Part shown: piece by piece, positions 1 to 64,000 of the stretch
Layout of the letters: each line of letters starts with the position of its first letter
How positions within the stretch are numbered: position 1 is the stretch's first letter
Source: a virus
Lineage: Duplodnaviria; Caudoviricetes
Virus record (IMG/VR): IMGVR_UViG_2898133256_000001
Location: 1-64,000 of that record
DNA length: 64,000 nucleotides
Strand: one strand, 5' to 3'
Program-made: the position numbers and the translations under genes
The notes under the pieces: model-generated
What the model saw: the letters and a program-made list of their open reading frames with translations, nothing else
Databases searched by the model: none
Told to the model about the DNA's origin: nothing

Positions 1-666
1 GTGAGCACCTCCGCAACCTGGACGGAGAAGCTGGCTGTCATCCGCGCGCGCCATGCCGCTGCGACGAAGGGCCCGTGGTTCTGGTTCGGGTACCTCCGCT
101 CCCGCTCGGTCGGTCTGCACGTGCGCGGCGCCACGTCGGTCATCGAATTCAGCCGCTGGGGGACGCAAGGTGCGCAGCCCCTGTTCTCGGTGGAGGGCAT
201 CCTCACCGACCTGCCGGAGCTCGTCGTCCCCGACACCGCCACGGGGCGGGGGCGCGTCACGGACATCAACCACCCGGACGCCCGGTTCATCGCCGCGTCC
301 TGGGAGGATGTCCGTGCCCTGCTCACCCGCGTTGACGAGTTGGAGGCGCAGGTTGCCGCGCCGCCCGCGCCGGCTACTCCCGTCGTCTGGCAGTACGCCC
401 TCCGCAATGACGCGGGCCACTGGCTCGCCGACATCATCCTTCGGTCCGACGGTTCTCTCTTCGCGCTCTCTGACTGGGGCGGGTACGTGTACCGGTGGAA
501 CGCGACGGGCTCCGCATGCTTCCGCTCGTGGCTGTCGCGCCTCACGCCCGACTACATCGCGGAGAAGACGAGCCTCCCGTTCGCCGAGCAGGTGTGGCCG
601 GCGCTGGTTGCTGCCCTTCGCGCGGAGCTGGCCGCCGAGCAGCAGGCTCAGGCGGTGGCGTCATGA
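1..666 (+). CDS. Phage hypothetical protein with Ea22/Ead-like N-terminus
   Basis: AATKGPW and DARFIAAS motifs typical of Ea22-like proteins; stop overlaps next ATG. Confidence 0.6.
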   Translation: MSTSATWTEKLAVIRARHAAATKGPWFWFGYLRSRSVGLHVRGATSVIEFSRWGTQGAQPLFSVEGILTDLPELVVPDTATGRGRVTDINHPDARFIAASWEDVRALLTRVDELEAQVAAPPAPATPVVWQYALRNDAGHWLADIILRSDGSLFALSDWGGYVYRWNATGSACFRSWLSRLTPDYIAEKTSLPFAEQVWPALVAALRAELAAEQQAQAVAS

Positions 667-1211
667 GCACGTGTCCGAGCACATGGGCCGTGCTGAGCGA
701 CGACCGATGCTACCGGTACGTCCTGGGCCGCCGGTGGAGCGATGCTCCCGCTCTCGTCGTTGTTGGCCACAACCCGAGCACCGCCGACGAGAAGCTGGAC
801 GACAACACCATCCGCAAGGAGGTGGGCTTCGCGAAGCGCTGGGGCTTCGGCGCGCTCGTGAAGGGCAACGTCTGTGCGTGGCGGGCCACTGACCCGGACG
901 CGCTCACCCTCGTGCCGGGCGCGGTGGGCCCGGACAATGACGCGTGGCTGGCGCTGCTGGTGTCGGGCGCTGACTTCGGCACCGGCACGGCCGGCGCCGT
1001 TGGGCGAGTGATGGCGGCATGGGGGACGCTGCACGCCGAGAGCAAGGCGCAGGTGGTGCGCGAGCGCCCGCGCCAGGTGCTCCGTGTGCTCACCGCCCAT
1101 GCGGACGTCTACGCGTTCAAGACGACGAAGGACGGCCACCCGCAGCACCCGCTGTACCTGCCCAACGACACCGAGCCCGTCCTCTACCGCCCCAAGGCAG
1201 GTGGCGCATGA
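663..1211 (+). CDS. DUF1643 family protein
   Basis: YRYVLGRRW, NPSTADE..DD.TIR, RATDP, AAWG, GHPQHPLY motifs; ATG 663 overlaps upstream stop. Confidence 0.85.
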   Translation: MSTCPSTWAVLSDDRCYRYVLGRRWSDAPALVVVGHNPSTADEKLDDNTIRKEVGFAKRWGFGALVKGNVCAWRATDPDALTLVPGAVGPDNDAWLALLVSGADFGTGTAGAVGRVMAAWGTLHAESKAQVVRERPRQVLRVLTAHADVYAFKTTKDGHPQHPLYLPNDTEPVLYRPKAGGA

Positions 1212-1456
1212 GCACGTGCCCTCCGCCCATTCGTGGGCACATCGCATTCACTTCGGTGCCCGGGCCGCTCGGCTGGCGCACCGTCATCCGTGGCGACGGA
1301 CTCGAGTCCGTTGAGGTGGACGCACGGACGCGCCGAGACGCCGACGACACGGCCCGCGACGTCATGGCCCGCCAGGCCTGTGCCGCCGCCCGCTCGGGCC
1401 ATCCGCTCAACCTGAACGACTACGCCGTCGAACTGCAACTCGCTGAGGAGGTCTAG
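1208..1456 (+). CDS. Hypothetical protein
   Basis: ATGA overlap, GC-rich codon usage. Confidence 0.55.
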   Translation: MSTCPPPIRGHIAFTSVPGPLGWRTVIRGDGLESVEVDARTRRDADDTARDVMARQACAAARSGHPLNLNDYAVELQLAEEV

Positions 1457-1458
1457 CC

Positions 1459-1806
1459 ATGCCGTGCCCGTACTGTGCTCCTGGTCGTCGCCGTCCGGCT
1501 GCTGACCCTGGCGAACCCACCGCCGCCGCGAAGAATGACCTCACCGCCCGGCAGCGGGAGATTCTCCGTTTCATCGTCGACGTCCGGGAGCGGCGCGGGT
1601 TCTCGCCGAGCATTCGCGACATCGGCAAGACGTTCCGCATCACGTCCACCAACGGCGTCAACGACCACCTCAAGGCGTTGGTGCGCAAGGGCTGCCTGGA
1701 CCGCGACGCGATGACTGCGCGCTCCCTGGTGCCTACCGAGTCCGGGCTCCGCGAGGCCTCCCGCCACCCAGTCACTGCCACTACCACCGAAGGAGTCGAG
1801 TCATGA
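1459..1806 (+). CDS. LexA-type winged-helix DNA-binding domain protein lacking the S24 autoprotease domain
   Basis: LTARQREILRFI...GFSPSIRDIG...STNGVNDHLKALVRKG...ARSL; only 115 aa; GAGGAGG RBS. Confidence 0.85.
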   Translation: MPCPYCAPGRRRPAADPGEPTAAAKNDLTARQREILRFIVDVRERRGFSPSIRDIGKTFRITSTNGVNDHLKALVRKGCLDRDAMTARSLVPTESGLREASRHPVTATTTEGVES

Positions 1807-2105
1807 GCGAGTCCACCCAGGAGTTCGTGCAGTACACCCGCGAGCAGCTGCTGGAGAAGTCCACGGAGCTGGCCGCCATCCTCGACAAGCTCGACACCTG
1901 CCGCGAGGCGAAGTCGACGGCGATGAAGGACTTCAAGAAGGAGGAGTCGGACCTGTCCATGCAGGCGCGGACGCTGGCGAAGGTCATCCGCCAGAAGGGG
2001 GAGTTCCGCGACCGGCAGCGCTCCATGTTCGAGGCGGATGAGGACGCGGACGCGGGCGAGGGGCTGGCGACGCCCACCGAGCGGAAGCGCCGGAGCGACG
2101 CGTGA
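1803..2105 (+). CDS. Hypothetical coiled-coil protein
   Basis: AAGGAG RBS, ATGA overlap. Confidence 0.65.
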   Translation: MSESTQEFVQYTREQLLEKSTELAAILDKLDTCREAKSTAMKDFKKEESDLSMQARTLAKVIRQKGEFRDRQRSMFEADEDADAGEGLATPTERKRRSDA

Positions 2106-2320
2106 GCACCGTACCGCAGGGTCTCACGTTGAAGGGGAAGGTCATCCGCTCGGGCCCCGTCGTCTGTACGTGCGGCAATGTCATCGACCGCTCCGTGGCG
2201 CGCTTCGAGCCGCTCGGAAAGGACGCCTTCTTTCTCATCATCCGCCCGGCCCATTCGACTGACTCCGGCGCCGAGTGCGCGGGCCCAGACCTCAACGCGA
2301 AGGAGGCTCCCCGTGGGTGA
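2102..2320 (+). CDS. Hypothetical protein
   Basis: GTGA overlap; CTC/H/C possible Zn site. Confidence 0.5.
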   Translation: MSTVPQGLTLKGKVIRSGPVVCTCGNVIDRSVARFEPLGKDAFFLIIRPAHSTDSGAECAGPDLNAKEAPRG

Positions 2321-2897
2321 GACTCACTGCGGCGCTCGGAACCCCAACTGGAAGGGCGGACGCTCCCTCGCCTCCAACGGCTACGTGCTCATCCGGGTGG
2401 GCGTGGGGCACCCGGCGGCCGACGTCCGCGGCTACGCCTACGAGCACCGCCTCGTCGCCGAGCAGGTGCTGGGGCGTCCGCTGCTTGAGGGCGAGCAGGT
2501 CCACCACAAGGACGGCGACAAGCAGAACAACGCGCCGGCGAACCTCGAGGTGCTCACCCAGCACGAGCACCGCGCCGAGCACCGGAAGCACGAGCGCGGA
2601 CTGCGCGTGCCCGGCGGCCCCAACCCGCTGGTCCAGTGCGCATGCGGCTGCGGCTCGACGTTCCCCAAGTACGACGGCTGCAACCGCCCGCGCCGCTACG
2701 TGAGCGGGCACAACCCGTCGGACTCCCCTGTCCAGCGCAAGGTTCTGGCGGCCCTCGACGCTGGCGTAATGCGCGTGGCGCTGGTGGCGGAGCACGCCGG
2801 GATAACGGTGCGCGCCGTCAAGGCGACGCTCTCGCGACTCGCGAAGTTGAACAAGGTCCGCCGCGTGCGGCACGGAGAGTGGGTGCGCCATGGCTGA
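2313..2897 (+). CDS. HNH endonuclease with CxCGC motif and C-terminal HTH
   Basis: NPNWKGG, YEHRLVAEQVLGR, VHHKDGDKQNN..NL, CACGCG; AGGAGG before GTG 2313. Confidence 0.85.
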   Translation: MGETHCGARNPNWKGGRSLASNGYVLIRVGVGHPAADVRGYAYEHRLVAEQVLGRPLLEGEQVHHKDGDKQNNAPANLEVLTQHEHRAEHRKHERGLRVPGGPNPLVQCACGCGSTFPKYDGCNRPRRYVSGHNPSDSPVQRKVLAALDAGVMRVALVAEHAGITVRAVKATLSRLAKLNKVRRVRHGEWVRHG

Positions 2898-3888
2898 GAC
2901 GAGCATCGAGTGGACGGACGTCGTCTGGAACGTCACGAAGGGCTGCAGCCGGAAGTCTCCCGGGTGCGGTGGTGGCACTCCCGGAAGCCGGAAGGGCGGC
3001 TGCTACGCAGAGCGAATGGCCATCCGCATGTCAGGGTTGGGCCAGCCGTATGAGGGGCTCGTGGAGTCCACTCCGGCTGGCCCGCGGTGGACGGGCAAGG
3101 TGGTGCTGGACCCCGCGAAGCTTGACGAGCCGCTCCGCTGGAAAAAGCCCCGGCGCGTCTTCGTCAACTCCATGAGCGACCTCTTCCACGAGGCGCTCTC
3201 GTTTGAGGACATCGACCGCGTCTTCGCGACCATGCGCCTCGCGGAGCGACACACCTTCCAGGTCTTGACGAAGCGGGCGGACCGGATGCGTGAGTATGTG
3301 GAGTGGGCGCGCAGGCGCTCTGTCGTCGACGGCATCGAGGTCGTCCCCGGGAGCCCCATCACGTGGGAGCGCGCTCACCCCAACGTGTGGCTGGGGGTGT
3401 CCGTCGAGGACCGGATGCGCGTCGAGCGAATCGCTCATCTCCGCGCGACGCCGGCGGCGGTTCGCTTCATCTCCTTCGAGCCATTGCTCGAGGATGTCGG
3501 GACAGTGGACCTGGCCGGCATTCACTGGGCAATCGTCGGCGGTGAGTCTGGGCCAGGCGCTCGTCCCATGCACCCGGTGTGGGCGAGGCGCCTGCGTGAC
3601 CAGTGTGTGAAGGCCGGGGTCGCCTTCTTCTTCAAGCAGTGGGGGGCGTGGAAGCCCTACTGCACCATGACGGAGTCCGAGGCCGACGCGCTCTATGAGG
3701 CGCTCCCGGAGGGCGTCCCAGACGACGCGCCGCGCCGCTGCACGGTGGCGTCCGCGACGTTCCCCACCGAACCCCTTCCTGTTGGAGGCGAGGTCCACAC
3801 CCTGTTCGAGTTGGGGAAGAAGCACGCGGGCCGGATGCTCGATGGGCGCACCTGGGACGAGTACCCGGCGGAGGCGCGCCATGCGTGA
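2890..3888 (+). CDS. Phage Gp37/Gp68 (DUF5131) family protein
   Basis: TSIEWTD..WN..GC...SPGC...CYA, FVNSMSDLFH, LTKR, SFEPLL, GGESG, FFFKQWG. Confidence 0.9.
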   Translation: MAETSIEWTDVVWNVTKGCSRKSPGCGGGTPGSRKGGCYAERMAIRMSGLGQPYEGLVESTPAGPRWTGKVVLDPAKLDEPLRWKKPRRVFVNSMSDLFHEALSFEDIDRVFATMRLAERHTFQVLTKRADRMREYVEWARRRSVVDGIEVVPGSPITWERAHPNVWLGVSVEDRMRVERIAHLRATPAAVRFISFEPLLEDVGTVDLAGIHWAIVGGESGPGARPMHPVWARRLRDQCVKAGVAFFFKQWGAWKPYCTMTESEADALYEALPEGVPDDAPRRCTVASATFPTEPLPVGGEVHTLFELGKKHAGRMLDGRTWDEYPAEARHA

Positions 3889-4522
3889 GCGTCCGCTCCT
3901 CTTCTCTGGGCCGATGGTCCAAGCGCTGCTGGACGGCCGGAAGACGGTGACTCGTCGGCTTGTGAAGGAGCGACACTTCTCGCCCGAGTTCCACGCGCGG
4001 TGCCCTGCTGTGGGTGTCGCTCAGTCGCTGCGCGAGTTCTCACCCCCTTGCCCCTACGGCCAGCCCGGGGACCGGCTCTGGGTGCGCGAGACGTGGGCGC
4101 TCGATGACTGCGGCGCAGACGGCGAGCAAGTCGTGTGGCGCGCGGACCGTGCCGCCGCATGGAGAGAGAAGCTCGGCGACATCTACTACCTCGCGTCGGA
4201 CTACGAGCCCGAGCGCTGGCGCCCCTCCATCCACATGCCGCGCTGGGCCTCGCGCCTCACGCTGGAGGTGACGGCGGTCCGCGTCGACCGCCTGCACGAC
4301 ATCACCGAGGACGACGCGGTGGCGGAGGGCGTCGAGCGGCACCCGGAGGCGTGCGGCTGGCGCAACTACGAGCCCGAGCCGGCCTTCGAGCACGTCACCT
4401 ACCACCCGACGGCGCGTGAGTCGTTCGCGTCGCTCTGGCGCTCCATCAACGGCGAGGAGTCGTGGGCCGTCAACCCCTGGGTGTGGCGCGTCGAGTTCGC
4501 GCGCGTGGGGGCCTCGACGTGA
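3881..4522 (+). CDS. Conserved phage protein (ASCH/PUA-like, RPILFS family)
   Basis: ERPLLFSGPMV..LLDGRKTVTRR, CPYG.PGDRLWVRE, WRPSIHMPRWASR, NPWVW. Confidence 0.8.
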   Translation: MRERPLLFSGPMVQALLDGRKTVTRRLVKERHFSPEFHARCPAVGVAQSLREFSPPCPYGQPGDRLWVRETWALDDCGADGEQVVWRADRAAAWREKLGDIYYLASDYEPERWRPSIHMPRWASRLTLEVTAVRVDRLHDITEDDAVAEGVERHPEACGWRNYEPEPAFEHVTYHPTARESFASLWRSINGEESWAVNPWVWRVEFARVGAST

Positions 4523-4704
4523 GCCCTCGCGCCCGCACGGTCGTCCTCGCCGGGCTCGCCCTCGCGTTTTCCTGCGCTGGCGCCCACTCCGCGCGCGCGG
4601 ACATCCACCAGTGGCACGCCGCGCTCAAGGCCGGCGTGTCTGTCGTCCTCCTTCTCGGTGCCGCTGTCCTGGCCGGCGCCGCCTGCCGTCGGAGCCGTTC
4701 ATGA
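4519..4704 (+). CDS. Small membrane protein
   Basis: Two hydrophobic stretches; overlaps both neighbours by 4 nt. Confidence 0.45.
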   Translation: MSPRARTVVLAGLALAFSCAGAHSARADIHQWHAALKAGVSVVLLLGAAVLAGAACRRSRS

Positions 4705-6329
4705 GCTGCAGTCAGGGCATCATCGTGGACCTGTTCGCGGGCGGTGGCGGCGCGTCCACCGGCGTTGCCGCTGCTGTCGGGCGGGACCCTGACGTGGCCC
4801 TCAACCACGACCCACCGGCCATTCGCGTCTACAAGGCCAACCACCCCAACACGCTGTGCCTTGCCGAGGACATCTGGAAGACGCCGCCTCGCGAGGTGGT
4901 GAAGCTTCTGAGAAAGCACCGTGCCAGGTCTGGACGCCCGTTGAAGTCCTGGAAGGTGTGGGCTCTCTGGGCCTCGCCCGACTGCACCCACTTCGCGAAG
5001 GCGCGCGGCTCGAAGCCCCGACAGAAGAACATCCGCTCCCTGGCGCACGTCGTCGTGCGCTGGGCGCGCGACGTCTCGCCGGAAATCATCTTCCTGGAGA
5101 ACGTGGAGGAATTCGTCGGCTGGGGCCCCCTCTACGAGGTGGGCCACGTCATGCCGGATGGGCGCGTCCTGCAGGAGGGGGACAAGCTCATCGACATGCC
5201 CATCCCGGAGCGGAAGGGCGAGTACTTCGACATGTGGCGCGGCCAGCTCGAGCTGCTGGGCTACCGCGTCGAGTGGCGCCTGCTCACCGCGAGCAAGTAC
5301 GGCGCACCGACGAACCGCAAGCGCCTCTTCCTCGTCGCACGCCGTGACGGCCAGCCCATCGTCTGGCCTGAGCCCACGCACGGCCCCGGCCTCCTGCCCA
5401 TGCACACCGCGGCGGAGTGCATCGACTGGAGCCTGCCGGTTCGCTCCATCTTCGGGCGCAAGAAGCCGCTCGTGAAGAAGACGCTGTGGCGGGTCGCGCA
5501 GGGCATCCGGAAGTACGTGTTCGAGAATCCGCGCCCCTTCATCATCAAGGTGAATCACGGCGGGCTGGTGGACAGGAGTGAATCCATCGACGCACCGCTG
5601 TCCACGGTGACGGCGACGCGCAGAGGCCATGCCCTGGTAGCGCCCACGCTCATCCAGGCGGGGTATGGCGAGCGGCTTGGGCAGGAGGCTCGGACGCTCA
5701 ACCTGCACGCGCCGCTGGGCACCGTCGTCGCGCAGGGGCGCAAGCACGCCCTCGTCCAGACGTTCCTCCAGGAGCACCACCTGGTGGCCCCGTTCATCGC
5801 CAAGGGCTACGGCGGTCACGTGACGCCCGGCATCCGGGCGGATGGGCCGTTGGACACCATCACCACCCAGGACCACCACGCGCTGGCTGCGGTGACGCTG
5901 GCGACGTTCCGCGGCACCGCGGCGAACCAGCCGGGCGCCGCCTCCGTGGAGGAGCCACTCGGCACCATCACCGCGGGCGGCATCCACGTGGCCGAGGTCC
6001 GCGCCTTCCTCACCGCCTACTACGGGTCCGGGAGCGAGGGGCAGCGGCTCGACGACCCCATGCGGACCATCACCGCCGTCAGGCGCATGGGTTTGGTGCT
6101 CGTGGAGGGCGTCGAACACCAGATTGTCGACATCGGCCTCCGGATGCTGGAGCCCCACGAGCTCCTCCGCGCCCAGTTCGGGAAGTACGCCGAGGGCTAC
6201 GACCTGAGCGCCGTCCCCAGCAAGGCGGGGAAGGTCAGGCTCATCGGAAACAGCGTCTGCCCCGAGGCTGCCGAAGCAGTCGTGCGCGCCAACCTGGGCG
6301 ACGCCTTCGCGGGCCGGAGGGCGGCATGA
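4701..6329 (+). CDS. DNA cytosine-C5 methyltransferase with long repeated variable region
   Basis: DLFAGGGG (motif I), SPDC (IV), ENV (VI), R.RLF (VIII), IGNSV (X). Confidence 0.93.
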   Translation: MSCSQGIIVDLFAGGGGASTGVAAAVGRDPDVALNHDPPAIRVYKANHPNTLCLAEDIWKTPPREVVKLLRKHRARSGRPLKSWKVWALWASPDCTHFAKARGSKPRQKNIRSLAHVVVRWARDVSPEIIFLENVEEFVGWGPLYEVGHVMPDGRVLQEGDKLIDMPIPERKGEYFDMWRGQLELLGYRVEWRLLTASKYGAPTNRKRLFLVARRDGQPIVWPEPTHGPGLLPMHTAAECIDWSLPVRSIFGRKKPLVKKTLWRVAQGIRKYVFENPRPFIIKVNHGGLVDRSESIDAPLSTVTATRRGHALVAPTLIQAGYGERLGQEARTLNLHAPLGTVVAQGRKHALVQTFLQEHHLVAPFIAKGYGGHVTPGIRADGPLDTITTQDHHALAAVTLATFRGTAANQPGAASVEEPLGTITAGGIHVAEVRAFLTAYYGSGSEGQRLDDPMRTITAVRRMGLVLVEGVEHQIVDIGLRMLEPHELLRAQFGKYAEGYDLSAVPSKAGKVRLIGNSVCPEAAEAVVRANLGDAFAGRRAA

Positions 6330-7567
6330 GCACCGGCACTCGCCTCCGAGCTCCGTTCCCGTGGTTCGGCGGGAAGTCACGGGCCGCCCACCTGGTGTGG
6401 GAGGCGTTCGGCGACGTCGCCAACTACGTGGAGCCCTTCGCCGGCAGCCTCGCGGTGTTGCTGGCCCGCCCCACGCCCCCGGGCGTGGAGACGGTGAACG
6501 ACCGCGACACGTACCTGGCCAACTTCTGGCGGGCGCTCCGCGCCGCGCCGGACGAGGTGGCGAGCCACACGGACTGGCCCGTCAACGAGGCGGACCTCCA
6601 TGCACGCCACCGGTGGCTCGTGGCCCAGGGGGACTTCCGGCAGCGGATGCGCGCGGACCCCGAGTACTTCGACGCGCGGGTGGCCGGCTGGTGGGTGTGG
6701 GGACTTTGCCAGTGGATTGGCAGCGGCTGGTGCGCCCAGCCTTCATGGGAGGCCCAGGAAGCGGCCGGCGCCGAGAAGACGTGCGGCATCGCCACCAGCG
6801 AGTACTCGAAGCGGCCGATGCTCGACAAGCCGGGGCGTGGCGTCCACCAGCTCTCGGTGCGCGAGACCCAGGACGCACGCCTGCGAGACCTTTGGAGCAA
6901 CACCGAATGGGCGCGGCGTCCGCACCTGAGCCACGGGAATGGCATCCACGCCCGCCGGGTGCAGGACCTCTCCGGCTCGGCCGGCTGGGAGAAACGCCCA
7001 AGCCTCGCCCGTGGAGGGAAGGGCGTGCTCCGCCTGTCGAACCAGATTCCCATGCTGGCGGGGGACAGCGGAGCCACCGGGCGCGGAGTCCTCGCGAGCG
7101 GGAAGCGGGGGGGCGTCTACGACTGGATGCAGGCCCTGGCGGAGCGGCTGCGGCACGTCCGCGTCTGCTGCGGCGACTGGAGCCGCATCCTCTCGCCCAA
7201 CGTCACCGAGCGCATCGGTGTGACGGGCGTGATGCTGGACCCGCCGTACTCCGACGCGGCGGACCGGGACCCGAGCATCTACGCGGAAGAGGACCTGCAG
7301 GTGGCCCACCTAGTCCGCGAGTGGGCCCTGGAGAATGGCGACAACCCCCGGTTGCGCATCGCCCTGTGCGGCTACGAGGGGGAACACGAGATGCCCTCGA
7401 GCTGGCGCTGCGTCGCGTGGAAGGCGCCCGGCGGCTATGCGGCCGCGCGCGGCAACCACGAGAACGCCCTGCGCGAGCGCATCTGGTTCAGCCCCTTCTG
7501 CCTCTCGCCCGCGGATGAGCCCATGCGAGGCCTGCCCATGGCGGGTCTGCTTGGAGGTGCCCCGTGA
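6326..7567 (+). CDS. Dam-like (D12 class) DNA adenine methyltransferase
   Basis: PFPWFGGKS, YVEPFAGS, VND, LDPPY. Confidence 0.92.
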   Translation: MSTGTRLRAPFPWFGGKSRAAHLVWEAFGDVANYVEPFAGSLAVLLARPTPPGVETVNDRDTYLANFWRALRAAPDEVASHTDWPVNEADLHARHRWLVAQGDFRQRMRADPEYFDARVAGWWVWGLCQWIGSGWCAQPSWEAQEAAGAEKTCGIATSEYSKRPMLDKPGRGVHQLSVRETQDARLRDLWSNTEWARRPHLSHGNGIHARRVQDLSGSAGWEKRPSLARGGKGVLRLSNQIPMLAGDSGATGRGVLASGKRGGVYDWMQALAERLRHVRVCCGDWSRILSPNVTERIGVTGVMLDPPYSDAADRDPSIYAEEDLQVAHLVREWALENGDNPRLRIALCGYEGEHEMPSSWRCVAWKAPGGYAAARGNHENALRERIWFSPFCLSPADEPMRGLPMAGLLGGAP

Positions 7568-8244
7568 GCGCCTGCGCCACCGAGCGCGCACCTCTCGTTG
7601 CCGTCACCGTGGCACCCGCATGGGCCCGCGCCGTGGCCAGGCGCTGCAACAGCGTCCTCAACGTGCCTGGCCTGCCCGCGGGTGTCGGCCCGGGCGCATA
7701 CGTGGCCGTCTGCGCCGGCGAGGGCCGGGACGATGCCCTCGTGGAGTGGTTCCGCCGCGAGGTGGCCATCTGCACCCCGCCCGAGGACGAGCTCCCGACG
7801 CGCGTGGTGGTGGCCGTGGGGCGCCTCGCGGCGGTGTCCGAGTACCCGGCCGCTGCGCAGCACCACCGCTGGCGGCACTTCGCCAGCAGCCCCTGGTACG
7901 GGGGCCCGGTGACGCTGTGGCTGGAGGACGTCGTCACGCTGCCCGCGTCCGTGCCGTGCGAGCTGCGCGGTGAGGGAGAGCTATGGGAACTGCCGCCCGA
8001 CGTCCAGGCCCAGGTCCGCGCCGGGTACGGCCAGGTGGTGCGCGAGGACGAGGAGCGGTGGGCGCAGTACCAGTCGAAGGCCACGGGGTGCTCCGTGCCC
8101 ATCGCCCGCGAGGGGCTCCGTGAGAAGTGCATCGTCAAGTGCAAGCAGCCCGGCTGCACCCTCGCGACGGTGAGGTGCTCCACCTGCAAGGCGTGGAAGT
8201 GCAGTTGCACGCCGCACGTCTGCTCCACGGAGGCACGCCCATGA
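7564..8244 (+). CDS. Hypothetical protein, possible ASCH-like domain with Cys-rich C-terminus
   Basis: APAWA, SPWYGGP..WLEDV, G..LW; GTGA overlap. Confidence 0.5.
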   Translation: MSACATERAPLVAVTVAPAWARAVARRCNSVLNVPGLPAGVGPGAYVAVCAGEGRDDALVEWFRREVAICTPPEDELPTRVVVAVGRLAAVSEYPAAAQHHRWRHFASSPWYGGPVTLWLEDVVTLPASVPCELRGEGELWELPPDVQAQVRAGYGQVVREDEERWAQYQSKATGCSVPIAREGLREKCIVKCKQPGCTLATVRCSTCKAWKCSCTPHVCSTEARP

Positions 8245-8429
8245 GTCCTCTGCTCTTCGCACTCGTGGAGCACCGCTGGCACCAGGAGCTGGCCCACGTC
8301 TGCCGGATGATGGCCAACCGGCAGCAGCTGGGCATCCCCCTGGGGAACCACGCCGTACGCGCCGCGGCCCAGGTCGAGCACATCGGCTGGTGGCGCTCCT
8401 GCTGGCCCCTCGTCGGAGGTGGGCGATGA
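8241..8429 (+). CDS. Hypothetical protein
   Basis: GGAGG RBS, ATGA overlap. Confidence 0.45.
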   Translation: MSPLLFALVEHRWHQELAHVCRMMANRQQLGIPLGNHAVRAAAQVEHIGWWRSCWPLVGGGR

Positions 8430-8695
8430 GCAAGTGCCTCCTCCGCGCCACCCAGTGCTCCGTCTGCGGCGCGATGATGCTGGGCGGCGAATACACCGAC
8501 GAGGGTGTGCTGACGCCGCACGCGCCTCTCCCTGCGACGGAGCGCGTCCGGGCCGCCCACCAGGGCGAGTGGCCCACCTGCCAGCACGGCACCGCCTACC
8601 GCGCGGGGTGCCGCAGCCAGCCCGTCCTCCCGGCCTGCTGCTGCGCGCCGACGCCCCTTCTTCCTTCCGCACCTGTCGCCACTCCGGAGCCGTAG
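8426..8695 (+). CDS. Hypothetical Cys-rich protein
   Basis: GGAGG RBS, ATGA overlap. Confidence 0.45.
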   Translation: MSKCLLRATQCSVCGAMMLGGEYTDEGVLTPHAPLPATERVRAAHQGEWPTCQHGTAYRAGCRSQPVLPACCCAPTPLLPSAPVATPEP

Positions 8696-8698
8696 CCC

Positions 8699-9880
8699 AT
8701 GCCCGACTGCCCCACGCCCAGCGCCCAGGACAGCGTCCTCCCCCAGCCGGGGAGTGGCACCCGCGCGCGCGCCGTCGCCGGGCCCGCCACGGCCCAGGTG
8801 GAGGCCATCGCGGCCGACCTGGCCCGCGCCTACGAAGAGATGGAGGCGCTACGCGCGGAGCTGGAGTCCGAGCGCGAGGCGGCGCTGGAACTGGCGACCC
8901 GGGCGGCCCACGCTGAGGGCATCGCCGAGGGCTACCGGCAGGCCATGGCCCAGGTGCTGGAGTCCCGCGCCACGCTGTCCCCGGTGACTGTCCCCGCTTC
9001 GCCGCGTGTGGATGTCCACCAGCCTGTCCACCGCGATGTCCGCGCCACGGAGGTGGACATGTCCACCGAAGTCCACCAGCCCTCGGTGGACATGAAGGGG
9101 GGTAGGGGGGAAGCAACAGCGAAGCCGAAGGCTGAGCTGCAGAGAGCTAAGTGGCGAGACGACAAGAAGCGACAGAGAGCTGAGAAGAAGGCTGCTGCTG
9201 AAGGCGCGCGCGAGATGTCCACCTCGGACACGTCCACCTTGTCCACCTCGGATGTCCACCTCGGACATGTCCACCCGGTGGACACGATGGGGCCTGTCGC
9301 CGCCCCGGTGGCACCCGCCATCCGCCGGAAGCCGAAGTGGATGGAGGACGCCACCCCGAGTCCGGACAAGGCCTTCTTCGCGTGGTTCACCGACGAACGG
9401 CACCGGCGCTTCCCGGGCGCCGTTGTCGAACGCAGGGCCCCGGCCCGGTGGCCAGAGTGGCATGCGACGGCTCTCGCTGCGTGTGGCGGCGACGAGGAGA
9501 AGCTCCGCACGACGTGCCGGAGCTACCTGGACGACGCGTGGGCCCAGAGGCTCGAGCGGCCGTGCCCGGCATCGGTGCTCATCTCGGACAGGGTCTGGCC
9601 GAAGCACGTGCCCGGCCAGCACGACGGCGCGGTGCTCACCACCCCGGTGGCCCCTGCCGACGCCCGTCGCCGTGCCGACCTCAACGTGGGGCGCCAGGAG
9701 GCAGTCGGCGGCCCGTGCGCCACCGGGTGCGGACGGGAGGCTGTGTCGGAGATGTGGGGCCACCGGCTGTGCACGCCGTGCTGGCATGCCGCCGACGCGG
9801 GCGTGCACGAGCTCTCCGCGCCCGGCGTCGCTGCCTGGGTGGAATCCCGTCGCGCGCAGGCCCAGGGGGTGGCACCGTGA
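8699..9880 (+). CDS. Putative phage replication initiator (internal iteron region, C-terminal Zn-finger-like)
   Basis: Position upstream of RusA; internal DNA repeats as in lambda O-type initiators. Confidence 0.55.
   Translation: MPDCPTPSAQDSVLPQPGSGTRARAVAGPATAQVEAIAADLARAYEEMEALRAELESEREAALELATRAAHAEGIAEGYRQAMAQVLESRATLSPVTVPASPRVDVHQPVHRDVRATEVDMSTEVHQPSVDMKGGRGEATAKPKAELQRAKWRDDKKRQRAEKKAAAEGAREMSTSDTSTLSTSDVHLGHVHPVDTMGPVAAPVAPAIRRKPKWMEDATPSPDKAFFAWFTDERHRRFPGAVVERRAPARWPEWHATALAACGGDEEKLRTTCRSYLDDAWAQRLERPCPASVLISDRVWPKHVPGQHDGAVLTTPVAPADARRRADLNVGRQEAVGGPCATGCGREAVSEMWGHRLCTPCWHAADAGVHELSAPGVAAWVESRRAQAQGVAP
9014..9283. repeat. Iteron-like GTCCACC repeats, putative replication origin
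   Basis: GTCCACC at 9014, 9026, 9061, 9071, 9217, 9232, 9241, 9254, 9269; inverse at 9052, 9085, 9277; purine-skewed spacer. Confidence 0.7.
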
Positions 9881-10164
9881 CGCACCGGAAGCTCGACTCG
9901 CCGCGCGTGCACCTCCAGGCCGTGCTCGCCGTCATCGGTGCCGTGCAGTCCTCCCAGCGCGGACCGAGCGACGACGTCTCAGCGCTCATCGAACACGCCG
10001 AGCAATTCATGGACGGCCACCCGGATGTGGACTGGGCCAACCGCAAGAGGGCGGCGCCGAGCCGGGAGGCGCTGGTGAGGGCCCTGGCGCTGGTACCGCG
10101 AGCACTCCTCCGGGACCTCCAACCGACGTCGCTCATCCTCCTGGGCGTGGCAGGTGAGGCATGA
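9877..10164 (+). CDS. Hypothetical protein
   Basis: GTGA/ATGA overlaps at both ends. Confidence 0.5.
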   Translation: MTHRKLDSPRVHLQAVLAVIGAVQSSQRGPSDDVSALIEHAEQFMDGHPDVDWANRKRAAPSREALVRALALVPRALLRDLQPTSLILLGVAGEA

Positions 10165-10646
10165 CCTGCGCAACGAAGCTCATCCTCTTGGGCACCGGCG
10201 CCTCGGGACTGACGCTGGCGCACCTGCCGGAGCTGCGCCGCTACGTGGCCCAGTTCGCGCGGTGCCCTGGCGCGCGCCTCATGCACGGCGCCGGCAGCCC
10301 GCGGAGGGGCGACCCGCCCGGGGCCCACGGCGCGGACAAGCTCTGGGAGACGGCGTGCCACCTGGAGTGGCCGTGGTTCCGGGTCGAGGACGTCGACAGG
10401 TTCCCCGCGGACTGGGACCTCGGAAAGCGCGCCAGCCGCGTGCGCAACGAGCAGATGCACCGCGCCCTCCGCGGATACGCGCGCCGGGGCTGGGTGGTGC
10501 GCTGGGCTGCCGCCCACACGGACCCGGGCCTGGGCAAGGGGACGAAGGGGATGACCGCCCTGTGCCGGGACGAGGGCTGGAAGGGGCGCGTGCTGCTGAT
10601 GGACCCGTACACCGGGGCGCTGCGCCCCGAGGAGGCATCGCCGTGA
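10161..10646 (+). CDS. SLOG superfamily (DUF2493/YspA-like) protein
   Basis: MHGA...GAD, FPADW, RNEQM, GT.GM motifs. Confidence 0.7.
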   Translation: MTCATKLILLGTGASGLTLAHLPELRRYVAQFARCPGARLMHGAGSPRRGDPPGAHGADKLWETACHLEWPWFRVEDVDRFPADWDLGKRASRVRNEQMHRALRGYARRGWVVRWAAAHTDPGLGKGTKGMTALCRDEGWKGRVLLMDPYTGALRPEEASP

Positions 10647-11167
10647 ATTGCAACGAGATGAACGCAGTCGGGAAGACGTTATTGGCTGCGAGGAAGAAGG
10701 CACGGTTCAGCGTCCGCCAGTTGGGGAAACTCCTCTCCGTCTCTGGCTCCTACGTCTCGCTCGTCGAGACGGGGCGGACGTCGCCGCCGCGCGAGCGGTT
10801 GATTGAGTGGGCGCGGGCCCTTGGATTGGCCCCCGAGTCCATCCTCGGAGCGGTCGCCCAGCGCCGCGGCGAGTTCGTGCTGCCGGTGACTGGGCATGGG
10901 CGCCACGATGAGGTCGCGGCCATCCTGTCGGCCCGGTGGGCGGCGTTGCCGACGGATGTCATGGACCGCCTCGCGGACGTGGTTGGGGCGCTACCGGTTC
11001 CCCTTGTCCTGCCAGCCCTCGTTCCGCCACGTACCCGCCCCAGTGGCGCGCGGGAGGACTGTGACCTCTGCGGTGGACCGCTCCCGGAGTACAGCGGCTG
11101 GGGCAGGCCGCGCAGGCGACACAGGGGCAAGTGCCCGCAGATGCCACAGGCCGAGGCCGCGCCATGA
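10643..11167 (+). CDS. XRE-family HTH regulator with C-terminal Cys motif
   Basis: ARKKARFSVRQLGKLLSVSGSYVSLVETG; GGAGG RBS. Confidence 0.8.
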   Translation: MNCNEMNAVGKTLLAARKKARFSVRQLGKLLSVSGSYVSLVETGRTSPPRERLIEWARALGLAPESILGAVAQRRGEFVLPVTGHGRHDEVAAILSARWAALPTDVMDRLADVVGALPVPLVLPALVPPRTRPSGAREDCDLCGGPLPEYSGWGRPRRRHRGKCPQMPQAEAAP

Positions 11168-11376
11168 CGTGCCGCAAGCACCCCGACCAGGACAAGGCGC
11201 TGCGCCTGGCGACTGCGCGCATTGCAGAGCTGGAGGAATCGAAACGGAAGTTGGCCCACGCGCTGGACCGCTACGGCAGGCACGAGCGCGGGTGCCGCTT
11301 CTCGCGCAGCAACGCCCGGGAGGCCTGCACGTGCCTCCTACATCAGCGAATCGCAGAGGGAGGTCTCAAACCATGA
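11164..11376 (+). CDS. Hypothetical protein
   Basis: ATGA overlaps. Confidence 0.5.
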   Translation: MTCRKHPDQDKALRLATARIAELEESKRKLAHALDRYGRHERGCRFSRSNAREACTCLLHQRIAEGGLKP

Positions 11377-12368
11377 CGTGCGAGGACGTGAATCGAGTTG
11401 GGAGGCTCCTGCGGGAGGCTCGGCTCAAGAAGGGGCTCACCATGAGCAAGCTTGGAAATCTCGTGGGGATTGAACCCACGTACATGGGGCAAATTGAACT
11501 GGGCAAGAGGCCGCCGTTCTCGTCGCGGGAGAGGATGGTCGCATGGGTGCGTGCGCTCGGGATGTCGCCAGAGTCTGTTCTCCCGGCGCCGAAGACGCCG
11601 AAATGCCAATGCGGCAAGGCGTTCATTCCGCGCCGGCATACTCAAAAGTGGTGCAGTCCCCGATGTGGGGACGAGGCCGCGAACCGGAGGCGGACCGGCA
11701 TGCGCCCACGCGCAGACGCCGTGAGCGATGACCCAGGGTTCGAATACAGCTTGCCGCTGGACGGAGGGGCTGGCGAAATCGCTCGCGACGGCCGTATTGC
11801 AAAGGCGATTCGCCAAGGTGTCAGCATCGGCGCGCTGTGCGAGCGGTTCGGCTGCGAGAGGGGCACCATCCTCCGAGTGGCGAGGGAGCGCAGCCTAACT
11901 GTGGGCGTCGTGGCCCCAGAACCAAAGCAACATGTGCCCCCAGTCCATGGGCAGTCGCCGACGCTCCCCCGGTGCCCGACAGATGCGCCTGCCGCCTTTG
12001 CGCCCCTGCGGAGTCGCGGTGTGAAGTACGACCGGTCACTCGGGGATACGCTCCGCGACGCGCGCATGCGGGCTGGGTTGTCCCAACCGGAGGTGGCGCG
12101 CCACATCGGCGCGTCTGTCCAACGCGTCAGCGACGTCGAACGCGGCCACCGGGCGCGTCTCACCCATGCCCAATCCCTCCGGGCGGCGGCGCTCCTCGAC
12201 GTGAGCCCGGCCCTCATGCTCAGCCTGTGGGCTCGGCGGCGGGAGGACGTGCCGCTGTACCGGACGGGTGAGGAGCGCCGGGACTACGTCGCCGCGGCGC
12301 TCTCTGCGGTGTGGGACTCGCTGACTCAAGAGGCGGTGGAGAACATCGCGAAGGCGGTGGGGCTGTGA
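11373..12368 (+). CDS. Protein with two XRE HTH domains and a central Zn ribbon
   Basis: LREARLKKGLT..LG.LVGI...YMGQIELG; CQCGKAF..KWCSPRC; LRDARMRAGLSQPEVA..IG.SVQRVSDVERG. Confidence 0.75.
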   Translation: MTCEDVNRVGRLLREARLKKGLTMSKLGNLVGIEPTYMGQIELGKRPPFSSRERMVAWVRALGMSPESVLPAPKTPKCQCGKAFIPRRHTQKWCSPRCGDEAANRRRTGMRPRADAVSDDPGFEYSLPLDGGAGEIARDGRIAKAIRQGVSIGALCERFGCERGTILRVARERSLTVGVVAPEPKQHVPPVHGQSPTLPRCPTDAPAAFAPLRSRGVKYDRSLGDTLRDARMRAGLSQPEVARHIGASVQRVSDVERGHRARLTHAQSLRAAALLDVSPALMLSLWARRREDVPLYRTGEERRDYVAAALSAVWDSLTQEAVENIAKAVGL

Positions 12369-12910
12369 CGTGCGCGCAAGCTGAAGTGCGTCTGGTTCTG
12401 CCGTACCCGCCCAGTGCCAACACGTATTGGAGGGCCAGCAAGGGGCGCGGCATGGTGCCGTCGGACGAGGCCAAGGCGTACAAGGCCCAGGTCGCCCACG
12501 CTGCAGCGCTCGCCCGTACGCAACCGCTCGCTGGGCCTGTGCACCTCGTCCTCACGGTGTTCCGCCCGCGCCGAACGGGTGACCTCGACAACACCCTCAA
12601 GGTGCTGGGGGACAGCCTCAACGGCGTCGCGTGGCTGGACGATGACCAGGTCATCCGCATCGAGGCCTCGCGCGAGGACGACGCCAAGGCGCCGCGCGTC
12701 GAGTTGGTGGCGACCGGCCAGCGGCACGCCACCCCTGCGGAGGCAGCAGCCCACGCCGCCGCCCGCGCCGAACGCGCGCGGAAGGCCCGTGAGACGCGCA
12801 ACCGGAACCGGCTGGAGAAGAAGCGCGCTGCCGCAGCCCCACCCAAGAAGTTGGCCGACGTCAGGGCGCTGGCCACGCCTGCCACCTACCGCAAGGAGAA
12901 GACGCGATGA
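12365..12910 (+). CDS. rusA: RusA family Holliday junction resolvase
   Basis: LPYPPSANTYWR, DLDNTLKVLGDSL..VAWLDDDQV. Confidence 0.92.
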   Translation: MTCAQAEVRLVLPYPPSANTYWRASKGRGMVPSDEAKAYKAQVAHAAALARTQPLAGPVHLVLTVFRPRRTGDLDNTLKVLGDSLNGVAWLDDDQVIRIEASREDDAKAPRVELVATGQRHATPAEAAAHAAARAERARKARETRNRNRLEKKRAAAAPPKKLADVRALATPATYRKEKTR

Positions 12911-13098
12911 AGAAGCTGACGACGCTGAAACTGAAGCTGGCGAAGCTGAAGACGAAGCTGACGAAGCTGCGCCTGACGCGGGAGCTATTCGTTTGGACGA
13001 TGGCTGTGCTGCTCGTTCTGGGCGGACTCGCCCACGGGATGAGGGGGTGCAGGACGCTGGCGTCGGAGCAGACGCAGCCGGAGGGTGGTGTGCCGTGA
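12907..13098 (+). CDS. Small membrane protein
   Basis: AGGAG RBS; basic amphipathic N-terminus and one TM. Confidence 0.5.
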   Translation: MKKLTTLKLKLAKLKTKLTKLRLTRELFVWTMAVLLVLGGLAHGMRGCRTLASEQTQPEGGVP

Positions 13099-13475
13099 AG
13101 CTGACCACGACCGTGCTGGACGACCTGGAGGCCAAGGCGAAGGCGGCGACTCCGGGGCCGTGGGTGGCGGCCATAGAGCCCCAGCAGGCCCCCGGGGGAG
13201 ATGACGCGGACCTGCCGTCGTTCGTGCGCAGCGCGGACCGGAAGCTGGTGCGGCACATCCGCGAGCTTCGCGAGAGCCTCCTGGCGCTGACGCCCGGGCA
13301 CCTGCATGGCACGGAGTGGGACGGCAAGGGTGTGAATCCGATTCACACCGTTTCGGGCCCGTCCGTTCCGGAGGGGGTCTGTTCCGTCCAGTCCCCTGAG
13401 GCGAAGGGTCAGAACGGTTCTGACCCCCTGGAGGGCAAGCCGCCCTCGTACTTCTTCGGAGGGGATGCCCCATGA
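13095..13475 (+). CDS. Ea22/Ead-like hypothetical protein
   Basis: LEAKAKAATPGPW motif. Confidence 0.55.
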   Translation: MKLTTTVLDDLEAKAKAATPGPWVAAIEPQQAPGGDDADLPSFVRSADRKLVRHIRELRESLLALTPGHLHGTEWDGKGVNPIHTVSGPSVPEGVCSVQSPEAKGQNGSDPLEGKPPSYFFGGDAP

Positions 13476-13840
13476 AAGCGTGCGGACACCGGGATGCGCA
13501 GTACAAGTGCGACGGGTGCGTGGCGGCCGTCCGAGCTCGCTTCCCGCAGTTCCCCCTCATGATGGACCGCCGCTCGAAGCCGGGCCCGCTGAGCGTCCCG
13601 TGGGCCGTCGCCGAGCGCTCCTGGGCGGCCTATGCGCAGCAGTACGGTACCCAGCAGAGCGTCGAGCGGATGGCCGAGCGCGGTGGATTTTACTGGGGTG
13701 AGATGGACGCTCAGTGCCCTGAGTGGCGCGAGGCAACGGACGCGTGGGTCCTCCTCGCGAAAGAGAACGTGGACCTCAAAGCCGAGGTGGCGCGTCTCAC
13801 GCTCGAGCTTGAACAGGTGCGCGGAGGGGTCGCCCCATGA
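13472..13840 (+). CDS. Hypothetical phage protein
   Basis: SVPW.VAE...YG.QQS.ERMAERGGF; ATGA overlap. Confidence 0.6.
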   Translation: MKACGHRDAQYKCDGCVAAVRARFPQFPLMMDRRSKPGPLSVPWAVAERSWAAYAQQYGTQQSVERMAERGGFYWGEMDAQCPEWREATDAWVLLAKENVDLKAEVARLTLELEQVRGGVAP

Positions 13841-14055
13841 CGCTCCTGACGCCGCTGGAAGAGAAGAGGCGCCGCAGGTGGCTCCGTGCTCGGGGTGCGG
13901 CCCTGGGGCTGGCAGGTGGCGCGCTGTGGTGCGCGAGCGCCAGCTTCTGGATGGAGGGCGAACTGGGCCGCGCGCTGGTGCTCGACGTCGCAGGCCTCGT
14001 GCTGGTGGTGGCCGGGGACAGGGCCGCGGTGCGTGCCGAAGGGACGCTGTCATGA
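13837..14055 (+). CDS. Small membrane protein
   Basis: ATGA overlaps, hydrophobic. Confidence 0.45.
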   Translation: MTLLTPLEEKRRRRWLRARGAALGLAGGALWCASASFWMEGELGRALVLDVAGLVLVVAGDRAAVRAEGTLS

Positions 14056-14450
14056 CGTGCCCGGAGAGGAAGTGCTCCCGGCCCGGGTGCGAGAACCCGG
14101 CAGGCAGGAAGAGCAGGGGCGCCCCCAGCGACTGGTGCAGCGAGAAGTGCGGGCGGCTGTACGCCCGTGCCCGGAAGCAGGCATTGCGGAGGAGCCTCGC
14201 AACGGCCCCGCGCAACGGGCAGGACGAGGGCCCCGACGCGCCGCTCAACGGGTGGACGCTGGCCATGGCACGGGAGCGACGGGACGCCATCGCCGCCGAC
14301 ATGCTGAGGGAGGGCTGGCCAGCCGAGGCGGTCCTCGAGCGGTTCGCTGGCTTCGAGCCGACCATCTCCGACATCCGCCGGCGCTTCGGAATCCCAGCCG
14401 CCCCGCCCGGCTCTGGTGGCCACCTGCCCGCTGGGCCCCCGGTGAGGTAG
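14052..14450 (+). CDS. Zn-ribbon/HTH-like hypothetical protein
   Basis: CSRPGC...WCSEKC; ATGA overlap. Confidence 0.5.
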   Translation: MTCPERKCSRPGCENPAGRKSRGAPSDWCSEKCGRLYARARKQALRRSLATAPRNGQDEGPDAPLNGWTLAMARERRDAIAADMLREGWPAEAVLERFAGFEPTISDIRRRFGIPAAPPGSGGHLPAGPPVR

Positions 14451-14452
14451 TC

Positions 14453-14914
14453 ATGGCCGACTGCGCGCAGCCGAAGAAGGGGTGCATCGTCGACGGGTGC
14501 GTTCGGCCTGTCCGTGTGAAGGGGCTGTGTGACACCCACCGGAAGCGAAAGGCACGCGGGCGCCCACTCGACGCGCGACGCCACCGCTCGAAGGATGCGG
14601 ACGCGGAGACGGAAGGCTGGCCCGTCATCACCGCCCGGCTCGCCTCGCCAGAGATGCTCACCTTCTTCAATGGCCTCGCCGACGCCCGGGGAGGCTCACG
14701 CAACGACGTCCTGCGTGAGGCCCTCAGCGTGTTCGCGGCGAGCCAGGGCTACGTGCCACCGCCCGTCCCTGAGTGGGTGGCCGATGCCGTGGCGGAGCTC
14801 CGGGAGGCCCGGCGCAGGGTGGAAGAGTCCACGCGGCGCCTGTGGGAGATGTTCGAGCGCGCGCGGGGTGACTGGTATGCCGACGAATGTGTTCCGCCTG
14901 TCGGATATCTATGA
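14453..14914 (+). CDS. C3H Zn-finger plus ribbon-helix-helix-like protein
   Basis: CIVDGC..GLCDTH; ITARL...LADARGGSRNDVLREAL. Confidence 0.6.
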   Translation: MADCAQPKKGCIVDGCVRPVRVKGLCDTHRKRKARGRPLDARRHRSKDADAETEGWPVITARLASPEMLTFFNGLADARGGSRNDVLREALSVFAASQGYVPPPVPEWVADAVAELREARRRVEESTRRLWEMFERARGDWYADECVPPVGYL

Positions 14915-14959
14915 CCATATGTGGAAAATTGCGAGAATGGCGAGTCCGGCCCTATTGAT

Positions 14960-14988
14960 TTGACAGACGTGTTCTATCTGTATATATC
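14960..14988 (+). promoter_or_regulatory. Sigma70-like promoter with overlapping inverted repeat
   Basis: TTGACA-N17-TATATC in an AT-rich gap; ACAGA-N9-TCTGT overlaps it. Confidence 0.5.
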
Positions 14989-15035
14989 TCCCATCGACGC
15001 GCCACTGACGGCGGTCGACACACGGGGAGCACGCC

Positions 15036-15242
15036 ATGCAGACGACGAAGCAGATTGAAGTGGACGGGCAGGGGAAGCACATCAAGCACAACGGAGTGAA
15101 GTACCGCCCGTTCTCGCTGGCCACGGTTTTGAGCGAGGGGAAGGCATCGGTGAACTTCCCCCGCCCCAGCACCTCGGATGACAGCTACGCCACGGTGACC
15201 CAGGGGGAGCTGTCCGAGGCCTGGAAGCCCGCCGGAGTCTGA
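15036..15242 (+). CDS. Hypothetical 68-aa protein
   Basis: GGGGAG RBS, downstream of promoter, followed by GC hairpins. Confidence 0.6.
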   Translation: MQTTKQIEVDGQGKHIKHNGVKYRPFSLATVLSEGKASVNFPRPSTSDDSYATVTQGELSEAWKPAGV

Positions 15243-15353
15243 AGTACCGGGGCCGCCGCCAGCACGGGGTGGCCCCGCCCCTCTGGGGGCCGCCGGGCCA
15301 GGCACAGGCCCCCAGGACGCCCTGGGCTATGTTTGAGGGCGGGAGGAGGAAGG

Positions 15354-15650
15354 ATGACGGTTTGCATAGCGCGTGGGGATGGGTGGGTGTGCGAGAGGGA
15401 GGCCAAGACCAAGGGGTTTTGCTCGGGCCACTACCAACAGGTTTTCCGGAAGAAGCCGCTGGCACCACTCAAGGGGGAGCACGGCGCCCCAGCTGAGGAG
15501 TCGGTGCACAAGGCGGTGCGGTACCCGAAGTCCGACGCCGAAGCCATCGCGGCGCTGGCGAAGGCGAGGGACCTCGATGAGGCGGTGCTGTACCGGGAAG
15601 CCGTCGCGCAGTACTTGCGGCGGGAGAAGCCGGGACAGGACGGCGGGTAG
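15354..15650 (+). CDS. C3H Zn-finger plus ribbon-helix-helix-like regulator
   Basis: GGAGG RBS; C...CEREAKTKGFCSGHY; AVRYP..DAEAI.ALA......AVLYREAV.QYL. Confidence 0.65.
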   Translation: MTVCIARGDGWVCEREAKTKGFCSGHYQQVFRKKPLAPLKGEHGAPAEESVHKAVRYPKSDAEAIAALAKARDLDEAVLYREAVAQYLRREKPGQDGG

Positions 15651-15689
15651 TCATCCCACTTGTCTGCGGGACCATCGAAAGGAGGACGC

Positions 15690-16148
15690 ATGGTGAAGGT
15701 TCACGTGAAGCGAATCGGGACGCATGACCTGCCGCTGCCGGCATACGAGAATGACGGTGCCGCCGGCATGGACCTGCGGGTCTGCGTCCAGAGTCGGAAC
15801 CCGGCAGGCGGCGAGGGGTGGGACGGCATCCACGTCAAGGCGGGAGCTACCGTCCGGCTACATAGCGGCTTCGCCTTCTCCATCCCTTCAGGCCACGAGG
15901 GACAAGTCCGGCCGCGAGGAAGCTCCAATTTGCGAGGGCTGAACGTTCACCTCGAAACCATCAACAGCGGGTATGGCGGCGAAGTTTTTATGGTGGTGAC
16001 GGCGGGCAACTCCGACGTGCAGTTCCGGCACGGGGAGCGCATTGCCCTATTCGTCATTGCTCCCGTTGTGCGTGCAGAGCTTGTCGAGACGGATGACTTT
16101 CCGGATTCGGCGCCTGGGTCCGGCTGCATGCCCGCTGGTCCCCGGTGA
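15690..16148 (+). CDS. dut: dUTPase-like protein with degenerate catalytic motifs
   Basis: LPAY..DGAAGMDL intact; motifs 2-5 altered (RPRGSS, TINSGYGGE, IALF, no RG.GGFGSTG); AGGAGG RBS. Confidence 0.85.
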   Translation: MVKVHVKRIGTHDLPLPAYENDGAAGMDLRVCVQSRNPAGGEGWDGIHVKAGATVRLHSGFAFSIPSGHEGQVRPRGSSNLRGLNVHLETINSGYGGEVFMVVTAGNSDVQFRHGERIALFVIAPVVRAELVETDDFPDSAPGSGCMPAGPR

Positions 16149-16181
16149 GGTAGCCATGCGAATCCAGGAGAGGAGGGGAAA

Positions 16182-16535
16182 GTGACGGCGTGTGCCCAGG
16201 AGAGGTGCACAATCGGCGACTGCACCCGCACCGCCGCGCCAGGTCGGAGGCAGTGCCACGCGCATCAGAAGAGGGCGACGCGGGGCCAGTCCCTGTCCAC
16301 GCCCGTGGCGGAGACGTACGCCACGCCGTGGGAGAGGCTCGTCGCGGCCGCCCTGGCCTACGCGGACGCTGGCGACGACGAGGAGGAGTTCGCGAGGGCG
16401 AAGGACCGGCTCCGGAAGGCTGCCCAGTCCTATGCCCGTAGCCTGCTCCTTCAGCCTCCGGCACCCCTGGCCCCTCGGGCGCGGAAGGAGAGCGGGGCCG
16501 GGCAGCTCGAGCTGTGGCCCGAGTCCAAGGGCTAG
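16182..16535 (+). CDS. C3H Zn-finger hypothetical protein
   Basis: CTIGDC...QCHAH; GGAGG RBS. Confidence 0.55.
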   Translation: MTACAQERCTIGDCTRTAAPGRRQCHAHQKRATRGQSLSTPVAETYATPWERLVAAALAYADAGDDEEEFARAKDRLRKAAQSYARSLLLQPPAPLAPRARKESGAGQLELWPESKG

Positions 16536-16604
16536 CGCTGGCTTGCGAGGTATCCCCCGACGCTGAAAGCATACACCCCTGCTCATTCATCTGACGGGGG
16601 GACC

Positions 16605-16949
16605 ATGACCAGGTTGATGGTGTTGCTCGTGGCTGCGCTGACACTGCAGGGGTGCGACATGGAGACGAAGGCCGGAGACTCCTGCAAGGCCGAAGGCGTG
16701 GGGTCCAGAACGTGCGGCGACGGGGATGTTCTTCACTGTGTTCCCTCGTCGGCCGGTGGTTCGTGGGAACTCCTCGAGAACTGTCCCAGGGGCTCCGACT
16801 GCGACCTCGACTCCTTCGCCTGCGAGTCCACCTCGGGCGGCGGTGGAGGCACGTGCTGCAAGCGCTGCGGGACCACGAGCAAGCCCTGTGGTGACTCCTG
16901 CATCCCGAAGGCGAACACGTGCCACCAGGGGCCGGGGTGCGCGTGTTGA
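16605..16949 (+). CDS. Cys-rich lipoprotein
   Basis: Signal peptide with LQGC lipobox; CCKRC..SKPCGDSCI....CH..PGCAC module. Confidence 0.75.
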   Translation: MTRLMVLLVAALTLQGCDMETKAGDSCKAEGVGSRTCGDGDVLHCVPSSAGGSWELLENCPRGSDCDLDSFACESTSGGGGGTCCKRCGTTSKPCGDSCIPKANTCHQGPGCAC

Positions 16950-17128
16950 ACGAGCTCAAGGATTGGGTGCGCCGAATGCAGTACGTCTATTGGCGCGAGG
17001 AACTGGAGCGACGGAAGGATCTGCGGCTTGCTACGGCGGACGGAAGCCCGGCATGGATTGCCGCAGATAAGCTGGTTGATGAGGCCGAGATGCGCGTGAC
17101 GAGGCTCATGAGAGAGCTCAACCTCTAG
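16943..17128 (+). CDS. Hypothetical protein
   Basis: Short helical ORF overlapping upstream stop; start uncertain. Confidence 0.4.
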   Translation: MLNELKDWVRRMQYVYWREELERRKDLRLATADGSPAWIAADKLVDEAEMRVTRLMRELNL

Positions 17129-17136
17129 TCCGCTGA

Positions 17137-17165
17137 CGGACGCCGTCCACGAGCGCCCCGACGCT
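17137..17165 (+). promoter_or_regulatory. Phage late-promoter-like motif, copy 1 (before sigma gene)
   Basis: CGGACGCCGTCC-N10-CGACGCT, 7 nt before ATG, no SD. Confidence 0.6.
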
Positions 17166-17172
17166 GGTCTGC

Positions 17173-17859
17173 ATGGCAGGTGTTGATGCCCGTGCCCGGG
17201 GCGAGTCGGCGGATGGTGAAGAAGGGGCTGCCCGCCCCCTGACGGTGGACCAGCAGCGTCTCTGTGAGATGTGGCGCCCGCTGGCCGTGGGGCTGACGCT
17301 GAAGCGCCTGCACGGGGCTGGGCTCGGGCACCACGAGGACGAGGCCGCGGGGCTGGCTGCCGATGCGCTGGTGAGTGCCGCCCAGCGGTGGGTGCCCTCC
17401 GAGAGTCGATTCCCCTGGTACCTCCGGATGCGTGTCCAGGCGGTGATGTCGCGTTTCATCCACCGACACCCCGAGACGACGAGCCTGGACGAATTGCTCC
17501 CTGGCAGCGACCTGGACACCTTCGCCAGCCGGCTCGCGGCTGGGCGCGAGGAGGAGGGTGCCGCCAGTGATGCCCGGGAGCTGGCGCAGCGGGCGGAGGC
17601 GGAGATTGTCGCCCGGCTGGTCCAAGGGCGGGACGGGGATGTGGCCCGCCGTCAGGCACACGAGGCCTTCGAGATTTGGTGGGGGTGCGCGATGGAGGGC
17701 CGCTCCGGCGCCGAGGTGGCCCGCGAGCGCGGAGTCTCCCCGCAGGCCGTGGCGATGCGGCTGGCCCGCGTCCAGCGCGTCGTTGAGGCGTGGGGACGGG
17801 TGGTGCGAGGGGAGGCGCCACGGAGGCAGAGGACGGCACCGCTCCGGCCCGGCGTGTAG
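17173..17859 (+). CDS. Phage sigma70-family factor (probable late regulator)
   Basis: Region 2-like (ALVSAAQRW..SESRFPWYLRMRV) and region 4 HTH (EGRSGAEVARERGVSPQAV); sits before terminase. Confidence 0.75.
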   Translation: MAGVDARARGESADGEEGAARPLTVDQQRLCEMWRPLAVGLTLKRLHGAGLGHHEDEAAGLAADALVSAAQRWVPSESRFPWYLRMRVQAVMSRFIHRHPETTSLDELLPGSDLDTFASRLAAGREEEGAASDARELAQRAEAEIVARLVQGRDGDVARRQAHEAFEIWWGCAMEGRSGAEVARERGVSPQAVAMRLARVQRVVEAWGRVVRGEAPRRQRTAPLRPGV

Positions 17860-18498
17860 TTGCCCCGGAAGCCGTCCACGCCCGCGCCAAGACTTGTCGC
17901 CGTGGCACGAAAGCCCCCCAGCACCCAGCCTGACGCCCCGGAGCCGGATGACGGCACGGGCGATGCCTCGCGCGAGCTGACGCCCAAGCAGCGCGCCTTC
18001 GTCCGGGAGTACCTGAAGGACTCCTGCGCGGCTCAGGCCGCCATTCGCGCCGGCTACTCCGCGAAGACGGCGGACTCGGCGGGCTCGCGGTTGTTGAGGA
18101 ATGTCAAGGTTCAGGCTGCGCTGGAGGAGATGGAGGCGGCGCTCGCCGAGGCGGTGGGGGACGAAGTCACCGTCGAGGTGGCGGAGGTCATCCGCGAGCT
18201 GCGGTACCTGGCCTTCTCCGACATCGGCCAGGGCGTCGGCGAGCTGGGCGGGGTGCGCAACCTGAAGGACATGCCCGAGGGCTTCCGCCGGGCGATCTCC
18301 AGCATCGAGGTGGAGGAGCTGTTCGAAGGGAAGGGCGAGGAGCGGGAGCAGGTCGGCATCGTCACGAAGGTGAAGCTCTGGCCGAAGGACAAGGCGCTGG
18401 AGCTGCTCGGCAGGTTCCTGAAGATGTTCACCGACAAGGTGGACCTCGAAGCCACTCTCAAGAAGAGCCACGAGGACGCGCTGGGAGAGCTGGAGTGA
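17860..18498 (+). CDS. Terminase small subunit
   Basis: LTPKQRAFVREYLKD..AAQAAIRAGYS.KTA...SRLL; KDKALELLGR.L.MF. Confidence 0.93.
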   Translation: MPRKPSTPAPRLVAVARKPPSTQPDAPEPDDGTGDASRELTPKQRAFVREYLKDSCAAQAAIRAGYSAKTADSAGSRLLRNVKVQAALEEMEAALAEAVGDEVTVEVAEVIRELRYLAFSDIGQGVGELGGVRNLKDMPEGFRRAISSIEVEELFEGKGEEREQVGIVTKVKLWPKDKALELLGRFLKMFTDKVDLEATLKKSHEDALGELE

Positions 18499-20081
18499 GC
18501 GTGGCGCGCCAGGCCCGGCGGAGCCCGTCCGTCCGGACGCAGGTGGCCCGGGGGCGGGAGCCTCGCATCCTCCGGAAGCGGCTCGGGCGGCAGCGGCCCG
18601 AGAAGAAGGCCCTGCTGTCGCCGCGCGAAAAGGCCATTCGCCAGCGGTTGAAGGACGACTTCCCACACTACTCGTCGCGGTGCCTCTTCATCCGGACGAA
18701 GAAGGGGGGCGTCGAGCCCTTCGTCCTCAACGCGGCCCAGACGTACCTGCACAAGCGCCTGGCGGAGCAGCTCCGGGTGACGGGACGGGTGCGTGCCCTC
18801 ATCGTGAAGGGGCGCCAGCAGGGCTGCACCACCTACGTGCAGGGGCGTTTCTTCCAGGCCCTGTCTCACCGCGAGGGCGTCCGGGCCTACATCCTCACGC
18901 ACGAGGACGCGGCCACCAACAACGTCTTCGAGATGACGAAGCGGTACTACGAGAACTGCCCCGCTCTCGTCAGGCCCAGCAAGGGCGCCGCGAACGCGAA
19001 GGAGCTCGTCTTCGACAAGCTCTCGTCCGGGTACAAGGTGGGCACCGCGGGCAGCAAGGGGACGGGGCGCTCCTCCACGGTGCAGTACTTCCACGGCAGC
19101 GAGGTGGCGTACTGGCCCAACGCCGACACCCACGTGGCCGGTGTCCTCCAGGCGGTGCCAGACGAGGACGGGACCGAAGTCATCCTCGAGTCCACCAGCA
19201 ACGGGCCCGAGGGACTCTTCTACGACCTGTGCATGGCGGCGCAGCGGGGGGAGGGCGACTACCAGCTCATCTTCATCCCCTGGTTTTGGAGCTCCGAGTA
19301 CCGGAAGAAGGTGCCGGCGGGCCTCGCCCTCACCTCGGAGGAGGAGCGCTACAAGGAGGCGCACGGCCTCGATGACGGGCAGATGGCCTGGCGCCGGGCC
19401 AAGGTGGTGGAGCTGGGCGGCGTGCACCACTTCCGGCGCGAGTACCCGGCGACGGTGGAGGAGGCCTTCAAGGCCGCTGCGGTGGGCGCGCTGTGGACGC
19501 AGGAGCTTCTGGACCTGCACCGCGTGGCGGAGCGCCCCAGGGATGCCGAGGGCAAGCCGCTGCCGATGGTGCGCGTGGCCGTGGCGGTGGACCCTGCCGG
19601 CGGCGATGGGCCGGACAACGACGAGGTGGGCATTGTCTGCGCGGGCGTCGCCTCCAACGGGCACGCCTACGTGTGGCGGGACGACTCGGCGAAGTACACG
19701 GCGGAGGGCTGGGCCTCCAAGGCCCTGGCCGTCTACGAGAAGGAGATGGCCGACGTCCTCGTGGGCGAGAAGAACTACGGCGGCGACATGGTGGAGACCA
19801 CCATCCGCAGCAAGGCCCGTGAGTCGCGCAAGCACGTCAACGTGAAGGTGGTGACGGCCTCGCGTGGCAAGGCGAAGCGCGCGGCCCCCGTGGCGGCCCT
19901 CTACGAGCGTGGCCTCGTGCACCACGTGGGCCGCCTCATTGCCCTGGAAGACGAGCAGACGACGTGGGTGCCGGGCGAGACGAAGTGGAGCCCCAACCGC
20001 ATGGACGCCGCAGTGTGGGCACTGACGGAGCTGATGCTGGGCAAGGGCGCCGACACCTTCAAGGTGGGGAGCTACCGGTGA
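18495..20081 (+). CDS. Terminase large subunit
   Basis: KGRQQGCTT, HGSEVAYW, ILEST.NG, nuclease VAVDP and PNRMDA. Confidence 0.95.
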   Translation: MSVARQARRSPSVRTQVARGREPRILRKRLGRQRPEKKALLSPREKAIRQRLKDDFPHYSSRCLFIRTKKGGVEPFVLNAAQTYLHKRLAEQLRVTGRVRALIVKGRQQGCTTYVQGRFFQALSHREGVRAYILTHEDAATNNVFEMTKRYYENCPALVRPSKGAANAKELVFDKLSSGYKVGTAGSKGTGRSSTVQYFHGSEVAYWPNADTHVAGVLQAVPDEDGTEVILESTSNGPEGLFYDLCMAAQRGEGDYQLIFIPWFWSSEYRKKVPAGLALTSEEERYKEAHGLDDGQMAWRRAKVVELGGVHHFRREYPATVEEAFKAAAVGALWTQELLDLHRVAERPRDAEGKPLPMVRVAVAVDPAGGDGPDNDEVGIVCAGVASNGHAYVWRDDSAKYTAEGWASKALAVYEKEMADVLVGEKNYGGDMVETTIRSKARESRKHVNVKVVTASRGKAKRAAPVAALYERGLVHHVGRLIALEDEQTTWVPGETKWSPNRMDAAVWALTELMLGKGADTFKVGSYR

Positions 20082-20581
20082 GCGTCGCGTGCGCCACCGC
20101 GCCGGCACCGGGTGCCGTCCTGTACGTGTCCGGCCCGTACCGCGTCTGGGTGCGGCGCACCGTGCTGGCGAAGGCCCAGCGCCTGGCCCGCGTGCGTGCC
20201 CCGCTGGAGACGGGCGGGCTGCTGCTGGGGCAGGTGGTGGACGGCGAGGCCCACGTGCTGGCGCTGACGGGCCCGGGGCGGCGCGCGCGTCGCAGCCGCC
20301 TGGGCTACGAGTCGGACGGGGCGCGGGACACCCGGCTGGTGGCGCGCGTCTACCCGCAGCTGCACTACCTGGGCGACTGGCACACCCACCCGGGCGGCCC
20401 CGCGGTGCTGTCCGCGACGGACGTGGCCTCCATTCGGGGGGCGCTGTCGCCCTCCCGGCCCGAGGTGCTGCACCTGCTGCTGGCGGGCCCGGCCGACATG
20501 GGTGACGCCGTGGCCTCTCTCTTCACCCTGGTGTGCGGCGAGTCCGCCGCCCGCCGCATGACGCCCGAGGTGGCAGCGTGA
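20078..20581 (+). CDS. JAB/MPN (Prok-JAB) metallo-isopeptidase
   Basis: ETGGLLLG and YLGDWHTHP...LSATD (E...HxH...SxxD). Confidence 0.88.
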   Translation: MSVACATAPAPGAVLYVSGPYRVWVRRTVLAKAQRLARVRAPLETGGLLLGQVVDGEAHVLALTGPGRRARRSRLGYESDGARDTRLVARVYPQLHYLGDWHTHPGGPAVLSATDVASIRGALSPSRPEVLHLLLAGPADMGDAVASLFTLVCGESAARRMTPEVAA

Positions 20582-21114
20582 CGTGCATAGCTGGAGTGGT
20601 GGCGAAGGGCCGTGTGTACCTGGGAGGGGATAGCGCGGGCGTCGGTGGGTACGAGCTCACCGTCCGCTCGGACGTGAAGGTGTTCTCCAACGGCCCCTTC
20701 CTCATTGGCTTCACCTCGTCCTACCGCATGGGGCAGTTGCTCCAGCATGCCTTCAGCCCGCCACCGCCGCCGAGGAAGCCCGGGGCGCTGGGCCGGTACA
20801 TGGTGGTGGACTTCGTCGACGCCGTGCGCGCGGCGCTGAAGGACAAGGGCTGGGCGACGAAGCAGAGCGAGCAGGAGCTGGGAGGCACCTTCCTCGTCGG
20901 CGTGGCGGGACACCTCTTCCGCCTCGAGGCCGACTACCAGGTGGGCGAGGCCCGAGACGGCTTCGACGCCGTGGGGTGTGGCAGCGAGGCCGCGCGTGGG
21001 GCGCTCTTCGCGTCCTGGCACCTCAAGCCCGAGTCCCGAGTGCGCATGGCGTTGCGTGCCGCGGAGCGCCTCAGCGCGGGCGTGCGCGGCCCCTTCCGGG
21101 TGGTGTCGGGGTGA
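20578..21114 (+). CDS. HslV/proteasome-beta-like Ntn-hydrolase protease
   Basis: N-terminal Thr (MTCIAG), GGDS, conserved K, AVGCGS..A.GAL. Confidence 0.8.
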   Translation: MTCIAGVVAKGRVYLGGDSAGVGGYELTVRSDVKVFSNGPFLIGFTSSYRMGQLLQHAFSPPPPPRKPGALGRYMVVDFVDAVRAALKDKGWATKQSEQELGGTFLVGVAGHLFRLEADYQVGEARDGFDAVGCGSEAARGALFASWHLKPESRVRMALRAAERLSAGVRGPFRVVSG

Positions 21115-21347
21115 GCTGCCGCGCACCCACGCCGCCGGTGGCCGGACGCCGCCGTGCCGCCTCCACCTGGCGCCTGCGCGGGCGCGGGCTGCCCCGTGCC
21201 GCCCGGCGCGACTCCACCGTGCTGGTGCTGCGCTTCTTCGCCTACCTCGAACACCGGACGTCCACGCGCTTGTCCCGGCTGTCCCTCCGGGCATGGCAGT
21301 ACGTCCACCTCCGCCGCCCCGGCCATGCAGAGAGGGCCCGCCCATGA
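21111..21347 (+). CDS. Hypothetical Arg-rich protein
   Basis: Fills gap with GTGA and ATGA overlaps. Confidence 0.4.
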   Translation: MSCRAPTPPVAGRRRAASTWRLRGRGLPRAARRDSTVLVLRFFAYLEHRTSTRLSRLSLRAWQYVHLRRPGHAERARP

Positions 21348-22900
21348 CGTCCGACGTGAGCAACAAGAGCAGCGCCTACAAGGCGATGGAGCCGCACTGG
21401 GCCATGGTGAAGGCCCTCCAGGGTGGCACGGAGGCCATGCGCGCCGCTGCGACGACGTACCTGCCTCGGCACGCGCGAGAGTCCGACGAGGCCTACAGCG
21501 AGCGCCTCCAGCGCAGCTTCCTCTTCAACTACTTCGAGACGTCCCTCTCCACGCTGGCGGAGATGCCCTTCACCAAGCCGGTGGTGCTGGCGGACTCCGC
21601 GCCCGAGGAGCTGCACAACCTCGTGGGCGACGTCGACAGGCAGGGCAACGACTTGACGTCCTGGGCCCGCAACGTCTTCACGGACGGGCTGGCCAACGGG
21701 CTGACGCACATCCTCGTCGACTTCCCCAAGGTGGACAGGGCCCGGGTGCAGACACGGGCGGATGAGGTGGAGGCGGACGTCCGCCCCTACTTCGTCCACG
21801 TGCCTGCCGACTCGCTCCTGGCTGCCTACGCCACCGTGGAGGGCGGCGCCCAGGTGCTGACGCACATTCGCTTCCGCGAGACGGTGACGCGGGCGTCCGG
21901 CTTCGAGGAGGTGGCCGTGGAGCGCGTCCGTGTCCTCGAGCGGAAGGCCTGGGCGGTGTACGAAAAGGACGGGAACGGCGCCTGGGCGCAGGTAGACAGC
22001 GGGGAGAACACGCTGGGCTTCATCTCTCTCGTCACCTGGTACGCGGGCAAGCCGAAGGGCTTCATGCTCATCCGCCCGCCGTTGCTGTCCCTGGCGGAGA
22101 AGAACCTGGAGCACTGGCAGTCCGCCAGTGACCAGCGAAACATCCTCACGGTGGCGCGGTTCCCCATCTTGGCGGCCTCGGGCGTGACGGAGGCGTCGCC
22201 GCGGGAAGAGCGCACCAGCACGGAAGGGATGAGCGCCGAGGATGTGGAGTTCCTCGGGCGTCCCGGTGCGCGGGCGGGAATCACCATCGGCCCCCACTCG
22301 CTGCTCACCACCACCAACCCCCAGGGGAAGTTCTACTACGTCGAGCACACCGGGGCGGCCATCGACGCCGGTGCGAAGGACCTGGAGCGCCTGGAGGACC
22401 AGATGGCGGCGCTCAGCATCGAACTGGTCGTCCGGAGGAAGGGCAACACCACGGCGACGGAGAAGGACATCAACACCGGGCAGAGCTACTCGAAGCTCCA
22501 GTCCATGGCCCGCCGCTTCGGAGATGCGCTTGCGCTGGCCTTCCACTTCGCGGCCCGGTGGGTGTCCCTGGAAGTGCCGGACGACCAGCTGAAGGTGTCC
22601 GTCCACACGGACTTCGGCGTGGAGGAGGGCGACTCGCAGGGGCTGGAGGTACTCCTCAAGACGCGCCAGGCGCGGGACCTCTCCCGCCCGGCCTACCTGA
22701 AGGAACTCAAGCGGCGGGGCACTCTCTCCGCGGACTTCGACGTGGCGGTGAACCAGGAGGAACTGGATGCGGAGGGGCCTGCGTTGGGCACGCTTCGCTC
22801 CGAGCCGAAGGACAAGCCCCAGCTTCCCGGCCAGACGGTGCCCCCGCAGCCGCCCGCCGCTGGTGGCGGTCCCCCTGTCGCTGCTGGAGGTGCAGCGTGA
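21344..22900 (+). CDS. Portal protein (DUF4055-type)
   Basis: YLPR...ES.EAY..RL.RS, DVDRQGNDL, HILVDFP, RPYFV, PPLL.LA..NL.HWQ..SD. Confidence 0.9.
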   Translation: MTSDVSNKSSAYKAMEPHWAMVKALQGGTEAMRAAATTYLPRHARESDEAYSERLQRSFLFNYFETSLSTLAEMPFTKPVVLADSAPEELHNLVGDVDRQGNDLTSWARNVFTDGLANGLTHILVDFPKVDRARVQTRADEVEADVRPYFVHVPADSLLAAYATVEGGAQVLTHIRFRETVTRASGFEEVAVERVRVLERKAWAVYEKDGNGAWAQVDSGENTLGFISLVTWYAGKPKGFMLIRPPLLSLAEKNLEHWQSASDQRNILTVARFPILAASGVTEASPREERTSTEGMSAEDVEFLGRPGARAGITIGPHSLLTTTNPQGKFYYVEHTGAAIDAGAKDLERLEDQMAALSIELVVRRKGNTTATEKDINTGQSYSKLQSMARRFGDALALAFHFAARWVSLEVPDDQLKVSVHTDFGVEEGDSQGLEVLLKTRQARDLSRPAYLKELKRRGTLSADFDVAVNQEELDAEGPALGTLRSEPKDKPQLPGQTVPPQPPAAGGGPPVAAGGAA

Positions 22901-23193
22901 CCCTCGACGCCTGCTTCATCCGGGAGGTACTCGGCGGAATGAACCGCGTCGAGGCACTGCCGTGCCTTGTCCCTCTTCCTGGTACGTGGGGTTTCAACTT
23001 CCAGTGCAACCGGAAGGGCACGCGGAAGGTGCGCCGTGTCCTGCGCGACTGGCACCGGACGCTGCTGCTCCGGCTCATCCACGGGGGCTGCAAGGCGCTG
23101 GTGCTGGAGGGCGACCTGGTGCTGACGCGGGAGGCGTTCGTCACGGCGCTCGCGGCGCGGCAGGTGCTCACGAAGGGCGGAGGTGCCGCGTGA
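22897..23193 (+). CDS. Hypothetical protein
   Basis: GGAGG RBS, GTGA overlaps. Confidence 0.5.
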   Translation: MTLDACFIREVLGGMNRVEALPCLVPLPGTWGFNFQCNRKGTRKVRRVLRDWHRTLLLRLIHGGCKALVLEGDLVLTREAFVTALAARQVLTKGGGAA

Positions 23194-23903
23194 AGCGGCT
23201 CCGTGTCATGGGGGCCGAGCTGGCGTTGAAGGTGGCGTCCGTGCTCGCCGACGTGGAGGGGGCGTCGGCAGCCCGGTGCGAGTGCGGGGAGTGGCTCAGG
23301 GAGGCCTGCGCCACCTGCACTCGGTGCGGAGCCTCGCCACCTCGATGGGAGGACGCCGGGGTGAGGGCGCGCCGCTGGCCTCGCTGCTCCTGCTGCTCGG
23401 AGCCGATGGACGCCAGCCGCCTCACGGCCTGCGTCCATTGTGCGGCCGCGCTTGAGCAGCGCGCGGTGCGGGAGGCGTTGGCGCGCCTGGTTGGTGCGCA
23501 CGGTGAGGCGCCCGAAACGACAGGGGACCCGGGCGGAAACTCCTCGGAACCCGGGCAGTCGGTGCGCACCGCTGAACAGCCCGCCGCCGAACTGGACCTG
23601 GAAGAGCTCGAGCGCGTGGCCCGCGCGGCCGCACGGCACGACGACGGCTGGACTCTGGAGACCGCGGAGACGTCGCCCCACCTGGCCGAGGATCCGGCAT
23701 CCTCCGTCCACCTGCCGCTCGACGTGAGGTGGACGGCCACCATCGTCACCCGAGCACCATGGAGCGTCCTGCTGGAGGTGGTGGGCAACGTCACCGCCGT
23801 GCCGGACCGGGCGCGCCACATCCTCGCCTTCCAGCCCCGCGTGGCCCTGGCCCTGCTCGCCGAGATGCGCCGCCTGCGTGAGGGGAGGGGTGGCGGGTGC
23901 TGA
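23190..23903 (+). CDS. Hypothetical protein with CxxC pairs
   Basis: GGAGG RBS, GTGA overlap. Confidence 0.5.
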   Translation: MKRLRVMGAELALKVASVLADVEGASAARCECGEWLREACATCTRCGASPPRWEDAGVRARRWPRCSCCSEPMDASRLTACVHCAAALEQRAVREALARLVGAHGEAPETTGDPGGNSSEPGQSVRTAEQPAAELDLEELERVARAAARHDDGWTLETAETSPHLAEDPASSVHLPLDVRWTATIVTRAPWSVLLEVVGNVTAVPDRARHILAFQPRVALALLAEMRRLREGRGGGC

Positions 23904-24733
23904 CGTCGTGCGTGCAGCGGTGGAGCGGGCGGCGGGCCAGCTACCGGCCTGCCGGCGAGCCGATCCGCGCCAGCGACTACGAGGTGGCACCCCTGGCGCG
24001 CGACACCGAGGCGCGGGCCTTCGTCGAGGAGCATCACTACAGCGGCTCCTACCCGGCTGCCCGGTGGCGCTTCGGACTCCATCGCCGGGGTCAGCTCGTG
24101 GGCGTCGCGGTGTTCTCCCAGCCCGTCAACGACAAGTCCCTGGCCGTCTTCCCTGGTGGGGCGGCCTCCGCGGTGGAGCTCGGGCGCTTCGTGCTGCTGG
24201 ACGACGTGCCCGCCAACGGGGAGACGTGGTTCCTCGCGCGGGCCTTCGAGGTGCTGGCGCGCGACGGGGTGGTGGGCGTCCAGTCGTTCGCGGACCCGGA
24301 GCCGCGCACCACCGCGAGCGGCGAGGTGGTGTTCCCCGGGCACGTGGGCACCATCTACCAAGCGCACAACGCGGTGTACCGGGGACGGGCGACGCCGCGT
24401 ACGCTACACCTGCTGCCCGACGGGACGGTGTTCAGCGCCCGCGCGGCGCAGAAGGTGAGGGCGCGGGAGCAGGGCTGGCGGTACGCCGTGGCGCAGCTGG
24501 TGGAGTCCGGCGCCCAGCAGCCCGCGCCCGGCGAGGACCTGCGCGGGTGGCTCCGGGAGTGGCTGCCCCGGGTGACGCGCCGACAGCGCCACCGGGGCAA
24601 TCACCGCTACCTGTGGGGGCTGCGTCCAGCAGTCCGCCGGCACCTGCCACCGTCGCTGCCGTACCCGAAGTGGGAAGTGCGGTTGGTGTCGGAACGAGCT
24701 GCGCTGAGCGGCCGCAGCCCGGGAAACGTGTGA
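23897..24733 (+). CDS. Mom-like (GNAT-fold) DNA adenine modification protein
   Basis: FVEEHHYS, ELGRFVL...PANGETWFLAR, SFADP, GHVGTIYQA.N..Y.G. Confidence 0.78.
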   Translation: MLTSCVQRWSGRRASYRPAGEPIRASDYEVAPLARDTEARAFVEEHHYSGSYPAARWRFGLHRRGQLVGVAVFSQPVNDKSLAVFPGGAASAVELGRFVLLDDVPANGETWFLARAFEVLARDGVVGVQSFADPEPRTTASGEVVFPGHVGTIYQAHNAVYRGRATPRTLHLLPDGTVFSARAAQKVRAREQGWRYAVAQLVESGAQQPAPGEDLRGWLREWLPRVTRRQRHRGNHRYLWGLRPAVRRHLPPSLPYPKWEVRLVSERAALSGRSPGNV

Positions 24734-24779
24734 TTAGAAATGCGCTGGTGACGTGGGGTAGTGCCTGCTTCGCGAAGCA

Positions 24780-25157
24780 TCAAGGACCGCAAGACCACGT
24801 CCGTACTTCTGTGCACTCGCAACGCCACTCATACCCGCCAGAGTCGCAGCAGATCAGGCTAACTCCCTGGCGTCTGCAGGTCCTGTCCTGAAAATTGGAA
24901 CACGGTTCAGCGTCGCACGTGGGGGACGGCGTGGGGCACGCGATTGAGGTGCCATCGCACGTCACTCCCACTCCGTTCGTCGCGGTGCAGTTGACCGTCG
25001 TCGCCGGGCAACTCACCGAGCCCTGTGCACAGGTGGCGGTGCAGGCCGTCAACTCCTGAGACGAGGCGTTCATCTCCTCGCTCTCGGTGGTCACTCCTCC
25101 GCACCCCACAGCGAACGCGGCGGCGCACGCCAACACCAACAGCTTCAAGCTCTTCAT
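24780..25157 (-). CDS. Cys-rich myxobacterial-type lipoprotein (moron)
   Basis: MKSLKLLVLAC...FAVGC lipobox; CTATC...VSC...C.A..GVGVTCDG. Confidence 0.8.
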   Translation of the reverse strand: MKSLKLLVLACAAAFAVGCGGVTTESEEMNASSQELTACTATCAQGSVSCPATTVNCTATNGVGVTCDGTSIACPTPSPTCDAEPCSNFQDRTCRRQGVSLICCDSGGYEWRCECTEVRTWSCGP

Positions 25158-25279
25158 GGTGAATCCCCTGTCGTGAGGGTGTGCGAGCGAGAGGACGACC
25201 GGGCTGGTGGCATCTTCGGCAATTCATGCGACAGCCGCAATTCGCGCCGCCGCATGGGTCGGTAGCGCCCGGGGCTCCG

Positions 25280-25795
25280 ATGCCCATCGCACAGGTGGCG
25301 CGGACCGCGTCCTCACCTGCGATGACGCTCGGGCCCATGCGTTCCCGTGCAGACGCAAGCCGTGTCCTATCGCGCCAGAGTAGGCCGCCCGCCGTCACCA
25401 TCGGTGGGCTGCCCCGGGCGCTTCCTCGCGTCCGCTTCGTTCGCCACCGCAGCCCCCACGCCCTGGCGCGCGTCTACTTCCGCCCCATGGGGCTGCGGCC
25501 TCGTGACGTTGCTGAGTGGCCCGCCATGCGTCGGGGCATCCTTGCCATGGGTGCATGGGCCTTCGCTGGACGGCGGCCGAAGGGGTCCGTGGTTCACTAC
25601 TGGGCGGCACCCAGCGTCTCCCCGCTCCACCTCGCCTACATCCTCGGGCACGAGGTGGGGCACGTCTCGGGCAAGCAGCTGCGCTCCCGGCGCAACGCGT
25701 GGAGGGAGGAACTGCGCGCGGACGAGTACGGCGCGGCGGCGTACCTGTCGCTGAAGCACGTCCTTGCCGTTGCTGGGAAGGCTGGTGCCGCGTGA
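25280..25795 (+). CDS. Zn-metallopeptidase-like protein (HExxH)
   Basis: LAYILGHEVGH...EELRADEYG; start uncertain. Confidence 0.6.
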   Translation: MPIAQVARTASSPAMTLGPMRSRADASRVLSRQSRPPAVTIGGLPRALPRVRFVRHRSPHALARVYFRPMGLRPRDVAEWPAMRRGILAMGAWAFAGRRPKGSVVHYWAAPSVSPLHLAYILGHEVGHVSGKQLRSRRNAWREELRADEYGAAAYLSLKHVLAVAGKAGAA

Positions 25796-26043
25796 GTCCC
25801 GGAACCGGGGAGGAGCACGCCGCGGCGGAGGTCCAGCGGCAGTTCGCGATGATTGAGTGGCTGGAGCAGCAGAGCCCGATTCTGACGGCGTTCCCCTTCG
25901 CCGCGCTGCCGCCGGAGCCGCTCATGATGTGCCGCACGCCGCTGGCGTCGTCGCTGGATGCGAGCTGGCACGCGGAGCCGGAAGGGTGCCCGACCTGGAC
26001 GGACGCTGCGGAGTGCCAGTGCATGCGAGGGGGCGAGGCGTGA
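25792..26043 (+). CDS. Hypothetical protein
   Basis: GTGA overlaps. Confidence 0.45.
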   Translation: MSPGTGEEHAAAEVQRQFAMIEWLEQQSPILTAFPFAALPPEPLMMCRTPLASSLDASWHAEPEGCPTWTDAAECQCMRGGEA

Positions 26044-26381
26044 GGCCTCTCGTCCTGGATGTGTTGCTGAAGGCGCCGGGGGCCGCTCTTCGCGCACTCT
26101 TCAACTCCCCGAAGACGCACGACTACACGGAGCGGTACTGGGGGCACGACTACTCCATTCAGGAGGTCCGCGACGATGGCCGGAGCCTCACTGCCATGGG
26201 GTGGGGCTGCGGCATCGAGGAAGGCCACTTCCTGCTTCTCCGGAACGGGGCTGGATCCACGCGCTACCTCGTCCGGCGCATTCGGTACATGGCCGACCCT
26301 CACGACATGTGGAGCGCGAGCCTGGAGTTCGCGCCGCGTCAGGGGCCGTCGCCAGAGACAGAGGACGGCGCCGGACGGTGA
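26040..26381 (+). CDS. Hypothetical protein
   Basis: GTGA overlaps; HDY...WGHDY, I.Y..DP.DMW. Confidence 0.55.
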   Translation: MRPLVLDVLLKAPGAALRALFNSPKTHDYTERYWGHDYSIQEVRDDGRSLTAMGWGCGIEEGHFLLLRNGAGSTRYLVRRIRYMADPHDMWSASLEFAPRQGPSPETEDGAGR

Positions 26382-27595
26382 GCACCGGCCCGACGATGAA
26401 CGAGGAGCTGCTGGAGCGCTCCATCGCCCACGGGGTGCAGGTTGAGCGCTACAAGGCGGGCCTCGTTCGGCGCGTGGTGGAGGTGCTCAACGAATCCGAG
26501 GAGGACCTGGAAGCCGAGCTGACGAAGCGCCTGTCCCGCATCGAGGCGGCGGGCGGGTACGACGCCGGGCCCCAGGTGACGAAGCGCCTGGAGGAGATGC
26601 TGGCCCGGGTGGGCGGCGTGCGCGCCGAGGCGTACGGCACGGCGATGGGGCTCATGACGGAGGAGCTGGGCGCCTTCGCGCTGCACGAAGCCAGGTGGCA
26701 GGCGGCGGTGCTGCAGGAGACGCTCATCGTCGAGCTGTCCGTGGCCACGCCCTCCGCGGAGGTGCTGCGCGCGGCCGCCTTCTCTCGGCCCTTCGAGGGG
26801 CACGTGCTGAAGGACTGGGCGGACTCGCTCGCCCCCGCCGACGTGGACAGGCTGGGGCGCGTAGTGCGCCAGGGCGTGGTGGAGGGCAAGACGACGCAGC
26901 AGATGGTGCGCGAAGTCATGGGCACCCGCGCGGAGGGCTACTCCAACGGGATTCTGGAGACGAGCCGGCGCAACGCGGAGTCGGTGATTCGCACCGCCAC
27001 CAGCCACGTCGCCACCCAGGCCCGGGAGGAGGTGTTCAAGGCGAACGCGGACATCGTCCAGTCCGTCCGCATGGTGGCCACCCTCGATGGCCGCACCACG
27101 CTGGGGTGCATGGCGCTGGACGGGAAGGTGTTCCCCGTGCGCGACGGACGCCGTCCTCCCTTCCACCGAGGCTGTCGCACAACCACGTCGCCCGTCATTG
27201 ACGGCGTGAAAATGGTGGGAGACCGGCCCTCTGTCACGGACACACGCACAAGGCGTCAGCGGGACATCGACTTCCGCGCCGAGGCCAAGGCCAAGGCGGG
27301 CGAGGCGCGCTGGACGGCCATGTCCGAGAAGGAGCGCGCGGCCGCCATCTCCCGTCAGCGCCAGAAGTGGACGCGGGAGAACGTCGGCCAGGTGCCGAAG
27401 GGCCTGTCCTACGAGGAGTGGCTCCGGAAGCAGCCCACGCCATTCCAGGACGAGGTGCTCGGGCCCACGCGCGCCCGGTTGTGGCGCGACGGCCGCTTGC
27501 CGTTGGGGCGCTTCACCGACGCCAGCGGGAAGACGCTGACGCTGGAGCAACTGCACGCGGCGGAGGCCGCGTCTTTCAAGCGGGCGAAGTTGTAA
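26378..27595 (+). CDS. Head morphogenesis/minor capsid protein (SPP1 gp7/Mu F-like)
   Basis: IRTA..H, ATLDGRTT..C..LDGK, PPFHRGCRT, YEEWL..Q....QDEVLG. Confidence 0.9.
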   Translation: MSTGPTMNEELLERSIAHGVQVERYKAGLVRRVVEVLNESEEDLEAELTKRLSRIEAAGGYDAGPQVTKRLEEMLARVGGVRAEAYGTAMGLMTEELGAFALHEARWQAAVLQETLIVELSVATPSAEVLRAAAFSRPFEGHVLKDWADSLAPADVDRLGRVVRQGVVEGKTTQQMVREVMGTRAEGYSNGILETSRRNAESVIRTATSHVATQAREEVFKANADIVQSVRMVATLDGRTTLGCMALDGKVFPVRDGRRPPFHRGCRTTTSPVIDGVKMVGDRPSVTDTRTRRQRDIDFRAEAKAKAGEARWTAMSEKERAAAISRQRQKWTRENVGQVPKGLSYEEWLRKQPTPFQDEVLGPTRARLWRDGRLPLGRFTDASGKTLTLEQLHAAEAASFKRAKL

Positions 27596-27630
27596 CGGGC
27601 CCGCGCGCAGGACGAGAGGAGAGGACGCAC

Positions 27631-28386
27631 ATGCCGTTCGAGTGGCAGCCGGAGCTGGAGAAGCTGGATGAGGTGCCCGAGACGTACCGCGGGTTGTACG
27701 CGAAGAAGGACGGCGCGGAGGGCGAGGCCCCGAAGTTCACCCTCGACGCCGACCTGGCGAAGCGGATGGACACCTCCGCCCTCGCCAACACACTGAAGAA
27801 GGAGCGCGACATCGGCAAGGAGCTGAAGAGCCAGCTCGCCGGATTCACGAAGCTGGGGAAGGCGCCAGAGGAAGTCGAGAGACTGGTGGCCGACTTGCGC
27901 GCGGAGCTGGCCGAGGCGCGGAAGGGGAAGGAGGGCGCGGACGCGTGGGACAAGCAGCGCGCCACGCTGGAGGCGAACCACACCAAGACCCTGGGCGAGA
28001 AGGATGCCGAGGTGAAGCGGCTGACGTCCGTCATCCACAAGCGCATCGCCGAGTCCGCTGTCCGAGACGCGCTCGTGAAAAATGAAGGGGCTGTCGATCT
28101 TCTCTTACCAATCGTCGCGCCCAACGTGACTTTGGTGGAGGAAGACGGTGATTTTTTGGTCCGGATTACTGACGAGAAGGGCAACCCTCGCGACAGCAAG
28201 TCGGGCAGCCCCATGACGGTCGAAGAGTACGTCCTGGAGCTCAAGAAGGATCCGCGCTTCGCTCGTGCCTTCAAGGGCACGGGTTCCTCGGGCGGTGGGA
28301 CGCCCCCGGGGGCGAACTCGGGAGGGATTCCCGGGAGTACGAAGATGACCCCGCTGGATCGCATCTCCAAGGGGTTGAAGAAGTAG
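27631..28386 (+). CDS. Capsid scaffolding protein
   Basis: Coiled-coil, F...GSSGGG tail, directly upstream of capsid. Confidence 0.75.
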   Translation: MPFEWQPELEKLDEVPETYRGLYAKKDGAEGEAPKFTLDADLAKRMDTSALANTLKKERDIGKELKSQLAGFTKLGKAPEEVERLVADLRAELAEARKGKEGADAWDKQRATLEANHTKTLGEKDAEVKRLTSVIHKRIAESAVRDALVKNEGAVDLLLPIVAPNVTLVEEDGDFLVRITDEKGNPRDSKSGSPMTVEEYVLELKKDPRFARAFKGTGSSGGGTPPGANSGGIPGSTKMTPLDRISKGLKK

Positions 28387-28441
28387 CACCCGTCGCAGGT
28401 GCGCGTGATGCGGCCCGCGACAAACCGGGAGGGATTCCCGG
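28319..28441 (+). promoter_or_regulatory. Repeated hairpins upstream of capsid gene
   Basis: CGGGAGGGATTCCCGG at 28319 and 28426; third hairpin with GTGAT loop at 28392-28421. Confidence 0.5.
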
Positions 28442-28554
28442 CGGCAGTCACTCTTCCTCAAAGCCAGACATGACCGAGGGCTTCTGACAGCCCCGCCCTT
28501 GGCGCACCCACCGCCTGTCTTTCTTTCCCTCGCTCCGAGGAGGAGCGCCTTCCT

Positions 28555-29475
28555 ATGCCTTCAATCACCCTTGTCGAAGCCGCCAAGCTCAGCCAGGACG
28601 ACCTGGTCGGTGGAATCATCGACAACATCGTCACCGTCGACGCCTTCTACCAGCGCCTCCGCTGGGAGTCCGTGGAAGGGCCGGCCATCGTCTACAACCG
28701 CGAGTCCTCGCTGGGCGACGTGCAGATGCTGGGCGTCGGCGGCACCATCACCGCCAAGTCGCCCACCACCTTCGTCCAGGTGACGAGCGCCCTGAAGCGC
28801 ATTATCGGCGACGCCGAGGTGGACAACTTCATCGAGGCGACGCACTCGGACACCACCGACCAGAAGGCGCTCCAGGTGGCCGGGAAGGCCAAGGCGGTGG
28901 GCCGCAAGTACGCCAACCTGCTCGTCAACGGCACCGGTGCCAATGACGAGTTCGAGGGCCTGCTGGGGCTGGTGAGCGCGGGCCAGACGCTGGTGGCCGG
29001 GCCGAACGGCGCCGTCCTCTCGTTCGACTTGCTGGACCAGCTCCGGCAGAAGGTCACCGCGAAGGACGGGAAGCTCGACTTCTACATGATGTCGGGCCGC
29101 ACCATTCGCTCCTTCAAGAAGCTGCTGCGTGCGCAGGGCGGTGCCGGCATCATCGAGACGGTGGAGCTGGCGGACGGCGTGGAGGAGGTCCTCGTGTACG
29201 AGGGCGTCCCCATCTTCAGGAACGACTGGATTCCCACCAACCAGACGCAGGGCACCAGCACCACCTGCACCTCCATCATCGCCGGGTGCCTGGACGACGG
29301 CACCCGCAAGGTGGGCATCGCTGGCCTGCACGCGAAGAAGCAGATGGGCATCCACGTCGCTGACATCGGCGAGGCGGAGCTGAAGGACGAGTCCATCACC
29401 CGCGTGAAGTTCTACTGCGGCCTGGCCGTGTTCAGCGACCTGGGGCTGGCGGTGCTCCAGGGCGTGACGGACTGA
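28555..29475 (+). CDS. Major capsid protein
   Basis: TLVEAAKL, YNRE, GDAEVDNFI, EFEGL, YEGVPI, RVKFYCGLA; GAGGAG RBS. Confidence 0.9.
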   Translation: MPSITLVEAAKLSQDDLVGGIIDNIVTVDAFYQRLRWESVEGPAIVYNRESSLGDVQMLGVGGTITAKSPTTFVQVTSALKRIIGDAEVDNFIEATHSDTTDQKALQVAGKAKAVGRKYANLLVNGTGANDEFEGLLGLVSAGQTLVAGPNGAVLSFDLLDQLRQKVTAKDGKLDFYMMSGRTIRSFKKLLRAQGGAGIIETVELADGVEEVLVYEGVPIFRNDWIPTNQTQGTSTTCTSIIAGCLDDGTRKVGIAGLHAKKQMGIHVADIGEAELKDESITRVKFYCGLAVFSDLGLAVLQGVTD

Positions 29476-29584
29476 GCGACGCGCTTCTCGGCCGGGCCTG
29501 CCCGCGGGGACTTCCTGCCTGGGTGGGCCCGGCCCTCAACCTCGCGCCCGGCGTGTGCTGGGCGCATTCCCTGTGGAGCAGGAC

Positions 29585-30052
29585 ATGGCTGGAAACCGAC
29601 TGACGGTGGACGTGGCGTTGGTGGGGCCGCGCGAGGGGGATACGTGCAGCCTCGCGGGCTTCGACTTCAAGGACGGAGTGGCCGAGGTGCCGAGACACGC
29701 GGCGACGGCCCTTCACATTCTCGGCAAGTACCACAACGCCTTCCAGGTGGACTCGCGCGAGTATGAGGAGGCCCAGGCGAAGTGGGCGAAGGAGAAGGCG
29801 AGCGCGGAGTCCGCCGGCGCTGCGGACCCGAAGCTGGTGTCCGCGCTGGAGGACGCCCAGTCGCACATCGATGCGCAGAACGCGGAGATGGAGCGGCTGC
29901 GAGCGCTGCTGCGTGAAACGCAGGGGCTGGTGCCGAGCGCCGCGAAGGCCCAGGCGACGACGGAGCTGACGAAGGCCCCGGAAGAGCCCGCCCCGGCCGA
30001 CGCGAAGGGCCCCAAGGCGCCGAAGGCCCCCAAGGCGCCGAAGGGCGAATAG
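29585..30052 (+). CDS. Hypothetical head-associated protein
   Basis: Follows capsid; KAP repeats at C-terminus. Confidence 0.6.
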   Translation: MAGNRLTVDVALVGPREGDTCSLAGFDFKDGVAEVPRHAATALHILGKYHNAFQVDSREYEEAQAKWAKEKASAESAGAADPKLVSALEDAQSHIDAQNAEMERLRALLRETQGLVPSAAKAQATTELTKAPEEPAPADAKGPKAPKAPKAPKGE

Positions 30053-30070
30053 GCCGAGGAGCAACCGCCC

Positions 30071-30562
30071 ATGCCCATTGACGCGACGCCGGGCGGCCCT
30101 GCCGCCGACTCGTACTGCACCCTGGTGGAGGCGGACGCCTACCACTCCGCGCGCGCGCACAACGCGGCGTGGGAGTCCGCCACCGTTGAGCAGAAGGAGC
30201 GCCACCTGAAGTGGGCCACGAGCCTCTTGGACACCCACTTCCAGTACCTGGGCGCGCGCGTCAGCGACGCCCAAGCGCTGGCGTGGCCCCGGCGTGGCGT
30301 GCGTCTGGACGGCGTGGACGTGTCGCCCCTCACCGTGCCGCTGCGCTTGCGCGGCGCGGTGGCGGAGTTCGCCTTCCGCCTCATGCCCGAGGACTGGACG
30401 GCGGGGCTGGGGCCCGTGGTGGACCAGGGCGTCCAGGTGGGACCGCTGAAGACGACGGCGGAGACGCACGTGCCCATTCCGGCCCAGGTGGCGCAGATGC
30501 TGGCGCCGCTGGTGCGCCCGCGGCCGGCGGGCATTGGCTCCCTGCAGGTGGTGCGAGGGTGA
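30071..30562 (+). CDS. Head-tail adaptor
   Basis: DSYCTL.EADAY, QALAWPR, VP. Confidence 0.8.
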   Translation: MPIDATPGGPAADSYCTLVEADAYHSARAHNAAWESATVEQKERHLKWATSLLDTHFQYLGARVSDAQALAWPRRGVRLDGVDVSPLTVPLRLRGAVAEFAFRLMPEDWTAGLGPVVDQGVQVGPLKTTAETHVPIPAQVAQMLAPLVRPRPAGIGSLQVVRG

Positions 30563-30948
30563 GTGCCCAGGCGGACAGGCTGGCGCGCAAGGCTCTCGCG
30601 CTGCTGGAGAAGTACGGGGAGGAGGCCTTCCTCACCCGACGCACGACGGGGGAGTACGACGTCGCCACCTCGGCGCCGGCAGTGACGGTGGCCAGCCATG
30701 AAGTGAAGGTGCTGGTGCTGGCCGACAGCGGGCAGGACAAGGAGGGCGACTCGCTGGCGAAGGGCAGCACGGTGAAGGCCGCTCGCCGCAAACTGCTGGT
30801 GGCGGCCGGCGGCCTGGCCGTAGTGCCGGTGCCAGGTGACGAGGTGGGCCCGCTGGAGGTCCGCACCTGGACAGTCCTCGCGACGGACCCGCCCGTCCAA
30901 CTCGGCGGGACGCCCATCCTCTTCACGCTGCGGGTGGCCTCGACATGA
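30559..30948 (+). CDS. Head closure protein
   Basis: LLEKYG, G.YD..T; synteny. Confidence 0.65.
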   Translation: MSAQADRLARKALALLEKYGEEAFLTRRTTGEYDVATSAPAVTVASHEVKVLVLADSGQDKEGDSLAKGSTVKAARRKLLVAAGGLAVVPVPGDEVGPLEVRTWTVLATDPPVQLGGTPILFTLRVAST

Positions 30949-31412
30949 GCACCGTCAAGCGCACGGACGCCAAGGTCCGCAAGGGTGCCAGCTTCTCCCG
31001 GCAGGTGGAGGCCTTCGTCGGCATGGCGAAGGAGCGCGCCAACGTCGTGGTGCGGAAGACAGCCCTCGGCTTGCTCGCCAACGTCGTGGAGGCGTCGCCG
31101 GTGGACACCGGGCGCTTCCGGGGCAACTGGCAGGTGGGCATCGGCGCGCGGCCCTCGGGCACCACGGAGGACTCAGACAAGGACGGCAGCGGCGTCGTCA
31201 CCGCCGCGGCGTCCCAGCTCGAGGCCGCGACGCTGGGCAACACGGTGTACGTCACCAACAACCTGCCGTACGCCCGCCGGCTGGAGTTCGGCCACTCGGC
31301 CCAGGCTCCACGCGGCATGGTGCGCATCACCGTCGCCCGCCTGCGAGAAATCCTCGAGGGGGCGGTGGAGGACGCGAAACAGGGTGGGGGTGGAGGGGGC
31401 GGTGGCACGTGA
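30945..31412 (+). CDS. HK97 gp10-like tail completion protein
   Basis: SPVDTGRFRGNW, NNLPYARRLEFGHS.QAP.GMV. Confidence 0.88.
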   Translation: MSTVKRTDAKVRKGASFSRQVEAFVGMAKERANVVVRKTALGLLANVVEASPVDTGRFRGNWQVGIGARPSGTTEDSDKDGSGVVTAAASQLEAATLGNTVYVTNNLPYARRLEFGHSAQAPRGMVRITVARLREILEGAVEDAKQGGGGGGGGT

Positions 31413-31834
31413 GCACCGTCCTGCTGGACATCACCCAGGCGCTGGAGGCGCGAGTGGTGGAGGTGCTGGAGCCCGTGCTGGGCCCCGGCCACCTGGCCTT
31501 CCCCAACGTGCCCTTCACCCCGGTGGCGGGCACCCCTTGGGCGAAGGTGGACCACCTGCCGGCGCGCACCGCGGCGGGCAGCGCGGGCGTGGACGCGTAC
31601 ACGCGCCGCCCCGGCGTCCTCCAGGTGTCCCTCTTCTTCCCCCTGGGCGCGGGGACAGCTCCTTCCCTCATTGCCGCCCAGGCGGTGTGTGACGGCTTCA
31701 AGCGGGGCACCACGCTGGCGCGCGGGGACACCACCGTCCGCGTCCAGTCCGCCTCCGTCGCCCCGGGTTTCCGCGACGAGCCGTGGTGGGCGGTGCCTGT
31801 CTCCGTCTGGTGGTTGGTGCACTCAATCGACTGA
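31409..31834 (+). CDS. Tail terminator (DUF4128-like)
   Basis: AFPNVPF.P, GVLQVSLF.P.G.G; synteny. Confidence 0.75.
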   Translation: MSTVLLDITQALEARVVEVLEPVLGPGHLAFPNVPFTPVAGTPWAKVDHLPARTAAGSAGVDAYTRRPGVLQVSLFFPLGAGTAPSLIAAQAVCDGFKRGTTLARGDTTVRVQSASVAPGFRDEPWWAVPVSVWWLVHSID

Positions 31835-31862
31835 GCCGCCACGAGCGGCAGGAGGTACTCAC

Positions 31863-33014
31863 ATGGCTTCTTCGGCTTCAGGGCAGCGCACCGCCGTGCG
31901 CTTCGTCGCGGAGGGCGACTACGGCGTCCCCGCCAGCACCACGTACCAGGCGCTCCGCTTCACCGGCACCAGCCTCAACCTCGGCAAGGAGACGTTCCAG
32001 TCCAACGAGATTCGGGCGGACAGGCAGGTGGCGGACCTCCGCCACGGCATGCGGAGCGTGGCCGGGGACGTCTCCTTCGAACTCTCCCGCCTCACCTTCG
32101 ACGAGCTGCTCGCGGGGGCGTTGGGCGGCACCTGGGAGGCGGTGACGACGGGCGCGGTGTCGCTGGAGGCGGACGCGGATGACGAGTCCTTCGTCCGCAC
32201 CACCGGCAGCTTCCTCGCCGAAGGCTTCCTCCCGGGCGACGAGGTGTCCGCAACCGGCTTCGCGACGGCGGGCAACAACGGCCGGGCCAAGGTGGTGTCC
32301 GTCACCCCGCTGTCCCTCACCGTGGACAAGGCGCTCGCCGCGGACGCCGCAGCGGCGGCGCGCACCGTGGCCCTGGTGGGGCGGCGGTTGAAGAATGGGA
32401 CGCTGCTGAAGACGTACAGCATCGAGCGCGCCTTCACCGACATCGGCCAGTACCTCCTGTACCGGGGCTGCGCGGTCAACGGGCTGAAGCTCTCCATCCA
32501 GCCCGGGGAAATCGTCACCGGCAGCGTCACGTGGTTGGGCAAGGACATGGTGCAGGCCACGGCCTCGCATGCCACCACCCTCACCCCGCCCGGCACCGGC
32601 AGCCCCTTCGACGCCTTCACCGGCGCGTTGCTGGAGGGTGGGGTGGTGGTGGCCAACGTCACCGGCGTGGAGCTGGACATCAGCAACGGCCGCACCACCA
32701 AAGGCGTCGTCGGCCAGGCGTCGCCCACCGAGGTGCATGAGGGCGGCTTCGGGGTGTCCGGCACCCTCAGCGCCTACTTCCAGGACGGCACCCTCCTCAA
32801 CCGCTTCATCGACGAGGAGGAGTCCTCCCTCGAGGTACTGCTGCGGGACGTCAACGGCGTGGACTTCCACCGGCTGTACATCCCCCGCCTCAAGTACACG
32901 GGCGGTGACTTGGACAACCCGAAGGAGGGCCCCGTCGTCGTCTCGCTGCCCTTCACCGCGCTCCTCGACTCCGTGTCCGGCGCCACCCTCGTCTACCAGC
33001 GCAGCAACGCGTAG
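31863..33014 (+). CDS. Major tail tube protein
   Basis: SNEIR.DRQ, G...FELS, SIER.F.DI, SGTL.AYF; AGGAGG RBS. Confidence 0.85.
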   Translation: MASSASGQRTAVRFVAEGDYGVPASTTYQALRFTGTSLNLGKETFQSNEIRADRQVADLRHGMRSVAGDVSFELSRLTFDELLAGALGGTWEAVTTGAVSLEADADDESFVRTTGSFLAEGFLPGDEVSATGFATAGNNGRAKVVSVTPLSLTVDKALAADAAAAARTVALVGRRLKNGTLLKTYSIERAFTDIGQYLLYRGCAVNGLKLSIQPGEIVTGSVTWLGKDMVQATASHATTLTPPGTGSPFDAFTGALLEGGVVVANVTGVELDISNGRTTKGVVGQASPTEVHEGGFGVSGTLSAYFQDGTLLNRFIDEEESSLEVLLRDVNGVDFHRLYIPRLKYTGGDLDNPKEGPVVVSLPFTALLDSVSGATLVYQRSNA

Positions 33015-33077
33015 CCCCTCCCGCTCGTGGCGCTCGCCGCGGGCACACACCCTCGTTGTTCCCGAAGGAGCACCTCC

Positions 33078-33518
33078 ATGAACGGACCCACCGGTTTCGA
33101 CCTTTCCTCCATCCAGCACCGTGACACCTCGGTGGTGGAAATCCGCCACCCCGTCACCGCCAAGCCCGTCGGCGTCCAGGTGGAGGTGGCCAGCGCCGAC
33201 TCCTCCCTCGTCCGCGAGGCGGAGCGGGAGCTGCGGGAGCAGTCCCTGGCGCGCTACCAGCTCAACCGCGGTGCCGCGCTGACGGCGAAGGAGATGGAGT
33301 CCGACGCGCTGGAGTTGCTGGTGCGCCGCACCGTCTCCTGGAGCGGCGTGCTGGAGGGTGGCAAGCCTCTGGCCTACACCCCGGACAACGCCCGGCGCCT
33401 GTACACCTCCCTCCCGTGGCTGCGCCGCCAGGTGGACGAGGCGTGCGCGGACCGCGCCCGTTTTTTCGTGGACTCGGTGAGCAGCTCCTCGGCTTCGCTC
33501 GCCACGAATTCGGACTGA
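33078..33518 (+). CDS. Tail assembly chaperone (gpG-like)
   Basis: HPVT, W.GV, NARRL...PWLRRQVD...DRARFF. Confidence 0.85.
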   Translation: MNGPTGFDLSSIQHRDTSVVEIRHPVTAKPVGVQVEVASADSSLVREAERELREQSLARYQLNRGAALTAKEMESDALELLVRRTVSWSGVLEGGKPLAYTPDNARRLYTSLPWLRRQVDEACADRARFFVDSVSSSSASLATNSD

Positions 33519-33823
33519 GCCGGGCCCCGGAGGGCAGTGACGTCTCCCTCCGGGCCCACCTGGAGCAGGTGGCGAAGGCGACGGGGCAGGTGCCGGCGGA
33601 GCTGGTGAACGAGTACGAGCTTCCGGCGGCGCTCGCCCACGTCTGGGAGTGGTTCTGCGAGCTGAGTGGCGCGCGTGGGGCGGGCATGTACTCGCTCGCC
33701 CCCATCACCTTCCAGGACATCGCGGCATGGGCCCGGCTCACCGGGCACCGACCCTCACCCGCGGAGGTGGGGCTGCTTCGTCAGCTCGATGACGTCTTCC
33801 GCGAGGAGCTGAACCCGAAGTGA
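33461..33823 (+). CDS. gpGT-like -1 frameshift extension of tail assembly chaperone
   Basis: Slippery T TTT TTC at 33461-33467 in chaperone frame; -1 frame open to 33823 with HVWEWFCEL, PIT..DI.AW. Confidence 0.85.
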   Translation, partial: FFRGLGEQLLGFARHEFGLSRAPEGSDVSLRAHLEQVAKATGQVPAELVNEYELPAALAHVWEWFCELSGARGAGMYSLAPITFQDIAAWARLTGHRPSPAEVGLLRQLDDVFREELNPK

Positions 33824-33848
33824 CGAGGTGGCGGTGCTGCTGCAACTC

Positions 33849-34289
33849 CTAGTTCTGAAGTGGTTGCTCGGCCTTCTTCTTCTCCTCCTCGGCTCGCTCC
33901 TTGGCTGCGAGGTCCGCCATGACGGCGTCGATGCCGCGGAGCTCGGACACGGGCTTCGTCATCTCGATGCCCGTGTCTCGGTCCCGGAACCCGACGTGTG
34001 TCCATCCCTCTTTCTCCATTTCCTCCTTGCCACCGTCGTAGTTCGGCATCTCCTTCATCATCGCGGCTCGAATCTCGTTCGGGTTCGTCGAGCCGAATGG
34101 CTGGATGCGGAGGATTGTTGTGTGGTGCTTCCCCGCGGTGGCCCAGCGAAGCTGTGGGGTACCCGCAGTGTCGTTGCTCTGCTGGATCATCTGGATCCGT
34201 TTTGCTTCGAGCCGTTTTGCTTCCTCCGTGCGGAGGTCACAAGCAGCGACGAGAAGAGACACGGCCAGGAGGGCGTAGGGCGCACGCAT
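33849..34289 (-). CDS. Lipoprotein moron
   Basis: MRAPYALLAVSLLVAAC lipobox; antisense between chaperone and TMP. Confidence 0.65.
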   Translation of the reverse strand: MRAPYALLAVSLLVAACDLRTEEAKRLEAKRIQMIQQSNDTAGTPQLRWATAGKHHTTILRIQPFGSTNPNEIRAAMMKEMPNYDGGKEEMEKEGWTHVGFRDRDTGIEMTKPVSELRGIDAVMADLAAKERAEEEKKKAEQPLQN

Positions 34290-34380
34290 GGGGCAGGAGG
34301 CGAACACAGCCCGGGCCAGGTGGTCCACTGGTCGCGCGTTCAGTCGGGCGGCTACAGCCCCTCGCTGACGGGAGGCGCCC

Positions 34381-37300
34381 ATGTCTGAGGGGGTCGACCT
34401 GGCGGAGTTGTCGATTCGCATCGACACCTCGGAGTCCGCCGCCGGAGTGCAGGGACTCAACGACCTGACGAAGGCATCCGAGAAGACGGAGACGGCCACC
34501 AAAAAGGTGGAGACGGCCAGTGAGCAGTTCCAGCGCGAGATGGCGCGGATGCACAAGGAAGTGGAGGCCAACGTCAGGGCCTTCGAGGAGATGCGCAACA
34601 AGTTGAAAGATTTGGAACGAGTGACTGCGCTCGCGAAGACCTTCGACGCCGCGGCGGAGGCCGCGAAGCGGTTTCAGAAGTCGATGGAAGACACGAAGGT
34701 GTTGGACGCCTTCAACGAGAAGCTGAAGCAGTTGGAGGGCTCGGCGGGCCGCCTCACGTCCGCGTTCGGGGACACGGGCACCATCCACCGGTTCATGAAC
34801 GAGCTGAACAAGGCCTCGTCTGCCATGTCGAAGATGCAGGACGACATGCGCGCCGCGAAGTCCATCCAGGAGGTGGCGAAGGCAGCGGACCTGGCGAAGT
34901 CGCCCGTGGAACAGCTTACGAAGGGGCTCGGGGGACTCGCCGGCAACGTCATGGGCATGGTGGCAGTGGGGGCGACGTTCCGCAGCGTCACCACGGAGGC
35001 CATGGGGTTCTCCACGGCCATGGCGCAGGTGAGCACTCTGCTGGAGGACGACCAGCTCGGAATGATGGGGCAGCTCGCGGACAGCGCGAAGCGCCTGGGG
35101 GCGGAGTTCGGTCGAGGGCCCACCGACCAGGCCAAGGCGTTGTACGAAATCATGAGCGCTGGTGCGGCGGACGCGGCGAAGGCCACGGAGATGCTCGCTG
35201 TCGCCAACAAGCTCGCCATCGGCGGCGTGACGGATGTGAGCGTCGCGGCGGACGGACTCACCAGCATCATGGCGAGCTACGGAAATCAGCTCCGTAACGC
35301 CACCCAGGCCGCCGACGCCATGTTCATCTCCGCTGCTGACGGGAAGACGTCCATCGAGACCATCGCCCGGCACATCGGCAAGGTGGCGCCCATCGCGTCG
35401 CAGACGGGCGTGTCCCTTCAGGAGTTGCTCGCGGCGAATGCGGCGCTCACGAAGGCCGGTATCAAGACGGAAACGGCCATGGAGGGCGTCCGGAGCATCC
35501 TCGCCCAGGTTGCCAAGCCCTCCGGCGAGGCGGCCATCCTCGCGAAGGAGCTGGGCATCCAGTTCGACACCGCGGGGCTGAAGTCCAAGGGGCTTTCGGG
35601 CTTCCTCCAGGACATGAAAGACAAGACGGGTGGTAGCACCGAGTTGCTCGCCGCTCTCGTCGGCGGCGTCGAGGCGCTACTCCCCGCGATGACCCTCTCG
35701 GGGACGGCCTCGGCGGACTTCGCCGCGTCGCTCCGGCACATGGAGACGTCGGCGGGAAAGACGGAGACCGCCTTCCGGAAGATGGCGGAGACGCCGCAGA
35801 TGAAGGTGGACCAACTCCGAGCGCGCTTCGCCGCGCTGCGCATCGAGGTGGGCGAGGACCTGCTCGGAACCATCTCGCCCGCCATGGACGGACTGCTGCG
35901 CAACTTCGACGAGGTGACGACGGCCGCGCGCTATCTCGGCCAAGCGGTGGCGGTGATCGCCGCGGCGCGCGTGGTCTCCTGGGGCCAGGAGTGGACGAAG
36001 GCGCTGTATGAAAAGGCCGCTGCGGCGAAGAAGGCGAGGGAGGCGGTCGTCGAGGCCGCACTGACTGAGTCGCTCTACAAACGCGTCCAGGGGGAGAGCC
36101 GGGCCGAGTCGTTGAAGAACGCGATGGCCCAGCTTGAAAAGCGGCAGGCCACGCTACAGACGGCGGCGGCGCTCGAACTCTCAATGACTGCCTCCCGCAA
36201 GGCGGCCATTGAGTCCAATCTGTTGGCGCAGGCGAAGGTGCGCGAGGCGATTGCCATCGAGGGGGCGACGTTCGCCACCCGGGCGGGGTCTGCCGCGCTG
36301 GCAGCCATGGGCGGCCCCATCGGAGTGGTCGTCATCGCGCTTGGCGCGGCGGTCACCGCTTTCGCCGAGTTCGGGCGGGCCGCGGAGGAGGCCCGGGAAA
36401 AGGCAATGCAGCACGCCCAGGAGTCAGCCGCTGCGGTTGGGCGTGGCGCACAAATCGTAGTGGACCTCATGAAGCAGACAAAGGCTATGGAGGGCCAGAC
36501 GAAGGCAGTTGACGACCAGCGAAAGGCATTGGAACTGCTCGTCATTGCAAAGGAAGAGGTCGGCGCTCTTGGCGGGAAGTACCAAGACCTTCTGACGAGC
36601 GAGGTCGACACAGTTGGAGAACTTAGATCCGTCGTTCGGGCGGTCGCAGATGAGGACTTGAGGGTCGCCCAGTCAGAGGTTGCGCGACTGTCTGCCGCAG
36701 TGAAGGAGAAGCAGAACCTCATCGTCTCTGTGAATTGGAGGTGGGCTGGTCGAGGGAAGCCGTTCTCCGAGGTTCGGAAAGACTCGCGGTTCGCCGAGCA
36801 GATCGAAGAAAAGCTCGTTCCCTTGGAGAAGGAACTCGCTGTTCACCAGCAGCGCGCCGCTGAAGTCCAGAAGGCCCTCCTTTCGATAGAGGAGGCGGCG
36901 AGGGAGGAGGCCAAGCTGGCCGACAAGGTTGCCGGCGCCCATGGCCGCGTGGGAGCCGCAGCCACGAAGTCGGCTACCGAGATGATTGACGCGGCCAAGG
37001 CTAAGGATGCGGAGGCGAAGAAGGCCACGGCGTGGCTGGAGAAGCTGGAGGAGGACGTCCGGGGTATCGGGAAGACGAAGGCGGGCGCCCTCAACCAGTC
37101 GGACGAGTACAAGGCGCTCACGGAGGAGCAGAAGAAGCTCGCCGACGCGGCCATTGCGAAGCTCCAGGACGCTGAGGCCACGAAGAAGCAGGCCCAGGCG
37201 CGGGACGAGCTGGCGAAGAAGTCCGTGAACTGGCTGCAGCGCATCGAGGAAGAGGCGCGTGCCGTCGGAAAGGCGAAGGCGGAGGCGCTCAATCTCACCG

Positions 37301-38274
37301 ACGAGTACAAGGCGCTCTCCGCCGCGCAGAAGAAGCAGGCGGACGTGGCCATCGCGAAGCTGCGCGAGGCGGAGGTCGCGAAGGAACTCGCCAAGGCCGA
37401 GGAGAAGCGCGTCCAGGTGCTCCAGGAGCTGAACCGAGAGCTCGGGGACCCGGCGAGCTCGAAGTACATCGAAGCTCAGCAGGCCCTGCGCGCGGAGGTG
37501 GAAGCCCACCGCCTCCCGTTGGAGCAGTATGCCGAGTTGCTCTCCAAGGCGCGGGCACTGTGGACGCCGGAGGGGCGCGCGGAGGCCCAGCTTGCGAAGG
37601 AGCTGGAGCAGTTGGAGAAGCAGCTCAACCCGCTGGCCGACGCGCAGAAGCGGATGGAGGCCGTGCAGAAGCTCTTCGACAGCCAGCGCATCAGCGCGGC
37701 GGCGTACCGGAAGGAGGTGGCGAAGCTCCAGGAGCAGCTCTCCGCGGGGTTCGCGACGGCCCAGGAGTCCGTCTCCATCGCGGCCCAGCACATGGAGGAC
37801 GCCTTCGTCACCTTCGCCACCACCGGGCAGTTCAGCTTCCGGTCCATGGTCGACGGCATGCTGAAGGACCTGGCGCGCCTGCTGGCCCACAAGGCCTTCG
37901 TCGCGCTGGTGGACACGGCCACCACGGCGCTCGTCGGCGCGACGGCGTCACCGGCCGGCACCTCGGGCGGGGCCGCGCTGGGTGGGGCTGGGAAGCTGAG
38001 CCTGGGAAGTGGGGCACCCCAGGCTCCGAAGCTCTACGTGCCCAGCAAGGCGGACATCCTTCCGCCGGCTGGGGAGGGTGGGGAGCAGGTCACCGTCTCG
38101 GTGGTCAACCACTTCGGCCAGGACGGCTCGGTGACGTCGGAGGTGCAGTCGTCGGGCGGGAGGGCCGACGCCGAGCGCATGGCCCGCGGACTGAGCGTGG
38201 CCATCCGCAAGGCGCTCCTCGAGGAAATGCAGCCCGGCGGCTCCATCTACAATTTCACGGCGCGGCGGCGGTGA
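34381..38274 (+). CDS. Tail tape measure protein (TP901-like domain)
   Basis: 1297-aa Ala/Lys/Glu-rich helical protein; ALYEIMSAG, KLAIGGVTD, GGPIG. Confidence 0.95.
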   Translation: MSEGVDLAELSIRIDTSESAAGVQGLNDLTKASEKTETATKKVETASEQFQREMARMHKEVEANVRAFEEMRNKLKDLERVTALAKTFDAAAEAAKRFQKSMEDTKVLDAFNEKLKQLEGSAGRLTSAFGDTGTIHRFMNELNKASSAMSKMQDDMRAAKSIQEVAKAADLAKSPVEQLTKGLGGLAGNVMGMVAVGATFRSVTTEAMGFSTAMAQVSTLLEDDQLGMMGQLADSAKRLGAEFGRGPTDQAKALYEIMSAGAADAAKATEMLAVANKLAIGGVTDVSVAADGLTSIMASYGNQLRNATQAADAMFISAADGKTSIETIARHIGKVAPIASQTGVSLQELLAANAALTKAGIKTETAMEGVRSILAQVAKPSGEAAILAKELGIQFDTAGLKSKGLSGFLQDMKDKTGGSTELLAALVGGVEALLPAMTLSGTASADFAASLRHMETSAGKTETAFRKMAETPQMKVDQLRARFAALRIEVGEDLLGTISPAMDGLLRNFDEVTTAARYLGQAVAVIAAARVVSWGQEWTKALYEKAAAAKKAREAVVEAALTESLYKRVQGESRAESLKNAMAQLEKRQATLQTAAALELSMTASRKAAIESNLLAQAKVREAIAIEGATFATRAGSAALAAMGGPIGVVVIALGAAVTAFAEFGRAAEEAREKAMQHAQESAAAVGRGAQIVVDLMKQTKAMEGQTKAVDDQRKALELLVIAKEEVGALGGKYQDLLTSEVDTVGELRSVVRAVADEDLRVAQSEVARLSAAVKEKQNLIVSVNWRWAGRGKPFSEVRKDSRFAEQIEEKLVPLEKELAVHQQRAAEVQKALLSIEEAAREEAKLADKVAGAHGRVGAAATKSATEMIDAAKAKDAEAKKATAWLEKLEEDVRGIGKTKAGALNQSDEYKALTEEQKKLADAAIAKLQDAEATKKQAQARDELAKKSVNWLQRIEEEARAVGKAKAEALNLTDEYKALSAAQKKQADVAIAKLREAEVAKELAKAEEKRVQVLQELNRELGDPASSKYIEAQQALRAEVEAHRLPLEQYAELLSKARALWTPEGRAEAQLAKELEQLEKQLNPLADAQKRMEAVQKLFDSQRISAAAYRKEVAKLQEQLSAGFATAQESVSIAAQHMEDAFVTFATTGQFSFRSMVDGMLKDLARLLAHKAFVALVDTATTALVGATASPAGTSGGAALGGAGKLSLGSGAPQAPKLYVPSKADILPPAGEGGEQVTVSVVNHFGQDGSVTSEVQSSGGRADAERMARGLSVAIRKALLEEMQPGGSIYNFTARRR

Positions 38275-38305
38275 GCAGAGGGGACTCCAGGAGGTGCGAC
38301 GACGC

Positions 38306-38878
38306 TCACTCAGAGGCGCGTGATGCGCGCCGCAAAGCTTTCTCGTGCTGCTGCCGGGTGAGGTTGCGCCACATTTCTTGGAGCGATACGGCGGGGTCGA
38401 CTGGCGCGTATCCCGAGGAGAAGACGTGGAACTCCGACTCAAGTTGCGCAGCGAGCGGCTCCTCTAGAATTCGCCACTCCTGTTGGGCTCGGCGTAGCCC
38501 GTCGCGCCGCTCTTCCGCTTGGCGAATAGACATCGCATTCTGAGCAGGCTCTTGTGATTGCGACGACAGCTCGTTTTCGATTTCGGCAAGCTCGTACTTG
38601 GCGCTCTCTGGGGTGATGCGAGTCTCCCAGCGCCCGACGCCGCTCCTCCGGAGATGGTGGAGGCTGTGTGACTCCGTAGGGGGCCAATCGTTGACGTGGT
38701 AGCTGTAGAGCATCGTCATTTCGACGAAGTCGAACATCCAGGTGTCCACGAAGACGTCGTGGCGCCTCCAGTGTTCGACTCGGCGAAGGGCCAAGGAAGT
38801 TTCGGCACGGAGCCCCTGGTTCATTTTCCAGAACATCCAGCCGATGACTGCTGCGATGACGCCCCACTCGATGCTCAT
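38306..38878 (-). CDS. Hypothetical protein with N-terminal TM (moron)
   Basis: GAGG RBS; lower GC; antisense. Confidence 0.6.
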   Translation of the reverse strand: MSIEWGVIAAVIGWMFWKMNQGLRAETSLALRRVEHWRRHDVFVDTWMFDFVEMTMLYSYHVNDWPPTESHSLHHLRRSGVGRWETRITPESAKYELAEIENELSSQSQEPAQNAMSIRQAEERRDGLRRAQQEWRILEEPLAAQLESEFHVFSSGYAPVDPAVSLQEMWRNLTRQQHEKALRRASRASE

Positions 38879-39103
38879 CGCTCAACCTCTCTCGTCCGCC
38901 CCGGTAGGCGCGTCGCACGGGGCCATGAGCTTCCGCTACGAGAGAGAGCCGGTCAATCTGTGCGCACAGTGGCTTGACGTCCGGTTCCGTGACCGCGGGA
39001 TGGTCAGGCGGTGGCGGTGCCTGCAACTGGAAGCGAAGGCGTTCGGGGCGTGCCGTCCGGGCCTGGGAGGCCCGGCTCCGCTCGCCCGAGGCGGACGCGT
39101 GGG

Positions 39104-39772
39104 TCATTCAATGACTGGGAGACCCGTCCGAGCAGGGCGAGGCTCGAGGTCGAACTCGACGTTCGCTCGTGCCTTGCGGGTCGGGCACCGTCCATTGGTC
39201 TCGCCCACAGTCTCCAGGACGAGATGGCCCGCGACGCGCGTGGCGTCGTTCACCCACAGATCCATGGTCCCAGTCACCTCAAGGTGCATGTCGCCTGATT
39301 GATACGGGCCCTCGTAACAGAAGGAGCTGGCGAATGCGGACTGGACGGCTGGGCTGTGTCCCTGGCGAGGCGCGAAGGCGGTCTCGTGTGCGGCCCACCC
39401 CTCAGGCGCTTTTGCCAGTCCATCAATCACGAGGGTTGTGGGTCCTGTTCCGAGCAGCGCCGTGTCGACGTCGATGAGGAAGCAGAGCCCGGTATCGTCG
39501 TACATGTTCTTGCGAGAGCCGTCATCGTCGGCTCCGCAGACTTGGATTCTGCTGGCATTGGGTCGGGCGTCGCGTACAGGTGAAACAGCGGAGCCACCCT
39601 GGTTGTCGCTGAAGTGCCGCCACTCGCCGCCGTACTCCCCATCAATCGTGCCCAGCACTCCGAAGGGCGCGTTGTCTGGGCCGCAGCCCGTGAGCGACAG
39701 GAGTGCGAGGGAGTGGAGCAACGCGAGGTAGGAGGAGGGGACGCGGCTCGACGGCACGGAGGTCTGATTCAT
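39104..39772 (-). CDS. Lipoprotein moron
   Basis: LALLSLTGC lipobox, beta-rich Cys-containing body. Confidence 0.6.
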   Translation of the reverse strand: MNQTSVPSSRVPSSYLALLHSLALLSLTGCGPDNAPFGVLGTIDGEYGGEWRHFSDNQGGSAVSPVRDARPNASRIQVCGADDDGSRKNMYDDTGLCFLIDVDTALLGTGPTTLVIDGLAKAPEGWAAHETAFAPRQGHSPAVQSAFASSFCYEGPYQSGDMHLEVTGTMDLWVNDATRVAGHLVLETVGETNGRCPTRKARANVEFDLEPRPARTGLPVIE

Positions 39773-39813
39773 GGAGTCCGCGTGGCTGCATACCACGTGC
39801 CCGAAGCGCTCCG

Positions 39814-40290
39814 TCAGGCTTGCCCGGTGGACGCGAGCAGCAGCGGCACCTGCTCGGGCTCCTTCGGCACGGAGAGGTGCCCGTACTTCTTCGCGAACCA
39901 CGCCACCCCAGCGGGCGTCACCAGCGTCTGGGGGCGGGTGTGGGGCTCGTCCTGGCCGGGCTTCTGCCGGCGCAGCACACGCACCTGGTACACGAGACGG
40001 CCGTCCCGGATGAAGGACGCGAAGGGCACCCACGGACTGTCCTTGTCCTTCTTGAAGCACACCGCGTCCCGCTCCAGCCACTGGAAGAAGTCGCGGATGG
40101 GCAGGCGCAGGTGCCTGGCCGTATCCATGAGACTCATCAGCCGCGTGGTAGAGAGGAAGTCGTCGGCCAGCTTCACCGCGGGCGCCTGGGCCTCGAGCTG
40201 GCGCTGCTGCTCGCCGAACTGGGCGGCCGGCGCTCGTTCTCCTCCGCCATGTCCGCAGTGAGTTGGTCGAGGGCGGACTTCGGCTGGGCG
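39814..40290 (-). pseudogene. Phage antirepressor C-terminal (KilA-C/ANT) fragment
   Basis: QAPAVKLADDF..., FFQWL, QTLVTPAGVAWF; frameshift near 40225. Confidence 0.75.
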
Positions 40291-40345
40291 GAGGCGTCAA
40301 TAATCTGGCCTGGGGGCCGAGCAACCATGGGCGCTGAGGCTGTCA

Positions 40346-40581
40346 GTGCCGAGCAAGGCTGACATCCTCCCGCCGGCGGGGAGGGTGGGGGCGACGTCAC
40401 CGTCTCGGTGGTCAACCACTTCGGGCAGGACGGCTCGGTGACGTCGGAGGTGCAGTCGTCAGGCGGGAAGGGGGACGCGGAGAATCTCGCGCGCGGGATG
40501 GAGGCCATCGTCACGCGCGTCATCGTCCGGGAGATGCAGCCCGGGGGATATCTCTACAATTTCAGAGGGCGCAGAGGGTAG
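40346..40581 (+). repeat. Diverged second copy of tape-measure 3' end (cf. 38038-38274)
   Basis: VTVSVVNHFGQDGSVTSEVQSSGG...EMQPGG..YNF shared; 1-nt deletion near 40378. Confidence 0.92.
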
Positions 40582-40660
40582 AGCTGTGCCTGGAGTTGCG
40601 GGAAGTCGTAAAGACTAGGAAGGAACTTGTGCAATCAGTTGAATGGGGTGAGGCAAATGC

Positions 40661-41509
40661 CTACAGGGGCTCAAATGTCGCTGCCAGCGAAGTCGAGAAG
40701 ACGATGTCGGACAAGTCCGCTTTGCCAGTCGCCCCGAGCTGGAAATACAGCTCTCGGGGGGTTGTTGCGTTCGGCTGGCTGTTTTGTGAGCCGAGTCTTA
40801 CTGGGACAGTGAGAGTGGCCGATAAGCCACTGCTTTTGTTTAGCTCTTGATGAAGTGCGCTGTCTGCGCCCTTAGAGACCCAGTAGTGATTGTACTGCAC
40901 TCCTAGATAAAAGGAGGCTAGCCATACTGCAAGAGTGGCCTCGACTGTTCCGATTGCGAAGCTCGATTTTTCCAGCTTGCCTTGGGTAGATGACTGCTCT
41001 GGCTGCACAGTGTCGGCGGCCTGGTAGCCTCCTTGTCCTGCCACTCGAAAGTCGAGTCCAATCGATCCGTCGTTCGGGTCCGAGTTGACGGCCTCTGGGA
41101 ACCATGAAAAGCGTAGTCCAGCGTTTGCATTCCCAACTCCTGCGACCGACCGAATGCGCTTGGCTACTGTTTCAGGAGAGCCGGTATTTGGTTTTGGGTT
41201 TATGTCCAGGCGAAGCTGAAGGAGTAGCGATCTTGGCGAATTGGTATCGCCCATAAGATAGCGCTCGGACTGTGCTTGAACCCGGGGAAGTGGGCTTGCT
41301 CCGTCTCCGTCAAAGTTGAATGTAATGTTGGGAGCGAGGACAAGCGGCTTTAGTTTTCGAACCTCGCCGCGCAGTGGTCCATTGGCAGGATTGATCTCCT
41401 GAGGCCTTCGAAGCGAGATTGCCTGCTGCGCGTAGGAGGAAAATCCGATCGAGAGTAAGCCAGTCATTAGGAGTCGGTGAGTCACATTGATTCGAAATGG
41501 ACTTGGCAT
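40661..41509 (-). CDS. Secreted beta-strand-rich (possible outer-membrane) protein
   Basis: Signal-like N-terminus, alternating beta strands; low GC; 5 nt downstream of caspase. Confidence 0.6.
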   Translation of the reverse strand: MPSPFRINVTHRLLMTGLLSIGFSSYAQQAISLRRPQEINPANGPLRGEVRKLKPLVLAPNITFNFDGDGASPLPRVQAQSERYLMGDTNSPRSLLLQLRLDINPKPNTGSPETVAKRIRSVAGVGNANAGLRFSWFPEAVNSDPNDGSIGLDFRVAGQGGYQAADTVQPEQSSTQGKLEKSSFAIGTVEATLAVWLASFYLGVQYNHYWVSKGADSALHQELNKSSGLSATLTVPVRLGSQNSQPNATTPRELYFQLGATGKADLSDIVFSTSLAATFEPL

Positions 41510-41514
41510 GTTGA

Positions 41515-42372
41515 CTAGGTCCCGGGCGCGCGTTGGGTGTTGGTGCTGAGTGGTTGAGGTTGGGGTCGTGTTTGAGGCTGTGGCTGAGGTTGAGGTTCAG
41601 ACTTACGGAAGGAGAATGAGCCTTCCGTGAGTGAGTGTTGCACCCAGGGGCGTTGCGTCTTTTGGCTGGCTGTGAGGACCAATGTCGTGACTCGCCTGAA
41701 CATCATGTCAATGTCGTCGCCGTCGAATTTGTCGAGAGTTGCCAGTATCGCTGAGGCGAAAGGACTATTGGTGTTTGGCAATCCGTCGGAGGCGGCGTTG
41801 CCTGGTTGGGTGGAGAAGACGATGTATGCCCCGTCCACTCCGGCTTCAGGAACAAAGCCGACTCCTTCGCCTTGGCGGCTCGGGTCCGTGCGGCAAGCAT
41901 CGAATATCATGATGTTGAGGCCGGAGTAGTTTCTTTGGCTGAACTGAGACAAGAGTGACTGCAGGCTTGTTCGGCGGGGCCTGTTCGGGGTGTGATCAAT
42001 GCCAAGTAAATAGTTTATGCCGTTTGACTCGGCTCCATGCCCCGCGTAATGGAATAGTGCTGTGTCGTCGTTGGAGAGTATGTCGACGAAGGTTTCGACG
42101 GCGACGCCGATGTTGCCGCCGCGAAGGTCTTTGCAGATGGTGACTGCAAAGCCTCGGCGCTCAAGTGCTTCGGCCATTGAGTCGACATCGCGAGCAGGGT
42201 TGCTCAAGGCGGGCAGCGCCGCGTAGTTGGTGTTCCCGATCAAAAGCGCCTTCCGGGGCGAGCTAGTTTTAGAAGGCTTACATCCCGATGGGAATATATT
42301 CTTGTCTGTCTGGGCACTCGCTACGGTTGGGTGCATCCAAAAGAGCAATGCTGCAATGAGCGCGATTCGCAT
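41515..42372 (-). CDS. Secreted caspase-family (peptidase C14) protein
   Basis: Signal peptide; KALLIGN..Y, L.NP..D, YAGHG, DACR dyad; PQ-rich tail. Confidence 0.9.
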   Translation of the reverse strand: MRIALIAALLFWMHPTVASAQTDKNIFPSGCKPSKTSSPRKALLIGNTNYAALPALSNPARDVDSMAEALERRGFAVTICKDLRGGNIGVAVETFVDILSNDDTALFHYAGHGAESNGINYLLGIDHTPNRPRRTSLQSLLSQFSQRNYSGLNIMIFDACRTDPSRQGEGVGFVPEAGVDGAYIVFSTQPGNAASDGLPNTNSPFASAILATLDKFDGDDIDMMFRRVTTLVLTASQKTQRPWVQHSLTEGSFSFRKSEPQPQPQPQTRPQPQPLSTNTQRAPGT

Positions 42373-42573
42373 GGTCAGGCCCCCCGGCGTCCTTGCGTGT
42401 CGTGGTCACTTATATCATAGCGTTGAACTGATGGCATCATGGGTAGATTTTGCCCTGGTTCGAGGTGATCCCATTGTGTCCTGATTGTTGATGTGCAAAG
42501 CACTGGTTGTAGGGAGTCTTGGCTGCGTGGGGCATTCCCTCTCTCTCGGGCTCCAAATGTGCAATGTTTGGAG

Positions 42574-42988
42574 GAGGGTGGACTTCGGCTGGGCGAGCAA
42601 GGCGGCCACCGGGTCGGGCGGCTGGGGCTCCGGGACGACGGAGTATTTCCCCGTCTTCCGGATGGAGGGGACGACGTCGTGGGCCAGCCGGCGCTTGAAC
42701 TTCTCCGCGCGCTACACTCGTGAGCCGAAGGTGGCCCGGTACATGCCGGACTCGTTCACCACGGCCATTCGCAGGGTGCCGCCAGGGGTACGCACTTCCG
42801 CGTATCCCTTCTCGTCTGCGGCCAGCGAGCGCGTCATGTCGCTGGCAATGCGGTAACGAGCCGAGGGCCACGGCGATGTCGCCCGCGACGAACCACGGCT
42901 CGCCGGACTCGACGACGACGCGCACCGGGTGCTGCTCGAAGAGGAATGAGAGCGGCTCGACGGGGGAGGGTGGGTTGCAGACGGGCAT
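42574..42988 (-). pseudogene. Phage antirepressor N-terminal Bro-N fragment
   Basis: VRVV...GEPWFVA.DI..ALG, frameshift, VNESGMY, in-frame TAG at 42712, VVPSIRKTGKY. Confidence 0.85.
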
Positions 42989-43099
42989 GGCACCTCCAGG
43001 AAAGGCATCCCCTCCCCGGAGCCGTACACACCGGGAAGGGGGCGGCGCCACACGACTGGGGGGAACGTCGTGGGCGTCTTGTGGTGGGGCCTGGGAGGA

Positions 43100-43128
43100 A
43101 GCCTCCTGCACCGAGAGGACGGCGTCCG
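43100..43128 (-). promoter_or_regulatory. Phage promoter-like motif, copy upstream of antirepressor
   Basis: CGGACGCCGTCC-N10-GGAGGCT on minus strand. Confidence 0.5.
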
Positions 43129-43289
43129 TTGGACCAAGTTGCTCGGTTGGGGGCTATGCCGACACCAGAACGGAGGTCGTGTCGCGCAGCGATGGCGGCC
43201 TGAAGACGCAAGGGATCGCGTCGGTGCCGAAGCGCGGAAACACCTGATGCGCTAGGCTACCTACGTTGAACAACGGGGGATGTGCCGAG

Positions 43290-43742
43290 ATGGCCTTCGT
43301 GGGACACCTGTTCATCCTTGCCGCTCTTGGCGGGGGCCTTCTGCTGTTCTTGGTCCACCCTCGCTCGGTGACGTTCTTCGGCATAACCCTGTTCGTAGGA
43401 TTCCTCGGGAGTTCTGCCGGGCTTGCTGGGACCGTGATGGGGCTGCTGATTGGAGCCGTTCTCGGAGGGGCTGCAGCCGGTGCTGTTCATGGGGGCATCA
43501 GCATGATGTCCGGGATTGCACAAGGCCGTGCGCATCCTGAGAGTCTACAGGCCCTACGCCAACGGCACGAGAGACGCCGCGCGCGTCAGCAACAGCCTTC
43601 CCGTGTTGCGCCCGAGCCGGCGCCTCCAGCCCGCCCTGCTGGTCTGGGCCCCAGTCCGGCGCAGCTCCAGGCATACGCAGAAGAGGAACCGGAGAAGACG
43701 GTCGTTTGGCGACGGCCAAAGCCCCCTCCTCCGAAGAAGTAG
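43290..43742 (+). CDS. Hypothetical membrane protein
   Basis: Gly-rich hydrophobic N-half, Pro-rich C-half. Confidence 0.55.
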   Translation: MAFVGHLFILAALGGGLLLFLVHPRSVTFFGITLFVGFLGSSAGLAGTVMGLLIGAVLGGAAAGAVHGGISMMSGIAQGRAHPESLQALRQRHERRRARQQQPSRVAPEPAPPARPAGLGPSPAQLQAYAEEEPEKTVVWRRPKPPPPKK

Positions 43743-43811
43743 GAGGCCAAGACGCTGCGCTCAGAATGCTCCTTTCGGAGGTCGGCACACCTCCTGCTTT
43801 TCCCCTGGGCC

Positions 43812-44033
43812 ATGGACGACAGGGCTCGGCGGGAGGCGCTCGTTCAGCGTCTCGGGGAAGTGGAGAGGGAGCTGCAGCGGGCGGTGGCGGAGCGGGACGG
43901 GAGTCCGGCTGCGAGGATGCGGTACGCGCGGGCCCGTGCGGCGCACGAGTGGACGACACGGGAAGCCGTTGCCGTCCTCCGCGCTACCGTGCTGACGGAC
44001 TCGCCCCATGGCGCTGAAGGCGGGGTGGGGTAG
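43812..44033 (+). CDS. Small helical protein (DGSP family, paralog of 60708-60956)
   Basis: QRL.E.E....AV...DGSP.A....A.AR.......EA.AVL. Confidence 0.6.
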   Translation: MDDRARREALVQRLGEVERELQRAVAERDGSPAARMRYARARAAHEWTTREAVAVLRATVLTDSPHGAEGGVG

Positions 44034-44042
44034 AAGGCCGCC

Positions 44043-44369
44043 GTGCCACACGATAGAAGCAAGACGCGCCCTGAGCGGCGGAAGGCCCCTGCTGGCTCTA
44101 CTGTCCGGATTGACGGCCTCCACGTCTCCCGCGCCGCGTGGGCGCGCGTGGAGGCTCTCGTCGAGCAGATGAACCGGGCCGGTATTCCCCGGGCTCACCG
44201 CTCCGGTGCGCTGGACCTGCTCCTCGTCCACCCGGAGCTGGCCGCCCAGGTCCTCGCGGGTGGATGCACCGTCCACTGGTGCGCCACCTGCGCTGCGTGG
44301 CTGCCCGGAGTCCCGAACGAGGAGCATGCGGGGCATCAGGTTCAGGGCTTCGATGTGCCGTTCAACTAG
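44043..44369 (+). CDS. Hypothetical protein with C-terminal CxxC..H..H
   Basis: Follows previous ORF; WCATC...EHAGH. Confidence 0.55.
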   Translation: MPHDRSKTRPERRKAPAGSTVRIDGLHVSRAAWARVEALVEQMNRAGIPRAHRSGALDLLLVHPELAAQVLAGGCTVHWCATCAAWLPGVPNEEHAGHQVQGFDVPFN

Positions 44370-44703
44370 TCATGGGAAATGCCCTCCCATGGCCCAGGTG
44401 AACTGGCATCCGCGACGATTCGTCTGAAGCGGGGCTTGCTCAGGTCGAACTCGATCCAGTCGAACGTTATTGGATTGCTCCAGCGCTCGACTCCACGGAG
44501 AAAGCCATCGCCTGTGTCGGCGGTTGCTGTTTCAAGAAGGATATAGTGATTTGTAATTCCTGTTTTATTGGTCATGCACGAGCCCCTCCACTGGGGCTCA
44601 CCTAGATCTTGTTAGGAGTCGTTCCGAGGGACCTAAGCGCCTCTGTCTCTTGTTTTTGGCTTGGTCAGATGGGCTGCAACGAGGCCTCGCTTCGAAGTGC
44701 TGC

Positions 44704-44732
44704 CGGACCCCGTCCACCATGCCGGCGACGCT
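44704..44732 (+). promoter_or_regulatory. Phage promoter-like motif, copy before gpM
   Basis: CGGACCCCGTCC-N10-CGACGCT, 7 nt before ATG 44740. Confidence 0.6.
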
Positions 44733-44739
44733 GTTGGGC

Positions 44740-45327
44740 ATGGAGCGCTTCCCCCACGTGCCGGACTACGGCGCCCAGCAGCAGACTCAGCCGCGTGTCC
44801 TGAAGGCTCAGTTCGGTGACGGCTATGCCCAGCGCTCGGAGGACGGCATGCGTACTGTCCTCCCGCGCTGGGCTCTCCAGTTCAACGCCCGCCGGAAGGT
44901 GGATGCCGACGCCATCGAGGCCTTTCTCCAGGCCCGGAGGGGCGTGGAGCCCTTCGAGTTCGTCGTGCCGTCCAGCGCCTGGGACGTCACCGGCTTCCCG
45001 GTGGGCACCGGGGACGGGGTGCGCACGCAGTACCTCCTCGAGCGGCCCGTGTCTCCGGAGGTGCCCGACGAGCGGGTGCCGGCGACTGGCTGGACGGCAC
45101 CTCCGCAGGTGTACCGGAACGGGGTGCTCCTATCCGCGGGCGTGGACTACGTGCTCTCCAGCTCCGGACTTGTCACCTTCGCCGCTGCCCCAGTGCTTGG
45201 TGCGGCGCTCACCTTCACGGCCAAGGGCGAGCGTGTAGCGCGCGTCGTCTGCGAGAGCTGGTCGTCCACGGCGAAGGGCTTCAACTCGCACGACGTCAGC
45301 GCCGAGTTCCAGGAGGCGGTGGGGTAA
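44740..45327 (+). CDS. Lambda gpM-like distal tail protein with inserted domain
   Basis: PRVL..QFGDGYAQR..DG, I.AFL..R.G..PF, AEFQE; insert GTGDG...VYRNG...VTF. Confidence 0.85.
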   Translation: MERFPHVPDYGAQQQTQPRVLKAQFGDGYAQRSEDGMRTVLPRWALQFNARRKVDADAIEAFLQARRGVEPFEFVVPSSAWDVTGFPVGTGDGVRTQYLLERPVSPEVPDERVPATGWTAPPQVYRNGVLLSAGVDYVLSSSGLVTFAAAPVLGAALTFTAKGERVARVVCESWSSTAKGFNSHDVSAEFQEAVG

Positions 45328-45446
45328 GGCGTGTTCTTACCTGGGATCGCTAGCCGCCTCACTATTTCAATGGGTAATGTAAATATATAGCATTTGCCCT
45401 CGCCGGGGCGCGTAGCCACTAAGGGCATCACGGCCACGCGCGTAGC

Positions 45447-46502
45447 TCAGAGTCCAGATTTGAGTGCTTTGGTGGGGGTTGGGCCAAAGGGTTCAAAGTT
45501 CATTGTCGACATCAGTGTTGCTGCTTTGAGGCGTTTGGCGAACAGGAAGGGCATGAAGGCATCGCTGAAATTTGAGCGACGGGTGACAGGAAACAAGATG
45601 CGCCAGTGGGCGGAACGGCCGTATTCGGTAGGCTCATCGCGCTCGATGAAATCCATTTCGGAAAGGAGTCGCAAGTCTCCTTCTGTGTCTGCCAGTTGGA
45701 CCTTGCGGTTTACGAGGTCGTAGTTCACGCGAGCCGAACGGCCAGGCTCGAGTGTGGCTGATGTCTGGTCTATAAGCCAGCCATAGAGTTCTCTGGTTAG
45801 ACGAGGCAGGAAACTTAGCTTTGTAATGAATTCGTCCAGTCTGTCGCGGGCGTCATCCACGCTTGTGAAGAGACTTTCGGTCGTTTCATCACTGAAGAAG
45901 ATGGTTGCATCCGATCGGATTACTGTTGGCATGGGTTCGACGAAATCAGCGATTGTGGTCGCGTATCCGCCTCCTGGCAGTCGTGGTTCGAGTTCAATGC
46001 GAATTCGAGCCTGCTCGTTTGCTACCTTTCTATGAACGGACTGAAGCGTTGTAATGTCTAGGCCCAGGATCTCGCGGCCCAGGTCGGTCATGTCGACCAC
46101 ATTTTTGCTTGTGAAGTTCAGAGCTGAGGCGGCGTCCGGGTCAAGATCGTACTTTGCTTTCTTTTCCCCAATGATGAGCACGAAAACCGTCTTGAACTTG
46201 GTGCGCTGCTCGTCTGTTATCTTCTTTAGTGTGGAGTTGATCTTTGTGGCGTCCGAGCGTGAGGTGATTTGAAATGCTATCTTTTCTGTTTCGTCGCCAA
46301 GATCGAGCCCTGGCTCGTTGCTCCGATCTGCATTTAGGTTCGTGAGATTGATCCCACGAACAAGGTTCAGGACATCTCGGAAGAAGTTCTCAAGTACTCC
46401 GTTTAAGTCAGTTTGACCCAGCGCACACCGCGCTCTGACTTGGCTGGCAATGGCGTCTAGGTCGTCGATGACTTGGCCCACAAAGAAACCCCTGCTTGAC
46501 AT
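45447..46502 (-). CDS. SMEK-domain protein (nuclease-like, candidate defence moron)
   Basis: DLN..LENFF.D.LN......L.NLN....N.PG.DLGD....IA.QITS....KI..TL.K; GGAGG RBS; low GC. Confidence 0.8.
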   Translation of the reverse strand: MSSRGFFVGQVIDDLDAIASQVRARCALGQTDLNGVLENFFRDVLNLVRGINLTNLNADRSNEPGLDLGDETEKIAFQITSRSDATKINSTLKKITDEQRTKFKTVFVLIIGEKKAKYDLDPDAASALNFTSKNVVDMTDLGREILGLDITTLQSVHRKVANEQARIRIELEPRLPGGGYATTIADFVEPMPTVIRSDATIFFSDETTESLFTSVDDARDRLDEFITKLSFLPRLTRELYGWLIDQTSATLEPGRSARVNYDLVNRKVQLADTEGDLRLLSEMDFIERDEPTEYGRSAHWRILFPVTRRSNFSDAFMPFLFAKRLKAATLMSTMNFEPFGPTPTKALKSGL

Positions 46503-46750
46503 TGGTCCTCCAGGCCTGCATGGAATCGCCTACTCTATGATCGTTGCGATGGGACAGTATATGTTCTCTTGGTCTCGGGATGACAAGGTGTCCACCGCTC
46601 TTGCGCTACCGTCATCCGAATGGGTTGGTCCATGTTGATCGAGGTGATCATTCATTGGGCGCCGTTCGCTGGAGATAGCGACGGTTATTCCTAAGTCGAG
46701 GCCGCGCGAATCTTTCGGGTGATGCGAGTTGGTAGCGAACCGCGCTCCAA

Positions 46751-46779
46751 CGGACGGCGTCCACCGCCCGGGCGAAGAG
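46751..46779 (+). promoter_or_regulatory. Phage promoter-like motif, copy before gpL
   Basis: CGGACGGCGTCC-N10-CGAAGAG. Confidence 0.45.
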
Positions 46780-46865
46780 GGAAGGATGGACCACCACGCT
46801 CTTGTCGCCGCGCTTTTCGCTGCTTCTGCCTTCGGCGCCGCTACCGCGCGGGCAAGGGGCGCCTT

Positions 46866-47561
46866 GTGAGCATCGCCGAGGACATCCAGAAGTTGGAGCC
46901 AGGCGCCCTGGTGGAGCTCTTCGTCCTTGACGCGTCGTCCATCCCCGGAGGCGGCATCAGCCACTTCCACGCGGGCACTAACGGTCTGGGCGGGCCCGTG
47001 GTGTGGCAGGGCGCCTCGTACCAGCCCTGGCCCGTGCAGGCCCGCGGCTTCGAGAAGTCGGGCACCGGGCGCTTTCCCCGGCCCACGCTCACCATGGCCA
47101 ACCTCCAGGGCACGCTGGGGGCCCTCGCTCGGGACTGCAACGACCTGCTCGGTGCTCGCGTCATCCGCAAGCGCACCTTCGTCCGCTACCTGGACGCGGT
47201 GAACTTCCCCGGTGGCGTCAACCCCACCGCGAGCCCGTCCGAGGGCTTCCCGGACGACGAGTTCGTCGTGGATGCGAAGACGACGGAGAACAAGCACCTC
47301 ATCGAGTTCACCCTCGCGGCGCGGTGTGACCTGGAGGGTGTCCGCATCCCCCTCCGCGTCATCACCCAGATGTGCGGGTGGCAGTACCGAGGGGAGGGGT
47401 GTGGCTATGCTGGGCCTCCAGTGGCTCGGGCCGATGACTCGCCGACGTCCAGCCACATCGAGGACAGGTGCGGGAAGCGCCTCTCAAGCTGCAAGGCGCG
47501 CTTCGGGGCTACGGCCGTTCTTCCGTACGGGGGCTTTCCGGGCGTGGGATTGCTCCGGTGA
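46866..47561 (+). CDS. Lambda gpL-like tail tip protein
   Basis: VWQG..Y.PWP...GFE, RPTL..AN, RKRTFVRYLDAVNF, C.W.YRGEGCGY, D.CGKRLSSCK.RFG, GGFPG. Confidence 0.95.
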   Translation: MSIAEDIQKLEPGALVELFVLDASSIPGGGISHFHAGTNGLGGPVVWQGASYQPWPVQARGFEKSGTGRFPRPTLTMANLQGTLGALARDCNDLLGARVIRKRTFVRYLDAVNFPGGVNPTASPSEGFPDDEFVVDAKTTENKHLIEFTLAARCDLEGVRIPLRVITQMCGWQYRGEGCGYAGPPVARADDSPTSSHIEDRCGKRLSSCKARFGATAVLPYGGFPGVGLLR

Positions 47562-47655
47562 CGACTGCCCATGTCGTTCCAAACTAACGCCGAGCAGATG
47601 TACGCTTGGTTGTTTCGCAATGCGTCGGATCGAAAGCGGCCGCTGTACGCGGACT

Positions 47656-48237
47656 TCAATGTTGACACGGGCCGCCATGCTGAGCGAGCGACTCAGGAGT
47701 GGGCGGAGGACGGGACTCTATAGGTGTGGAGGGAAGAAGGTTCGCTGGTGTCTTTGGAGATGCTTCTACTGGTGTGTTTAGAGGTGGAATTGGTGGCTTG
47801 CCTACACGCCCGAGCACAACGATTCCAAGCAAGAGGTAGGCAGCGAACAAGAAGTAGATCTTCCCGTGGTAGGGAATTTTGATCAGCAGGCGTGCATTTC
47901 CAATTGGGATGACCTGCAAGTCCTTCTTTTCTGCTTGGTTTAGGTGATAGCCATAAATCTTGGCAGCAACTACGTACTGAAGAAAATCCAGCGCCAGGGC
48001 GACGACGACGAGAAAACAAGAAAAGAGCAACCCGCCCCGTAGTCCTCCGAGGCTCTGGTCTGCCACGACCCAAATGATTGCGACCGCTCCAAGAGCTAGC
48101 GTCCGAACGTTCTCGCTAGCCCGACCTGTATATGCGTCGTACTCCTTGGCAAGTAGGTCGACATCCATTTCTTCGCTAGCGTGTGGGGTTGCGCTAGTGC
48201 TGGGAGTAGATGGTTGCCCAGATGAGGGCGTGCTCAT
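47656..48237 (-). CDS. Three-TM membrane protein, last gene of AAA/S8 cassette
   Basis: ASENVRTLALGAVAIIW, LALDFLQY, KIYFLF; coupled by TGATG overlap. Confidence 0.75.
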   Translation of the reverse strand: MSTPSSGQPSTPSTSATPHASEEMDVDLLAKEYDAYTGRASENVRTLALGAVAIIWVVADQSLGGLRGGLLFSCFLVVVALALDFLQYVVAAKIYGYHLNQAEKKDLQVIPIGNARLLIKIPYHGKIYFLFAAYLLLGIVVLGRVGKPPIPPLNTPVEASPKTPANLLPSTPIESRPPPTPESLAQHGGPCQH

Positions 48238-48410
48238 CAGGTGCTCCTTCGCGGCAGTTTCTTCTTGGGCCCACCAGTTCGAACCTTGACTTTTTCGGCC
48301 GACTTACCGGTGGTTCTCTTGCCGAGAGCTCTTTTCTTCAGCGCAGGTTTCTTCGAGGTTCCTCTTTTTTTGACTGTCTTCGTAGGTGCTGACTTCTTCT
48401 TGGTCGCCAC
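48237..48410 (-). CDS. 57-aa Lys/Arg-rich peptide (absent from ORF track)
   Basis: AAAGGAG SD, GTG start, MATKKKSAPTKTVKKRGTSKKPALKKR...; stop overlaps next ATG. Confidence 0.7.
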   Translation of the reverse strand: MATKKKSAPTKTVKKRGTSKKPALKKRALGKRTTGKSAEKVKVRTGGPKKKLPRRST

Positions 48411-48505
48411 GCAATTTCTCCTTTGGGTGCTGTTTGGCTGGAAGGATGCAGCGTTGCTTTATTGCAGGGAAGTCATGCGGGGCTGGCCTGTTGATGCCGC
48501 GCCGA

Positions 48506-50881
48506 CTATGCGCTTGTTATGATACGAACAGGCAGGTGGGTCGCAATTGGGGATAGAATCCGGAACTGCTGTCGGACTAGGTCGTAAAGTGGAACGTTCG
48601 CGTCCGCGCGTATGGTTGCCACCATGGTCATATTTAGGGGAGGTACTTTCCTGGTGAGTCCTCCGTCGTCACGGCTTGTATGTATGAGGTCTAGCCGCGG
48701 CAGGTAGAGGTCAGAGGCGCTGAAGCGAACGCGACCCCGGAGGATTGTTTCCCATTTGCCTGCTGCTCGGCGGGAGCTCTCATGGCCAGATTTCAGCCGA
48801 TTTGAATGGGCTTTCGGAGCGTAGCTGATTGTCCATCCATCGAGGACTAGTTGTTCGGTGTCGATCTTGTCGAGCCTCACGTCCATGGATTCGTCTTTTC
48901 GTGTTGCAGAGCGAATCAGGTCGTGAGGTCGAAAGATTTCTTCGATACTGCTCAGTGTGTAGTCCGTCGCATCCGACGGGTCGATTTTGGATGTGAATGC
49001 TATCGTCCAATCGATTTCGATGGTTGTGAACTCGTCAATGCCGGTGCGTGGTACGGGCAGCCGCATTGCAACGACTTCGTCCCGTGCGAGCGTGTCTTGG
49101 TAGATGACGCTCACCTCATGTGGTGCGCATGCGAAGATTTCGTTGTATGAGCTAGGTATGCGGCCGAAGCCTAGTTCGATGGAATTGTGCCCGCGCTGTG
49201 CGCGCTCGGAAAAGTGGGCACTGAAGGAACGAATGGCTGAAGGGGTTGTTCGTTTCTTCCCTAGAATTGTGCCAAGTTGAACCGCTCCGCGCATCGCTAG
49301 TGGCGACGCAAGGCTTGTCCCTGCGGATTCGACGTAGCGGCCGCGCTGATCAAGTCCACCAAAAGGCAGTTCGTCACATCCGCCAAAGGCAACGCAAATA
49401 GGTTGAACACGCTGGCCAGCACGCCCTGGACCAATGGCGCTGTAGCTGGCTCGAACGGCTTTTTTGCCTGCGTGCGTGCTTGTCGCACCAATGGCCAGTC
49501 CGTTTACCATGTCGCCAGGGACTTGGACTCTATTGAAGCCGAGCTTGCCGTCTTCGTTGCCATTGTTTCCCGCAGCAAGGAAAAACGTAACGCCCAATTC
49601 TTCGGCTAGAGTGTCGAGCTGCGAAGTCCAGTAATGAGGGTCGCCGTCGTCAACAACTTCATCGGGACCGAGACTTAGGTTTACAAACTTGTATTTGCGC
49701 TCGCGGACTGTGTTCTTGATGGAGTCGAGGCATTGATACAGGCCGTGGTCGAATTTGGTCGACGGGGCAAGGGGAAGGACGCGAAAATGATCAACATAGG
49801 CTACAGGCGTTTGGAGGACTGTGTCGGTAGGCGCAATGTGGCCAAAGAGGAAAGCACTTGTTACCATCGAGCCATGTCTCATATCCTCACTTGTCGGAGC
49901 GGCCGTAGTTAGGTCTTCGGCCGTCACGAATGGTTGGAGGTAAGGACTCAGCTGATTAATGCCTCCGTCGAAGATCGCCACTCGCTCATTTGTAAGAGGC
50001 CGTGCATCTGCGGCTGGAGGAGTTGGTCTCTTAGAGGAGCTTGCAGTTCGTCGGAACGTCGGCCGATACGGTCGAATCGACGGCATCGGTCGAATGGCTC
50101 GCACGAGGTTGAATCGCGCGGCCTCATGTATTGCTTCCGCGTGAAGTGCGATGGGGACAAATATGACGCCGCCTAGTTCTCTACGGAATTCGATGTCAAC
50201 ATCTCCATCGAGGTCCCGTATGTGCTTGACCCAGCGTAGGAATGCCTCTGGTTCCAGGTCTGACCGCTCATTCTTGTTGCGCCCGATCGGATTGAGGACG
50301 GTCTCCCACGTGATGACTTCGCCATCTCCAAGAGCCACCTTAGGGGCTTTGACGATGTCGTCTGGAGTGGCCAAGCGGATTTCCGAGAGTTCGCGTAGCT
50401 TGCTCCATTCGGGGTCCTTCTCTCCAACGGGCCTGCGCATTGCTGCGTTCGCGAAGCTGAGGACGTGAGCGGGGTCGCCTGCAATTAGGATTGTCTTGGT
50501 TGGAGCGTCGTCTTTTTGTTTCTTCTTTGTTTTGAGGACGCCCGTTGCTTGGCGAGTTCCGACCGGATAGAGGCTATGTGCCTCAAGCAATGCAGTTGGA
50601 AAATATGAGGGCGCCAAGTAGTTTGGAAGCAGGGTTGCTTCGAAGACAATATGGCGCGCTCTTAATGCTTGTGGCATTTTCGTTACTGCTTTTGCTAGTG
50701 ACCCTGCCTGTGGTGCCAGCAGTGCATGAGCTTCGGCTAAAGTGTGTGGATGGAACTTGGGGCGACCGCCCTGCGCGATCGTGACAACCTCCCTTAGATG
50801 TTCCCCTCCACCCAATAGTGGGCGCCGAACTTCTGGGCCGCCGCGACCACCACTTCCCTTTCCATCATTGCTTTTTTCCAT
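48506..50881 (-). CDS. S8 subtilisin-like serine protease (IetS-like)
   Basis: IFDGG (Asp), HGSMV (His), AAGN, GTSLASP (Ser); no signal peptide. Confidence 0.92.
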   Translation of the reverse strand: MEKSNDGKGSGGRGGPEVRRPLLGGGEHLREVVTIAQGGRPKFHPHTLAEAHALLAPQAGSLAKAVTKMPQALRARHIVFEATLLPNYLAPSYFPTALLEAHSLYPVGTRQATGVLKTKKKQKDDAPTKTILIAGDPAHVLSFANAAMRRPVGEKDPEWSKLRELSEIRLATPDDIVKAPKVALGDGEVITWETVLNPIGRNKNERSDLEPEAFLRWVKHIRDLDGDVDIEFRRELGGVIFVPIALHAEAIHEAARFNLVRAIRPMPSIRPYRPTFRRTASSSKRPTPPAADARPLTNERVAIFDGGINQLSPYLQPFVTAEDLTTAAPTSEDMRHGSMVTSAFLFGHIAPTDTVLQTPVAYVDHFRVLPLAPSTKFDHGLYQCLDSIKNTVRERKYKFVNLSLGPDEVVDDGDPHYWTSQLDTLAEELGVTFFLAAGNNGNEDGKLGFNRVQVPGDMVNGLAIGATSTHAGKKAVRASYSAIGPGRAGQRVQPICVAFGGCDELPFGGLDQRGRYVESAGTSLASPLAMRGAVQLGTILGKKRTTPSAIRSFSAHFSERAQRGHNSIELGFGRIPSSYNEIFACAPHEVSVIYQDTLARDEVVAMRLPVPRTGIDEFTTIEIDWTIAFTSKIDPSDATDYTLSSIEEIFRPHDLIRSATRKDESMDVRLDKIDTEQLVLDGWTISYAPKAHSNRLKSGHESSRRAAGKWETILRGRVRFSASDLYLPRLDLIHTSRDDGGLTRKVPPLNMTMVATIRADANVPLYDLVRQQFRILSPIATHLPVRIITSA

Positions 50882-52070
50882 TCGACTGTGCCCCCGCTTT
50901 TCTCTTTGGCCTGAGGTCTTGCCCGCTGGTTGAGTTGGTGGTTGCCCAGTGCCGTATGTATTTTCCTACAGTGACGTGGGATACGTCTAGATGCTGCGCG
51001 ATCTCGCGCTGCGTCATGCCGAGCATGGCGTTGGCCAAGCCAGCATAGGAAATGCGTTGTGCCTCCGACCCGCGCTTCAAATAGTTCAGCGCGCGTGCTG
51101 TGAGAATCGGTGTCAGGTGTGGGTCATTTCCGACTACGAAATCTCGAATGGCTTCAGAGGTTAGTCTTCCTATGTCGGAGCCTGACATTCCGGTGGTCGC
51201 AATTGCAAGTGTGGTGACGTCTCCGTCAGCTAGCGACTGGTTGTGAGTTGCTAGCGTCCGTATGAGAATTGCGTGGCGAAGAGCGAGGTCTGGGAGGGGC
51301 AAGCTGAGAGTCCGTTCGAAACGTCGCCACACTGCTCGGTCGAGAAGTTCAGGATGGTTTGTCGCGGCAACGAGTAGCCCCGTTGGAGGCCACCGGTCGA
51401 TTTCCTGCAGCAGGACGTTGACGATCCTCTTTAGCTCGCCAACATCGCTGTCATCGTCTCGGCGCTTGGCGAGGGCGTCGAACTCGTCGAGAAAGAGGAC
51501 TGACCTGTTTCGCTGGCCGAAGTTCAGGGCTTGCCGCAAGTTCTGCCCAGTTTTCCCTAACAGGGAAGAGACTAGGGCCGCCAAGTCTACGGTGAAAAGT
51601 GGCCATCCGATCTGGGCAGCAAGGTATCTCGCCGTCATCGTCTTTCCGACCCCGGGGGCGCCCGTGAGTAGAAGTGTTCGAGTTGGCTCTAGCCCGGCGG
51701 CTTGGAGGACTTGTGGGCGCTTTCTCTCGGCTACCACCTGCTGGACCACTCGCTCGACGTCGTTCGGAAGGAACGGTGACGGAGCCTCATCTGCTTCGTC
51801 GACATGGACTAGGGGGAAGAAGGAGGAGTCATCGACGGGGGGCGATTCCCGACTGATGTGATGTGTGCGGCCATCATTTGAGCGTCGAAGACTCCTGGAC
51901 GGCTCCGACTCGCTCAGCAGAGGGACTAGAAGTTCACGGAGCCTGACCTCATCTGGGGACTGTTTGTCGGAAGCCTTGGTGAGCCGGGAGGCGAGGCGGC
52001 GGATGGATGCTTGGTCGCCTAGGAGTCCGAGCCGAACGAGGTCGGCGATCATCTGAATGAAGTCCGTCAT
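50865..52070 (-). CDS. AAA+ ATPase (IetA-like) with C-terminal HTH
   Basis: GAPGVGKT, LFLDEFD, ATNHPELLDRAVWRRF; MTQREIAQHLDVSHVTVGKY; start uncertain (52070 or 52127). Confidence 0.92.
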   Translation of the reverse strand: MTDFIQMIADLVRLGLLGDQASIRRLASRLTKASDKQSPDEVRLRELLVPLLSESEPSRSLRRSNDGRTHHISRESPPVDDSSFFPLVHVDEADEAPSPFLPNDVERVVQQVVAERKRPQVLQAAGLEPTRTLLLTGAPGVGKTMTARYLAAQIGWPLFTVDLAALVSSLLGKTGQNLRQALNFGQRNRSVLFLDEFDALAKRRDDDSDVGELKRIVNVLLQEIDRWPPTGLLVAATNHPELLDRAVWRRFERTLSLPLPDLALRHAILIRTLATHNQSLADGDVTTLAIATTGMSGSDIGRLTSEAIRDFVVGNDPHLTPILTARALNYLKRGSEAQRISYAGLANAMLGMTQREIAQHLDVSHVTVGKYIRHWATTNSTSGQDLRPKRKAGAQSNGKKQ

Positions 52071-52164
52071 TGGTAACCCTTGGTAAGTCCTATTACCAAT
52101 GTTCACATCGTGAGCATGAAGACGCAATGACGGCGGTGGTAACCGTCGGTCTTCCTACTTACCA
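52071..52164. promoter_or_regulatory. Two palindromic operator-like sites TGGTAA-N16-TTACCA
   Basis: 52071-52098 and 52137-52164, with similar spacers. Confidence 0.6.
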
Positions 52165-52211
52165 GGGATGATGGTTCTCCTGCCGCTCTAAGCGGGCACT
52201 CTAGTGGCGCG

Positions 52212-52240
52212 CGGACACGGTCTACCGGGTGCTCGACTAT
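52212..52240 (+). promoter_or_regulatory. Phage promoter-like motif, copy before gpK
   Basis: CGGACACGGTCT-N10-CGACTAT. Confidence 0.55.
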
Positions 52241-52278
52241 TGGAGTGGCTAGGTGCGCATCGATTCCGGAGCGTGTGA

Positions 52279-53010
52279 ATGTCCCCCGTAGTCACGCCCG
52301 AGTTCTCCTCGGCCGCTGTCGCCTCCGCTGTTGCGCATGCCCGCGCGGATTTTCCTCGCGAGTCCTGCGGGTTGGTGGTGCGCGTCGCGGGAGAGCTGGT
52401 CTATCGGCCCTGCCGGAACCTCGCTGCGGGCCAAGCCCACTTCCACCTTGCGCCAGAGGACTTCGCGAGCGCCGAATCAGCAGGCGAGGTGGTGGCGGTG
52501 GTGCACTCCCACCCTAACGCCTCCCCGGAGCCGAGCGAGGCGGACCGCGTGATGTGCGAGCGCTGGGGCCTACCCTGGCTCATCATCAACGTGCCGGTGG
52601 GGCACTGGCAGGTGCTGTACCCCTCGGGCTACCGCGCGCCGTTGCTGGGCCGGGAGTTCTCCCACGGCGTCCTGGACTGCTTCTCCCTCATCCGCGACTA
52701 CTACCGCGAGACGCTGGGCCTGGAGCTGCCCGACTTTGAGCGCCCCGACGACTGGTGGGCTAAGGGCGGGAACCTCTACCTGGAGGGCTACGAGAAGGCG
52801 GGCTTCGTCGACGTGACGGGCTCGCCGCTGCGCGAGCACGACGTCCTCCTCATGCAGCTCCGGGCGAAGGTGCCCAACCACGCGGGCGTCTACTTGGGCG
52901 CGGACGTCGTCCTCCACCACCTCCAGGCTTCGCTCTCCAAGAGGGAGACGTACAGCGGCTTCTGGGCACGGGTGACTCGGAAGGTTGTGCGGCATCGCAC
53001 CCTATGCTGA
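52279..53010 (+). CDS. Lambda gpK-like tail tip assembly protein (JAB + NlpC/P60)
   Basis: PRESCGL, VHSHP...PSEAD; LLGR.F.HG..DC..LIRDYY, PNHAGVY. Confidence 0.95.
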   Translation: MSPVVTPEFSSAAVASAVAHARADFPRESCGLVVRVAGELVYRPCRNLAAGQAHFHLAPEDFASAESAGEVVAVVHSHPNASPEPSEADRVMCERWGLPWLIINVPVGHWQVLYPSGYRAPLLGREFSHGVLDCFSLIRDYYRETLGLELPDFERPDDWWAKGGNLYLEGYEKAGFVDVTGSPLREHDVLLMQLRAKVPNHAGVYLGADVVLHHLQASLSKRETYSGFWARVTRKVVRHRTLC

Positions 53011-54080
53011 CGACGGTGGTGCTCGGCGGGCCCCTGGGAGCTCGCTTCGGGCGGGAGTGGAAGCTGGAGCTGGGAGTGCCCTCGCCCGCGGAGGCGGTGC
53101 GGGCCCTCTGCGCGGTGTGCGCGGGCTTCAGCCGCTACCTCGCGGAGAACAGCGCGCCCGGCTACCACGTCCTCGTCGGCGAGCGCGATGTCGGCGCCAA
53201 GGAGCTGGGCGTCGTCACGGGCGAGAAGCGCATCACCATTCTCCCGGCCCTGGCGGGCGCGAAGCAGGCGGGTGTCCTCCAGGTGGTGCTGGGCGCGGTG
53301 CTCATCGCCGGCGGCGCGGTTCTCTCCGTCTACGACTACGGCGCGGTGGGCGGACAGCTCATCGCCCTGGGCAGCAGCCTCGTGGTGGGCGGCGCCGCGC
53401 AGCTCCTCTTCAAGCCGCCCTCGGCCACGGGCCCGCTGGAGAAGCCCGACACCCAGCCCAACTACGTCTTCAACGGGCCGGTGAACACGCTGGCCCAGGG
53501 CCACCCGGTGGCCCTCTGCTACGGCGAAATGGTGGTGGGGAGTTGCGTGGTGTCCGCTGGCATCTCCACCGAGTGGAGCGCGGGCGGCGGCTTCGGCGGC
53601 TCCGGGAGTGGCCAGCACGGCCCGGGTGGGCAGGGGCCCGTGGGCGGAGGGTGCCCGGCGCCGTGGGTGCCCATTCTCCTCTCGGACGGCCGCGAGGTGC
53701 ACGCGGGTGACGTGCGCGTGGGCGCGTGGGTGCGCACCCAGGACGAGGTGACGCTGGAGTGGGGCGACTACCCCGTCTCCCACGTCTCCACCCTGGAGGC
53801 GGAGTGCTGGCGCCTGGTGCTGGAGGACGGCCGGGAGCTGGTGGGCACCTACAACCACCGGGTGCGCACGGAGGCCGACTGGGTGGAGCTGCGCCACCTG
53901 GACGCGGGCATGCGCCTCGTCGGCGAGCGACCCGGCGTGGTGGCCCGCGCGGAGGCGGCCGGGCGCGGCCCCGTGGTGCGCATCACCGTGGCGGGCGCGC
54001 ACACGTACCAGACGGTGGGCTTCCTCTCGCACAACACCAAGAACGAGGACCCGGAGCGGCCCCATGACGAAGCACCTTGA
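53004..54080 (+). CDS. Lambda gpI-like tail assembly protein fused to C-terminal Hint domain
   Basis: L.G.LG.RFGR, EAVRAL, Y.FNGPVNT.AQG.PV...YG...VGS.V.SAGI; then Gly linker, CPAPW...TYNH...LSHN-T. Confidence 0.92.
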   Translation: MLTTVVLGGPLGARFGREWKLELGVPSPAEAVRALCAVCAGFSRYLAENSAPGYHVLVGERDVGAKELGVVTGEKRITILPALAGAKQAGVLQVVLGAVLIAGGAVLSVYDYGAVGGQLIALGSSLVVGGAAQLLFKPPSATGPLEKPDTQPNYVFNGPVNTLAQGHPVALCYGEMVVGSCVVSAGISTEWSAGGGFGGSGSGQHGPGGQGPVGGGCPAPWVPILLSDGREVHAGDVRVGAWVRTQDEVTLEWGDYPVSHVSTLEAECWRLVLEDGRELVGTYNHRVRTEADWVELRHLDAGMRLVGERPGVVARAEAAGRGPVVRITVAGAHTYQTVGFLSHNTKNEDPERPHDEAP

Positions 54081-56583
54081 GCGGGGGGCGCTGCGAGGCG
54101 CGGGCGGGGGAAGCGGAGGGAAGGGCGGAGGCGACGCCCAGCGCTCGCCTGTGGAGTCCCCGGACACGCTGAAGTCCGCCGCGCACGCGCGCGTGCTGGA
54201 CGTGTTGTGCGAGGGGGAAATCGAAGGACTCGTCGGTGGGCTGAAGGGCGTCTTCCTGGACGGCGTCCCGGTTCACACCATCAACGACGCGCCCAACTTC
54301 CGCGACGTCACCGTGTACGACGTCCCGGGCACCCAGGGGCAGGAGTACATCCCTGGCTTCACCGCGGCGGAGGCGGAGTTCAACGTCAACGCGGAGGTGA
54401 AGAAGAACCTGCCGGCCGTCCGCACCATCTTCGATGCGGAGGTGGACGCGGTGCGCGTCACGCTGCAGGTGCCGCAGTTGACGTTCCAGCACCCCGAGAC
54501 GGGGGACTTGCAGCCGTCCACCCTCAACGTCGCCATCGACGTGCAGAGCAACGGCGGTGGTTGGGTGGAGCAGGACCTGCAGGGCGCGGGCGTCATCCGA
54601 GGGAAGTGCACCAGCCCCTACGAGAGGACGTACCGCGTGGAGCTCACCGGCAGCCCGCCGTGGGACATCCGCGTGCGGCGCCTCACGCCGGACTCCGACA
54701 CCGTCGCCCTCCAGAACCGTACGTTCTGGAAGTCCTACGCGACGTTGATTGACGAGAAGCTGAGCTTCCCGAACACCGCCATCGTGGCCCTCGAGGTGTC
54801 GGCCCGGCAGTTCGGCAGCGTGCCCACGCGCAGCTACCGGATTCGCGGGCTGAAGGTGAAGGTGCCCAGCAACTACAACCCAGCGACGCGCGAGTACTCG
54901 GGTACGTGGGACGGCACCTTCCAGGTGGCGTGGACGGACAACCCGGCGTGGTGCCTGTACGACTTGTTGACGACGAAGCGGTACGGCCTGGGGCGCTATC
55001 TGGACGAGGCCCAGGTGGACAAGTGGGGCCTGTACACGGTGGCCCGCTACTGCGACGAGCTGGTGCCGGACGGCAAGGGCGGCATGGAGCCGCGCTTCAC
55101 CTGCAACCTCTACCTCCAGACGCAGGCGGAGGCGTACCAGGTGGTGGGCAACCTCGCCTCCATCTTCAGAGGACTCGTCTACTGGGCCAGCGGCGCGGTG
55201 TACGTGGCCCAGGACGCGCCCCGGGACGCGGAGTACCTCTTCACGCCCTCCAACGTGGTGGACGGCCTCTTCACCTACTCGGGCACCTCGCGGCGCGCGC
55301 GGCACACCGTGGCGTTGGTGACGTGGAATGACCCCGGCAACCAGTACAAGGCTGCGGTGGAGCACGTGCCGGACGAGGAGGGGATGCTCGACTACGGCTA
55401 CAACCCCACGGACGTGGTGGCGCTGGGGTGCACCTCGCGCAGCCAGGCGCAGCGGGTGGGCCGGTGGCTGCTGCACACCGAGCGGCTGGAGACGGAGACG
55501 GTGGTGTTCCGCACGGGCATGGAAGGCGCCCTGCGCAACCCCGGCGCCGTCGTGAAGGTGGTGGACCCGACGCGCGCGGGACGGCGCTGGGGCGGGCGGG
55601 TGGTGGAGGCCACCGCGTCGCACGTGGAGCTGGACGCGGACGTCACCCTCGAGGCTGGGAACACGTACACCCTCTCCGTGGTGCTGCCCGACGGCACGGT
55701 GGAGGAGCGGCCGGTGGCGACCCTGCCGGCGGCGCCCTACCGCGCCCTCACGCTGGCCGCGCCGTTCTCCGCCGCGCCCGTGGCCCAAGCCGTCTGGGTG
55801 CTGGCGGCGAATGACTTGGTGCCCACCCTCTGGCGCGTGCTGGCCGTCGCCGAGGTGGAGCCGCACGTCTTCGAGGTGACGGCGCTGGCGCACCACCCGG
55901 GCAAGTACGCCGCAGTGGAGCAGGGGGTGAAGCTCCAGCCGCTGCCCACCTCCGTGCTGCCCTCGTCATCCCCACCCGAGGGGCTGGTGGTGGGGGAGGG
56001 GCTCTACAAGACGACAAACGGCGGGGTGCGGGTGCAGCTCAACGCGCGGTGGACGCAGCGGCCCGGCGCCGTCGCGTACGTCGTGCGCTGGCGCCTGTCC
56101 GAGGGCAACTGGAGTGCCGAGGACCGCCTCCAGACGCACTTCTGGGAGCTGGCGGACGTGGCGCCGGGGCCGTACCGGGTGCAGGTGGCGGCCGAGCTGG
56201 GAGGCTTCACCACCGCGTTCAGCGAGGCGGCGTACACCGTACTGGGCAAGGCGGCGCCCCCGTCGGACGTGGCGGGCTTCCAGTGCACGCTCAACGGCAA
56301 CACCGTCACGCTTCGGTGGGCGGAAATCCCGGACCTCGACAGGGACATGTACGAGCTGCGGTATGGGGGCTCGAGCTGGGAGACGGCCTCCCTCATCGCC
56401 AAGGTGCGCGCCACCTCCTTCGAGTGGGCCCTGCCGGCGCTCGGCGTCAACCAGGTGGTGCGCCTCAAGGCCATCGACACCACCGGGAACTACTCCACCA
56501 ACGCAGTCAGCCTCACGGTGGTGGCGGCGCCCACGGTGCCGTCCTCCATCACCATGACGGTGTCCTCGACGCCGCCGGCCTAG
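54064..56583 (+). CDS. Lambda gpJ-like tail tip/host specificity protein (ends after FN3 domains)
   Basis: EGEIEG, W.IRVRR.T.D, GLKVKVPSNYNP, WDGTF..AWTDNPAW, EPRFTCN, GCTSRSQA.R.GRW. Confidence 0.95.
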   Translation: MTKHLERGALRGAGGGSGGKGGGDAQRSPVESPDTLKSAAHARVLDVLCEGEIEGLVGGLKGVFLDGVPVHTINDAPNFRDVTVYDVPGTQGQEYIPGFTAAEAEFNVNAEVKKNLPAVRTIFDAEVDAVRVTLQVPQLTFQHPETGDLQPSTLNVAIDVQSNGGGWVEQDLQGAGVIRGKCTSPYERTYRVELTGSPPWDIRVRRLTPDSDTVALQNRTFWKSYATLIDEKLSFPNTAIVALEVSARQFGSVPTRSYRIRGLKVKVPSNYNPATREYSGTWDGTFQVAWTDNPAWCLYDLLTTKRYGLGRYLDEAQVDKWGLYTVARYCDELVPDGKGGMEPRFTCNLYLQTQAEAYQVVGNLASIFRGLVYWASGAVYVAQDAPRDAEYLFTPSNVVDGLFTYSGTSRRARHTVALVTWNDPGNQYKAAVEHVPDEEGMLDYGYNPTDVVALGCTSRSQAQRVGRWLLHTERLETETVVFRTGMEGALRNPGAVVKVVDPTRAGRRWGGRVVEATASHVELDADVTLEAGNTYTLSVVLPDGTVEERPVATLPAAPYRALTLAAPFSAAPVAQAVWVLAANDLVPTLWRVLAVAEVEPHVFEVTALAHHPGKYAAVEQGVKLQPLPTSVLPSSSPPEGLVVGEGLYKTTNGGVRVQLNARWTQRPGAVAYVVRWRLSEGNWSAEDRLQTHFWELADVAPGPYRVQVAAELGGFTTAFSEAAYTVLGKAAPPSDVAGFQCTLNGNTVTLRWAEIPDLDRDMYELRYGGSSWETASLIAKVRATSFEWALPALGVNQVVRLKAIDTTGNYSTNAVSLTVVAAPTVPSSITMTVSSTPPA

Positions 56584-56594
56584 CGGGACTCACC

Positions 56595-58697
56595 ATGCGC
56601 TCACGCGAGCAGGAAATGCAGGGCGGCATTGTCGAGGACGGAGAGCCGGGCCAGCCGCGCCCGCGCGTCATCAAACCGAAGTACCTCGACATCCGCTGGA
56701 CGCATGAGGAGACGCTTCCCGCCCACCTCCTGGAAGGCTTCCAGGTGGCAGTCTTCACGGGGAACGACCCGAACAACGCTGACGCCTACCTCGTTGAGCC
56801 CAAGCGCGTAGGGCCTGCGGAGCGCCGCGTGGTGGTGACGCTGCGGGTGACGTCCACCACGAGCGCGAAGTGCGCGGTGCAGGCTCTCTACGCCAACGGC
56901 AACCAGGGAAGCTGGAGGGTGCTGGGCGGCACCGTGGTGGCGGACCCGGATACCCTCACGGTGGCGACGCAGACGCTGTCCAACGTGCCCGACGGCAGCG
57001 TCGACACCGGCCTCCTGAGCCCGGGGGCGGTGACGTCCAGCAAGGTGGCGCCGGCCGCCATCGCCACGCAGCACCTGCTGCTGCCGCCCTCGGACAACCT
57101 GGTGCCCAACGGCTACGGCGAGGCGGGCACCGCTGCGCTGGGGAACTCTCCGGAGGGGGACTTCCTCGTGGAGGAGCCGGCCAACGCGAAGGAGGGCCGG
57201 TGGTGCCGCAGGGTGCCTCTCAACGCGGCCGGGTACCGCACCGCTGTCTGGACGAAGCGGATTTCCTGCGCGGCGGGCGACGAGTTCTCCGCGGAGGCGT
57301 GGTTGAAGTCGTCCGCGCCGCTGTCGGGCAACCAGGGGGGAGGGCTGTACTTCTTCTGGTTGGACGCCTCGGGCAACTACGCGGGTGCCAACACCCTCAC
57401 GGTGGTGTCGGGACTCACCACCGCGTACCAGCGGTACAAGGTGAAGGGGGCGTGCCCGGCCGGGTGCACTGGCCTCCTGCTCGTCTGGGAGCTCAACGCG
57501 GCCGCCGCGGATATCGGCAAGGCGGTGTACCTGGACGCCATCAGCTTGCGGAAGTCGGTGACGTTCGACTTGCTGAGCGCCAACACGTTGCAGACGTCCA
57601 ACTACGCGGAGGACGGCAGCGGAGTGCCCGTCGCGGGCGCGAAGCTGGACAACGTGGGCGTGGCGCTGAAGGTGGCCAGCCAGAATCTCCAGGTGGGCCG
57701 CTACCCGCTCGAGGCGCTCTTCTACAAGGGGCTGGTGACGTTGGACGGGCCGGGGCCCGGCAACCGCTGCTTCTATCGTGGCAACAACCAGGGCGCGGTG
57801 CGCGGCGGCGCGCCCAACATCGACCGCGTGCGGGTGGAGTGCGCGGACAACATCACCACCGCGTCCCTCTCCTGGGCGACGTGGCAGATCTTCCTCCAGC
57901 CCCAGGCGCTGGACGACAACTTCGACGCCATGAGGTACGCGCGCGTGGAGCTGTGGGTGCGGCCGACTGCTGGAAGTGCATTCCGTCACCAGGTGCTGCA
58001 CGTCGCGCTGACGGACAGGGTGTACCGGGACGCCACCGAGTCCTCGGCGAACAATGAGGGCCGCGCGAGCTGGAGCTACATGTTCTCGGGCTCGGCATCC
58101 GCACTCAGCACCTCGGCGACGTCCGTCTGGTACCTGCTGGTGTCCGTCGTCAACGCGTACGGGGCGAGCGCCTCGAAGTGGTTCGTGCCGGCCGCCGGCC
58201 GCAACGCGGCCTTCGCCTCCCAGTACAACTCGCCGGTGGGTGGCGGCGTCGACGGCGGCGGCGGTGGCGGTGGCAGCGACGGGGGCGGGTACTGCCCCGC
58301 GCCGTGGGAGCCCATCCTCATGGAGGACGGGAGCGAGCTGCCGGCGGAGCTGGTGCGGCCCGGCATGCGCGTCCTCACCCAGCACGAGACGTCCCTGAAG
58401 CTGGACGCCTACCAGGTGGCCGCCGTGCAGCGCGCCCGCGCGCATTGGCACCGGCTGACGCTGGAGGACGGGCGCTCTGTCGTGGCCTCCAGCCTCCACC
58501 CCCTCTTCGTCGACGGCGCCGGCTGGACGGCGCTCTCGGCGCTGCGCGCGGGGGACACGCTGCTCGGCTCCCGGCCTGGCCGAGTGGTGGGCGTCGAAGC
58601 GGTGGGAGAGGGCGACGTCGTGCGCCTCACCGTCCACGGGGCCCGCACCTACAACGTGCAGGGCCTGCTGTCACACAACGCGAAGCCCCGCGAGTAG
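56595..58697 (+). CDS. Tail fibre/receptor-binding protein with carbohydrate-binding-like domain and C-terminal Hint domain
   Basis: FN3-like start, NLVPNG.GE..CBM-like module, Gly linker, CPAPW...LSHN-A. Confidence 0.82.
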   Translation: MRSREQEMQGGIVEDGEPGQPRPRVIKPKYLDIRWTHEETLPAHLLEGFQVAVFTGNDPNNADAYLVEPKRVGPAERRVVVTLRVTSTTSAKCAVQALYANGNQGSWRVLGGTVVADPDTLTVATQTLSNVPDGSVDTGLLSPGAVTSSKVAPAAIATQHLLLPPSDNLVPNGYGEAGTAALGNSPEGDFLVEEPANAKEGRWCRRVPLNAAGYRTAVWTKRISCAAGDEFSAEAWLKSSAPLSGNQGGGLYFFWLDASGNYAGANTLTVVSGLTTAYQRYKVKGACPAGCTGLLLVWELNAAAADIGKAVYLDAISLRKSVTFDLLSANTLQTSNYAEDGSGVPVAGAKLDNVGVALKVASQNLQVGRYPLEALFYKGLVTLDGPGPGNRCFYRGNNQGAVRGGAPNIDRVRVECADNITTASLSWATWQIFLQPQALDDNFDAMRYARVELWVRPTAGSAFRHQVLHVALTDRVYRDATESSANNEGRASWSYMFSGSASALSTSATSVWYLLVSVVNAYGASASKWFVPAAGRNAAFASQYNSPVGGGVDGGGGGGGSDGGGYCPAPWEPILMEDGSELPAELVRPGMRVLTQHETSLKLDAYQVAAVQRARAHWHRLTLEDGRSVVASSLHPLFVDGAGWTALSALRAGDTLLGSRPGRVVGVEAVGEGDVVRLTVHGARTYNVQGLLSHNAKPRE

Positions 58698-58727
58698 CCG
58701 GCCAGGCGCGCCGGACAGGAGCAGCTC

Positions 58728-59261
58728 ATGTCCCTGACGTCCTCAGAGGTGTACCAGCGCAATGCCGTCGAGTCCCGCAAGCGCGACGTGTCGTGCGCGC
58801 TGGCCCGCGTGCGCGGAGAGCTCGACGCCGCGGGCGCCTCCGCCCGGCACTTCGCCACCGTCGGCCAGGGGCTCCAGGTGCGCCGCGCGGAGCTGGAGGG
58901 CGAGATGCAGGCACTGGCGGCCAGCGGCGTCGCCGGGCTCACCGACGATTGGGGCAAGTACAGCGCGCTCGAGCTGGCGGCCCAGGAGGAGCGCTACCCC
59001 GCCAAGGCCCTCGCCTACGACTGGCTGGTGGCGCACCCGACGGCCACCTTCCTGGAGACGGCGGGCGAACTGGAGCGCCTCATGCTGGAGGCGCGCACCG
59101 CGGCGGGCCGGCCCTGGCTGCTGTGGCGCGCGGACGGGCTGCTGCGCGAGTGGCAGGCCAACGCGGTTGCCCGGGGGCACGTCGCCGGCAACACGTGGGA
59201 AGCGTTTCGGGACTACCTCCTCGTCATCGGGAAGGATGCTGCCCTCGGGGGCATGTTGTGA
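58728..59261 (+). CDS. Hypothetical protein after tail fibre (possible chaperone)
   Basis: AGGAG RBS, backbone codon usage. Confidence 0.6.
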   Translation: MSLTSSEVYQRNAVESRKRDVSCALARVRGELDAAGASARHFATVGQGLQVRRAELEGEMQALAASGVAGLTDDWGKYSALELAAQEERYPAKALAYDWLVAHPTATFLETAGELERLMLEARTAAGRPWLLWRADGLLREWQANAVARGHVAGNTWEAFRDYLLVIGKDAALGGML

Positions 59262-59378
59262 GAGGCGCTGCCGGGTTGGAGCGCTGAGTCCCGGACAGCC
59301 CTACCTGAGGGGGCTTGTCTGGATTCGGCGTTCTTTCAGGGCGTTCTAATTTATCCTGGCTGAGGGTGTGATGGGGCA

Positions 59379-60113
59379 ATGCCTCTCGGCACGTGGGAAC
59401 GGACGCTTCCGGTCAGAACCTCGAAGGGGTGGCCCGAGCCCGCGAAGTGGCAGCCGTGCGCGTTCTGCGGAAAGCCAGCGCATGCTCTGGCGGAGGCGCC
59501 CGGGTCGAACGACGGCAACTCCGGGACGCTGAGTAGGAACATCCTCAATGGAGCGGAGCCTGAATCGCACCCGTGGTTCACGGGCTCCTACTCGATTGCG
59601 GCGCACCACCTCATCTGCTCGGAGTCGATGAGCGGTGATGAGGACTGGGCCTGCATCTGCTGGTACTTCGGGTACGACATCAATGGACCGAAGAACGGCG
59701 TGTTCCTGCCGTCGGTGCCCTCGGTGGCGTGCGAGCTCCACGTCCCAGTTCACCGCGGCCCGCACTTCGGTGGCTGGGCCTACGACATGGACCTCTCGTA
59801 TCCCGAGGCGGTGATGGAACTACTGGAGGGCTATGCCGAGTCGGCGCGTCGCGGGCGCTACTGTGGCAATCCTTCCGGGCTGGGCAGCGACCTTGATGGG
59901 CTCAGCGGCACCATCCTGCGCAAGGTGGCGACCGGACGGTGGACCATCACCACCGACGGCCTCGACTACCAGGCTGGGGGGAACGGCTGCTCTGGGGTGA
60001 CGAGCCTCCAGGGGAAGCCGCCGCTGCCCTGTCCACGTGGGCGGCGCCACGGCTCGCGACACGGGACGACAAGGAAGCCTCTCGCTCGCCGTACGCTTCA
60101 GGTGGGGGCCTAG
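59379..60113 (+). CDS. AHH-family (HNH/EndoVII) nuclease toxin
   Basis: IAAHHLI, YDIN...NGVFLP, HRGPH...Y; start uncertain. Confidence 0.85.
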   Translation: MPLGTWERTLPVRTSKGWPEPAKWQPCAFCGKPAHALAEAPGSNDGNSGTLSRNILNGAEPESHPWFTGSYSIAAHHLICSESMSGDEDWACICWYFGYDINGPKNGVFLPSVPSVACELHVPVHRGPHFGGWAYDMDLSYPEAVMELLEGYAESARRGRYCGNPSGLGSDLDGLSGTILRKVATGRWTITTDGLDYQAGGNGCSGVTSLQGKPPLPCPRGRRHGSRHGTTRKPLARRTLQVGA

Positions 60114-60115
60114 TC

Positions 60116-60694
60116 GTGCAGCGCGAGTACTTCGTTCTGAAGCGAGCGCGCTCCCAAGAGCACCCGCTGCTTGCGTGGGCGCAGTCTGCGGCAGCGTTCC
60201 GCAAGGGCGGCAAGGTCGCAGAAGACGTGCCTGTGCAGCTCCGCCTTGGTGAGCCCGAGCCGTCCAGACCAATCATGGTCGACCACCACAGTCTGCCGGC
60301 CCCCGTCGTTTCGCCGCGACTGAAGACGGTCCTGGAGTCTGCGAAGCTCGAGGGAGTCCAGTTCGTGCCGGCGGACGTTCACGTGCGCGACTCGGTGCTC
60401 CGTTATTGGCTGGTCCACATGTGGCGGCGAATCGCCTGTATGGACCCGGAGCGCTCGGTCTACGAGCGGTCGCCGAGCGGCGCCACGCTGATGGGATTGG
60501 ACCGCCTGGTGCTCGACGAGTCTGTTCTCGGCGACATCCCGGTGGAAGAGCGACTGGCCTTCCGTCTCGACGAAGCGGTTGTCCACCTCTTCCATCGTTC
60601 GGTGGTGGAGCAAGTGCTTTCGATGTCGCCTCCACCGGAGGGGCTGCGGTTCATCCCGGTGGAAGAGTGGAACGACTCCTCGGCATTCCGGTGA
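60116..60694 (+). CDS. Imm11/DUF1629-like immunity protein
   Basis: VVSPRLK.VL, GVQFVP, Y......I.C.D.ERS, LVLDE, FRL, GLRFIPV; 2 nt after toxin. Confidence 0.8.
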   Translation: MQREYFVLKRARSQEHPLLAWAQSAAAFRKGGKVAEDVPVQLRLGEPEPSRPIMVDHHSLPAPVVSPRLKTVLESAKLEGVQFVPADVHVRDSVLRYWLVHMWRRIACMDPERSVYERSPSGATLMGLDRLVLDESVLGDIPVEERLAFRLDEAVVHLFHRSVVEQVLSMSPPPEGLRFIPVEEWNDSSAFR

Positions 60695-60707
60695 TGCTCC
60701 GGCCCCA

Positions 60708-60956
60708 TCACGCCGCCACGGCCTCTACCTCATCTCTGGGGCGGGCCCCCGGATGCAGTTGCTCGACCAACTCCAGCGCCGCCCGCGCGCCCAGGACGGC
60801 GATGGCCTCCATCTCCGCCGCGCGGTAACCGTCCCGGGCCCAGGCCAAGAGCGTCTCCGCCTCCGGACTGCCGTCCAGCCCTGAGACGGCATCCAGGTAG
60901 CCCGCCTCTGCCTCAACCAGACGCTGCGTGAGCGTCCCCCTCTGCTGCGTGTCCAT
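60708..60956 (-). CDS. Small helical protein (DGSP family, paralog of 43812-44033)
   Basis: QRLVEAEAGYLDAVSGLDGSPEA...EAIAVLG. Confidence 0.6.
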   Translation of the reverse strand: MDTQQRGTLTQRLVEAEAGYLDAVSGLDGSPEAETLLAWARDGYRAAEMEAIAVLGARAALELVEQLHPGARPRDEVEAVAA

Positions 60957-60991
60957 GCGGGGGCTCGGACAGCATGCGCCGTGCCGGGCGA

Positions 60992-61020
60992 CGGACGCTG
61001 TCCGCACGGGCACGGACCAT
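60992..61020 (+). promoter_or_regulatory. Phage promoter-like motif, copy before lysis cassette
   Basis: CGGACGCTGTCC-N10-GGACCAT, 8 nt before ATG 61029. Confidence 0.55.
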
Positions 61021-61028
61021 GCCGTCGC

Positions 61029-61619
61029 ATGTCCCCCACGCCCCACCGCTCCCCCCTCCGCGAGGACGTCGTCAGGCTCGACGAGAAGCTGGAGGCCGTC
61101 GCCCTCCGCACCACGGAGAAGCTGGAGTCCGTTGGCCTGCGCTCCGACGAGGCGAAGCGCGCTGCTGAGCGGTACGCCGTCGACACGCACCGCCTCATCG
61201 AGGGCGTACGCGACGAGCTGCGTGCGCTCGCCGAGCGAGTGGCGACTGCCGAGCAGGTCCGACGCCTTGAGGAGCATGTGCGCCGGGTGGACGAGCGCGT
61301 GGACAGCGTCGACAGGCGCGTCACCGAGCAGAAGTCCGTCGTCGAGATGGTGCCCAAGCTCGTCGAGCGCATGGACGAGTTGGAAGAGCGGCTCGGCGCC
61401 CAGGACTCGCTGGTGAAGTCCATCCCCGACCTGTCCGCGCGCATGACAGGTGGCGAGCACCGCGCCTCGCGCATAGCGGGCGCCCTCTGGGTGGTGGGCG
61501 CTCTCGTCGCGGTGCTGGGGCTGGCGGGGCTGCGCGAGTTGGGGCGCTGGTTCGTCCAGGTCGCTCCGCCTGTCGTCCACGTCGAGGAGCCCGCCATCCC
61601 GCCCCGGCGCCGTCAGTGA
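61029..61619 (+). CDS. Coiled-coil protein with C-terminal TM (holin-like)
   Basis: Heptad repeats then IAGALWVVGALVAVLGL; precedes endolysin. Confidence 0.65.
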   Translation: MSPTPHRSPLREDVVRLDEKLEAVALRTTEKLESVGLRSDEAKRAAERYAVDTHRLIEGVRDELRALAERVATAEQVRRLEEHVRRVDERVDSVDRRVTEQKSVVEMVPKLVERMDELEERLGAQDSLVKSIPDLSARMTGGEHRASRIAGALWVVGALVAVLGLAGLRELGRWFVQVAPPVVHVEEPAIPPRRRQ

Positions 61620-61647
61620 GTTTCCCCGGTCCACTTTCGGAGTCCCC

Positions 61648-62100
61648 ATGTCCGCCCAGCGCAATGCCTTCCTCGTCGCCGTCCTCTCGCAGATGCATGC
61701 GCCCTACCGGTGGAACGGCAAGGGCGAGCGCGACAGCACCACCGGCCAGCGCGTCTTCGACTGTTCGGGGTTGGTCACCTGGGCATTCCGCGAAGCGGGC
61801 GGCCCAGACTGGCGCGCCCACGCCAACACCGACGTCCTGTGGGCGCGGTGTGCGGTCGTGCCGGAGGCGGAGCTGCTCCCCGGCGACCTGGTGCTGTACC
61901 ACCGCAAGGGCGACCCCACCGACGCGGAGCACGTCATGGTTCACGTGGGCGGAGGCGTGGTGGTGGGCGCCTCCGGAGGCGGGAGCACGACGCTCACCCT
62001 GGCCGACGCCGCCAAGGCCAGGGCGTACGTGAAGACGTTCTCCAGTCTCGACTACCGCGCTCGTCGCATGGGTATCCGACGCCTGCCGTTCCGGCCGTGA
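61648..62100 (+). CDS. NlpC/P60 endopeptidase, probable endolysin
   Basis: PYRWNG, FDCSGLV, PGDLVLY, HVM. Confidence 0.88.
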   Translation: MSAQRNAFLVAVLSQMHAPYRWNGKGERDSTTGQRVFDCSGLVTWAFREAGGPDWRAHANTDVLWARCAVVPEAELLPGDLVLYHRKGDPTDAEHVMVHVGGGVVVGASGGGSTTLTLADAAKARAYVKTFSSLDYRARRMGIRRLPFRP

Positions 62101-62170
62101 GCGTCATGGCCTGGCGCGTGGCGCTCACTTTCACCCCCGCAGTCCCCTCGCAGTCGCATGGAGTTCCCTC

Positions 62171-62791
62171 ATGAAGAAGCTGTTCATCTTCGCCGCCCTC
62201 GCGGCCGTCCTCACCTCGCCCACGGCGCTGGCGGAGGCGGCCACCAGCCCGCCCGAGCCCTCGCTGTCGTCTGTTGTCTCATCCATCCTCGTCAGCGTGG
62301 TGCCGGTGCTGGCGACCGCGCTGGCCGCTCTCATTGTCTCGGGGCTCACCGGGCTCACGAGGAAGTTCCAAGCCCAGGCCGGGGAGTCGAAGCTCGCGCT
62401 CGTCGCGGCCCGCGTCAGCATGCTGGCCGAGGGCATCGTCCGGGACATCGAAGTCACCATGAAGCCGAAGCTCGAGGCTGCGGCGGCGGACGGTGAGCTG
62501 ACCCCGGCCGAGTTCCAGCAGCTCAAGGATGAAGCGCTGCAACGGCTGTTGAAGTCCCTGGGCGACCGTGGCCTCGCGGAGCTGCAGCAGGTCCTCCAGC
62601 TCTCGGCGGGCAGCGTGGGCTTGTTCCTGAGTGGCCTCATCGAGGCGGCCCTCGACAAGATGAAGGCCGGCCGTGGTGGTTCCACCGTGGACGACGTGAT
62701 GACGGCCGCGCTGTCGCTCGGTGCCATCGGCAGCTCGGCTGCGCTCGCCCCGGCGGTGGCGGCGGTCCCTCAGACGCCCCGCGGCTCGTAG
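62171..62791 (+). CDS. Lysis-region membrane protein (signal-like segment + TM + helical domain)
   Basis: GGAG RBS; DGELT..E...LK..A, IEAA..K as in holin-associated proteins. Confidence 0.7.
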   Translation: MKKLFIFAALAAVLTSPTALAEAATSPPEPSLSSVVSSILVSVVPVLATALAALIVSGLTGLTRKFQAQAGESKLALVAARVSMLAEGIVRDIEVTMKPKLEAAAADGELTPAEFQQLKDEALQRLLKSLGDRGLAELQQVLQLSAGSVGLFLSGLIEAALDKMKAGRGGSTVDDVMTAALSLGAIGSSAALAPAVAAVPQTPRGS

Positions 62792-63003
62792 TCGCCGCGG
62801 GGCTCTCCCGTGTTCTCGCTGACGTGCCGGTGAGGACGGGTTACCTGGAGGCGCAGGCCGGTGCTTCCTCCCTCACCGGCGCGTACGCGCGGCTGGAAGC
62901 GGGCGCGAGGTTGAGTCCGGACCTGGGCCTCTTCGCGTTCGGGGAAGCGAACCAGCGCGAGCAGATGGCTGGCGCTGGCGTCCGGTGGACGTTCGGCTGG
63001 TAG
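62765..63003 (+). other. Putative -1 frameshift extension encoding amphipathic beta strands
   Basis: GTC CCT, 5-nt spacer, perfect 10-bp stem 62776-62803; -1 frame ends GAGVRWTFGW-stop. Confidence 0.55.
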
Positions 63004-63008
63004 GGCAC

Positions 63009-63040
63009 ACGGCCCGCTCCTGAGCACCGGGGCGGGCCGT
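63009..63040. terminator. GC-rich hairpin between convergent genes
   Basis: ACGGCCCGCTCC/GGGGCGGGCCGT stem, no U-tract. Confidence 0.5.
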
Positions 63041-63046
63041 CGCATG

Positions 63047-63496
63047 TCACGGTGAGGATGGCGGCGCGCAGAACAGAGGCTCGGAAGGTGGAGGCTGCGC
63101 TGGCGCAGGAGTTTCGGTCGAAGCACCCGCACCGCACTTCGGCACGAATAGCGGGAACAGCGTGGCTGCTAGGCTGACCACACTCAAAAGCAGTCCAACG
63201 ATGGTTCCGACATGGGTCCAGATCTGGCCTCGCTTGTCCCGGCGGGAGGCTAGCTCCTGGTCGATTTGCTTAGCGACCTCGCCAATCGCATCGACCACGC
63301 GGCGCCTCGTTTCCACGAGAACCTTGTCATACTCCCAGGGTCTGTATCCCTGGGCCGCGGTGCGGTCACGAGCAACTGATGCCGCCAGTGCGCTCAGATC
63401 TGCGTCGGTGATTGACGAAAGGTTTGCGCCCGGCGACGTCCCAAGGTACCGGCGCTTGATGTCCTCGTACCCAAGTTCGCTGTTCCTGTCGCTCAT
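63047..63496 (-). CDS. Hypothetical protein with C-terminal TM (moron)
   Basis: Lower GC; IVGLLLSVVSLAATLFPLF. Confidence 0.55.
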   Translation of the reverse strand: MSDRNSELGYEDIKRRYLGTSPGANLSSITDADLSALAASVARDRTAAQGYRPWEYDKVLVETRRRVVDAIGEVAKQIDQELASRRDKRGQIWTHVGTIVGLLLSVVSLAATLFPLFVPKCGAGASTETPAPAQPPPSEPLFCAPPSSP

Positions 63497-63704
63497 CAAC
63501 AGGCGACCGTAACACTGACCACACCGATGTCTAGGCACGTCCTCCGCTGGCGGGCAGTGGGTTTTCAGCCGATGCGCTGAACGCCACGGAGCGCATGCCA
63601 TCAGCCCCTGAGCACCAGTGCGGCCGTTAGAATTTCGGCCTGATTTGTGTACCGCGTTTCGATTTGTGTACCGGCCCGGAGTCTTTGTACACGATGCCGC
63701 CCCC

Positions 63705-64000
63705 CTACGCGGGCCGCACCCAGCGCCAGGCACCGTGCTGGGCGATGTACACCCACTTCACGAGCATTGCCTCCGGGCCGTAGCGCTGGCGGCGCAGGTG
63801 GCCACGCACGGACGTCTCCGACGGGATGAGCCCGGTGGCATGGGCAGACGCCGGCACAACTCCGGCCGCCTCCCCGAGCGCGCCGTCCAGGTAGACGTTG
63901 GAGACGGCGAGCCCCTTGGGATTGTCGCGCTGGCGCCCCGCCTCCACACGTAGCGGCGAGGCCTCCGCCTCGACGAGCAGCGCGTAAACGATTGCGAAAC
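63705..64000 (-). CDS. 3' end of hypothetical protein running off the window
   Basis: Frame open to edge; VRGHLRRQRYGP...KWVYI..H motif. Confidence 0.55.
   Translation of the reverse strand, partial: FAIVYALLVEAEASPLRVEAGRQRDNPKGLAVSNVYLDGALGEAAGVVPASAHATGLIPSETSVRGHLRRQRYGPEAMLVKWVYIAQHGAWRWVRPA

What the first reader, a model, noticed from the sequence alone, without database searches (positions are those of the whole stretch)
20078..21114. Phage-encoded JAB isopeptidase plus proteasome-beta-like protease between terminase and portal
Seen: two translationally coupled genes (GTGA overlaps) with intact JAB (E...HTH...SxxD) and N-terminal-Thr Ntn-hydrolase motifs, in the late operon. Known: ETGG/GxWHTHP-type JABs are the deconjugases of bacterial ubiquitin-like systems (CBASS Cap3, Bil), distinct from the gpK JAB also present here; Bil conjugates a Ubl to tail proteins. 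No E1, E2 or free Ubl is visible in the window. Inference: a minimal deconjugate-and-degrade module that could counter host Ubl-based defence during virion assembly.
Basis: partly seen in the sequence, partly recalled or inferred. Interest (0 to 1): 0.75.

Follow-up and report, generated by a model that had tools for sequence, protein, structure and literature searches.

The report
Solo Cap3-like JAB plus phage proteasome homolog
A Myxococcus prophage carries, between its terminase and portal genes, a lone copy of the enzyme type that bacteria use to undo ubiquitin-like tagging in anti-phage systems, followed by a proteasome-like protease. The two genes are independent rather than a pair, but lone enzymes of the first type recur beside portal genes in unrelated phages, which is new and testable.

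Summary
Genes 20078-20581 and 20578-21114 are intact and joined by GTGA overlaps to the terminase large subunit (TerL), to each other and to a third small gene (21111-21347). That small gene overlaps the portal start (ATGA).

- **Gene 1** is a JAB/JAMM peptidase with all catalytic residues. Its best solved match is Cap3 bound to a CD-NTase (PDB 9ILD). 73 of its 78 best bacterial relatives lie directly behind a Cap2-type E1-E2 ligase. Here there is no ligase.
- **Gene 2** is an N-terminal-threonine peptidase. Its model is closest to BPH and HslV, and it belongs to a very large phage-borne family of unknown function.

The "deconjugate-and-degrade module" reading is not supported.
- In 14 related myxobacterial prophages the JAB is always present next to the portal.
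- The protease is present in only 7 of them, and its alleles swap independently of the JAB.
- It occurs in 207 phage records; none of the eight phage, prophage and viral-contig contexts inspected had a JAB beside it.

New here: seven unrelated viral lineages carry solo JABs of this clade within two genes of their terminase, portal, connector or MuF genes.

My best reading (about 0.4) is a head-module counter-defence deconjugase. The main rival (about 0.3) is a head-maturation peptidase.

Earlier first-reader notes on another genome (e1-5867763, e1-5867748) flagged the same solo JAB.

The parts
18495..20081 (+). Terminase large subunit; its stop codon overlaps the JAB start codon
   Evidence: Pfam Terminase_6C, E 1.5e-10. 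GTGA overlap at 20078-20081.
20078..20581 (+). Stand-alone Cap3-clade JAB/JAMM isopeptidase, 167 aa
   Evidence: Prok-JAB 45.9 bits. PADLOC JAB PDLC00891, E 5e-18. Best PDB match is 9ILD Cap3+CD-NTase: HMM E 6.5e-19; Foldseek E 4.9e-11, TM 0.77/0.85. Catalytic E44, H102, H104, S112 and D115 are invariant.
20578..21114 (+). Proteasome-beta/HslV/BPH-like N-terminal-Thr peptidase, 178 aa; a facultative cassette
   Evidence: PHROG 1040, E 6e-20. No Pfam hit. Foldseek best matches are BPH 5ovt/5ovs at TM 0.80 and HslV at 0.70-0.73. Thr1, Asp17 and Lys33 (mature numbering) are invariant, followed later by a Gly-Cys-Gly turn whose two Gly are invariant. Present in 7 of 14 related prophages.
21111..21347 (+). 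Conserved small basic protein, 78 aa, of unknown family; translationally coupled to the Ntn gene and to the portal
   Evidence: Homologs at 53-93% identity in seven related loci (L004/L005, L010, L025, L043, L045, L046, L047); not found in L008 or L009. Substitutions by codon position are 283:202:468, and GC3 is 0.87. No Pfam, PHROG, PADLOC or Atlas match.
21344..22900 (+). Portal protein (DUF4055 type); the gene with which the JAB is always inherited
   Evidence: PF13264, E 9e-36. All portals of at least 59% identity have the JAB just upstream; none of 48 portals at 44% identity or less do. The C-terminal tail ends in a Gly-Gly-x-x motif.

Best explanation
Two independent accessory genes occupy one slot of the packaging/head operon of a Myxococcus prophage.

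**Shown.**
- Gene 1 is a catalytically intact, stand-alone member of the Cap3 clade of JAB isopeptidases. In bacteria, members of this clade lie directly behind a Cap2-type E1-E2 ligase. Characterised Cap3 enzymes cut the conjugates that Cap2 makes.
- Gene 1 is a fixed companion of the portal gene throughout this phage lineage.
- Solo JABs of the same clade sit beside terminase, portal, connector or MuF genes in at least seven unrelated viral lineages.
- Gene 2 is a proteasome-beta/HslV/BPH-like threonine peptidase. It belongs to a huge, highly conserved phage-borne family and is present in half of the lineage as an exchangeable cassette.

**Inferred.**
- The JAB is made together with the head proteins, and may be loaded into the head through the portal or MuF neighbourhood.
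- There it would cleave Cap2-type conjugates. These could be primed CD-NTase or other cargo-protein conjugates, or host tags placed on virion proteins. Either way it would blunt E1-E2-dependent defence.
- The peptidase acts separately, probably as a ring-forming protease on host or phage proteins.
For: **Identity of the JAB.**

**Nearest cellular relatives.**
- 73 of the 78 best bacterial relatives lie directly behind an E1-E2 fusion ORF.
- The cargo genes upstream of that ORF are mixed: a DncV-like CD-NTase, a ThsB-type TIR and a weak MBL-like match.
- Split E2 + E1 + JAB operons occur on mobile elements.

**Solo status.** No E1, E2 or CD-NTase is in the window, and the host genome has no SMODS hit.

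**Targets exist in the host clade.**
- SMODS is found in 8 of the 10 other species of the genus and in 41 of 151 genomes of the family.
- Cap3-like genes scoring 96-116 bits are found in 10 genomes of the family.

**Linkage to the portal.**
- The JAB is present in 14 of 14 related prophages, even where the TerL type differs.
- In 151 family genomes the portal and the JAB are found in the same two genomes.

**Recurrence in unrelated viral lineages.**
- L109: TerL-JAB-96 aa-portal.
- L111: Mu portal-MuF-Neck1-JAB.
- L113: T7-type portal-106 aa-JAB.
- L116: JAB-TerL-portal.
- L115: JAB, then TerL-portal.
- L107: connector-JAB.
- L120: TerL-portal-x-JAB-x-MuF.

**A variable slot.** It also holds a 521-aa protein with a weak Tad2-like C-terminus in L009.

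**Precedents.** A virion ejection protein inhibits type II CBASS (bioRxiv 10.1101/2025.07.23.666291). Hor et al. proposed that phage DUB domains counter the Bil system (bioRxiv 10.1101/2023.09.04.556158).

**Independence of the peptidase.**
Against: - No activity or phenotype data exist for the JAB or the peptidase.
- Cap3 is not simply an antagonist. In Bacillus cereus and in E. coli against T4 and T6 it raises immunity (PMC11153139), so a Cap3 mimic need not weaken CBASS.
- Strict conservation with the portal, at a divergence like that of core head genes, looks more like a core assembly gene than a typical patchy anti-defence gene.
- Late, translationally coupled expression is poorly timed for an early-acting defence unless the protein is packaged. 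Packaging is unshown.
- The phage JAB clade is not derived from the host family's own CBASS JABs.
- It scores far below the NCBIfam Cap3 cut-offs.
- The lysogen and the other genome carrying this prophage type lack SMODS.
- The viral-contig sample is biased towards contigs that carry hallmark head genes.
Confidence: 0.4

Rival explanations
1. The JAB is a head-assembly or maturation peptidase that acts on the phage's own proteins. One possibility is that it trims the flexible C-terminal tail of the portal, or of a neighbouring neck protein, after a Gly-Gly motif. It would not be directed at host defence.
For: - The JAB is present in 14 of 14 prophages, is co-inherited with the portal and is translationally coupled.
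- It lies next to portal, connector or MuF genes in seven further lineages.
- Portal tails of the lineage are variable but end in (A/S)-G-G-x-x in 11 of 12.
- The proteins just upstream of the JAB in L111 and L113 also end in G-G-x-x. The background for this ending is about 2%.
- A different JAB family sits before the MuF-like gene of mycobacteriophage Patience and is annotated 'protease'. The Patience capsid is cleaved at residues 82/83 (PMC4324244).
Against: - Distant portals without a JAB (the L058 group) also end in A-G-G plus three residues, so the motif is not tied to the JAB.
- Portals of 32-44% identity lack both the motif and the JAB.
- The head module looks like the SPP1/P22 type, with a separate roughly 250-aa candidate scaffold and a roughly 305-aa capsid protein. 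That type usually needs no protease.
- All close cellular relatives are partners of E1-E2 ligases.
Confidence: 0.3
2. The JAB and the Ntn peptidase form a two-part machine: the JAB strips a ubiquitin-like tag and the proteasome-like partner degrades it or its carrier.
For: - The two genes are adjacent and translationally coupled in 7 prophages, always in the order JAB then peptidase.
- The pairing recalls Rpn11 with the 20S proteasome (established knowledge).
Against: - Half of the lineage has the JAB without the peptidase.
- Peptidase alleles swap independently. L043 has the JAB at 93% identity but the peptidase at 66%. L047 has the JAB at 89% and the peptidase at 99%.
- None of the other solo-JAB viral loci has the peptidase.
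- None of the eight peptidase contexts inspected, in other phages and prophages, has a JAB.
- No unfoldase gene is present.
Confidence: 0.1
3. The genes serve the lysogen rather than the phage. For example, they could tune a host conjugation system or protein turnover, as ordinary prophage cargo.
For: - The window carries several cargo cassettes (notes; low-GC blocks).
- The peptidase family is also found in chromosomal contexts (PMC8665760).
Against: - Both genes are embedded by overlapping start and stop codons inside the late packaging operon. They are not behind a promoter of their own.
- The host genome has no defence-type E1-E2/JAB operon and no SMODS hit.
Confidence: 0.05

Closest known systems
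Cap3, the JAB isopeptidase of type II CBASS (PDB 9ILD, Cap3 with CD-NTase)
   Same: - Same fold and the full JAMM motif.
- It is the best solved match by sequence profile and by structure.
- The nearest cellular relatives lie behind Cap2-type E1-E2 genes.
   Different: - No Cap2, CD-NTase or effector lies nearby.
- It is encoded in a phage head/packaging operon.
- It scores 34.9 bits against NF050170 (cut-off 200) and 45.9 bits against TIGR02256 (cut-off 127.6).
- It forms a clade separate from the host family's CBASS JABs.
BilC, the JAB deubiquitinase of the Bil (Ubl-E1-E2-DUB) defence system
   Same: - Both are prokaryotic JABs tied to E1/E2 conjugation.
- Bil tags a virion protein, so a phage JAB expressed with structural genes is a conceivable counter (bioRxiv 10.1101/2023.09.04.556158).
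   Different: - No Ubl, E1 or E2 is present here.
- No BilC sequence was on hand, so no direct comparison was made.
Lambda gpK-type tail-tip JAB fused to NlpC/P60 (also present in this window at about 52.3 kb)
   Same: Both have a JAB domain and are encoded by a phage.
   Different: - gpK lies in the tail module and is fused to NlpC/P60.
- It is separated from the Cap3-like JABs by a long, supported branch (95/96) on the tree.
Actinophage head-module JAB 'protease' (Mycobacterium phage Patience gp19)
   Same: Both are small solo JABs inside the portal-MuF-capsid block (PMC4324244).
   Different: - Patience gp19 belongs to a different JAB subfamily: hhalign probability is 65% and Foldseek E is 5e-3.
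- Its function is also untested.
BPH, HslV and the phage-borne proteasome homologs PPH/AAH (Fuchs, Alva and Lupas 2021, PMC8665760)
   Same: - Compact proteasome-beta fold with no propeptide.
- Thr1, Asp17 and Lys33 are present.
- TM 0.80 to BPH and 0.70-0.73 to HslV.
- Spread by phages across phyla.
   Different: - No Pfam Proteasome or NCBIfam HslV hit.
- No adjacent hslU; the host has its own hslVU elsewhere.
- At 178 aa it is longer than the roughly 140-aa PPH of T5-like phages, which match only residues 1-137.
- Assignment to AAH or to PPH could not be tested.

Membership tests
Prok-JAB / JAMM metallopeptidases (PF14464) | The motif Glu ... His-x-His-x7-Ser-x2-Asp, and a score above the Pfam gathering threshold | tested here: met
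   45.9 bits against a cut-off of 25. E44, H102, H104, S112 and D115 are invariant in 34 sequences.
Cap3 (CBASS type II isopeptidase) | Score above the curated NCBIfam equivalog cut-offs (NF050170, TIGR02256) | tested here: not met
   34.9 bits against 200, and 45.9 bits against 127.6. Host-family Cap3-like genes score 96-116 bits.
Cap3 (CBASS type II isopeptidase) | Closest solved structure and sequence is Cap3 | tested here: met
   9ILD_A: HMM E 6.5e-19; Foldseek E 4.9e-11, TM 0.77/0.85. The next best match is an Rpn11 homolog at E 9e-8.
Cap3 (CBASS type II isopeptidase) | Encoded in an operon with a Cap2 E1-E2 ligase and a CD-NTase | tested here: not met
   No match to nine E1, E2 or CD-NTase seeds in the window. 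No SMODS hit in the genome. The flanking genes are TerL and portal.
Cap3 (CBASS type II isopeptidase) | Cleaves conjugates at the C-terminus of a CD-NTase | not testable with these tools
   This needs enzymology.
BilC (Bil system DUB) | Operon with a Ubl, an E2 and an E1 | tested here: not met
   None is in the window. The genome's only other JABs are gpK and a JAB in a sulfur-metabolism context with ThiF and APS kinase.
gpK-type tail JAB | Fusion to NlpC/P60 and a position in the tail-tip module | tested here: not met
   It is a stand-alone 167-aa protein in the head module, on a separate tree branch with 95/96 support.
Proteasome-beta / HslV superfamily (Ntn hydrolases) | N-terminal Thr nucleophile with Asp17 and Lys33, and the alpha-beta-beta-alpha sandwich fold | tested here: met
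   Thr2, Asp18 and Lys34 (numbered with the start Met, equal to Thr1, Asp17 and Lys33 of the mature protein) are invariant in 30 sequences. TM 0.80 to BPH and 0.70-0.73 to HslV.
HslV proper | Match to the Pfam Proteasome or NCBIfam HslV models, and pairing with hslU | tested here: not met
   No Pfam or NCBIfam hit. The canonical hslVU pair lies on another contig.
PPH / AAH phage-borne proteasome homologs (PMC8665760) | Clustering with the published representative sequences | not tested
   The representative sequences were not on hand. Distribution across alpha-proteobacteria, actinobacteria and phages, together with the length, fits AAH better than the roughly 140-aa PPH.

The most novel reading that the evidence does not exclude
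Solo Cap3-clade isopeptidases would be a previously unrecognised component of the head/packaging module in many tailed phages. They would dock on or trim Gly-Gly-tailed portal or neck proteins and be carried in the capsid. On injection, or during assembly, they would strip E1-E2-made conjugates. That would be a virion-associated, deubiquitinase-like counter to the Cap2 family of bacterial conjugation defences.
Probability: 0.15. Interest if true: 0.85.

Novelty: new variant of a known kind. Interest (0 to 1): 0.6.

Why it matters
Bacterial E1-E2 conjugation is now known to drive type II CBASS, Bil and related defences. In the literature I could search, no phage enzyme that reverses such conjugation has been demonstrated; Hor et al. 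only speculate about it.

A lone Cap3-like enzyme fixed next to the portal gene, and recurring beside head genes in unrelated phages, gives concrete candidates for three questions:
- whether phages deconjugate host tags;
- what Cap3 activity does to immunity;
- whether JAB peptidases have a role in head assembly.

The neighbouring protease adds a tractable example of the uncharacterised phage-borne proteasome homologs. The work also corrects the tempting "mini ubiquitin-proteasome" reading.

Tried and rejected
- **Portal search in genome contigs.** It returned no confirmed relatives.
- **Small ORF.** It has no match in Pfam, PHROG, PADLOC or the Atlas.
- **JAB searches in cultured phages.** Two further JAB queries found nothing beyond MW202482.
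- **CD-NTase profile.** A profile grown from one seed found only 4 of 78 loci and was too narrow to type the operons. Ten neighbours were typed by Pfam instead.
- **Recent capture from host CBASS.** Rejected: the tree keeps the phage clade apart from both host-family JAB clades.
- **Number of captures.** The quick tree scatters the solo JABs, but its well-supported branches do not force more than one origin, so this stays unresolved.
- **HslU dependence of the peptidase.** I considered it but regard it as unlikely to be general. From general knowledge, not checked here, actinobacteria lack HslU, yet close homologs occur in them.
- **Gly-Gly tail as proof of a JAB substrate.** Not accepted, because JAB-less distant portals share a similar ending.
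- **Genus pattern.** Both genomes in the genus that carry this prophage type lack SMODS, while 8 of the 9 that do not carry it have it. With numbers this small and related genomes I give it no weight.
- **Literature.** Searches found no study of solo phage JABs beside portal genes, and none on the function of phage proteasome homologs.
Full report
**What is there**

The window is a 70% GC prophage. Its genome falls in the same genus as Myxococcus sp. Y35. On the + strand a chain of genes is linked by overlapping stop and start codons:
- TerS, 17860-18498 (Terminase_2);
- TerL, 18495-20081 (Terminase_6C);
- a 167-aa gene, 20078-20581;
- a 178-aa gene, 20578-21114;
- a 78-aa gene, 21111-21347;
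- the portal, 21344-22900 (DUF4055).

The overlaps are GTGA three times and ATGA once. A third coupled gene was missed.

That small gene is basic and matches no known family. It is conserved in related prophages. Its substitutions fall mostly on third codon positions (283:202:468), so it is probably real.

**Gene 1: the JAB**

It passes Pfam Prok-JAB at 45.9 bits against a cut-off of 25. It matches 28 PADLOC JAB, E1-E2 and related models, the best at E 5e-18. The Glu and the His-x-His...Ser-x-x-Asp residues are invariant in 34 homologs.

An AlphaFold model (pLDDT 93) and a sequence profile both pick the same best solved structure. This is Cap3 in complex with a CD-NTase (9ILD): HMM E 6.5e-19, Foldseek E 4.9e-11, TM 0.77/0.85. 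It ranks ahead of Rpn11-type enzymes.

Known viral protein models are much more distant; the best has E 2e-5.

The protein scores well below the curated NCBIfam Cap3 cut-offs. I therefore call it a member of the Cap3 clade in the broad sense, not an equivalog.

**What its relatives do for a living**

I took the 80 best relatives in one genome per bacterial species. Two of them are myxobacterial prophages. Of the other 78, 73 lie immediately downstream of an E1-E2 fusion ORF of the Cap2 kind.

The gene upstream of the ligase varies: a DncV-like CD-NTase, a ThsB-type TIR, a weak MBL-like match, or small unknown proteins. Metagenomic relatives at about 40% identity sit in split E2 + E1 + JAB operons on mobile elements.

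So this JAB clade is the deconjugase partner of Cap2-type ligases in a range of defence-like operons.

In this window there is no E1, E2 or CD-NTase. The 99.99%-complete genome has no SMODS hit. It holds only two other Prok-JABs, gpK and one in a sulfur-metabolism context with ThiF and APS kinase.

**Gene 2: the Ntn peptidase**

It has no Pfam or NCBIfam hit but matches PHROG 1040, 'peptidase HslV family'. Thr follows the start codon directly. In mature numbering, Thr1, Asp17 and Lys33 are invariant in 30 homologs, and so are the two Gly of a later Gly-Cys-Gly turn.

The model (pLDDT 90) is closest to BPH at TM 0.80, then HslV at 0.70-0.73, then 20S beta subunits.

The family is very large and unusually conserved:
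- more than 4000 clusters at 90% identity;
- about 60% identity to proteins from Mesorhizobium, Streptomyces and Ktedonobacteria;
- 55% identity to Moorella phage MTATph1.

Fuchs, Alva and Lupas described such phage-borne proteasome homologs (PPH, AAH, CPH) by sequence analysis only; no function is known (PMC8665760). The host has its own hslVU elsewhere in the genome.

**Are the two genes a module?**

I found no support for this.

*Outside the myxobacterial lineage.*
- The peptidase occurs in 207 phage records. In the eight contexts I inspected it lies among early or unrelated genes with no JAB next door.
- The JAB has one weak hit in 50,697 phage records.

*Within the lineage.* I counted 14 distinct prophages.
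- The JAB is present in all 14.
- The peptidase is present in 7: the window, L010, L043, L047, L008, L100 and L103.
- It is absent in 7: L004, L025, L045, L046, L009, L101 and L104.

*Identity is uncoupled.*
- L043: JAB 93%, peptidase 66%, portal 86%.
- L047: JAB 89%, peptidase 99%.

*In 151 family genomes.* The JAB is in 2 and the peptidase in 8. Only the window's genome has both.

The peptidase is a mobile cassette that has landed in a permissive slot. In L009 the same slot holds a different insert, a 521-aa protein with a weak Tad2-like end.

**What is constant is JAB plus portal**

A portal-anchored search, which is not biased by the JAB, gave this result:
- every portal of at least 59% identity has the JAB just upstream (5 of 5);
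- none of 48 portals at 44% identity or less does.

In 151 family genomes the portal and the JAB are found in exactly the same two genomes. The JAB stays with the portal even where the TerL is of another type (L004, L045).

On a tree the myxophage JABs form one clade (support 100/99). That clade is separate from the two host-family CBASS-linked JAB clades and far from gpK and the sulfur-context JAB. It is therefore not a recent theft from a host CBASS.

**Recurrence in unrelated phages**

I scanned viral contigs with the JAB profile and added one GenBank record. This gave seven non-myxobacterial solo JAB lineages. All seven lie within two genes of head or packaging genes of different families:
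- L109: TerL-JAB-96 aa-portal (lambda-like);
- L111: Mu portal-MuF-Neck1-like-JAB;
- L113: T7-type portal-106 aa-JAB;
- L116: JAB-gpA-type TerL-portal;
- L115: JAB, then TerL and portal;
- L107: connector-like 485 aa-JAB;
- L120 (MW202482): TerL-portal-carboxypeptidase-JAB-x-MuF-like.

Three further viral lineages carry the JAB with an E1 or a Cap2-like gene.

There is a caveat. Viral contigs are recognised partly by these hallmark genes, so the sample favours such neighbourhoods. However, the contigs are 11-93 kb long and one is a complete 43-kb genome.

A quick tree scatters the solo JABs among Cap2-linked ones, but its well-supported branches do not force more than one origin.

A different JAB subfamily occupies a similar place in actinophages. 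Patience gp19, annotated 'protease', lies right before the MuF-like gp20. The Patience capsid is cleaved at residues 82/83 (PMC4324244). An earlier scan report (e1-4376138) pointed me to this.

**How it most likely works**

Two readings fit the anatomy.

*(a) Counter-defence, which I favour at about 0.4.* A ligase-less Cap3-type enzyme is made with the head proteins. It cuts Cap2-made conjugates, either during assembly or, if it is carried in the capsid near the portal or MuF, on arrival in the next cell.
- Targets exist in the host clade: SMODS in 8 of the 10 other species of the genus and in 41 of 151 family genomes, with Cap2/Cap3-type loci present.
- A virion ejection protein that blocks type II CBASS is a precedent (bioRxiv 10.1101/2025.07.23.666291).
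- Hor et al. proposed that phage DUB domains counter Bil.
- Against this, Cap3 raises immunity in some systems (PMC11153139). Packaging is unshown. The gene also behaves like a core gene of the lineage.

*(b) Head-assembly peptidase, about 0.3.*
- The portal tails of the lineage are variable but end in (A/S)-G-G-x-x in 11 of 12.
- In L111 and L113 the proteins just upstream of the JAB also end in G-G-x-x. The background for this ending is about 2%.
- This looks like a ubiquitin-precursor-style tail and could be a substrate or a docking site.
- However, a distant JAB-less portal group ends similarly, so the link is unproven.

The peptidase is best treated on its own. I regard it as probably a self-compartmentalising Thr protease of unknown target.

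**Verdict**

The two-gene module is not supported.

The finding worth keeping is narrower. It is a solo Cap3-clade JAB fixed to the portal gene, with parallels beside head genes in unrelated phages. I found no published description of this.

First readers of this scan flagged the same solo JAB on another genome (e1-5867763, e1-5867748).

Noticed in passing
window 21111-21347: A third translationally coupled gene lies between the Ntn peptidase and the portal. It encodes a 78-aa, very basic protein conserved at 53-93% identity in related prophages. It has a coding-type substitution pattern and no known family.
   Followed up: partly
window 22850-22900; also L004, L008, L009, L025, L043, L047, L111:4420-5001, L113:2906-4941: Portal C-terminal tails of the lineage are variable but end in (A/S)-Gly-Gly plus two residues in 11 of 12. 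Proteins next to solo JABs in two unrelated viral contigs end the same way. A JAB-less distant portal group ends in A-G-G plus three residues.
   Followed up: partly
window 22900-26369: About 3.4 kb of extra genes lies between the portal and the MuF-like gene, where related prophages have 0-0.4 kb. It includes a 278-aa ORF (23897-24733) and a Cys-rich 125-aa ORF on the minus strand with a signal-like N-terminus (24780-25157).
   Followed up: no
L009:3439-5004: In Corallococcus sp. EGB the slot between TerL and the JAB holds a 521-aa protein. Its last 60 residues weakly match the Tad2-like (anti-Thoeris) domain: E 8e-4, below the cut-off.
   Followed up: partly
L037, L038, L039 (family genomes G106, G089, G061): A second kind of SMODS-linked locus in Myxococcaceae carries its own distinct JAB clade about 3 kb downstream of a CD-NTase-like gene.
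   Followed up: partly
L125:3652-6400: A Patescibacteria contig has a ThsB-type TIR protein followed by a Cap2-like E1-E2 gene and a JAB. This suggests that conjugation control extends to TIR cargo.
   Followed up: no
G000:C69:462324-464604 (L021): The host chromosome has a ThiF gene and a Prok-JAB about 1.3 kb apart, with an APS kinase just downstream. I read this as a sulfur-carrier pathway and not as defence.
   Followed up: partly
family genomes: The two genomes of the genus that carry this prophage type (G000, G124) are among the three of eleven without a SMODS hit. The numbers are too small to interpret.
   Followed up: no

Follow-up and report, generated by a model that had tools for sequence, protein, structure and literature searches.

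Why should two proteins of the same phage tail, the plug protein gpI and the distal fibre of a Myxococcus prophage, both end in a small domain that resembles an intein? In the window (the whole stretch of DNA analysed, 64,000 nucleotides, positions 1 to 64,000 of the IMG/VR record IMGVR_UViG_2898133256_000001), each of the two proteins is capped C-terminally by a Hint domain that is predicted to be catalytically intact. We suggest, with a probability of roughly 0.55, that the module is a self-excising C-terminal cap, i.e., a transient appendage, so that the Hint domain would be removed from the finished tail. All genes discussed below are on the + strand.

The gpI gene (53004-54080) is identified by the K-I-J gene order and by the match of residues 2-190 to phrog_32, "tail assembly protein" (PHROG search, E 5.8e-53), which agrees with the identity proposed earlier from sequence. 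The gene for a gpK-like tail protein that has a JAB and an NlpC/P60 domain lies directly upstream (52279-53010; Pfam Prok-JAB E 1.2e-18, NLPC_P60 E 9.6e-13; phrog_30 E 1.3e-113) and overlaps the start of gpI. The 3' end of gpI in turn overlaps the start of the gene for a gpJ-like central tail fibre/hub protein of 839 residues (54064-56583; Pfam FNIII-A_GpJ E 1.7e-39, Phage-tail_3 E 1.9e-24; phrog_31 E 2.5e-284), which is without a Hint domain. By comparison with lambda, the gpI body (residues 1-193, 53004-53582) contains a ubiquitin-like N-terminal domain, hydrophobic helices and the TAPI-C plug region, and these 193 residues correspond to a full gpI. However, lambda gpI (TAPI; Iyer et al. 2006, PMC1779556) ends after TAPI-C, and so do the 74 proteobacterial gpI loci examined, all of which lack the Hint domain; the cap is therefore not a general requirement of gpI.

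In the window, a Gly-rich linker (residues 194-216, 53583-53651) follows the gpI body, with GGG just before Cys217; G214 and G215 are invariant in an alignment of 12 gpI-Hint proteins. The Hint domain itself (53652-54035) runs from Cys217 (codon 53652-53654) to Asn344 (54033-54035) and contains Cys1, a T-x-x-H block B (T-Y-N-H, with its His at 53856-53858), an A-H-T-Y block F and an S-H-N end, and is supported by profile and fold. Only 14 residues, Thr345, Lys346 and then an acidic/Pro-rich stretch, remain before the stop codon (54078-54080), together covering 54036-54080. Lys346 is invariant among the aligned gpI orthologues, while residue 345 is variable. The Hint domain comes after TAPI-C and not after the ubiquitin-like domain, which is located about 130 residues further upstream with TAPI-C in between.

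The distal fibre gene (56595-58697) has the same arrangement. Its body (residues 1-548, 56595-58238), delimited by comparison with related loci, matched no family in either Pfam or PHROG, and a ubiquitin-like domain is absent from the protein. The N-terminal 132 residues form an anchor that is common even to the Hint-less fibre of Myxococcus sp. Y35 (L004), and the distal domain (about residues 133-545) is always accompanied by the Hint domain in the homologues compared. After a Gly-rich linker (residues 549-566, 58239-58292) with GGGY just before Cys567, the Hint domain (58293-58679) extends from Cys567 (codon 58293-58295) to Asn695 (58677-58679), with Cys1, an S-x-x-H block B (S-S-L-H), A-R-T-Y and S-H-N, and matches the family HMM at E 1.8e-47. 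It is followed by the five-residue tail AKPRE, with Ala at +1, and the stop codon (58695-58697), spanning 58680-58697. The length and the Lys of this x-K-(P/Q)-R-(D/E) tail are conserved throughout the fibre family. Translation reproduces exactly the linkers, Cys1, T/SxxH and His-Asn positions that the sequence-only reading had reported for both modules. Its hand-made estimate that they are about half identical is borne out as well, as BLASTP aligns them at 49% identity over 131 residues (E 2e-35), far beyond chance. With a length of 128-129 residues both are too short to hold a homing endonuclease, and none is present, as had been noted.

Pfam and NCBIfam searches with both window copies returned nothing but sub-threshold Hint/intein matches. 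The nearest Pfam family is PT-HINT (PF07591), the pretoxin Hint found in polymorphic toxins such as that of PDB 8W20; it scores 13.4 bits for the gpI module and 23.6 bits for the fibre module, both under its gathering cut-off of 27.7 bits. The Hint assignment is therefore taken from profile and fold evidence. A profile search of the PDB matched inteins and a BIL at E 2e-12 to 1e-8, with 8w20 as the best (E 2e-12). An AlphaFold2 model of the module, built with a 39-row alignment, reaches pLDDT 94 and pTM 0.86; a single-sequence model of the whole gpI has a pLDDT of 35. In a Foldseek search against the PDB, all 64 matches at E<=0.001 are inteins, BILs or Hedgehog proteins. The top match is BIL2 of Tetrahymena (6y75/6tmm; E 8e-10, TM 0.82, 16% identity), and the other best matches are mini-inteins, the Clostridium thermocellum BIL (2LWY; profile E 1.5e-8; Foldseek E 8e-8, TM 0.78-0.80) and Hedgehog. 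The check by Hint and BIL profiles that had been proposed earlier thus fails in Pfam and succeeds against the PDB, in profile as well as in structure. Judged by profile and modelled fold, both window modules are true Hint domains, with catalytic residues that are predicted to be intact.

The Hint beta-fold, the N-terminal Cys and the block-B (T/S)xxH place the module in the Hint superfamily, and within it sequence profiles put it beside PT-HINT and the A-type BIL domains. The kinship with A-type BILs is seen in motifs, the 2lwy profile and the fold: these too are mini-Hint domains of about 130 residues with Cys1, TxxH, a terminal His-Asn and usually a non-nucleophilic next residue. Like A-type BILs, the phage module avoids conserved enzyme sites and occurs where surface or secreted proteins are variable. 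It differs from them in its place at the extreme C-terminus of tail proteins, behind a Gly-rich linker, and in the tail of 5-14 residues, where a Lys at +1 or +2 is near-universal. Some members of the family do exceed the PT-HINT cut-off (P0007 with 43.7 bits, P0025 with 34.7 bits, P0024 and P0055), but the window copies do not, and no toxin domain follows them, as only 14 and 5 residues remain. They also differ from canonical class 1 inteins: the module is appended after a complete gpI and after the fibre distal domain instead of being inserted at a conserved site, and a +1 nucleophile is lacking in the fibre (Ala) and unconserved in gpI, where the Thr of the window is replaced by Leu, Val, Ala or Ile in the orthologues. 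The contrast drawn earlier between a splicing-competent Thr and a cleavage-only Ala consequently does not hold, as Thr or Ser is present at +1 in only 8/139 family modules. The Hedgehog/Hog autoprocessing class does not fit either, since there is no sterol- or adduct-recognition region and the post-Asn tails have merely 5-14 residues. Pfam Peptidase S74 is not matched, and the fold is that of Hint.

The module family comprises about 2,050 cluster representatives, mostly placed at the far C-terminal end of phage tail proteins of diverse kinds; of ten long end-capped members, eight have a match among the tail families of PHROG, and the families matched are different ones. Cys1 is found in 139/139 modules, and in the 39-row alignment, very divergent as its sequences are, neither the block-B His nor the His-Asn end varies. 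A Lys follows the His-Asn at +1 or +2 in 136 of the 139, while the residue preceding Cys1 varies (G 42, T 26, S 24, Y 13, A 13; n=139). The tail after the Asn has at most 6 residues in 53/139 and at most 20 in 83/139, so nothing functional follows the Hint domain in most members. Tandem arrays of the module are also seen in the wider family. Apart from other gpI proteins, the sequence nearest to the gpI Hint, at 61% identity, belongs to an unrelated protein of 378 residues (P0008). The context of that protein is a phage-like contig, where no informative families were found.

When 50,697 phage records were searched by tblastn, the gpI Hint had no match and the fibre Hint had only weak matches to actinophage terminase inteins (best E 4e-3, mostly >1e-2); with these two queries no carrier of the module was found among the cultured phages of that collection. 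A literature search outside subscription journals, combining Hint, intein-like or PT-HINT with phage tails, found no description of it. The module is apparently a widespread and hitherto undescribed end-module of phage tail proteins.

The sequence-only reading had proposed a twin system, and the two Hint domains do occur together, not only in the window but also in four prophages related to this one (L005, L006, L084 and L085). However, each is also found alone. In Myxococcus sp. Y35 and in a phage contig (L086), no second Hint accompanies that of gpI. Conversely, a fibre/J Hint lies beside a Hint-less gpI of 227 residues in one tail module (L083), and in another (L082), from a siphovirus whose tail genes are of another type, there is no gpI Hint. 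Each Hint is moreover complete and not split. Cooperation between the two, for instance a cross-ligation of gpI with the fibre or the action of a matched pair when the tail tip is assembled, is highly improbable; the prophage has one module in two independent instances, and these are no partners.

Within each lineage, on the other hand, the module is fixed. All 34 homologues of the fibre distal domain carry the Hint domain (34/34, down to 29% identity), and so do all full-length gpI copies (7/7) in a search of 201 Myxococcaceae genomes. Sporadic presence in close relatives, named earlier as an observation that would speak against a function, is thus not seen. The dN/dS of the Hint domain is 0.17-0.73, mostly 0.3-0.5, similar to that of the host domains, and the modules evolve under purifying selection. 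The conserved, linker-delimited placement at the C-terminus, which had been taken as a sign of domestication, fits a domesticated self-processing role. In a tree of 152 modules each window copy groups with its own orthologues, and the other gpI Hints are scattered. AU tests reject neither a single clade of all gpI Hints (p 0.17) nor a single clade of the Myxococcaceae gpI and fibre Hints (p 0.21), so we make no claim on single or multiple acquisition or on duplication within the phage.

How could such a cap work? The chemistry of BILs and inteins is established, and that of BILs is reportedly described by Amitai 2003 and Dassa 2004. By homology, gpI and the distal fibre would each be made as a precursor with a portable cassette, consisting of the Gly-rich linker, the mini-Hint and the short Lys-bearing tail. 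Cys1, aided by the block-B (T/S)xxH, would turn the linker-Cys peptide bond into a thioester, and the terminal Asn, aided by the penultimate His, would cyclise and free the short tail. Water could then resolve the thioester, or an amine of the tail could do so: the conserved Lys or, in the manner of A-type BILs, the alpha-amine of the +1 residue. By either route the Hint domain of about 14 kDa would be excised and be absent from the finished tail. The cap may keep the trimeric tail-tip proteins soluble or assembly-competent, or it may time their maturation. For gpI there is also a structural argument: residues 135-223 of lambda gpI form a trimeric plug inside the tail tip, whose strands pass gaps in gpJ (PMC10721106, PMC11101478). 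Because the C-terminal strands of the plug thread through gpJ in this way, a 14-kDa appendage on gpI would probably have to be removed. A plain hydrolytic release would leave the strong conservation of the terminal Asn, of the fixed five-residue tail and of the Lys unexplained; these features suggest that the C-junction reacts as well. The replacement of the block-F His by Arg or Lys in the fibre copies counts against the cap.

Other uses of the same chemistry have to be weighed. Hedgehog passes its thioester to cholesterol, and Tetrahymena BIL2 acts with ubiquitin-like domains. The activated end of the linker could similarly be handed to an amine. The conserved Lys in the tail of the module may accept it, which would give an isopeptide cap, and so may a Lys on some other tail protein or a nucleophile of the host surface. 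Such a thioester-driven conjugation is possible though unlikely. It would agree with BIL2 as the best structural match, with the Gly-rich linkers ahead of Cys1, with the near-universal Lys and with the conserved Asn and tail length. In BIL2, from the BUBL1 polyubiquitin-like locus (PDB 6Y75, 6TMM; Chiarini et al. 2021), a Lys amine replaces the +1 nucleophile and joins its epsilon-amine to a C-terminus by an isopeptide bond without ATP (PMC8616854). BILs of the BUBL type have a ubiquitin-like domain immediately before Cys1 and a Lys acceptor in the C-flank; gpI, too, has a ubiquitin-like domain, and a Lys is at +2 in both window copies. However, BIL2 scores only marginally above ordinary mini-inteins in Foldseek at its 16% identity, the residue before Cys1 is not fixed, and the module shows no co-variation with any acceptor partner. 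Nor does the Hint domain of gpI adjoin the ubiquitin-like domain, and the fibre has none. The more specific proposal, that the cassette of Gly linker, Hint and Lys is an enzyme-free tail protein ligase, which would carry the thioester on to an isopeptide with the conserved Lys, with an amine on the receptor side or with a Lys from an adjacent tail protein, is doubtful. If true, it would be a viral counterpart of the "ubiquitination by splicing" of BIL2 and, in gpI, would stand beside a putative ubiquitin-like/JAB pair.

The Hint domain might instead be retained in the virion as a structural or receptor-binding tip domain, with catalytic-looking residues that are structural or rarely used. The extreme distal position on the fibre, where receptor-binding domains sit, and the lost block-F His would suit this, but the catalytic positions are invariant despite strong divergence. 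Further, a receptor binder should vary fastest, while the dN/dS of the Hint domain is no higher than that of the fibre body, and the same domain caps gpI, which is inside the tip in lambda; we find retention improbable. A selfish or neutral mini-intein-like element, spreading among tail genes without benefit to the phage, could explain the many unrelated host proteins, among them the carrier of the closest relative of the gpI Hint, as well as the tandem arrays. It would hardly explain an endonuclease-free module under purifying selection that is appended at the protein end and is not sporadic within lineages. In addition, the 5-14-residue tail is conserved with the module and not with the host protein. 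Splicing would thus have nothing to restore, because this "C-extein" belongs to the module, and a selfish origin of the pattern appears quite improbable.

The self-excising cap has a functional analogy in Peptidase S74. S74 domains are intramolecular chaperones of phage tail fibres and spikes, e.g., endosialidase and T5 pb1. To our knowledge, they are the only self-removing C-terminal domains in phage fibres, acting as serine-lysine peptidases. The likeness, a C-terminal self-removing domain on trimeric fibres, does not extend to the chemistry, as S74 uses a Ser-Lys dyad and Hint a Cys thioester and Asn cyclisation, nor to the fold, which is unrelated. If the cap exists, phage tail maturation would have a second, unrelated route by the thioester chemistry of inteins and Hedgehog, and it may reach about 2,000 protein clusters, from the internal gpI plug to distal fibres. 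That gpI undergoes processing in the course of tail assembly, an old idea, would become testable at the C-terminal end. The family would also provide a natural set of tiny (128-residue), endonuclease-free Cys1/Asn Hint domains, tolerant of many different N-terminal partners behind a Gly linker and of practical interest for protein engineering.

The gene that follows the fibre, ORF177 (58728-59261), matches no Pfam family, and in the Atlas search all its scores are below 0.9. A homologue was not found in Myxococcus sp. Y35, whose fibre is without a Hint domain. ORF177 could be a fibre chaperone, which would weaken the need for a chaperone role of the Hint domain. By synteny it travels with the Hint-capped fibre cassette: homologues are located directly 3' of the Hint-capped fibres in the four related prophages and, at E 1e-51, also in the otherwise different siphovirus contig L082.

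The C-terminal modules of gpI, the tail-tip plug protein, and of the 700-aa distal fibre are Hint domains. In gpI (53004-54080, + strand), residues 2-190 match the tail-assembly-protein family phrog_32 (E 5.8e-53) and are followed by a Gly-rich linker (194-216), the module itself (Cys217-Asn344) and 14 further residues. The fibre (56595-58697, +) ends in a Gly-rich linker (549-566), the module (Cys567-Asn695) and the tail AKPRE. Common to both modules, which are 49% identical (E 2e-35), are the first residue Cys1, (T/S)xxH and S-H-N. The translated residues confirm the sequence-only reading, which had described two linker-plus-module C-termini, about half identical, with Cys1, block-B T/SxxH and a terminal His-Asn.

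That reading had also called for an HMM search for Hint and bacterial intein-like (BIL) domains. In Pfam, both window copies give PT-HINT and intein matches, all sub-threshold; the PT-HINT cut-off is passed by some members of the wider family. A profile made from 39 members of that family reaches E values of 2e-12 to 1.5e-8 against solved structures: inteins, the Hint of a polymorphic toxin (8w20) and the BIL of C. thermocellum (2lwy). AlphaFold2 with the 39-member alignment gives a model at pLDDT 94, for which Foldseek returns only Hint folds, with Tetrahymena BIL2 at the top (E 8e-10, TM 0.82), followed by gp41-1, the DnaB and RecA mini-inteins, 2lwy and Hedgehog 1at0.

Within each lineage, the module is a constant feature. 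When the distal domain of the fibre alone (residues 133-550) was used as query, all 34 homologues, with identities down to 29%, carried a C-terminal Hint, nearly always followed by a five-residue tail x-K-(P/Q)-R-(D/E). Likewise, the Hint is present in 7/7 full-length gpI proteins across 201 Myxococcaceae genomes, the window copy counted, and the sporadic occurrence in close relatives that would have spoken against a function is thus not seen. Pairwise dN/dS of the Hint (Nei-Gojobori, where high GC content may affect dS) is mostly 0.3-0.5, similar to that of the gpI and fibre bodies.

The two Hints are, however, not a twin system, as had been proposed. They occur together in the window, in Pyxidicoccus (L005), in Corallococcus (L006) and in two Myxococcus loci (L084, L085), but the survey also finds each copy without the other. 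Only gpI carries a Hint in Myxococcus sp. Y35 (L004), whose fibre shares just its first 132 residues with the window fibre and ends without one, and in the phage contig L086, where the last tail gene, a 1113-aa J, lacks it. Conversely, locus L083 has a 227-aa gpI without a Hint and a 1380-aa J terminating in the fibre domain and Hint, and the siphovirus L082, whose tail genes are of other families, has the window-type fibre domain, Hint and ORF177. At 74 beta-/gammaproteobacterial gpI loci no Hint was found within 10 kb of gpI. ORF177 (58728-59261) invariably lies 3' of the Hint-capped fibre, even in the otherwise unrelated L082 (E 1e-51); its N-terminus is coiled-coil-like, and candidate roles are a chaperone for the fibre or a second component of it.

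Searched by profile, 1.84 billion cluster representatives yield a family of 2,050 proteins at E<=0.001 (499 at E<=1e-10), to which both modules belong. Among the 139 full-length modules from the best 150 of the 2,050 matches, Cys starts every module, Lys stands at +1 in 40 and at +2 in 96 (positions counted after the terminal His-Asn), and the protein ends within 6 residues of the Asn in 53 and within 20 in 83. Of ten long members with the module as end-cap, eight have matches among the PHROG tail families, which differ from each other. The family tree has two clades, separated with 96% support: 'internal/tandem' and 'phage end-cap'; both window copies fall within the latter. Seven metagenomic members of the sister clade (P0007, P0009-P0012, P0016, P0109) have two to five tandem Hint domains, with S-H-N-K at the end of each and short spacers rich in Pro and Arg between them, a layout that recalls the polyprotein arrangement of ciliate BUBL loci. 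A third, distant Hint (Vint 31.9 bits, PT-HINT 26.8 bits) lies within an open frame of 675 aa at another genomic locus, outside the prophage (L003, G000:C91:364962-365258).

In the tree, the two window copies each group with their own orthologues. Outside gpI, the Hint closest to the gpI copy (61% identity) belongs to an unrelated protein of 378 aa. AU tests reject neither a shared origin of all gpI Hints (p 0.17) nor one of the gpI plus fibre Hints from Myxococcaceae (p 0.21). The trees tested used the window fibre, P0167 (P0005 being a cluster representative, from Myxococcus sp. K38C18041901), placed as in the family tree.

Catalysis at both junctions is suggested by Cys1, the block-B His and the terminal His-Asn, none of which varies. 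In lambda, gpI residues 135-223 form a plug trimer inside the tip, and the C-terminal strands thread gaps in gpJ (PMC10721106; PMC11101478). By analogy, a 14-kDa domain retained at the plug C-terminus would probably not fit inside the tip, and we therefore favour a predicted self-excising cap, with a probability of roughly 0.55. Thioester-driven ligation by the Hint is a live if rather unlikely rival, because plain hydrolysis gives no reason for the conserved Asn, the Lys or the fixed tail length, and the product of BIL2, the top structural match, is a Lys isopeptide (PMC8616854). Lys346 of gpI is invariant among orthologues. The Thr at +1 of the window gpI, which had been read as splicing-competent, is Leu, Val, Ala or Ile in orthologues, and a nucleophile is rare here family-wide (Thr 6/139, Ser 2/139, same best 150 matches). 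The proposal of Iyer et al. on ubiquitin-like and JAB domains deals with the gpI N-terminal domain (PMC1779556), and the present results leave it unaffected. Fibre relatives at NCBI are already annotated 'Hint domain-containing protein' and gpI relatives 'hypothetical' or 'tail assembly protein'; the literature searched yielded no paper describing Hint or BIL domains of phage tail proteins.

The source genome is 11.4 Mb with 67.5% GC, and the nearest matches of the window proteins are from Myxococcus species. The lambda-type tail-tip module spans 44.6-58.7 kb on the + strand, with gpM (44650-45327) and gpL (46719-47561) assigned by family matches, gpK with JAB and NlpC/P60 domains (52279-53010) and gpJ (54064-56583); the tape-measure gene (34381-38274) lies upstream. 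Minus-strand, low-GC (55-62%) cargo sits between the tail genes at 38300-52130: a caspase-domain gene (41515-42372), a SMEK_N gene (45447-46502), similar to PADLOC Aga_REase-PNTD, between gpM and gpL and, in the gpL-gpK gap, an IetA/IetS pair of AAA ATPase (50865-52127, PADLOC E 3e-84) and S8 subtilase (48506-50881, E 1e-37). Cargo at these junctions differs or is absent in related prophages. About 2 kb past the true end of the tape-measure gene lies a diverged second copy of its 3' end (40393-40600), which aligns to the segment of L004-L006 also matched by 38044-38274; this suggests stacked cassette insertions after the gene. Two genes beyond the fibre lies a toxin gene of the AHH nuclease family (59379-60113, Pfam E 1e-9), and after it comes the gene for an Imm11 immunity protein (60116-60694, E 1.6e-11). 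The pair is also found in L084, and it is independent of the Hint, since a toxin homologue occurs in L004, whose fibre has none.

Follow-up and report, generated by a model that had tools for sequence, protein, structure and literature searches.

Organization of the putative lysis cassette

The window analyzed in this work is a stretch of DNA of 64,000 nucleotides from a Myxococcus prophage. The arrangement of the region described here is shared by at least 68 related phage loci. All the features that follow are located on the plus strand. The putative lysis cassette begins with a gene (60981-61619) for an XhlA/hemolysin-like coiled-coil protein with a C-terminal membrane helix, which gave a weak PHROG match to phrog_937 'hemolysin' (E 1.6e-3) together with coiled-coil matches in Pfam; a homologue of this gene is located upstream in the related locus L012. 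The next gene (61648-62100) encodes an NlpC/P60 peptidoglycan endopeptidase without signal peptide (PF00877, E 4.9e-13), which is the likely endolysin. A gene of this type is found immediately 5′ of a gene encoding a holin-like protein in about 30 related loci, some of them distant (36-37% identity).

The holin-like gene (62171-62791) encodes a protein of 206 amino acids that contains a cleavable-looking signal peptide (residues 1-23), a hydrophobic membrane helix of 28 residues (approximately residues 36-63), a helical body, and an Ala/Gly-rich linker. Its matches to holin families are weak (phrog_36209, E 1.1e-3; Phage_holin_6_1, PF09682, E 0.068 and 14 bits, under the curated cut-off of 24.9); in the relative L123 the match to phrog_36209 reaches an E value of 4.2e-6. 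The AF2 model of the protein is all-helical (pLDDT 63). As in holins, we are dealing with a small membrane protein whose gene adjoins that of the endolysin, in this case with one membrane helix after the signal peptide. The holin-like bodies of the related loci fall into at least three sequence types that share about 30% identity with one another.

The net charge past the membrane helix ranges from +1 to +4 in 26 out of 26 relatives tested. On the basis of this charge bias, the helix is predicted to adopt an N-out/C-in orientation, which would leave the body, and hence the C-terminal tail described below, on the cytoplasmic side. The first-pass annotation of this DNA had warned that a signal peptide followed by a transmembrane helix might leave the C-terminus in the cytoplasm, and the charge bias agrees with that caution. 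A third, weakly hydrophobic segment (..LGAIGSSAALAPAVAAV..) was considered as an additional membrane helix, which would place the tail in the periplasm; it was rejected as a general answer because the distant relatives L113, L123, L064, and L078 have no hydrophobic linker.

The first-pass annotation had recognized no canonical i-spanin/o-spanin pair, and the same result was obtained here: there is no ORF with a lipobox on the plus strand between 58.6 and 63.2 kb, and a genome-wide search for the Rz family (PF03245) gave no match. Judged by sequence, the cassette is devoid of any gene recognizable as serving to disrupt the outer membrane. Past the stop codon of the tail, where a hairpin had been annotated at 63009, a 9-bp inverted repeat can be read directly from the sequence (approximately 63009-63040). 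It is possibly a hairpin marking the end of the operon without a T run, and the terminator scan did not call it because this run is missing.

The junction between the 0 and −1 reading frames

The 3′ end of the holin-like gene overlaps a second frame, the −1 frame, which is open from 62533 to 63003. Within the sequence GTC CCT (62765-62770), the proposed shift site C_CCU (62767-62770) is followed by the spacer CAGAC (62771-62775) and by a candidate stimulatory hairpin (62776-62803), a perfect 10-bp GC stem formed by GCCCCGCGGC (62776-62785) and GCCGCGGGGC (62794-62803), whose 8-nt loop contains the TAG stop codon of the 0-frame (62789-62791). The stem begins 5 nt past the shift site and is present in the MFE structure as well as in the centroid one. 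Counted from CCC, the −1 frame extends for 78 codons plus the stop codon (62767-63003), and we refer to this stretch as the tail. The shift site, the 5-nt spacing, and the perfect stem with the stop codon in its loop had been pointed out in the first-pass annotation; all of them are present in the sequence, and homologous loci retain both CCCT and the hairpin.

The comparison of the homologous loci is based on 69 distinct junctions, each of them with an intact upstream gene; the recurrence of the arrangement in so many other genomes goes far beyond chance. The frame changes at a Z_ZZN tetranucleotide in all 69, i.e., C_CCU in 64, C_CCC in 4, and U_UUU in the remaining one (L113), where it occupies the position homologous to C_CCU. 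The Z_ZZN motif has been described as the minimal −1 shift site (PMC5009743). In alignment A1, no variation occurs in the CCC columns, and the T behind them is kept despite the rarity of CCT, which accounts for 10% of the Pro codons in the prophage. This T forces TTA in the −1 frame, a codon that is used in 0 of the 673 Leu codons of the prophage. The stop codon of the 0-frame lies one codon after the slip codon in 21 loci and 6-8 codons after it in 45 (66/69 together). Transcriptional slippage was also considered and rejected, since three consecutive C are far too few for it. Upstream of the shift site, many loci carry a GG(T/A)GG sequence; a Shine-Dalgarno-like stimulator cannot be separated here from the coding of Ala, Gly, and Val.

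The objection that the slip site is not a classic heptamer, raised in the first-pass annotation, holds true: X_XXY_YYZ is absent, and the codon that precedes CCU varies (GUC, UCC, GGC, CGC, and others) and is mostly unable to re-pair, so that the efficiency of the shift could be low. In our literature search we found no published measurement of slippage at C_CCU.

In the relatives, a GC hairpin is usually found 5-6 nt past the shift site. In the alignment, 91.7% of the cells are paired, compared with 47-55% in the control in which the partner was slid, and five pairs are altered on both sides. Compensatory changes in the stem are carried by L011 and L059, and distant relatives (L064, L113, L118, L122, and L123) present unrelated stems at the same spacing of 5-6 nt. 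The stem covers the shift site in L112 and L077, and a hairpin at the usual spacing was not seen in L111 and L078. The possibility that this hairpin is an intrinsic terminator was rejected because there is no T run behind it.

The pattern of substitutions changes frame at the junction ...AAVP-SDAPR. The diversity peaks at the third positions of the 0-frame 5′ of CCC and at the third positions of the −1 frame 3′ of CCC, and the switch takes place within 30 nt around CCC. The tail is under strong purifying selection, with variation restricted to third positions. Its length is 76-79 codons at nearly all the complete junctions, and exactly 78 at most of them. Tails share 69-92% identity even where the upstream proteins are only about 30% identical; in L014, the values are 92% for the tail and 33% for the body. 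The conservation of the tail, far higher than that of the body, fits a target in the host.

It could be argued that we are looking at a decayed gene, that is, an in-frame ancestor hit by a 1-nt change, the −1 ORF being a pseudogene remnant or an open frame produced by chance. Long open frames do arise by chance in DNA of about 70% GC, and broken or truncated copies exist (L005, L007/L020, and partial second copies), but a single frame relation is maintained at the 69 distinct junctions, which span several genera as well as metagenomes, the tail being intact at nearly all of them and purifying selection on it being strong. Moreover, the search for in-frame fusions of the tail to a complete body found none. 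One longer protein from the search for fused homologues was discarded as a spurious upstream extension. The one real fusion came from the profile search (P0076, 159 amino acids) and lacks part of the body: in its contig, L076, an internal deletion has fused the body with the tail frame at a point 3 codons 5′ of CCC, retaining CCCT and the hairpin. As L076 is a single short metagenome contig, it was given little weight, and it is a deletion variant and not an ancestor-like form. We consider decay extremely unlikely.

A more serious alternative is that the tail is a separate small protein translated by termination-coupled restart at GTG 62824, at another GTG or TTG, or at a non-canonical codon, the hairpin only regulating the coupling. 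Gene callers do annotate the tail in this way, and the public records describe it as hypothetical proteins of 56-70 amino acids. Most loci contain some GTG 8-21 codons from the junction; some distant relatives read CCC_TTG_A, where a TTG that overlaps the stop could serve as a coupled restart codon; and L117 has a GTG right after an in-frame stop without a holin-like gene upstream, being one of three tail copies that lack the upstream gene (with L116 and L105). Nevertheless, the position of the start is not conserved. As previously annotated, the first ATG, GTG, or TTG of the −1 frame at our locus is GTG 62824, with no start codon between 62533 and 62823 and no GGAGG-like Shine-Dalgarno sequence seen by eye before it. 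This codon is replaced by GTC or GTA in L014, L004, L002, and L019, and in many loci it is either replaced in this way or absent; on this point, which the first-pass annotation had named as one that could refute its reading, the comparison favors the frameshift. Across the loci, the −1-frame starts appear at +8, +15, +19, or +21 codons depending on the locus, none of them being universal, and seven loci (e.g., L053 and L011) have no ATG, GTG, or TTG between −30 and +25 codons. Substitutions of the coding type are observed in the −1 frame 5′ of every candidate start, where a conserved helix of the tail (including G12 and L13) is encoded as well. Finally, a restart leaves the near-invariance of CCC-T unexplained. 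For these reasons we regard the restart as improbable.

We consider it likely, on the grounds of this comparative sequence evidence, which supports it strongly, that a signal for programmed −1 ribosomal frameshifting is present in the membrane protein gene that closes the lysis cassette, the extension being an anchor-like module. A backward slip of the ribosomes by one base at the conserved C-CCU near the end of the gene is very probable. The decoding of the rare Pro codon CCU (62768-62770) would coincide with the resistance to unwinding of the GC hairpin located 5 nt downstream, and in a fraction of the ribosomes the tRNA-Pro paired with CCU would re-pair with CCC (62767-62769). Ribosomes that do not slip would terminate within 6 codons, yielding the 206-amino-acid form, and those that slip would continue in the −1 frame to yield an isoform of 277 amino acids, predicted to consist of residues 1-200 of the 0-frame and 77 tail residues with the junction ...AAVP-SDAPR... 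We infer that such slippage takes place.

The tail corresponds to 268 database clusters, nearly all of them annotated as orphans of 47-110 amino acids, which are probably the C-termini of longer proteins. A search among sequenced phages gave no match. If the frameshift operates as proposed, high-GC bacteria and their phages would contain a large and conserved set of −1 frameshifts that has entirely escaped annotation, based on a tetranucleotide read by tRNA-Pro and a simple hairpin. The natural variants (C_CCU, C_CCC, U_UUU, differing stems, and a stop codon that is adjacent or not) provide a ready-made mutational series.

Predicted fold of the tail and possible role of the long isoform

The AF2 model of the tail, obtained with alignment A2 (pLDDT 90), comprises one helix (tail residues 4-19; 62776-62823), behind which come four beta strands of amphipathic character (tail residues 24-34, 38-50, 53-62, and 66-74; 62836-62988). 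The whole helix is encoded 5′ of the first start codon, GTG 62824, and its G12 and L13 are invariant across 44 sequences. The predicted long protein ends in ...RWTFGW, and most of the relatives end in W or F, some of them in L. The conserved tail contains no Cys.

Two fold searches point in the same direction. The best four Foldseek matches in the PDB are the anchors of Hia and AtaA (E 3e-3 to 4e-2, probability 1.00), and VIA-align gave Z values of 6.1 for Hia, 5.9 for AtaA, and 5.7 for YadA (rmsd 2.5-3.0 over 58-61 residues), where a Z of about 6 is moderate for so small a domain. In BFVD, YadA-like anchor proteins of phages come first (E 3e-4, Foldseek probability likewise 1.00); among the top 14 matches, 12 were obtained at full coverage, including seven named YadA-like anchor proteins and three named phage adhesins. 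The ESM Atlas returned only unnamed clusters, with a weak lead to DUF7840/OMP-like proteins. At the level of sequence, none of the 44 tails matched any Pfam family at E values up to 10, the YadA_anchor family (PF03895) searched over the whole genome gave no match at the locus, and the tail profile found no chain in the PDB. According to these models, the tail looks like a module complete in itself, with one helix and four amphipathic strands, built like the membrane anchor of a trimeric autotransporter. The first-pass annotation had already read about four amphipathic strands ending in an aromatic residue and had likened them to such anchors; structure prediction and the fold searches now back both observations. 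In trimeric autotransporter anchors, three chains form a barrel of 12 strands, and the tail may likewise assemble as a trimer. These anchors normally need Sec export and BAM.

Since the tail is predicted to be cytoplasmic, a holin lesion would be needed for it to reach the outer membrane. Synthesized in the cytoplasm and tethered to the inner membrane, the tail would gain access to the outer one after the opening of the lesion by the holin and the removal of the wall by NlpC/P60, and would then insert into this outer membrane or perturb it, as spanins or disruptin do in other phages. The link between the two membranes that the first-pass annotation had suggested for the long isoform found no support in the analysis. 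Breaking the outer membrane in place of a spanin is, of the roles considered, the one that we tentatively put first. It is also possible, with somewhat less confidence, that the long isoform represents a new class of outer-membrane-breaching lysis proteins, i.e., a holin-type protein with a recoded, self-assembling barrel that is freed when the holin fires.

The same frameshift might serve a different purpose if the tail acts at the inner membrane or in the cytoplasm, either as an antiholin or trigger form or as a barrel that makes a lethal pore in the inner membrane, the ratio of the isoforms setting the time of lysis. The prediction that the tail is cytoplasmic in 26/26 relatives suits this possibility, and the alignment reveals that distant relatives have no hydrophobic linker to bring the tail across the membrane. 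In addition, the fixed isoform ratio that frameshifting provides would be appropriate for a timing device; in the S105/S107 pair of lambda, the short-to-long ratio sets the timing of lysis. On the other hand, one would expect a regulator to co-vary with the body that it regulates, whereas the three body types are about 30% identical and the tails 70-92%. The C-terminal aromatic residue and the strand pattern are those of outer-membrane barrels, and no other gene of the cassette can be recognized as a disruptor of this membrane. We give this role only slightly less weight than the breaking of the outer membrane.

If the long isoform does breach the outer membrane, a single gene would account for the first step of Gram-negative lysis and also for the last, the ribosome determining the ratio between them, and a barrel module made in the cytoplasm would enter a membrane without Sec. 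How a barrel anchor of cytoplasmic origin meets a membrane is a question that arises here as well. For phage lysis, a cassette without spanin that bears an outer-membrane-type barrel module on a holin-like protein could represent a third way through the outer membrane. A bioRxiv preprint mentions that about 15% of phages have no identifiable spanin gene (10.1101/515445). Myxococcus xanthus is a genetically tractable host in which the proposal can be directly tested.

Comparison with known systems

The holin-like body resembles the LL-H type holins (PF09682, Phage_holin_6_1; phrog_36209 and phrog_13712) in having an N-terminal membrane helix and a helical soluble body and in being encoded next to the endolysin. 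The profile matches are weak but recurrent, all the Pfam scores being under the curated cut-off. In contrast with these holins, many members of the present set have an added signal peptide, and the bodies belong to at least three sequence types.

The junction has the same architecture as dnaX (A_AAA_AAG plus hairpin), IS911/IS1222, the tail assembly chaperone G/GT, and T7 gene 10A/10B, in which a shift-prone site is followed by a short spacer and a stable 3′ hairpin. As in the known −1 frameshifts of bacteria and phages, a −1 ORF without a start overlaps the end of the 0-frame, two products with a common N-terminus are expected, and the arrangement is conserved in relatives; the product of the shift is the longer of the two, as it is in G/GT and 10A/10B. 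Unlike them, the site proposed here is the tetranucleotide C_CCU (Z_ZZN) read by tRNA-Pro, and not a Lys or Phe heptamer, it is located in a lysis gene, and in 21 loci the 0-frame stop comes directly after the slip codon. Our literature search found no frameshift of this kind in a holin or a lysis cassette, and a holin-like protein with a barrel-anchor tail added by frameshifting is a design of lysis protein undescribed in the literature searched.

With regard to the tail, the type Vc anchors of YadA, Hia, and AtaA (PF03895) and the YadA-like anchors of phages also consist of one helix followed by four strands of 9-13 residues, with a charged lumen face, an Ala/Leu lipid face, and a C-terminal aromatic residue. 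The tail differs from them in that it does not match PF03895 at the sequence level and is reached by a frameshift, and the body to which it would be attached is predicted to stay in the cytoplasm behind a stop-transfer helix instead of being a passenger exported by Sec.

Concerning the last step of lysis, the gene occupies the place of the spanins, of the unimolecular spanin gp11 of T1, and of the disruptin gp28 of phiKT, as the last gene of a holin-endolysin cassette that has no other candidate to breach the outer membrane. The same DNA is read in two frames, as in Rz/Rz1 of lambda, where the genes are embedded or overlapped, and the predicted long product combines, like a unimolecular spanin, one inner-membrane helix with one outer-membrane-type element. 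In contrast to spanins, there is no lipobox and no match to PF03245, and a beta anchor would replace the lipid anchor; furthermore, spanins have an N-in/C-out helix and a periplasmic coiled coil, whereas here the orientation is predicted to be N-out/C-in and the body would not be periplasmic. The tail is neither cationic nor alpha-helical, in contrast to gp28, but like this disruptin (bioRxiv 10.1101/515445) it would be made in the cytoplasm and would reach the outer membrane only after the holin has acted.

The prophage and its lysis genes

The window is a siphovirus-type prophage within a high-GC myxobacterial genome of 11.4 Mb, and its portal, major head, tail chaperone, tape measure and J-like fibre proteins were identified by PHROG matches. 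The tail assembly chaperone (phrog_313; 33027-34381) is encoded just 5' of the tape measure gene, the position where a classical G/GT -1 frameshift is expected. At the right end of the prophage, between the tail-fibre and lysis genes, there is an overlapping gene pair (59379-60694) that encodes an AHH-family nuclease (PF14412, E 1e-9) and its Imm11 immunity partner (PF07791, E 2.8e-11). It is followed by three plus-strand genes. The first (60981-61619) encodes a coiled-coil protein with a C-terminal membrane helix and weak XhlA/hemolysin-type matches, which could be the true holin partner; its weak match to phrog_937 ('hemolysin') is reminiscent of XhlA from the PBSX lysis cassette of Bacillus. 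The second (61648-62100) encodes an NlpC/P60 peptidase (PF00877, E 4.9e-13) and is the upstream neighbour of the holin-like gene throughout the related loci. This likely endolysin has no signal peptide, and thus, a large-hole holin would be needed. The third (62171-62791) encodes a 206-aa membrane protein with weak holin matches, and after it comes a plus-strand 59-codon ORF in the -1 frame, present in the ORF list and already seen in the first-pass annotation. Directly beyond the cassette, a minus-strand ORF of 228 aa (63047-63733) has no Pfam or PHROG match; the GC content, judged by eye, falls here, which might mark the prophage end. The absence of a recognisable canonical i-spanin/o-spanin pair, previously noticed by eye, agrees with our searches: scanning the cassette (plus strand, 58.6-63.2 kb) revealed no lipobox ORF, and the family profile search found no Rz family match anywhere in the genome.

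Frame transition at the end of the holin-like gene

The first-pass annotation had proposed that a -1 frameshift at GTC CCT (62765-62770) appends to the membrane protein a tail encoded in the -1 frame, and every coordinate and sequence it reported was correct when checked against the window. On the plus strand, the site is followed by a 5-nt spacer and a perfect 10-bp GC stem (62776-62785/62794-62803) carrying the 0-frame stop TAG (62789-62791) in its loop. The -1 frame is indeed open from 62533, with GTG 62824 as its first start codon. The predicted long product, whose tail is encoded at 62767-63003, has 277 aa, with the junction ...AAVP-SDAPR....

More than 80 distinct junctions were recovered by searching related genomes, IMG/VR and metagenomes in all six frames. 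Tail identity was 69-92% even when the upstream protein shared only about 30%, e.g., 92% vs. 33% in locus L014 and 83% vs. 33% in locus L012. The upstream proteins sort into at least three sequence types. An N-terminal membrane helix is common to all of them, in most cases behind a signal peptide; in the myxococcal loci, the linker ..LGAIGSxAALAP..AVP immediately 5' of the junction is likewise found in all three types. Some type-B bodies (L033, L039 and L071) repeat a signal-peptide-like segment (..APLALA.. then ..APVALA..APVLLAQ..) before the membrane helix, as if their N-terminal export region had been duplicated.

Conservation of CCCT, the hairpin and the -1 frame was checked by alignment. 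The 69 unique junctions whose upstream gene is intact all switch frame on Z_ZZN, the minimal -1 shift site (PMC5009743): CCCT in 64, CCCC in 4 and TTTT in one, L113, which has it at the homologous position, yielding Phe in place of Pro. Only 10% of the Pro codons of the prophage are CCT, yet the T after CCC is retained, with the result that the -1 frame must contain codons like TTA, which accounts for 0 of the prophage's 673 Leu codons. The 0 frame terminates one codon past the slip codon (CCT TAG or TGA) in 21 loci and 6-8 codons on, inside the hairpin, in 45, and its residues after Pro are thus dispensable. Judging from the alignment, the hairpin is conserved as a structure, since 91.7% of cells are paired, a share that falls to 47-55% once the 3' partner is slid, and both sides have changed in five pairs. 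The stem of L011 and L059 is GCCCCUCGC/GCGAGGGGC, and other stems lie 5-6 nt past the shift site in L064, L113, L118, L122 and L123. The hairpin is absent at the usual spacing in L111, and the stem of L112 and L077 extends over the shift site.

From -300 to -30, each 30-nt bin of eleven alignable type-A loci shows its greatest nucleotide diversity at 0-frame third positions; the three positions are nearly equal in the bin just before CCC, and in all bins 3' of it the maximum is at -1-frame third positions. Column entropies over 39 loci agree with a frame switch at CCC.

Independent translation from GTG 62824 would speak against slippage. This codon is GTC or GTA in several loci; candidate -1-frame starts lie at +8, +15, +19 or +21 codons depending on the locus, with no start position conserved, and seven loci, including L053 and L011, have no ATG, GTG or TTG from -30 to +25 codons. 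Moreover, all candidate starts lie 3' of the sequence for the helix that opens the tail (residues 4-19), in which G12 and L13 are invariant. Two distant relatives read CCC_TTG_A, whose TTG might allow a coupled restart. Taken together, these sequence comparisons strongly support that the hairpin would make a fixed fraction of ribosomes shift at C_CCU, yielding a short and a long isoform.

As annotated, the tail family consists of 268 clusters of orphans of 47-110 aa with varying called starts. A search for longer proteins and an exhaustive profile search found no in-frame fusion to a complete body. The single fused protein, P0076, is a 159-aa ORF of a metagenome contig (L076:230-709) in which an internal deletion has brought the membrane helix plus the beginning of a type-A body into the same frame as the tail; its locus still has CCCT and the hairpin, and either the fusion is natural or the contig was misassembled. 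A few tail copies are truncated or have no upstream gene. Partial second copies begin at residue 13 (L073, G021:C1:9167123-9167320) or 23-25 (L061, G242:C1:2507951-2508118; L060, G227:C144:28307-28471; L074, G009:C1:5977056-5977220), are solitary or follow a complete holin-tail unit at a distance of 0.6-2 kb, and are preceded by unrelated sequence; earlier prophages or recombination at the prophage end may have left them behind. Extra frame breaks within the tail or body were observed in L007/L020 (G001:C1267) and L005 (G031:C60), which come from fragmented draft assemblies and are either decaying copies or sequencing errors.

Fold and topology of the tail

An AlphaFold2 model based on 44 tails consists of one helix and four strands (pLDDT 90), in which small hydrophobic residues alternate with charged ones along the strands. 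Among the tails and representatives inspected, the last residue is W or F in most and L in some. The suspected likeness to trimeric autotransporter anchors was borne out at the fold level: three Hia anchor entries and the AtaA anchor ranked first in Foldseek against the PDB (E 3e-3 to 4e-2), and an independent all-against-all aligner placed Hia (Z 6.1), AtaA (5.9) and YadA (5.7) within the top six, aligning 58-61 residues at 2.5-3.0 A. Among predicted viral structures, 12 of the top 14 matches aligned at full length, and ten of these are phage proteins that carry the name YadA-like anchor protein or adhesin (E from 3e-4). The Pfam YadA_anchor profile did not match the tail, and thus, this is a likeness of fold or a very remote kinship, not demonstrated membership.

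The body is modelled as five helices (pLDDT 63). In 26/26 relatives, the N-side of the membrane helix has a net charge of -2 to +1, and the C-side has +1 to +4, except 0 in L013. Where a signal peptide is present, it fixes the N-side as periplasmic; members without one have acidic or neutral N-termini. This charge bias, together with the signal peptides, predicts that body and tail are cytoplasmic, just as the first-pass annotation had cautioned for the C-terminus. The weakly hydrophobic linker of the myxococcal members could, in theory, span the membrane; it is absent from the aligned distant members, and thus, we do not rely on it.

Possible role of the long isoform

The hairpin-aided shift would supply the long isoform, whose tail may trimerise into a small barrel and, once the holin lesion opens access, act at the outer membrane. 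We tentatively favour this role, since the genome has neither a lipobox ORF in the cassette nor an Rz match, a large-hole holin would be needed, and the much stronger conservation of the tail than of the proteins carrying it suggests a host target. Nearly as likely, if doubtful in itself, is that the tail serves as a holin regulator or forms an inner-membrane pore. Literature searches turned up nothing comparable for frameshifting in holins, for beta barrels in spanins or disruptin, or for phage YadA-like anchors. The disruptin of phiKT is cytoplasmic (10.1101/515445), and a tail acting at the outer membrane would match it in timing and the spanins in position.
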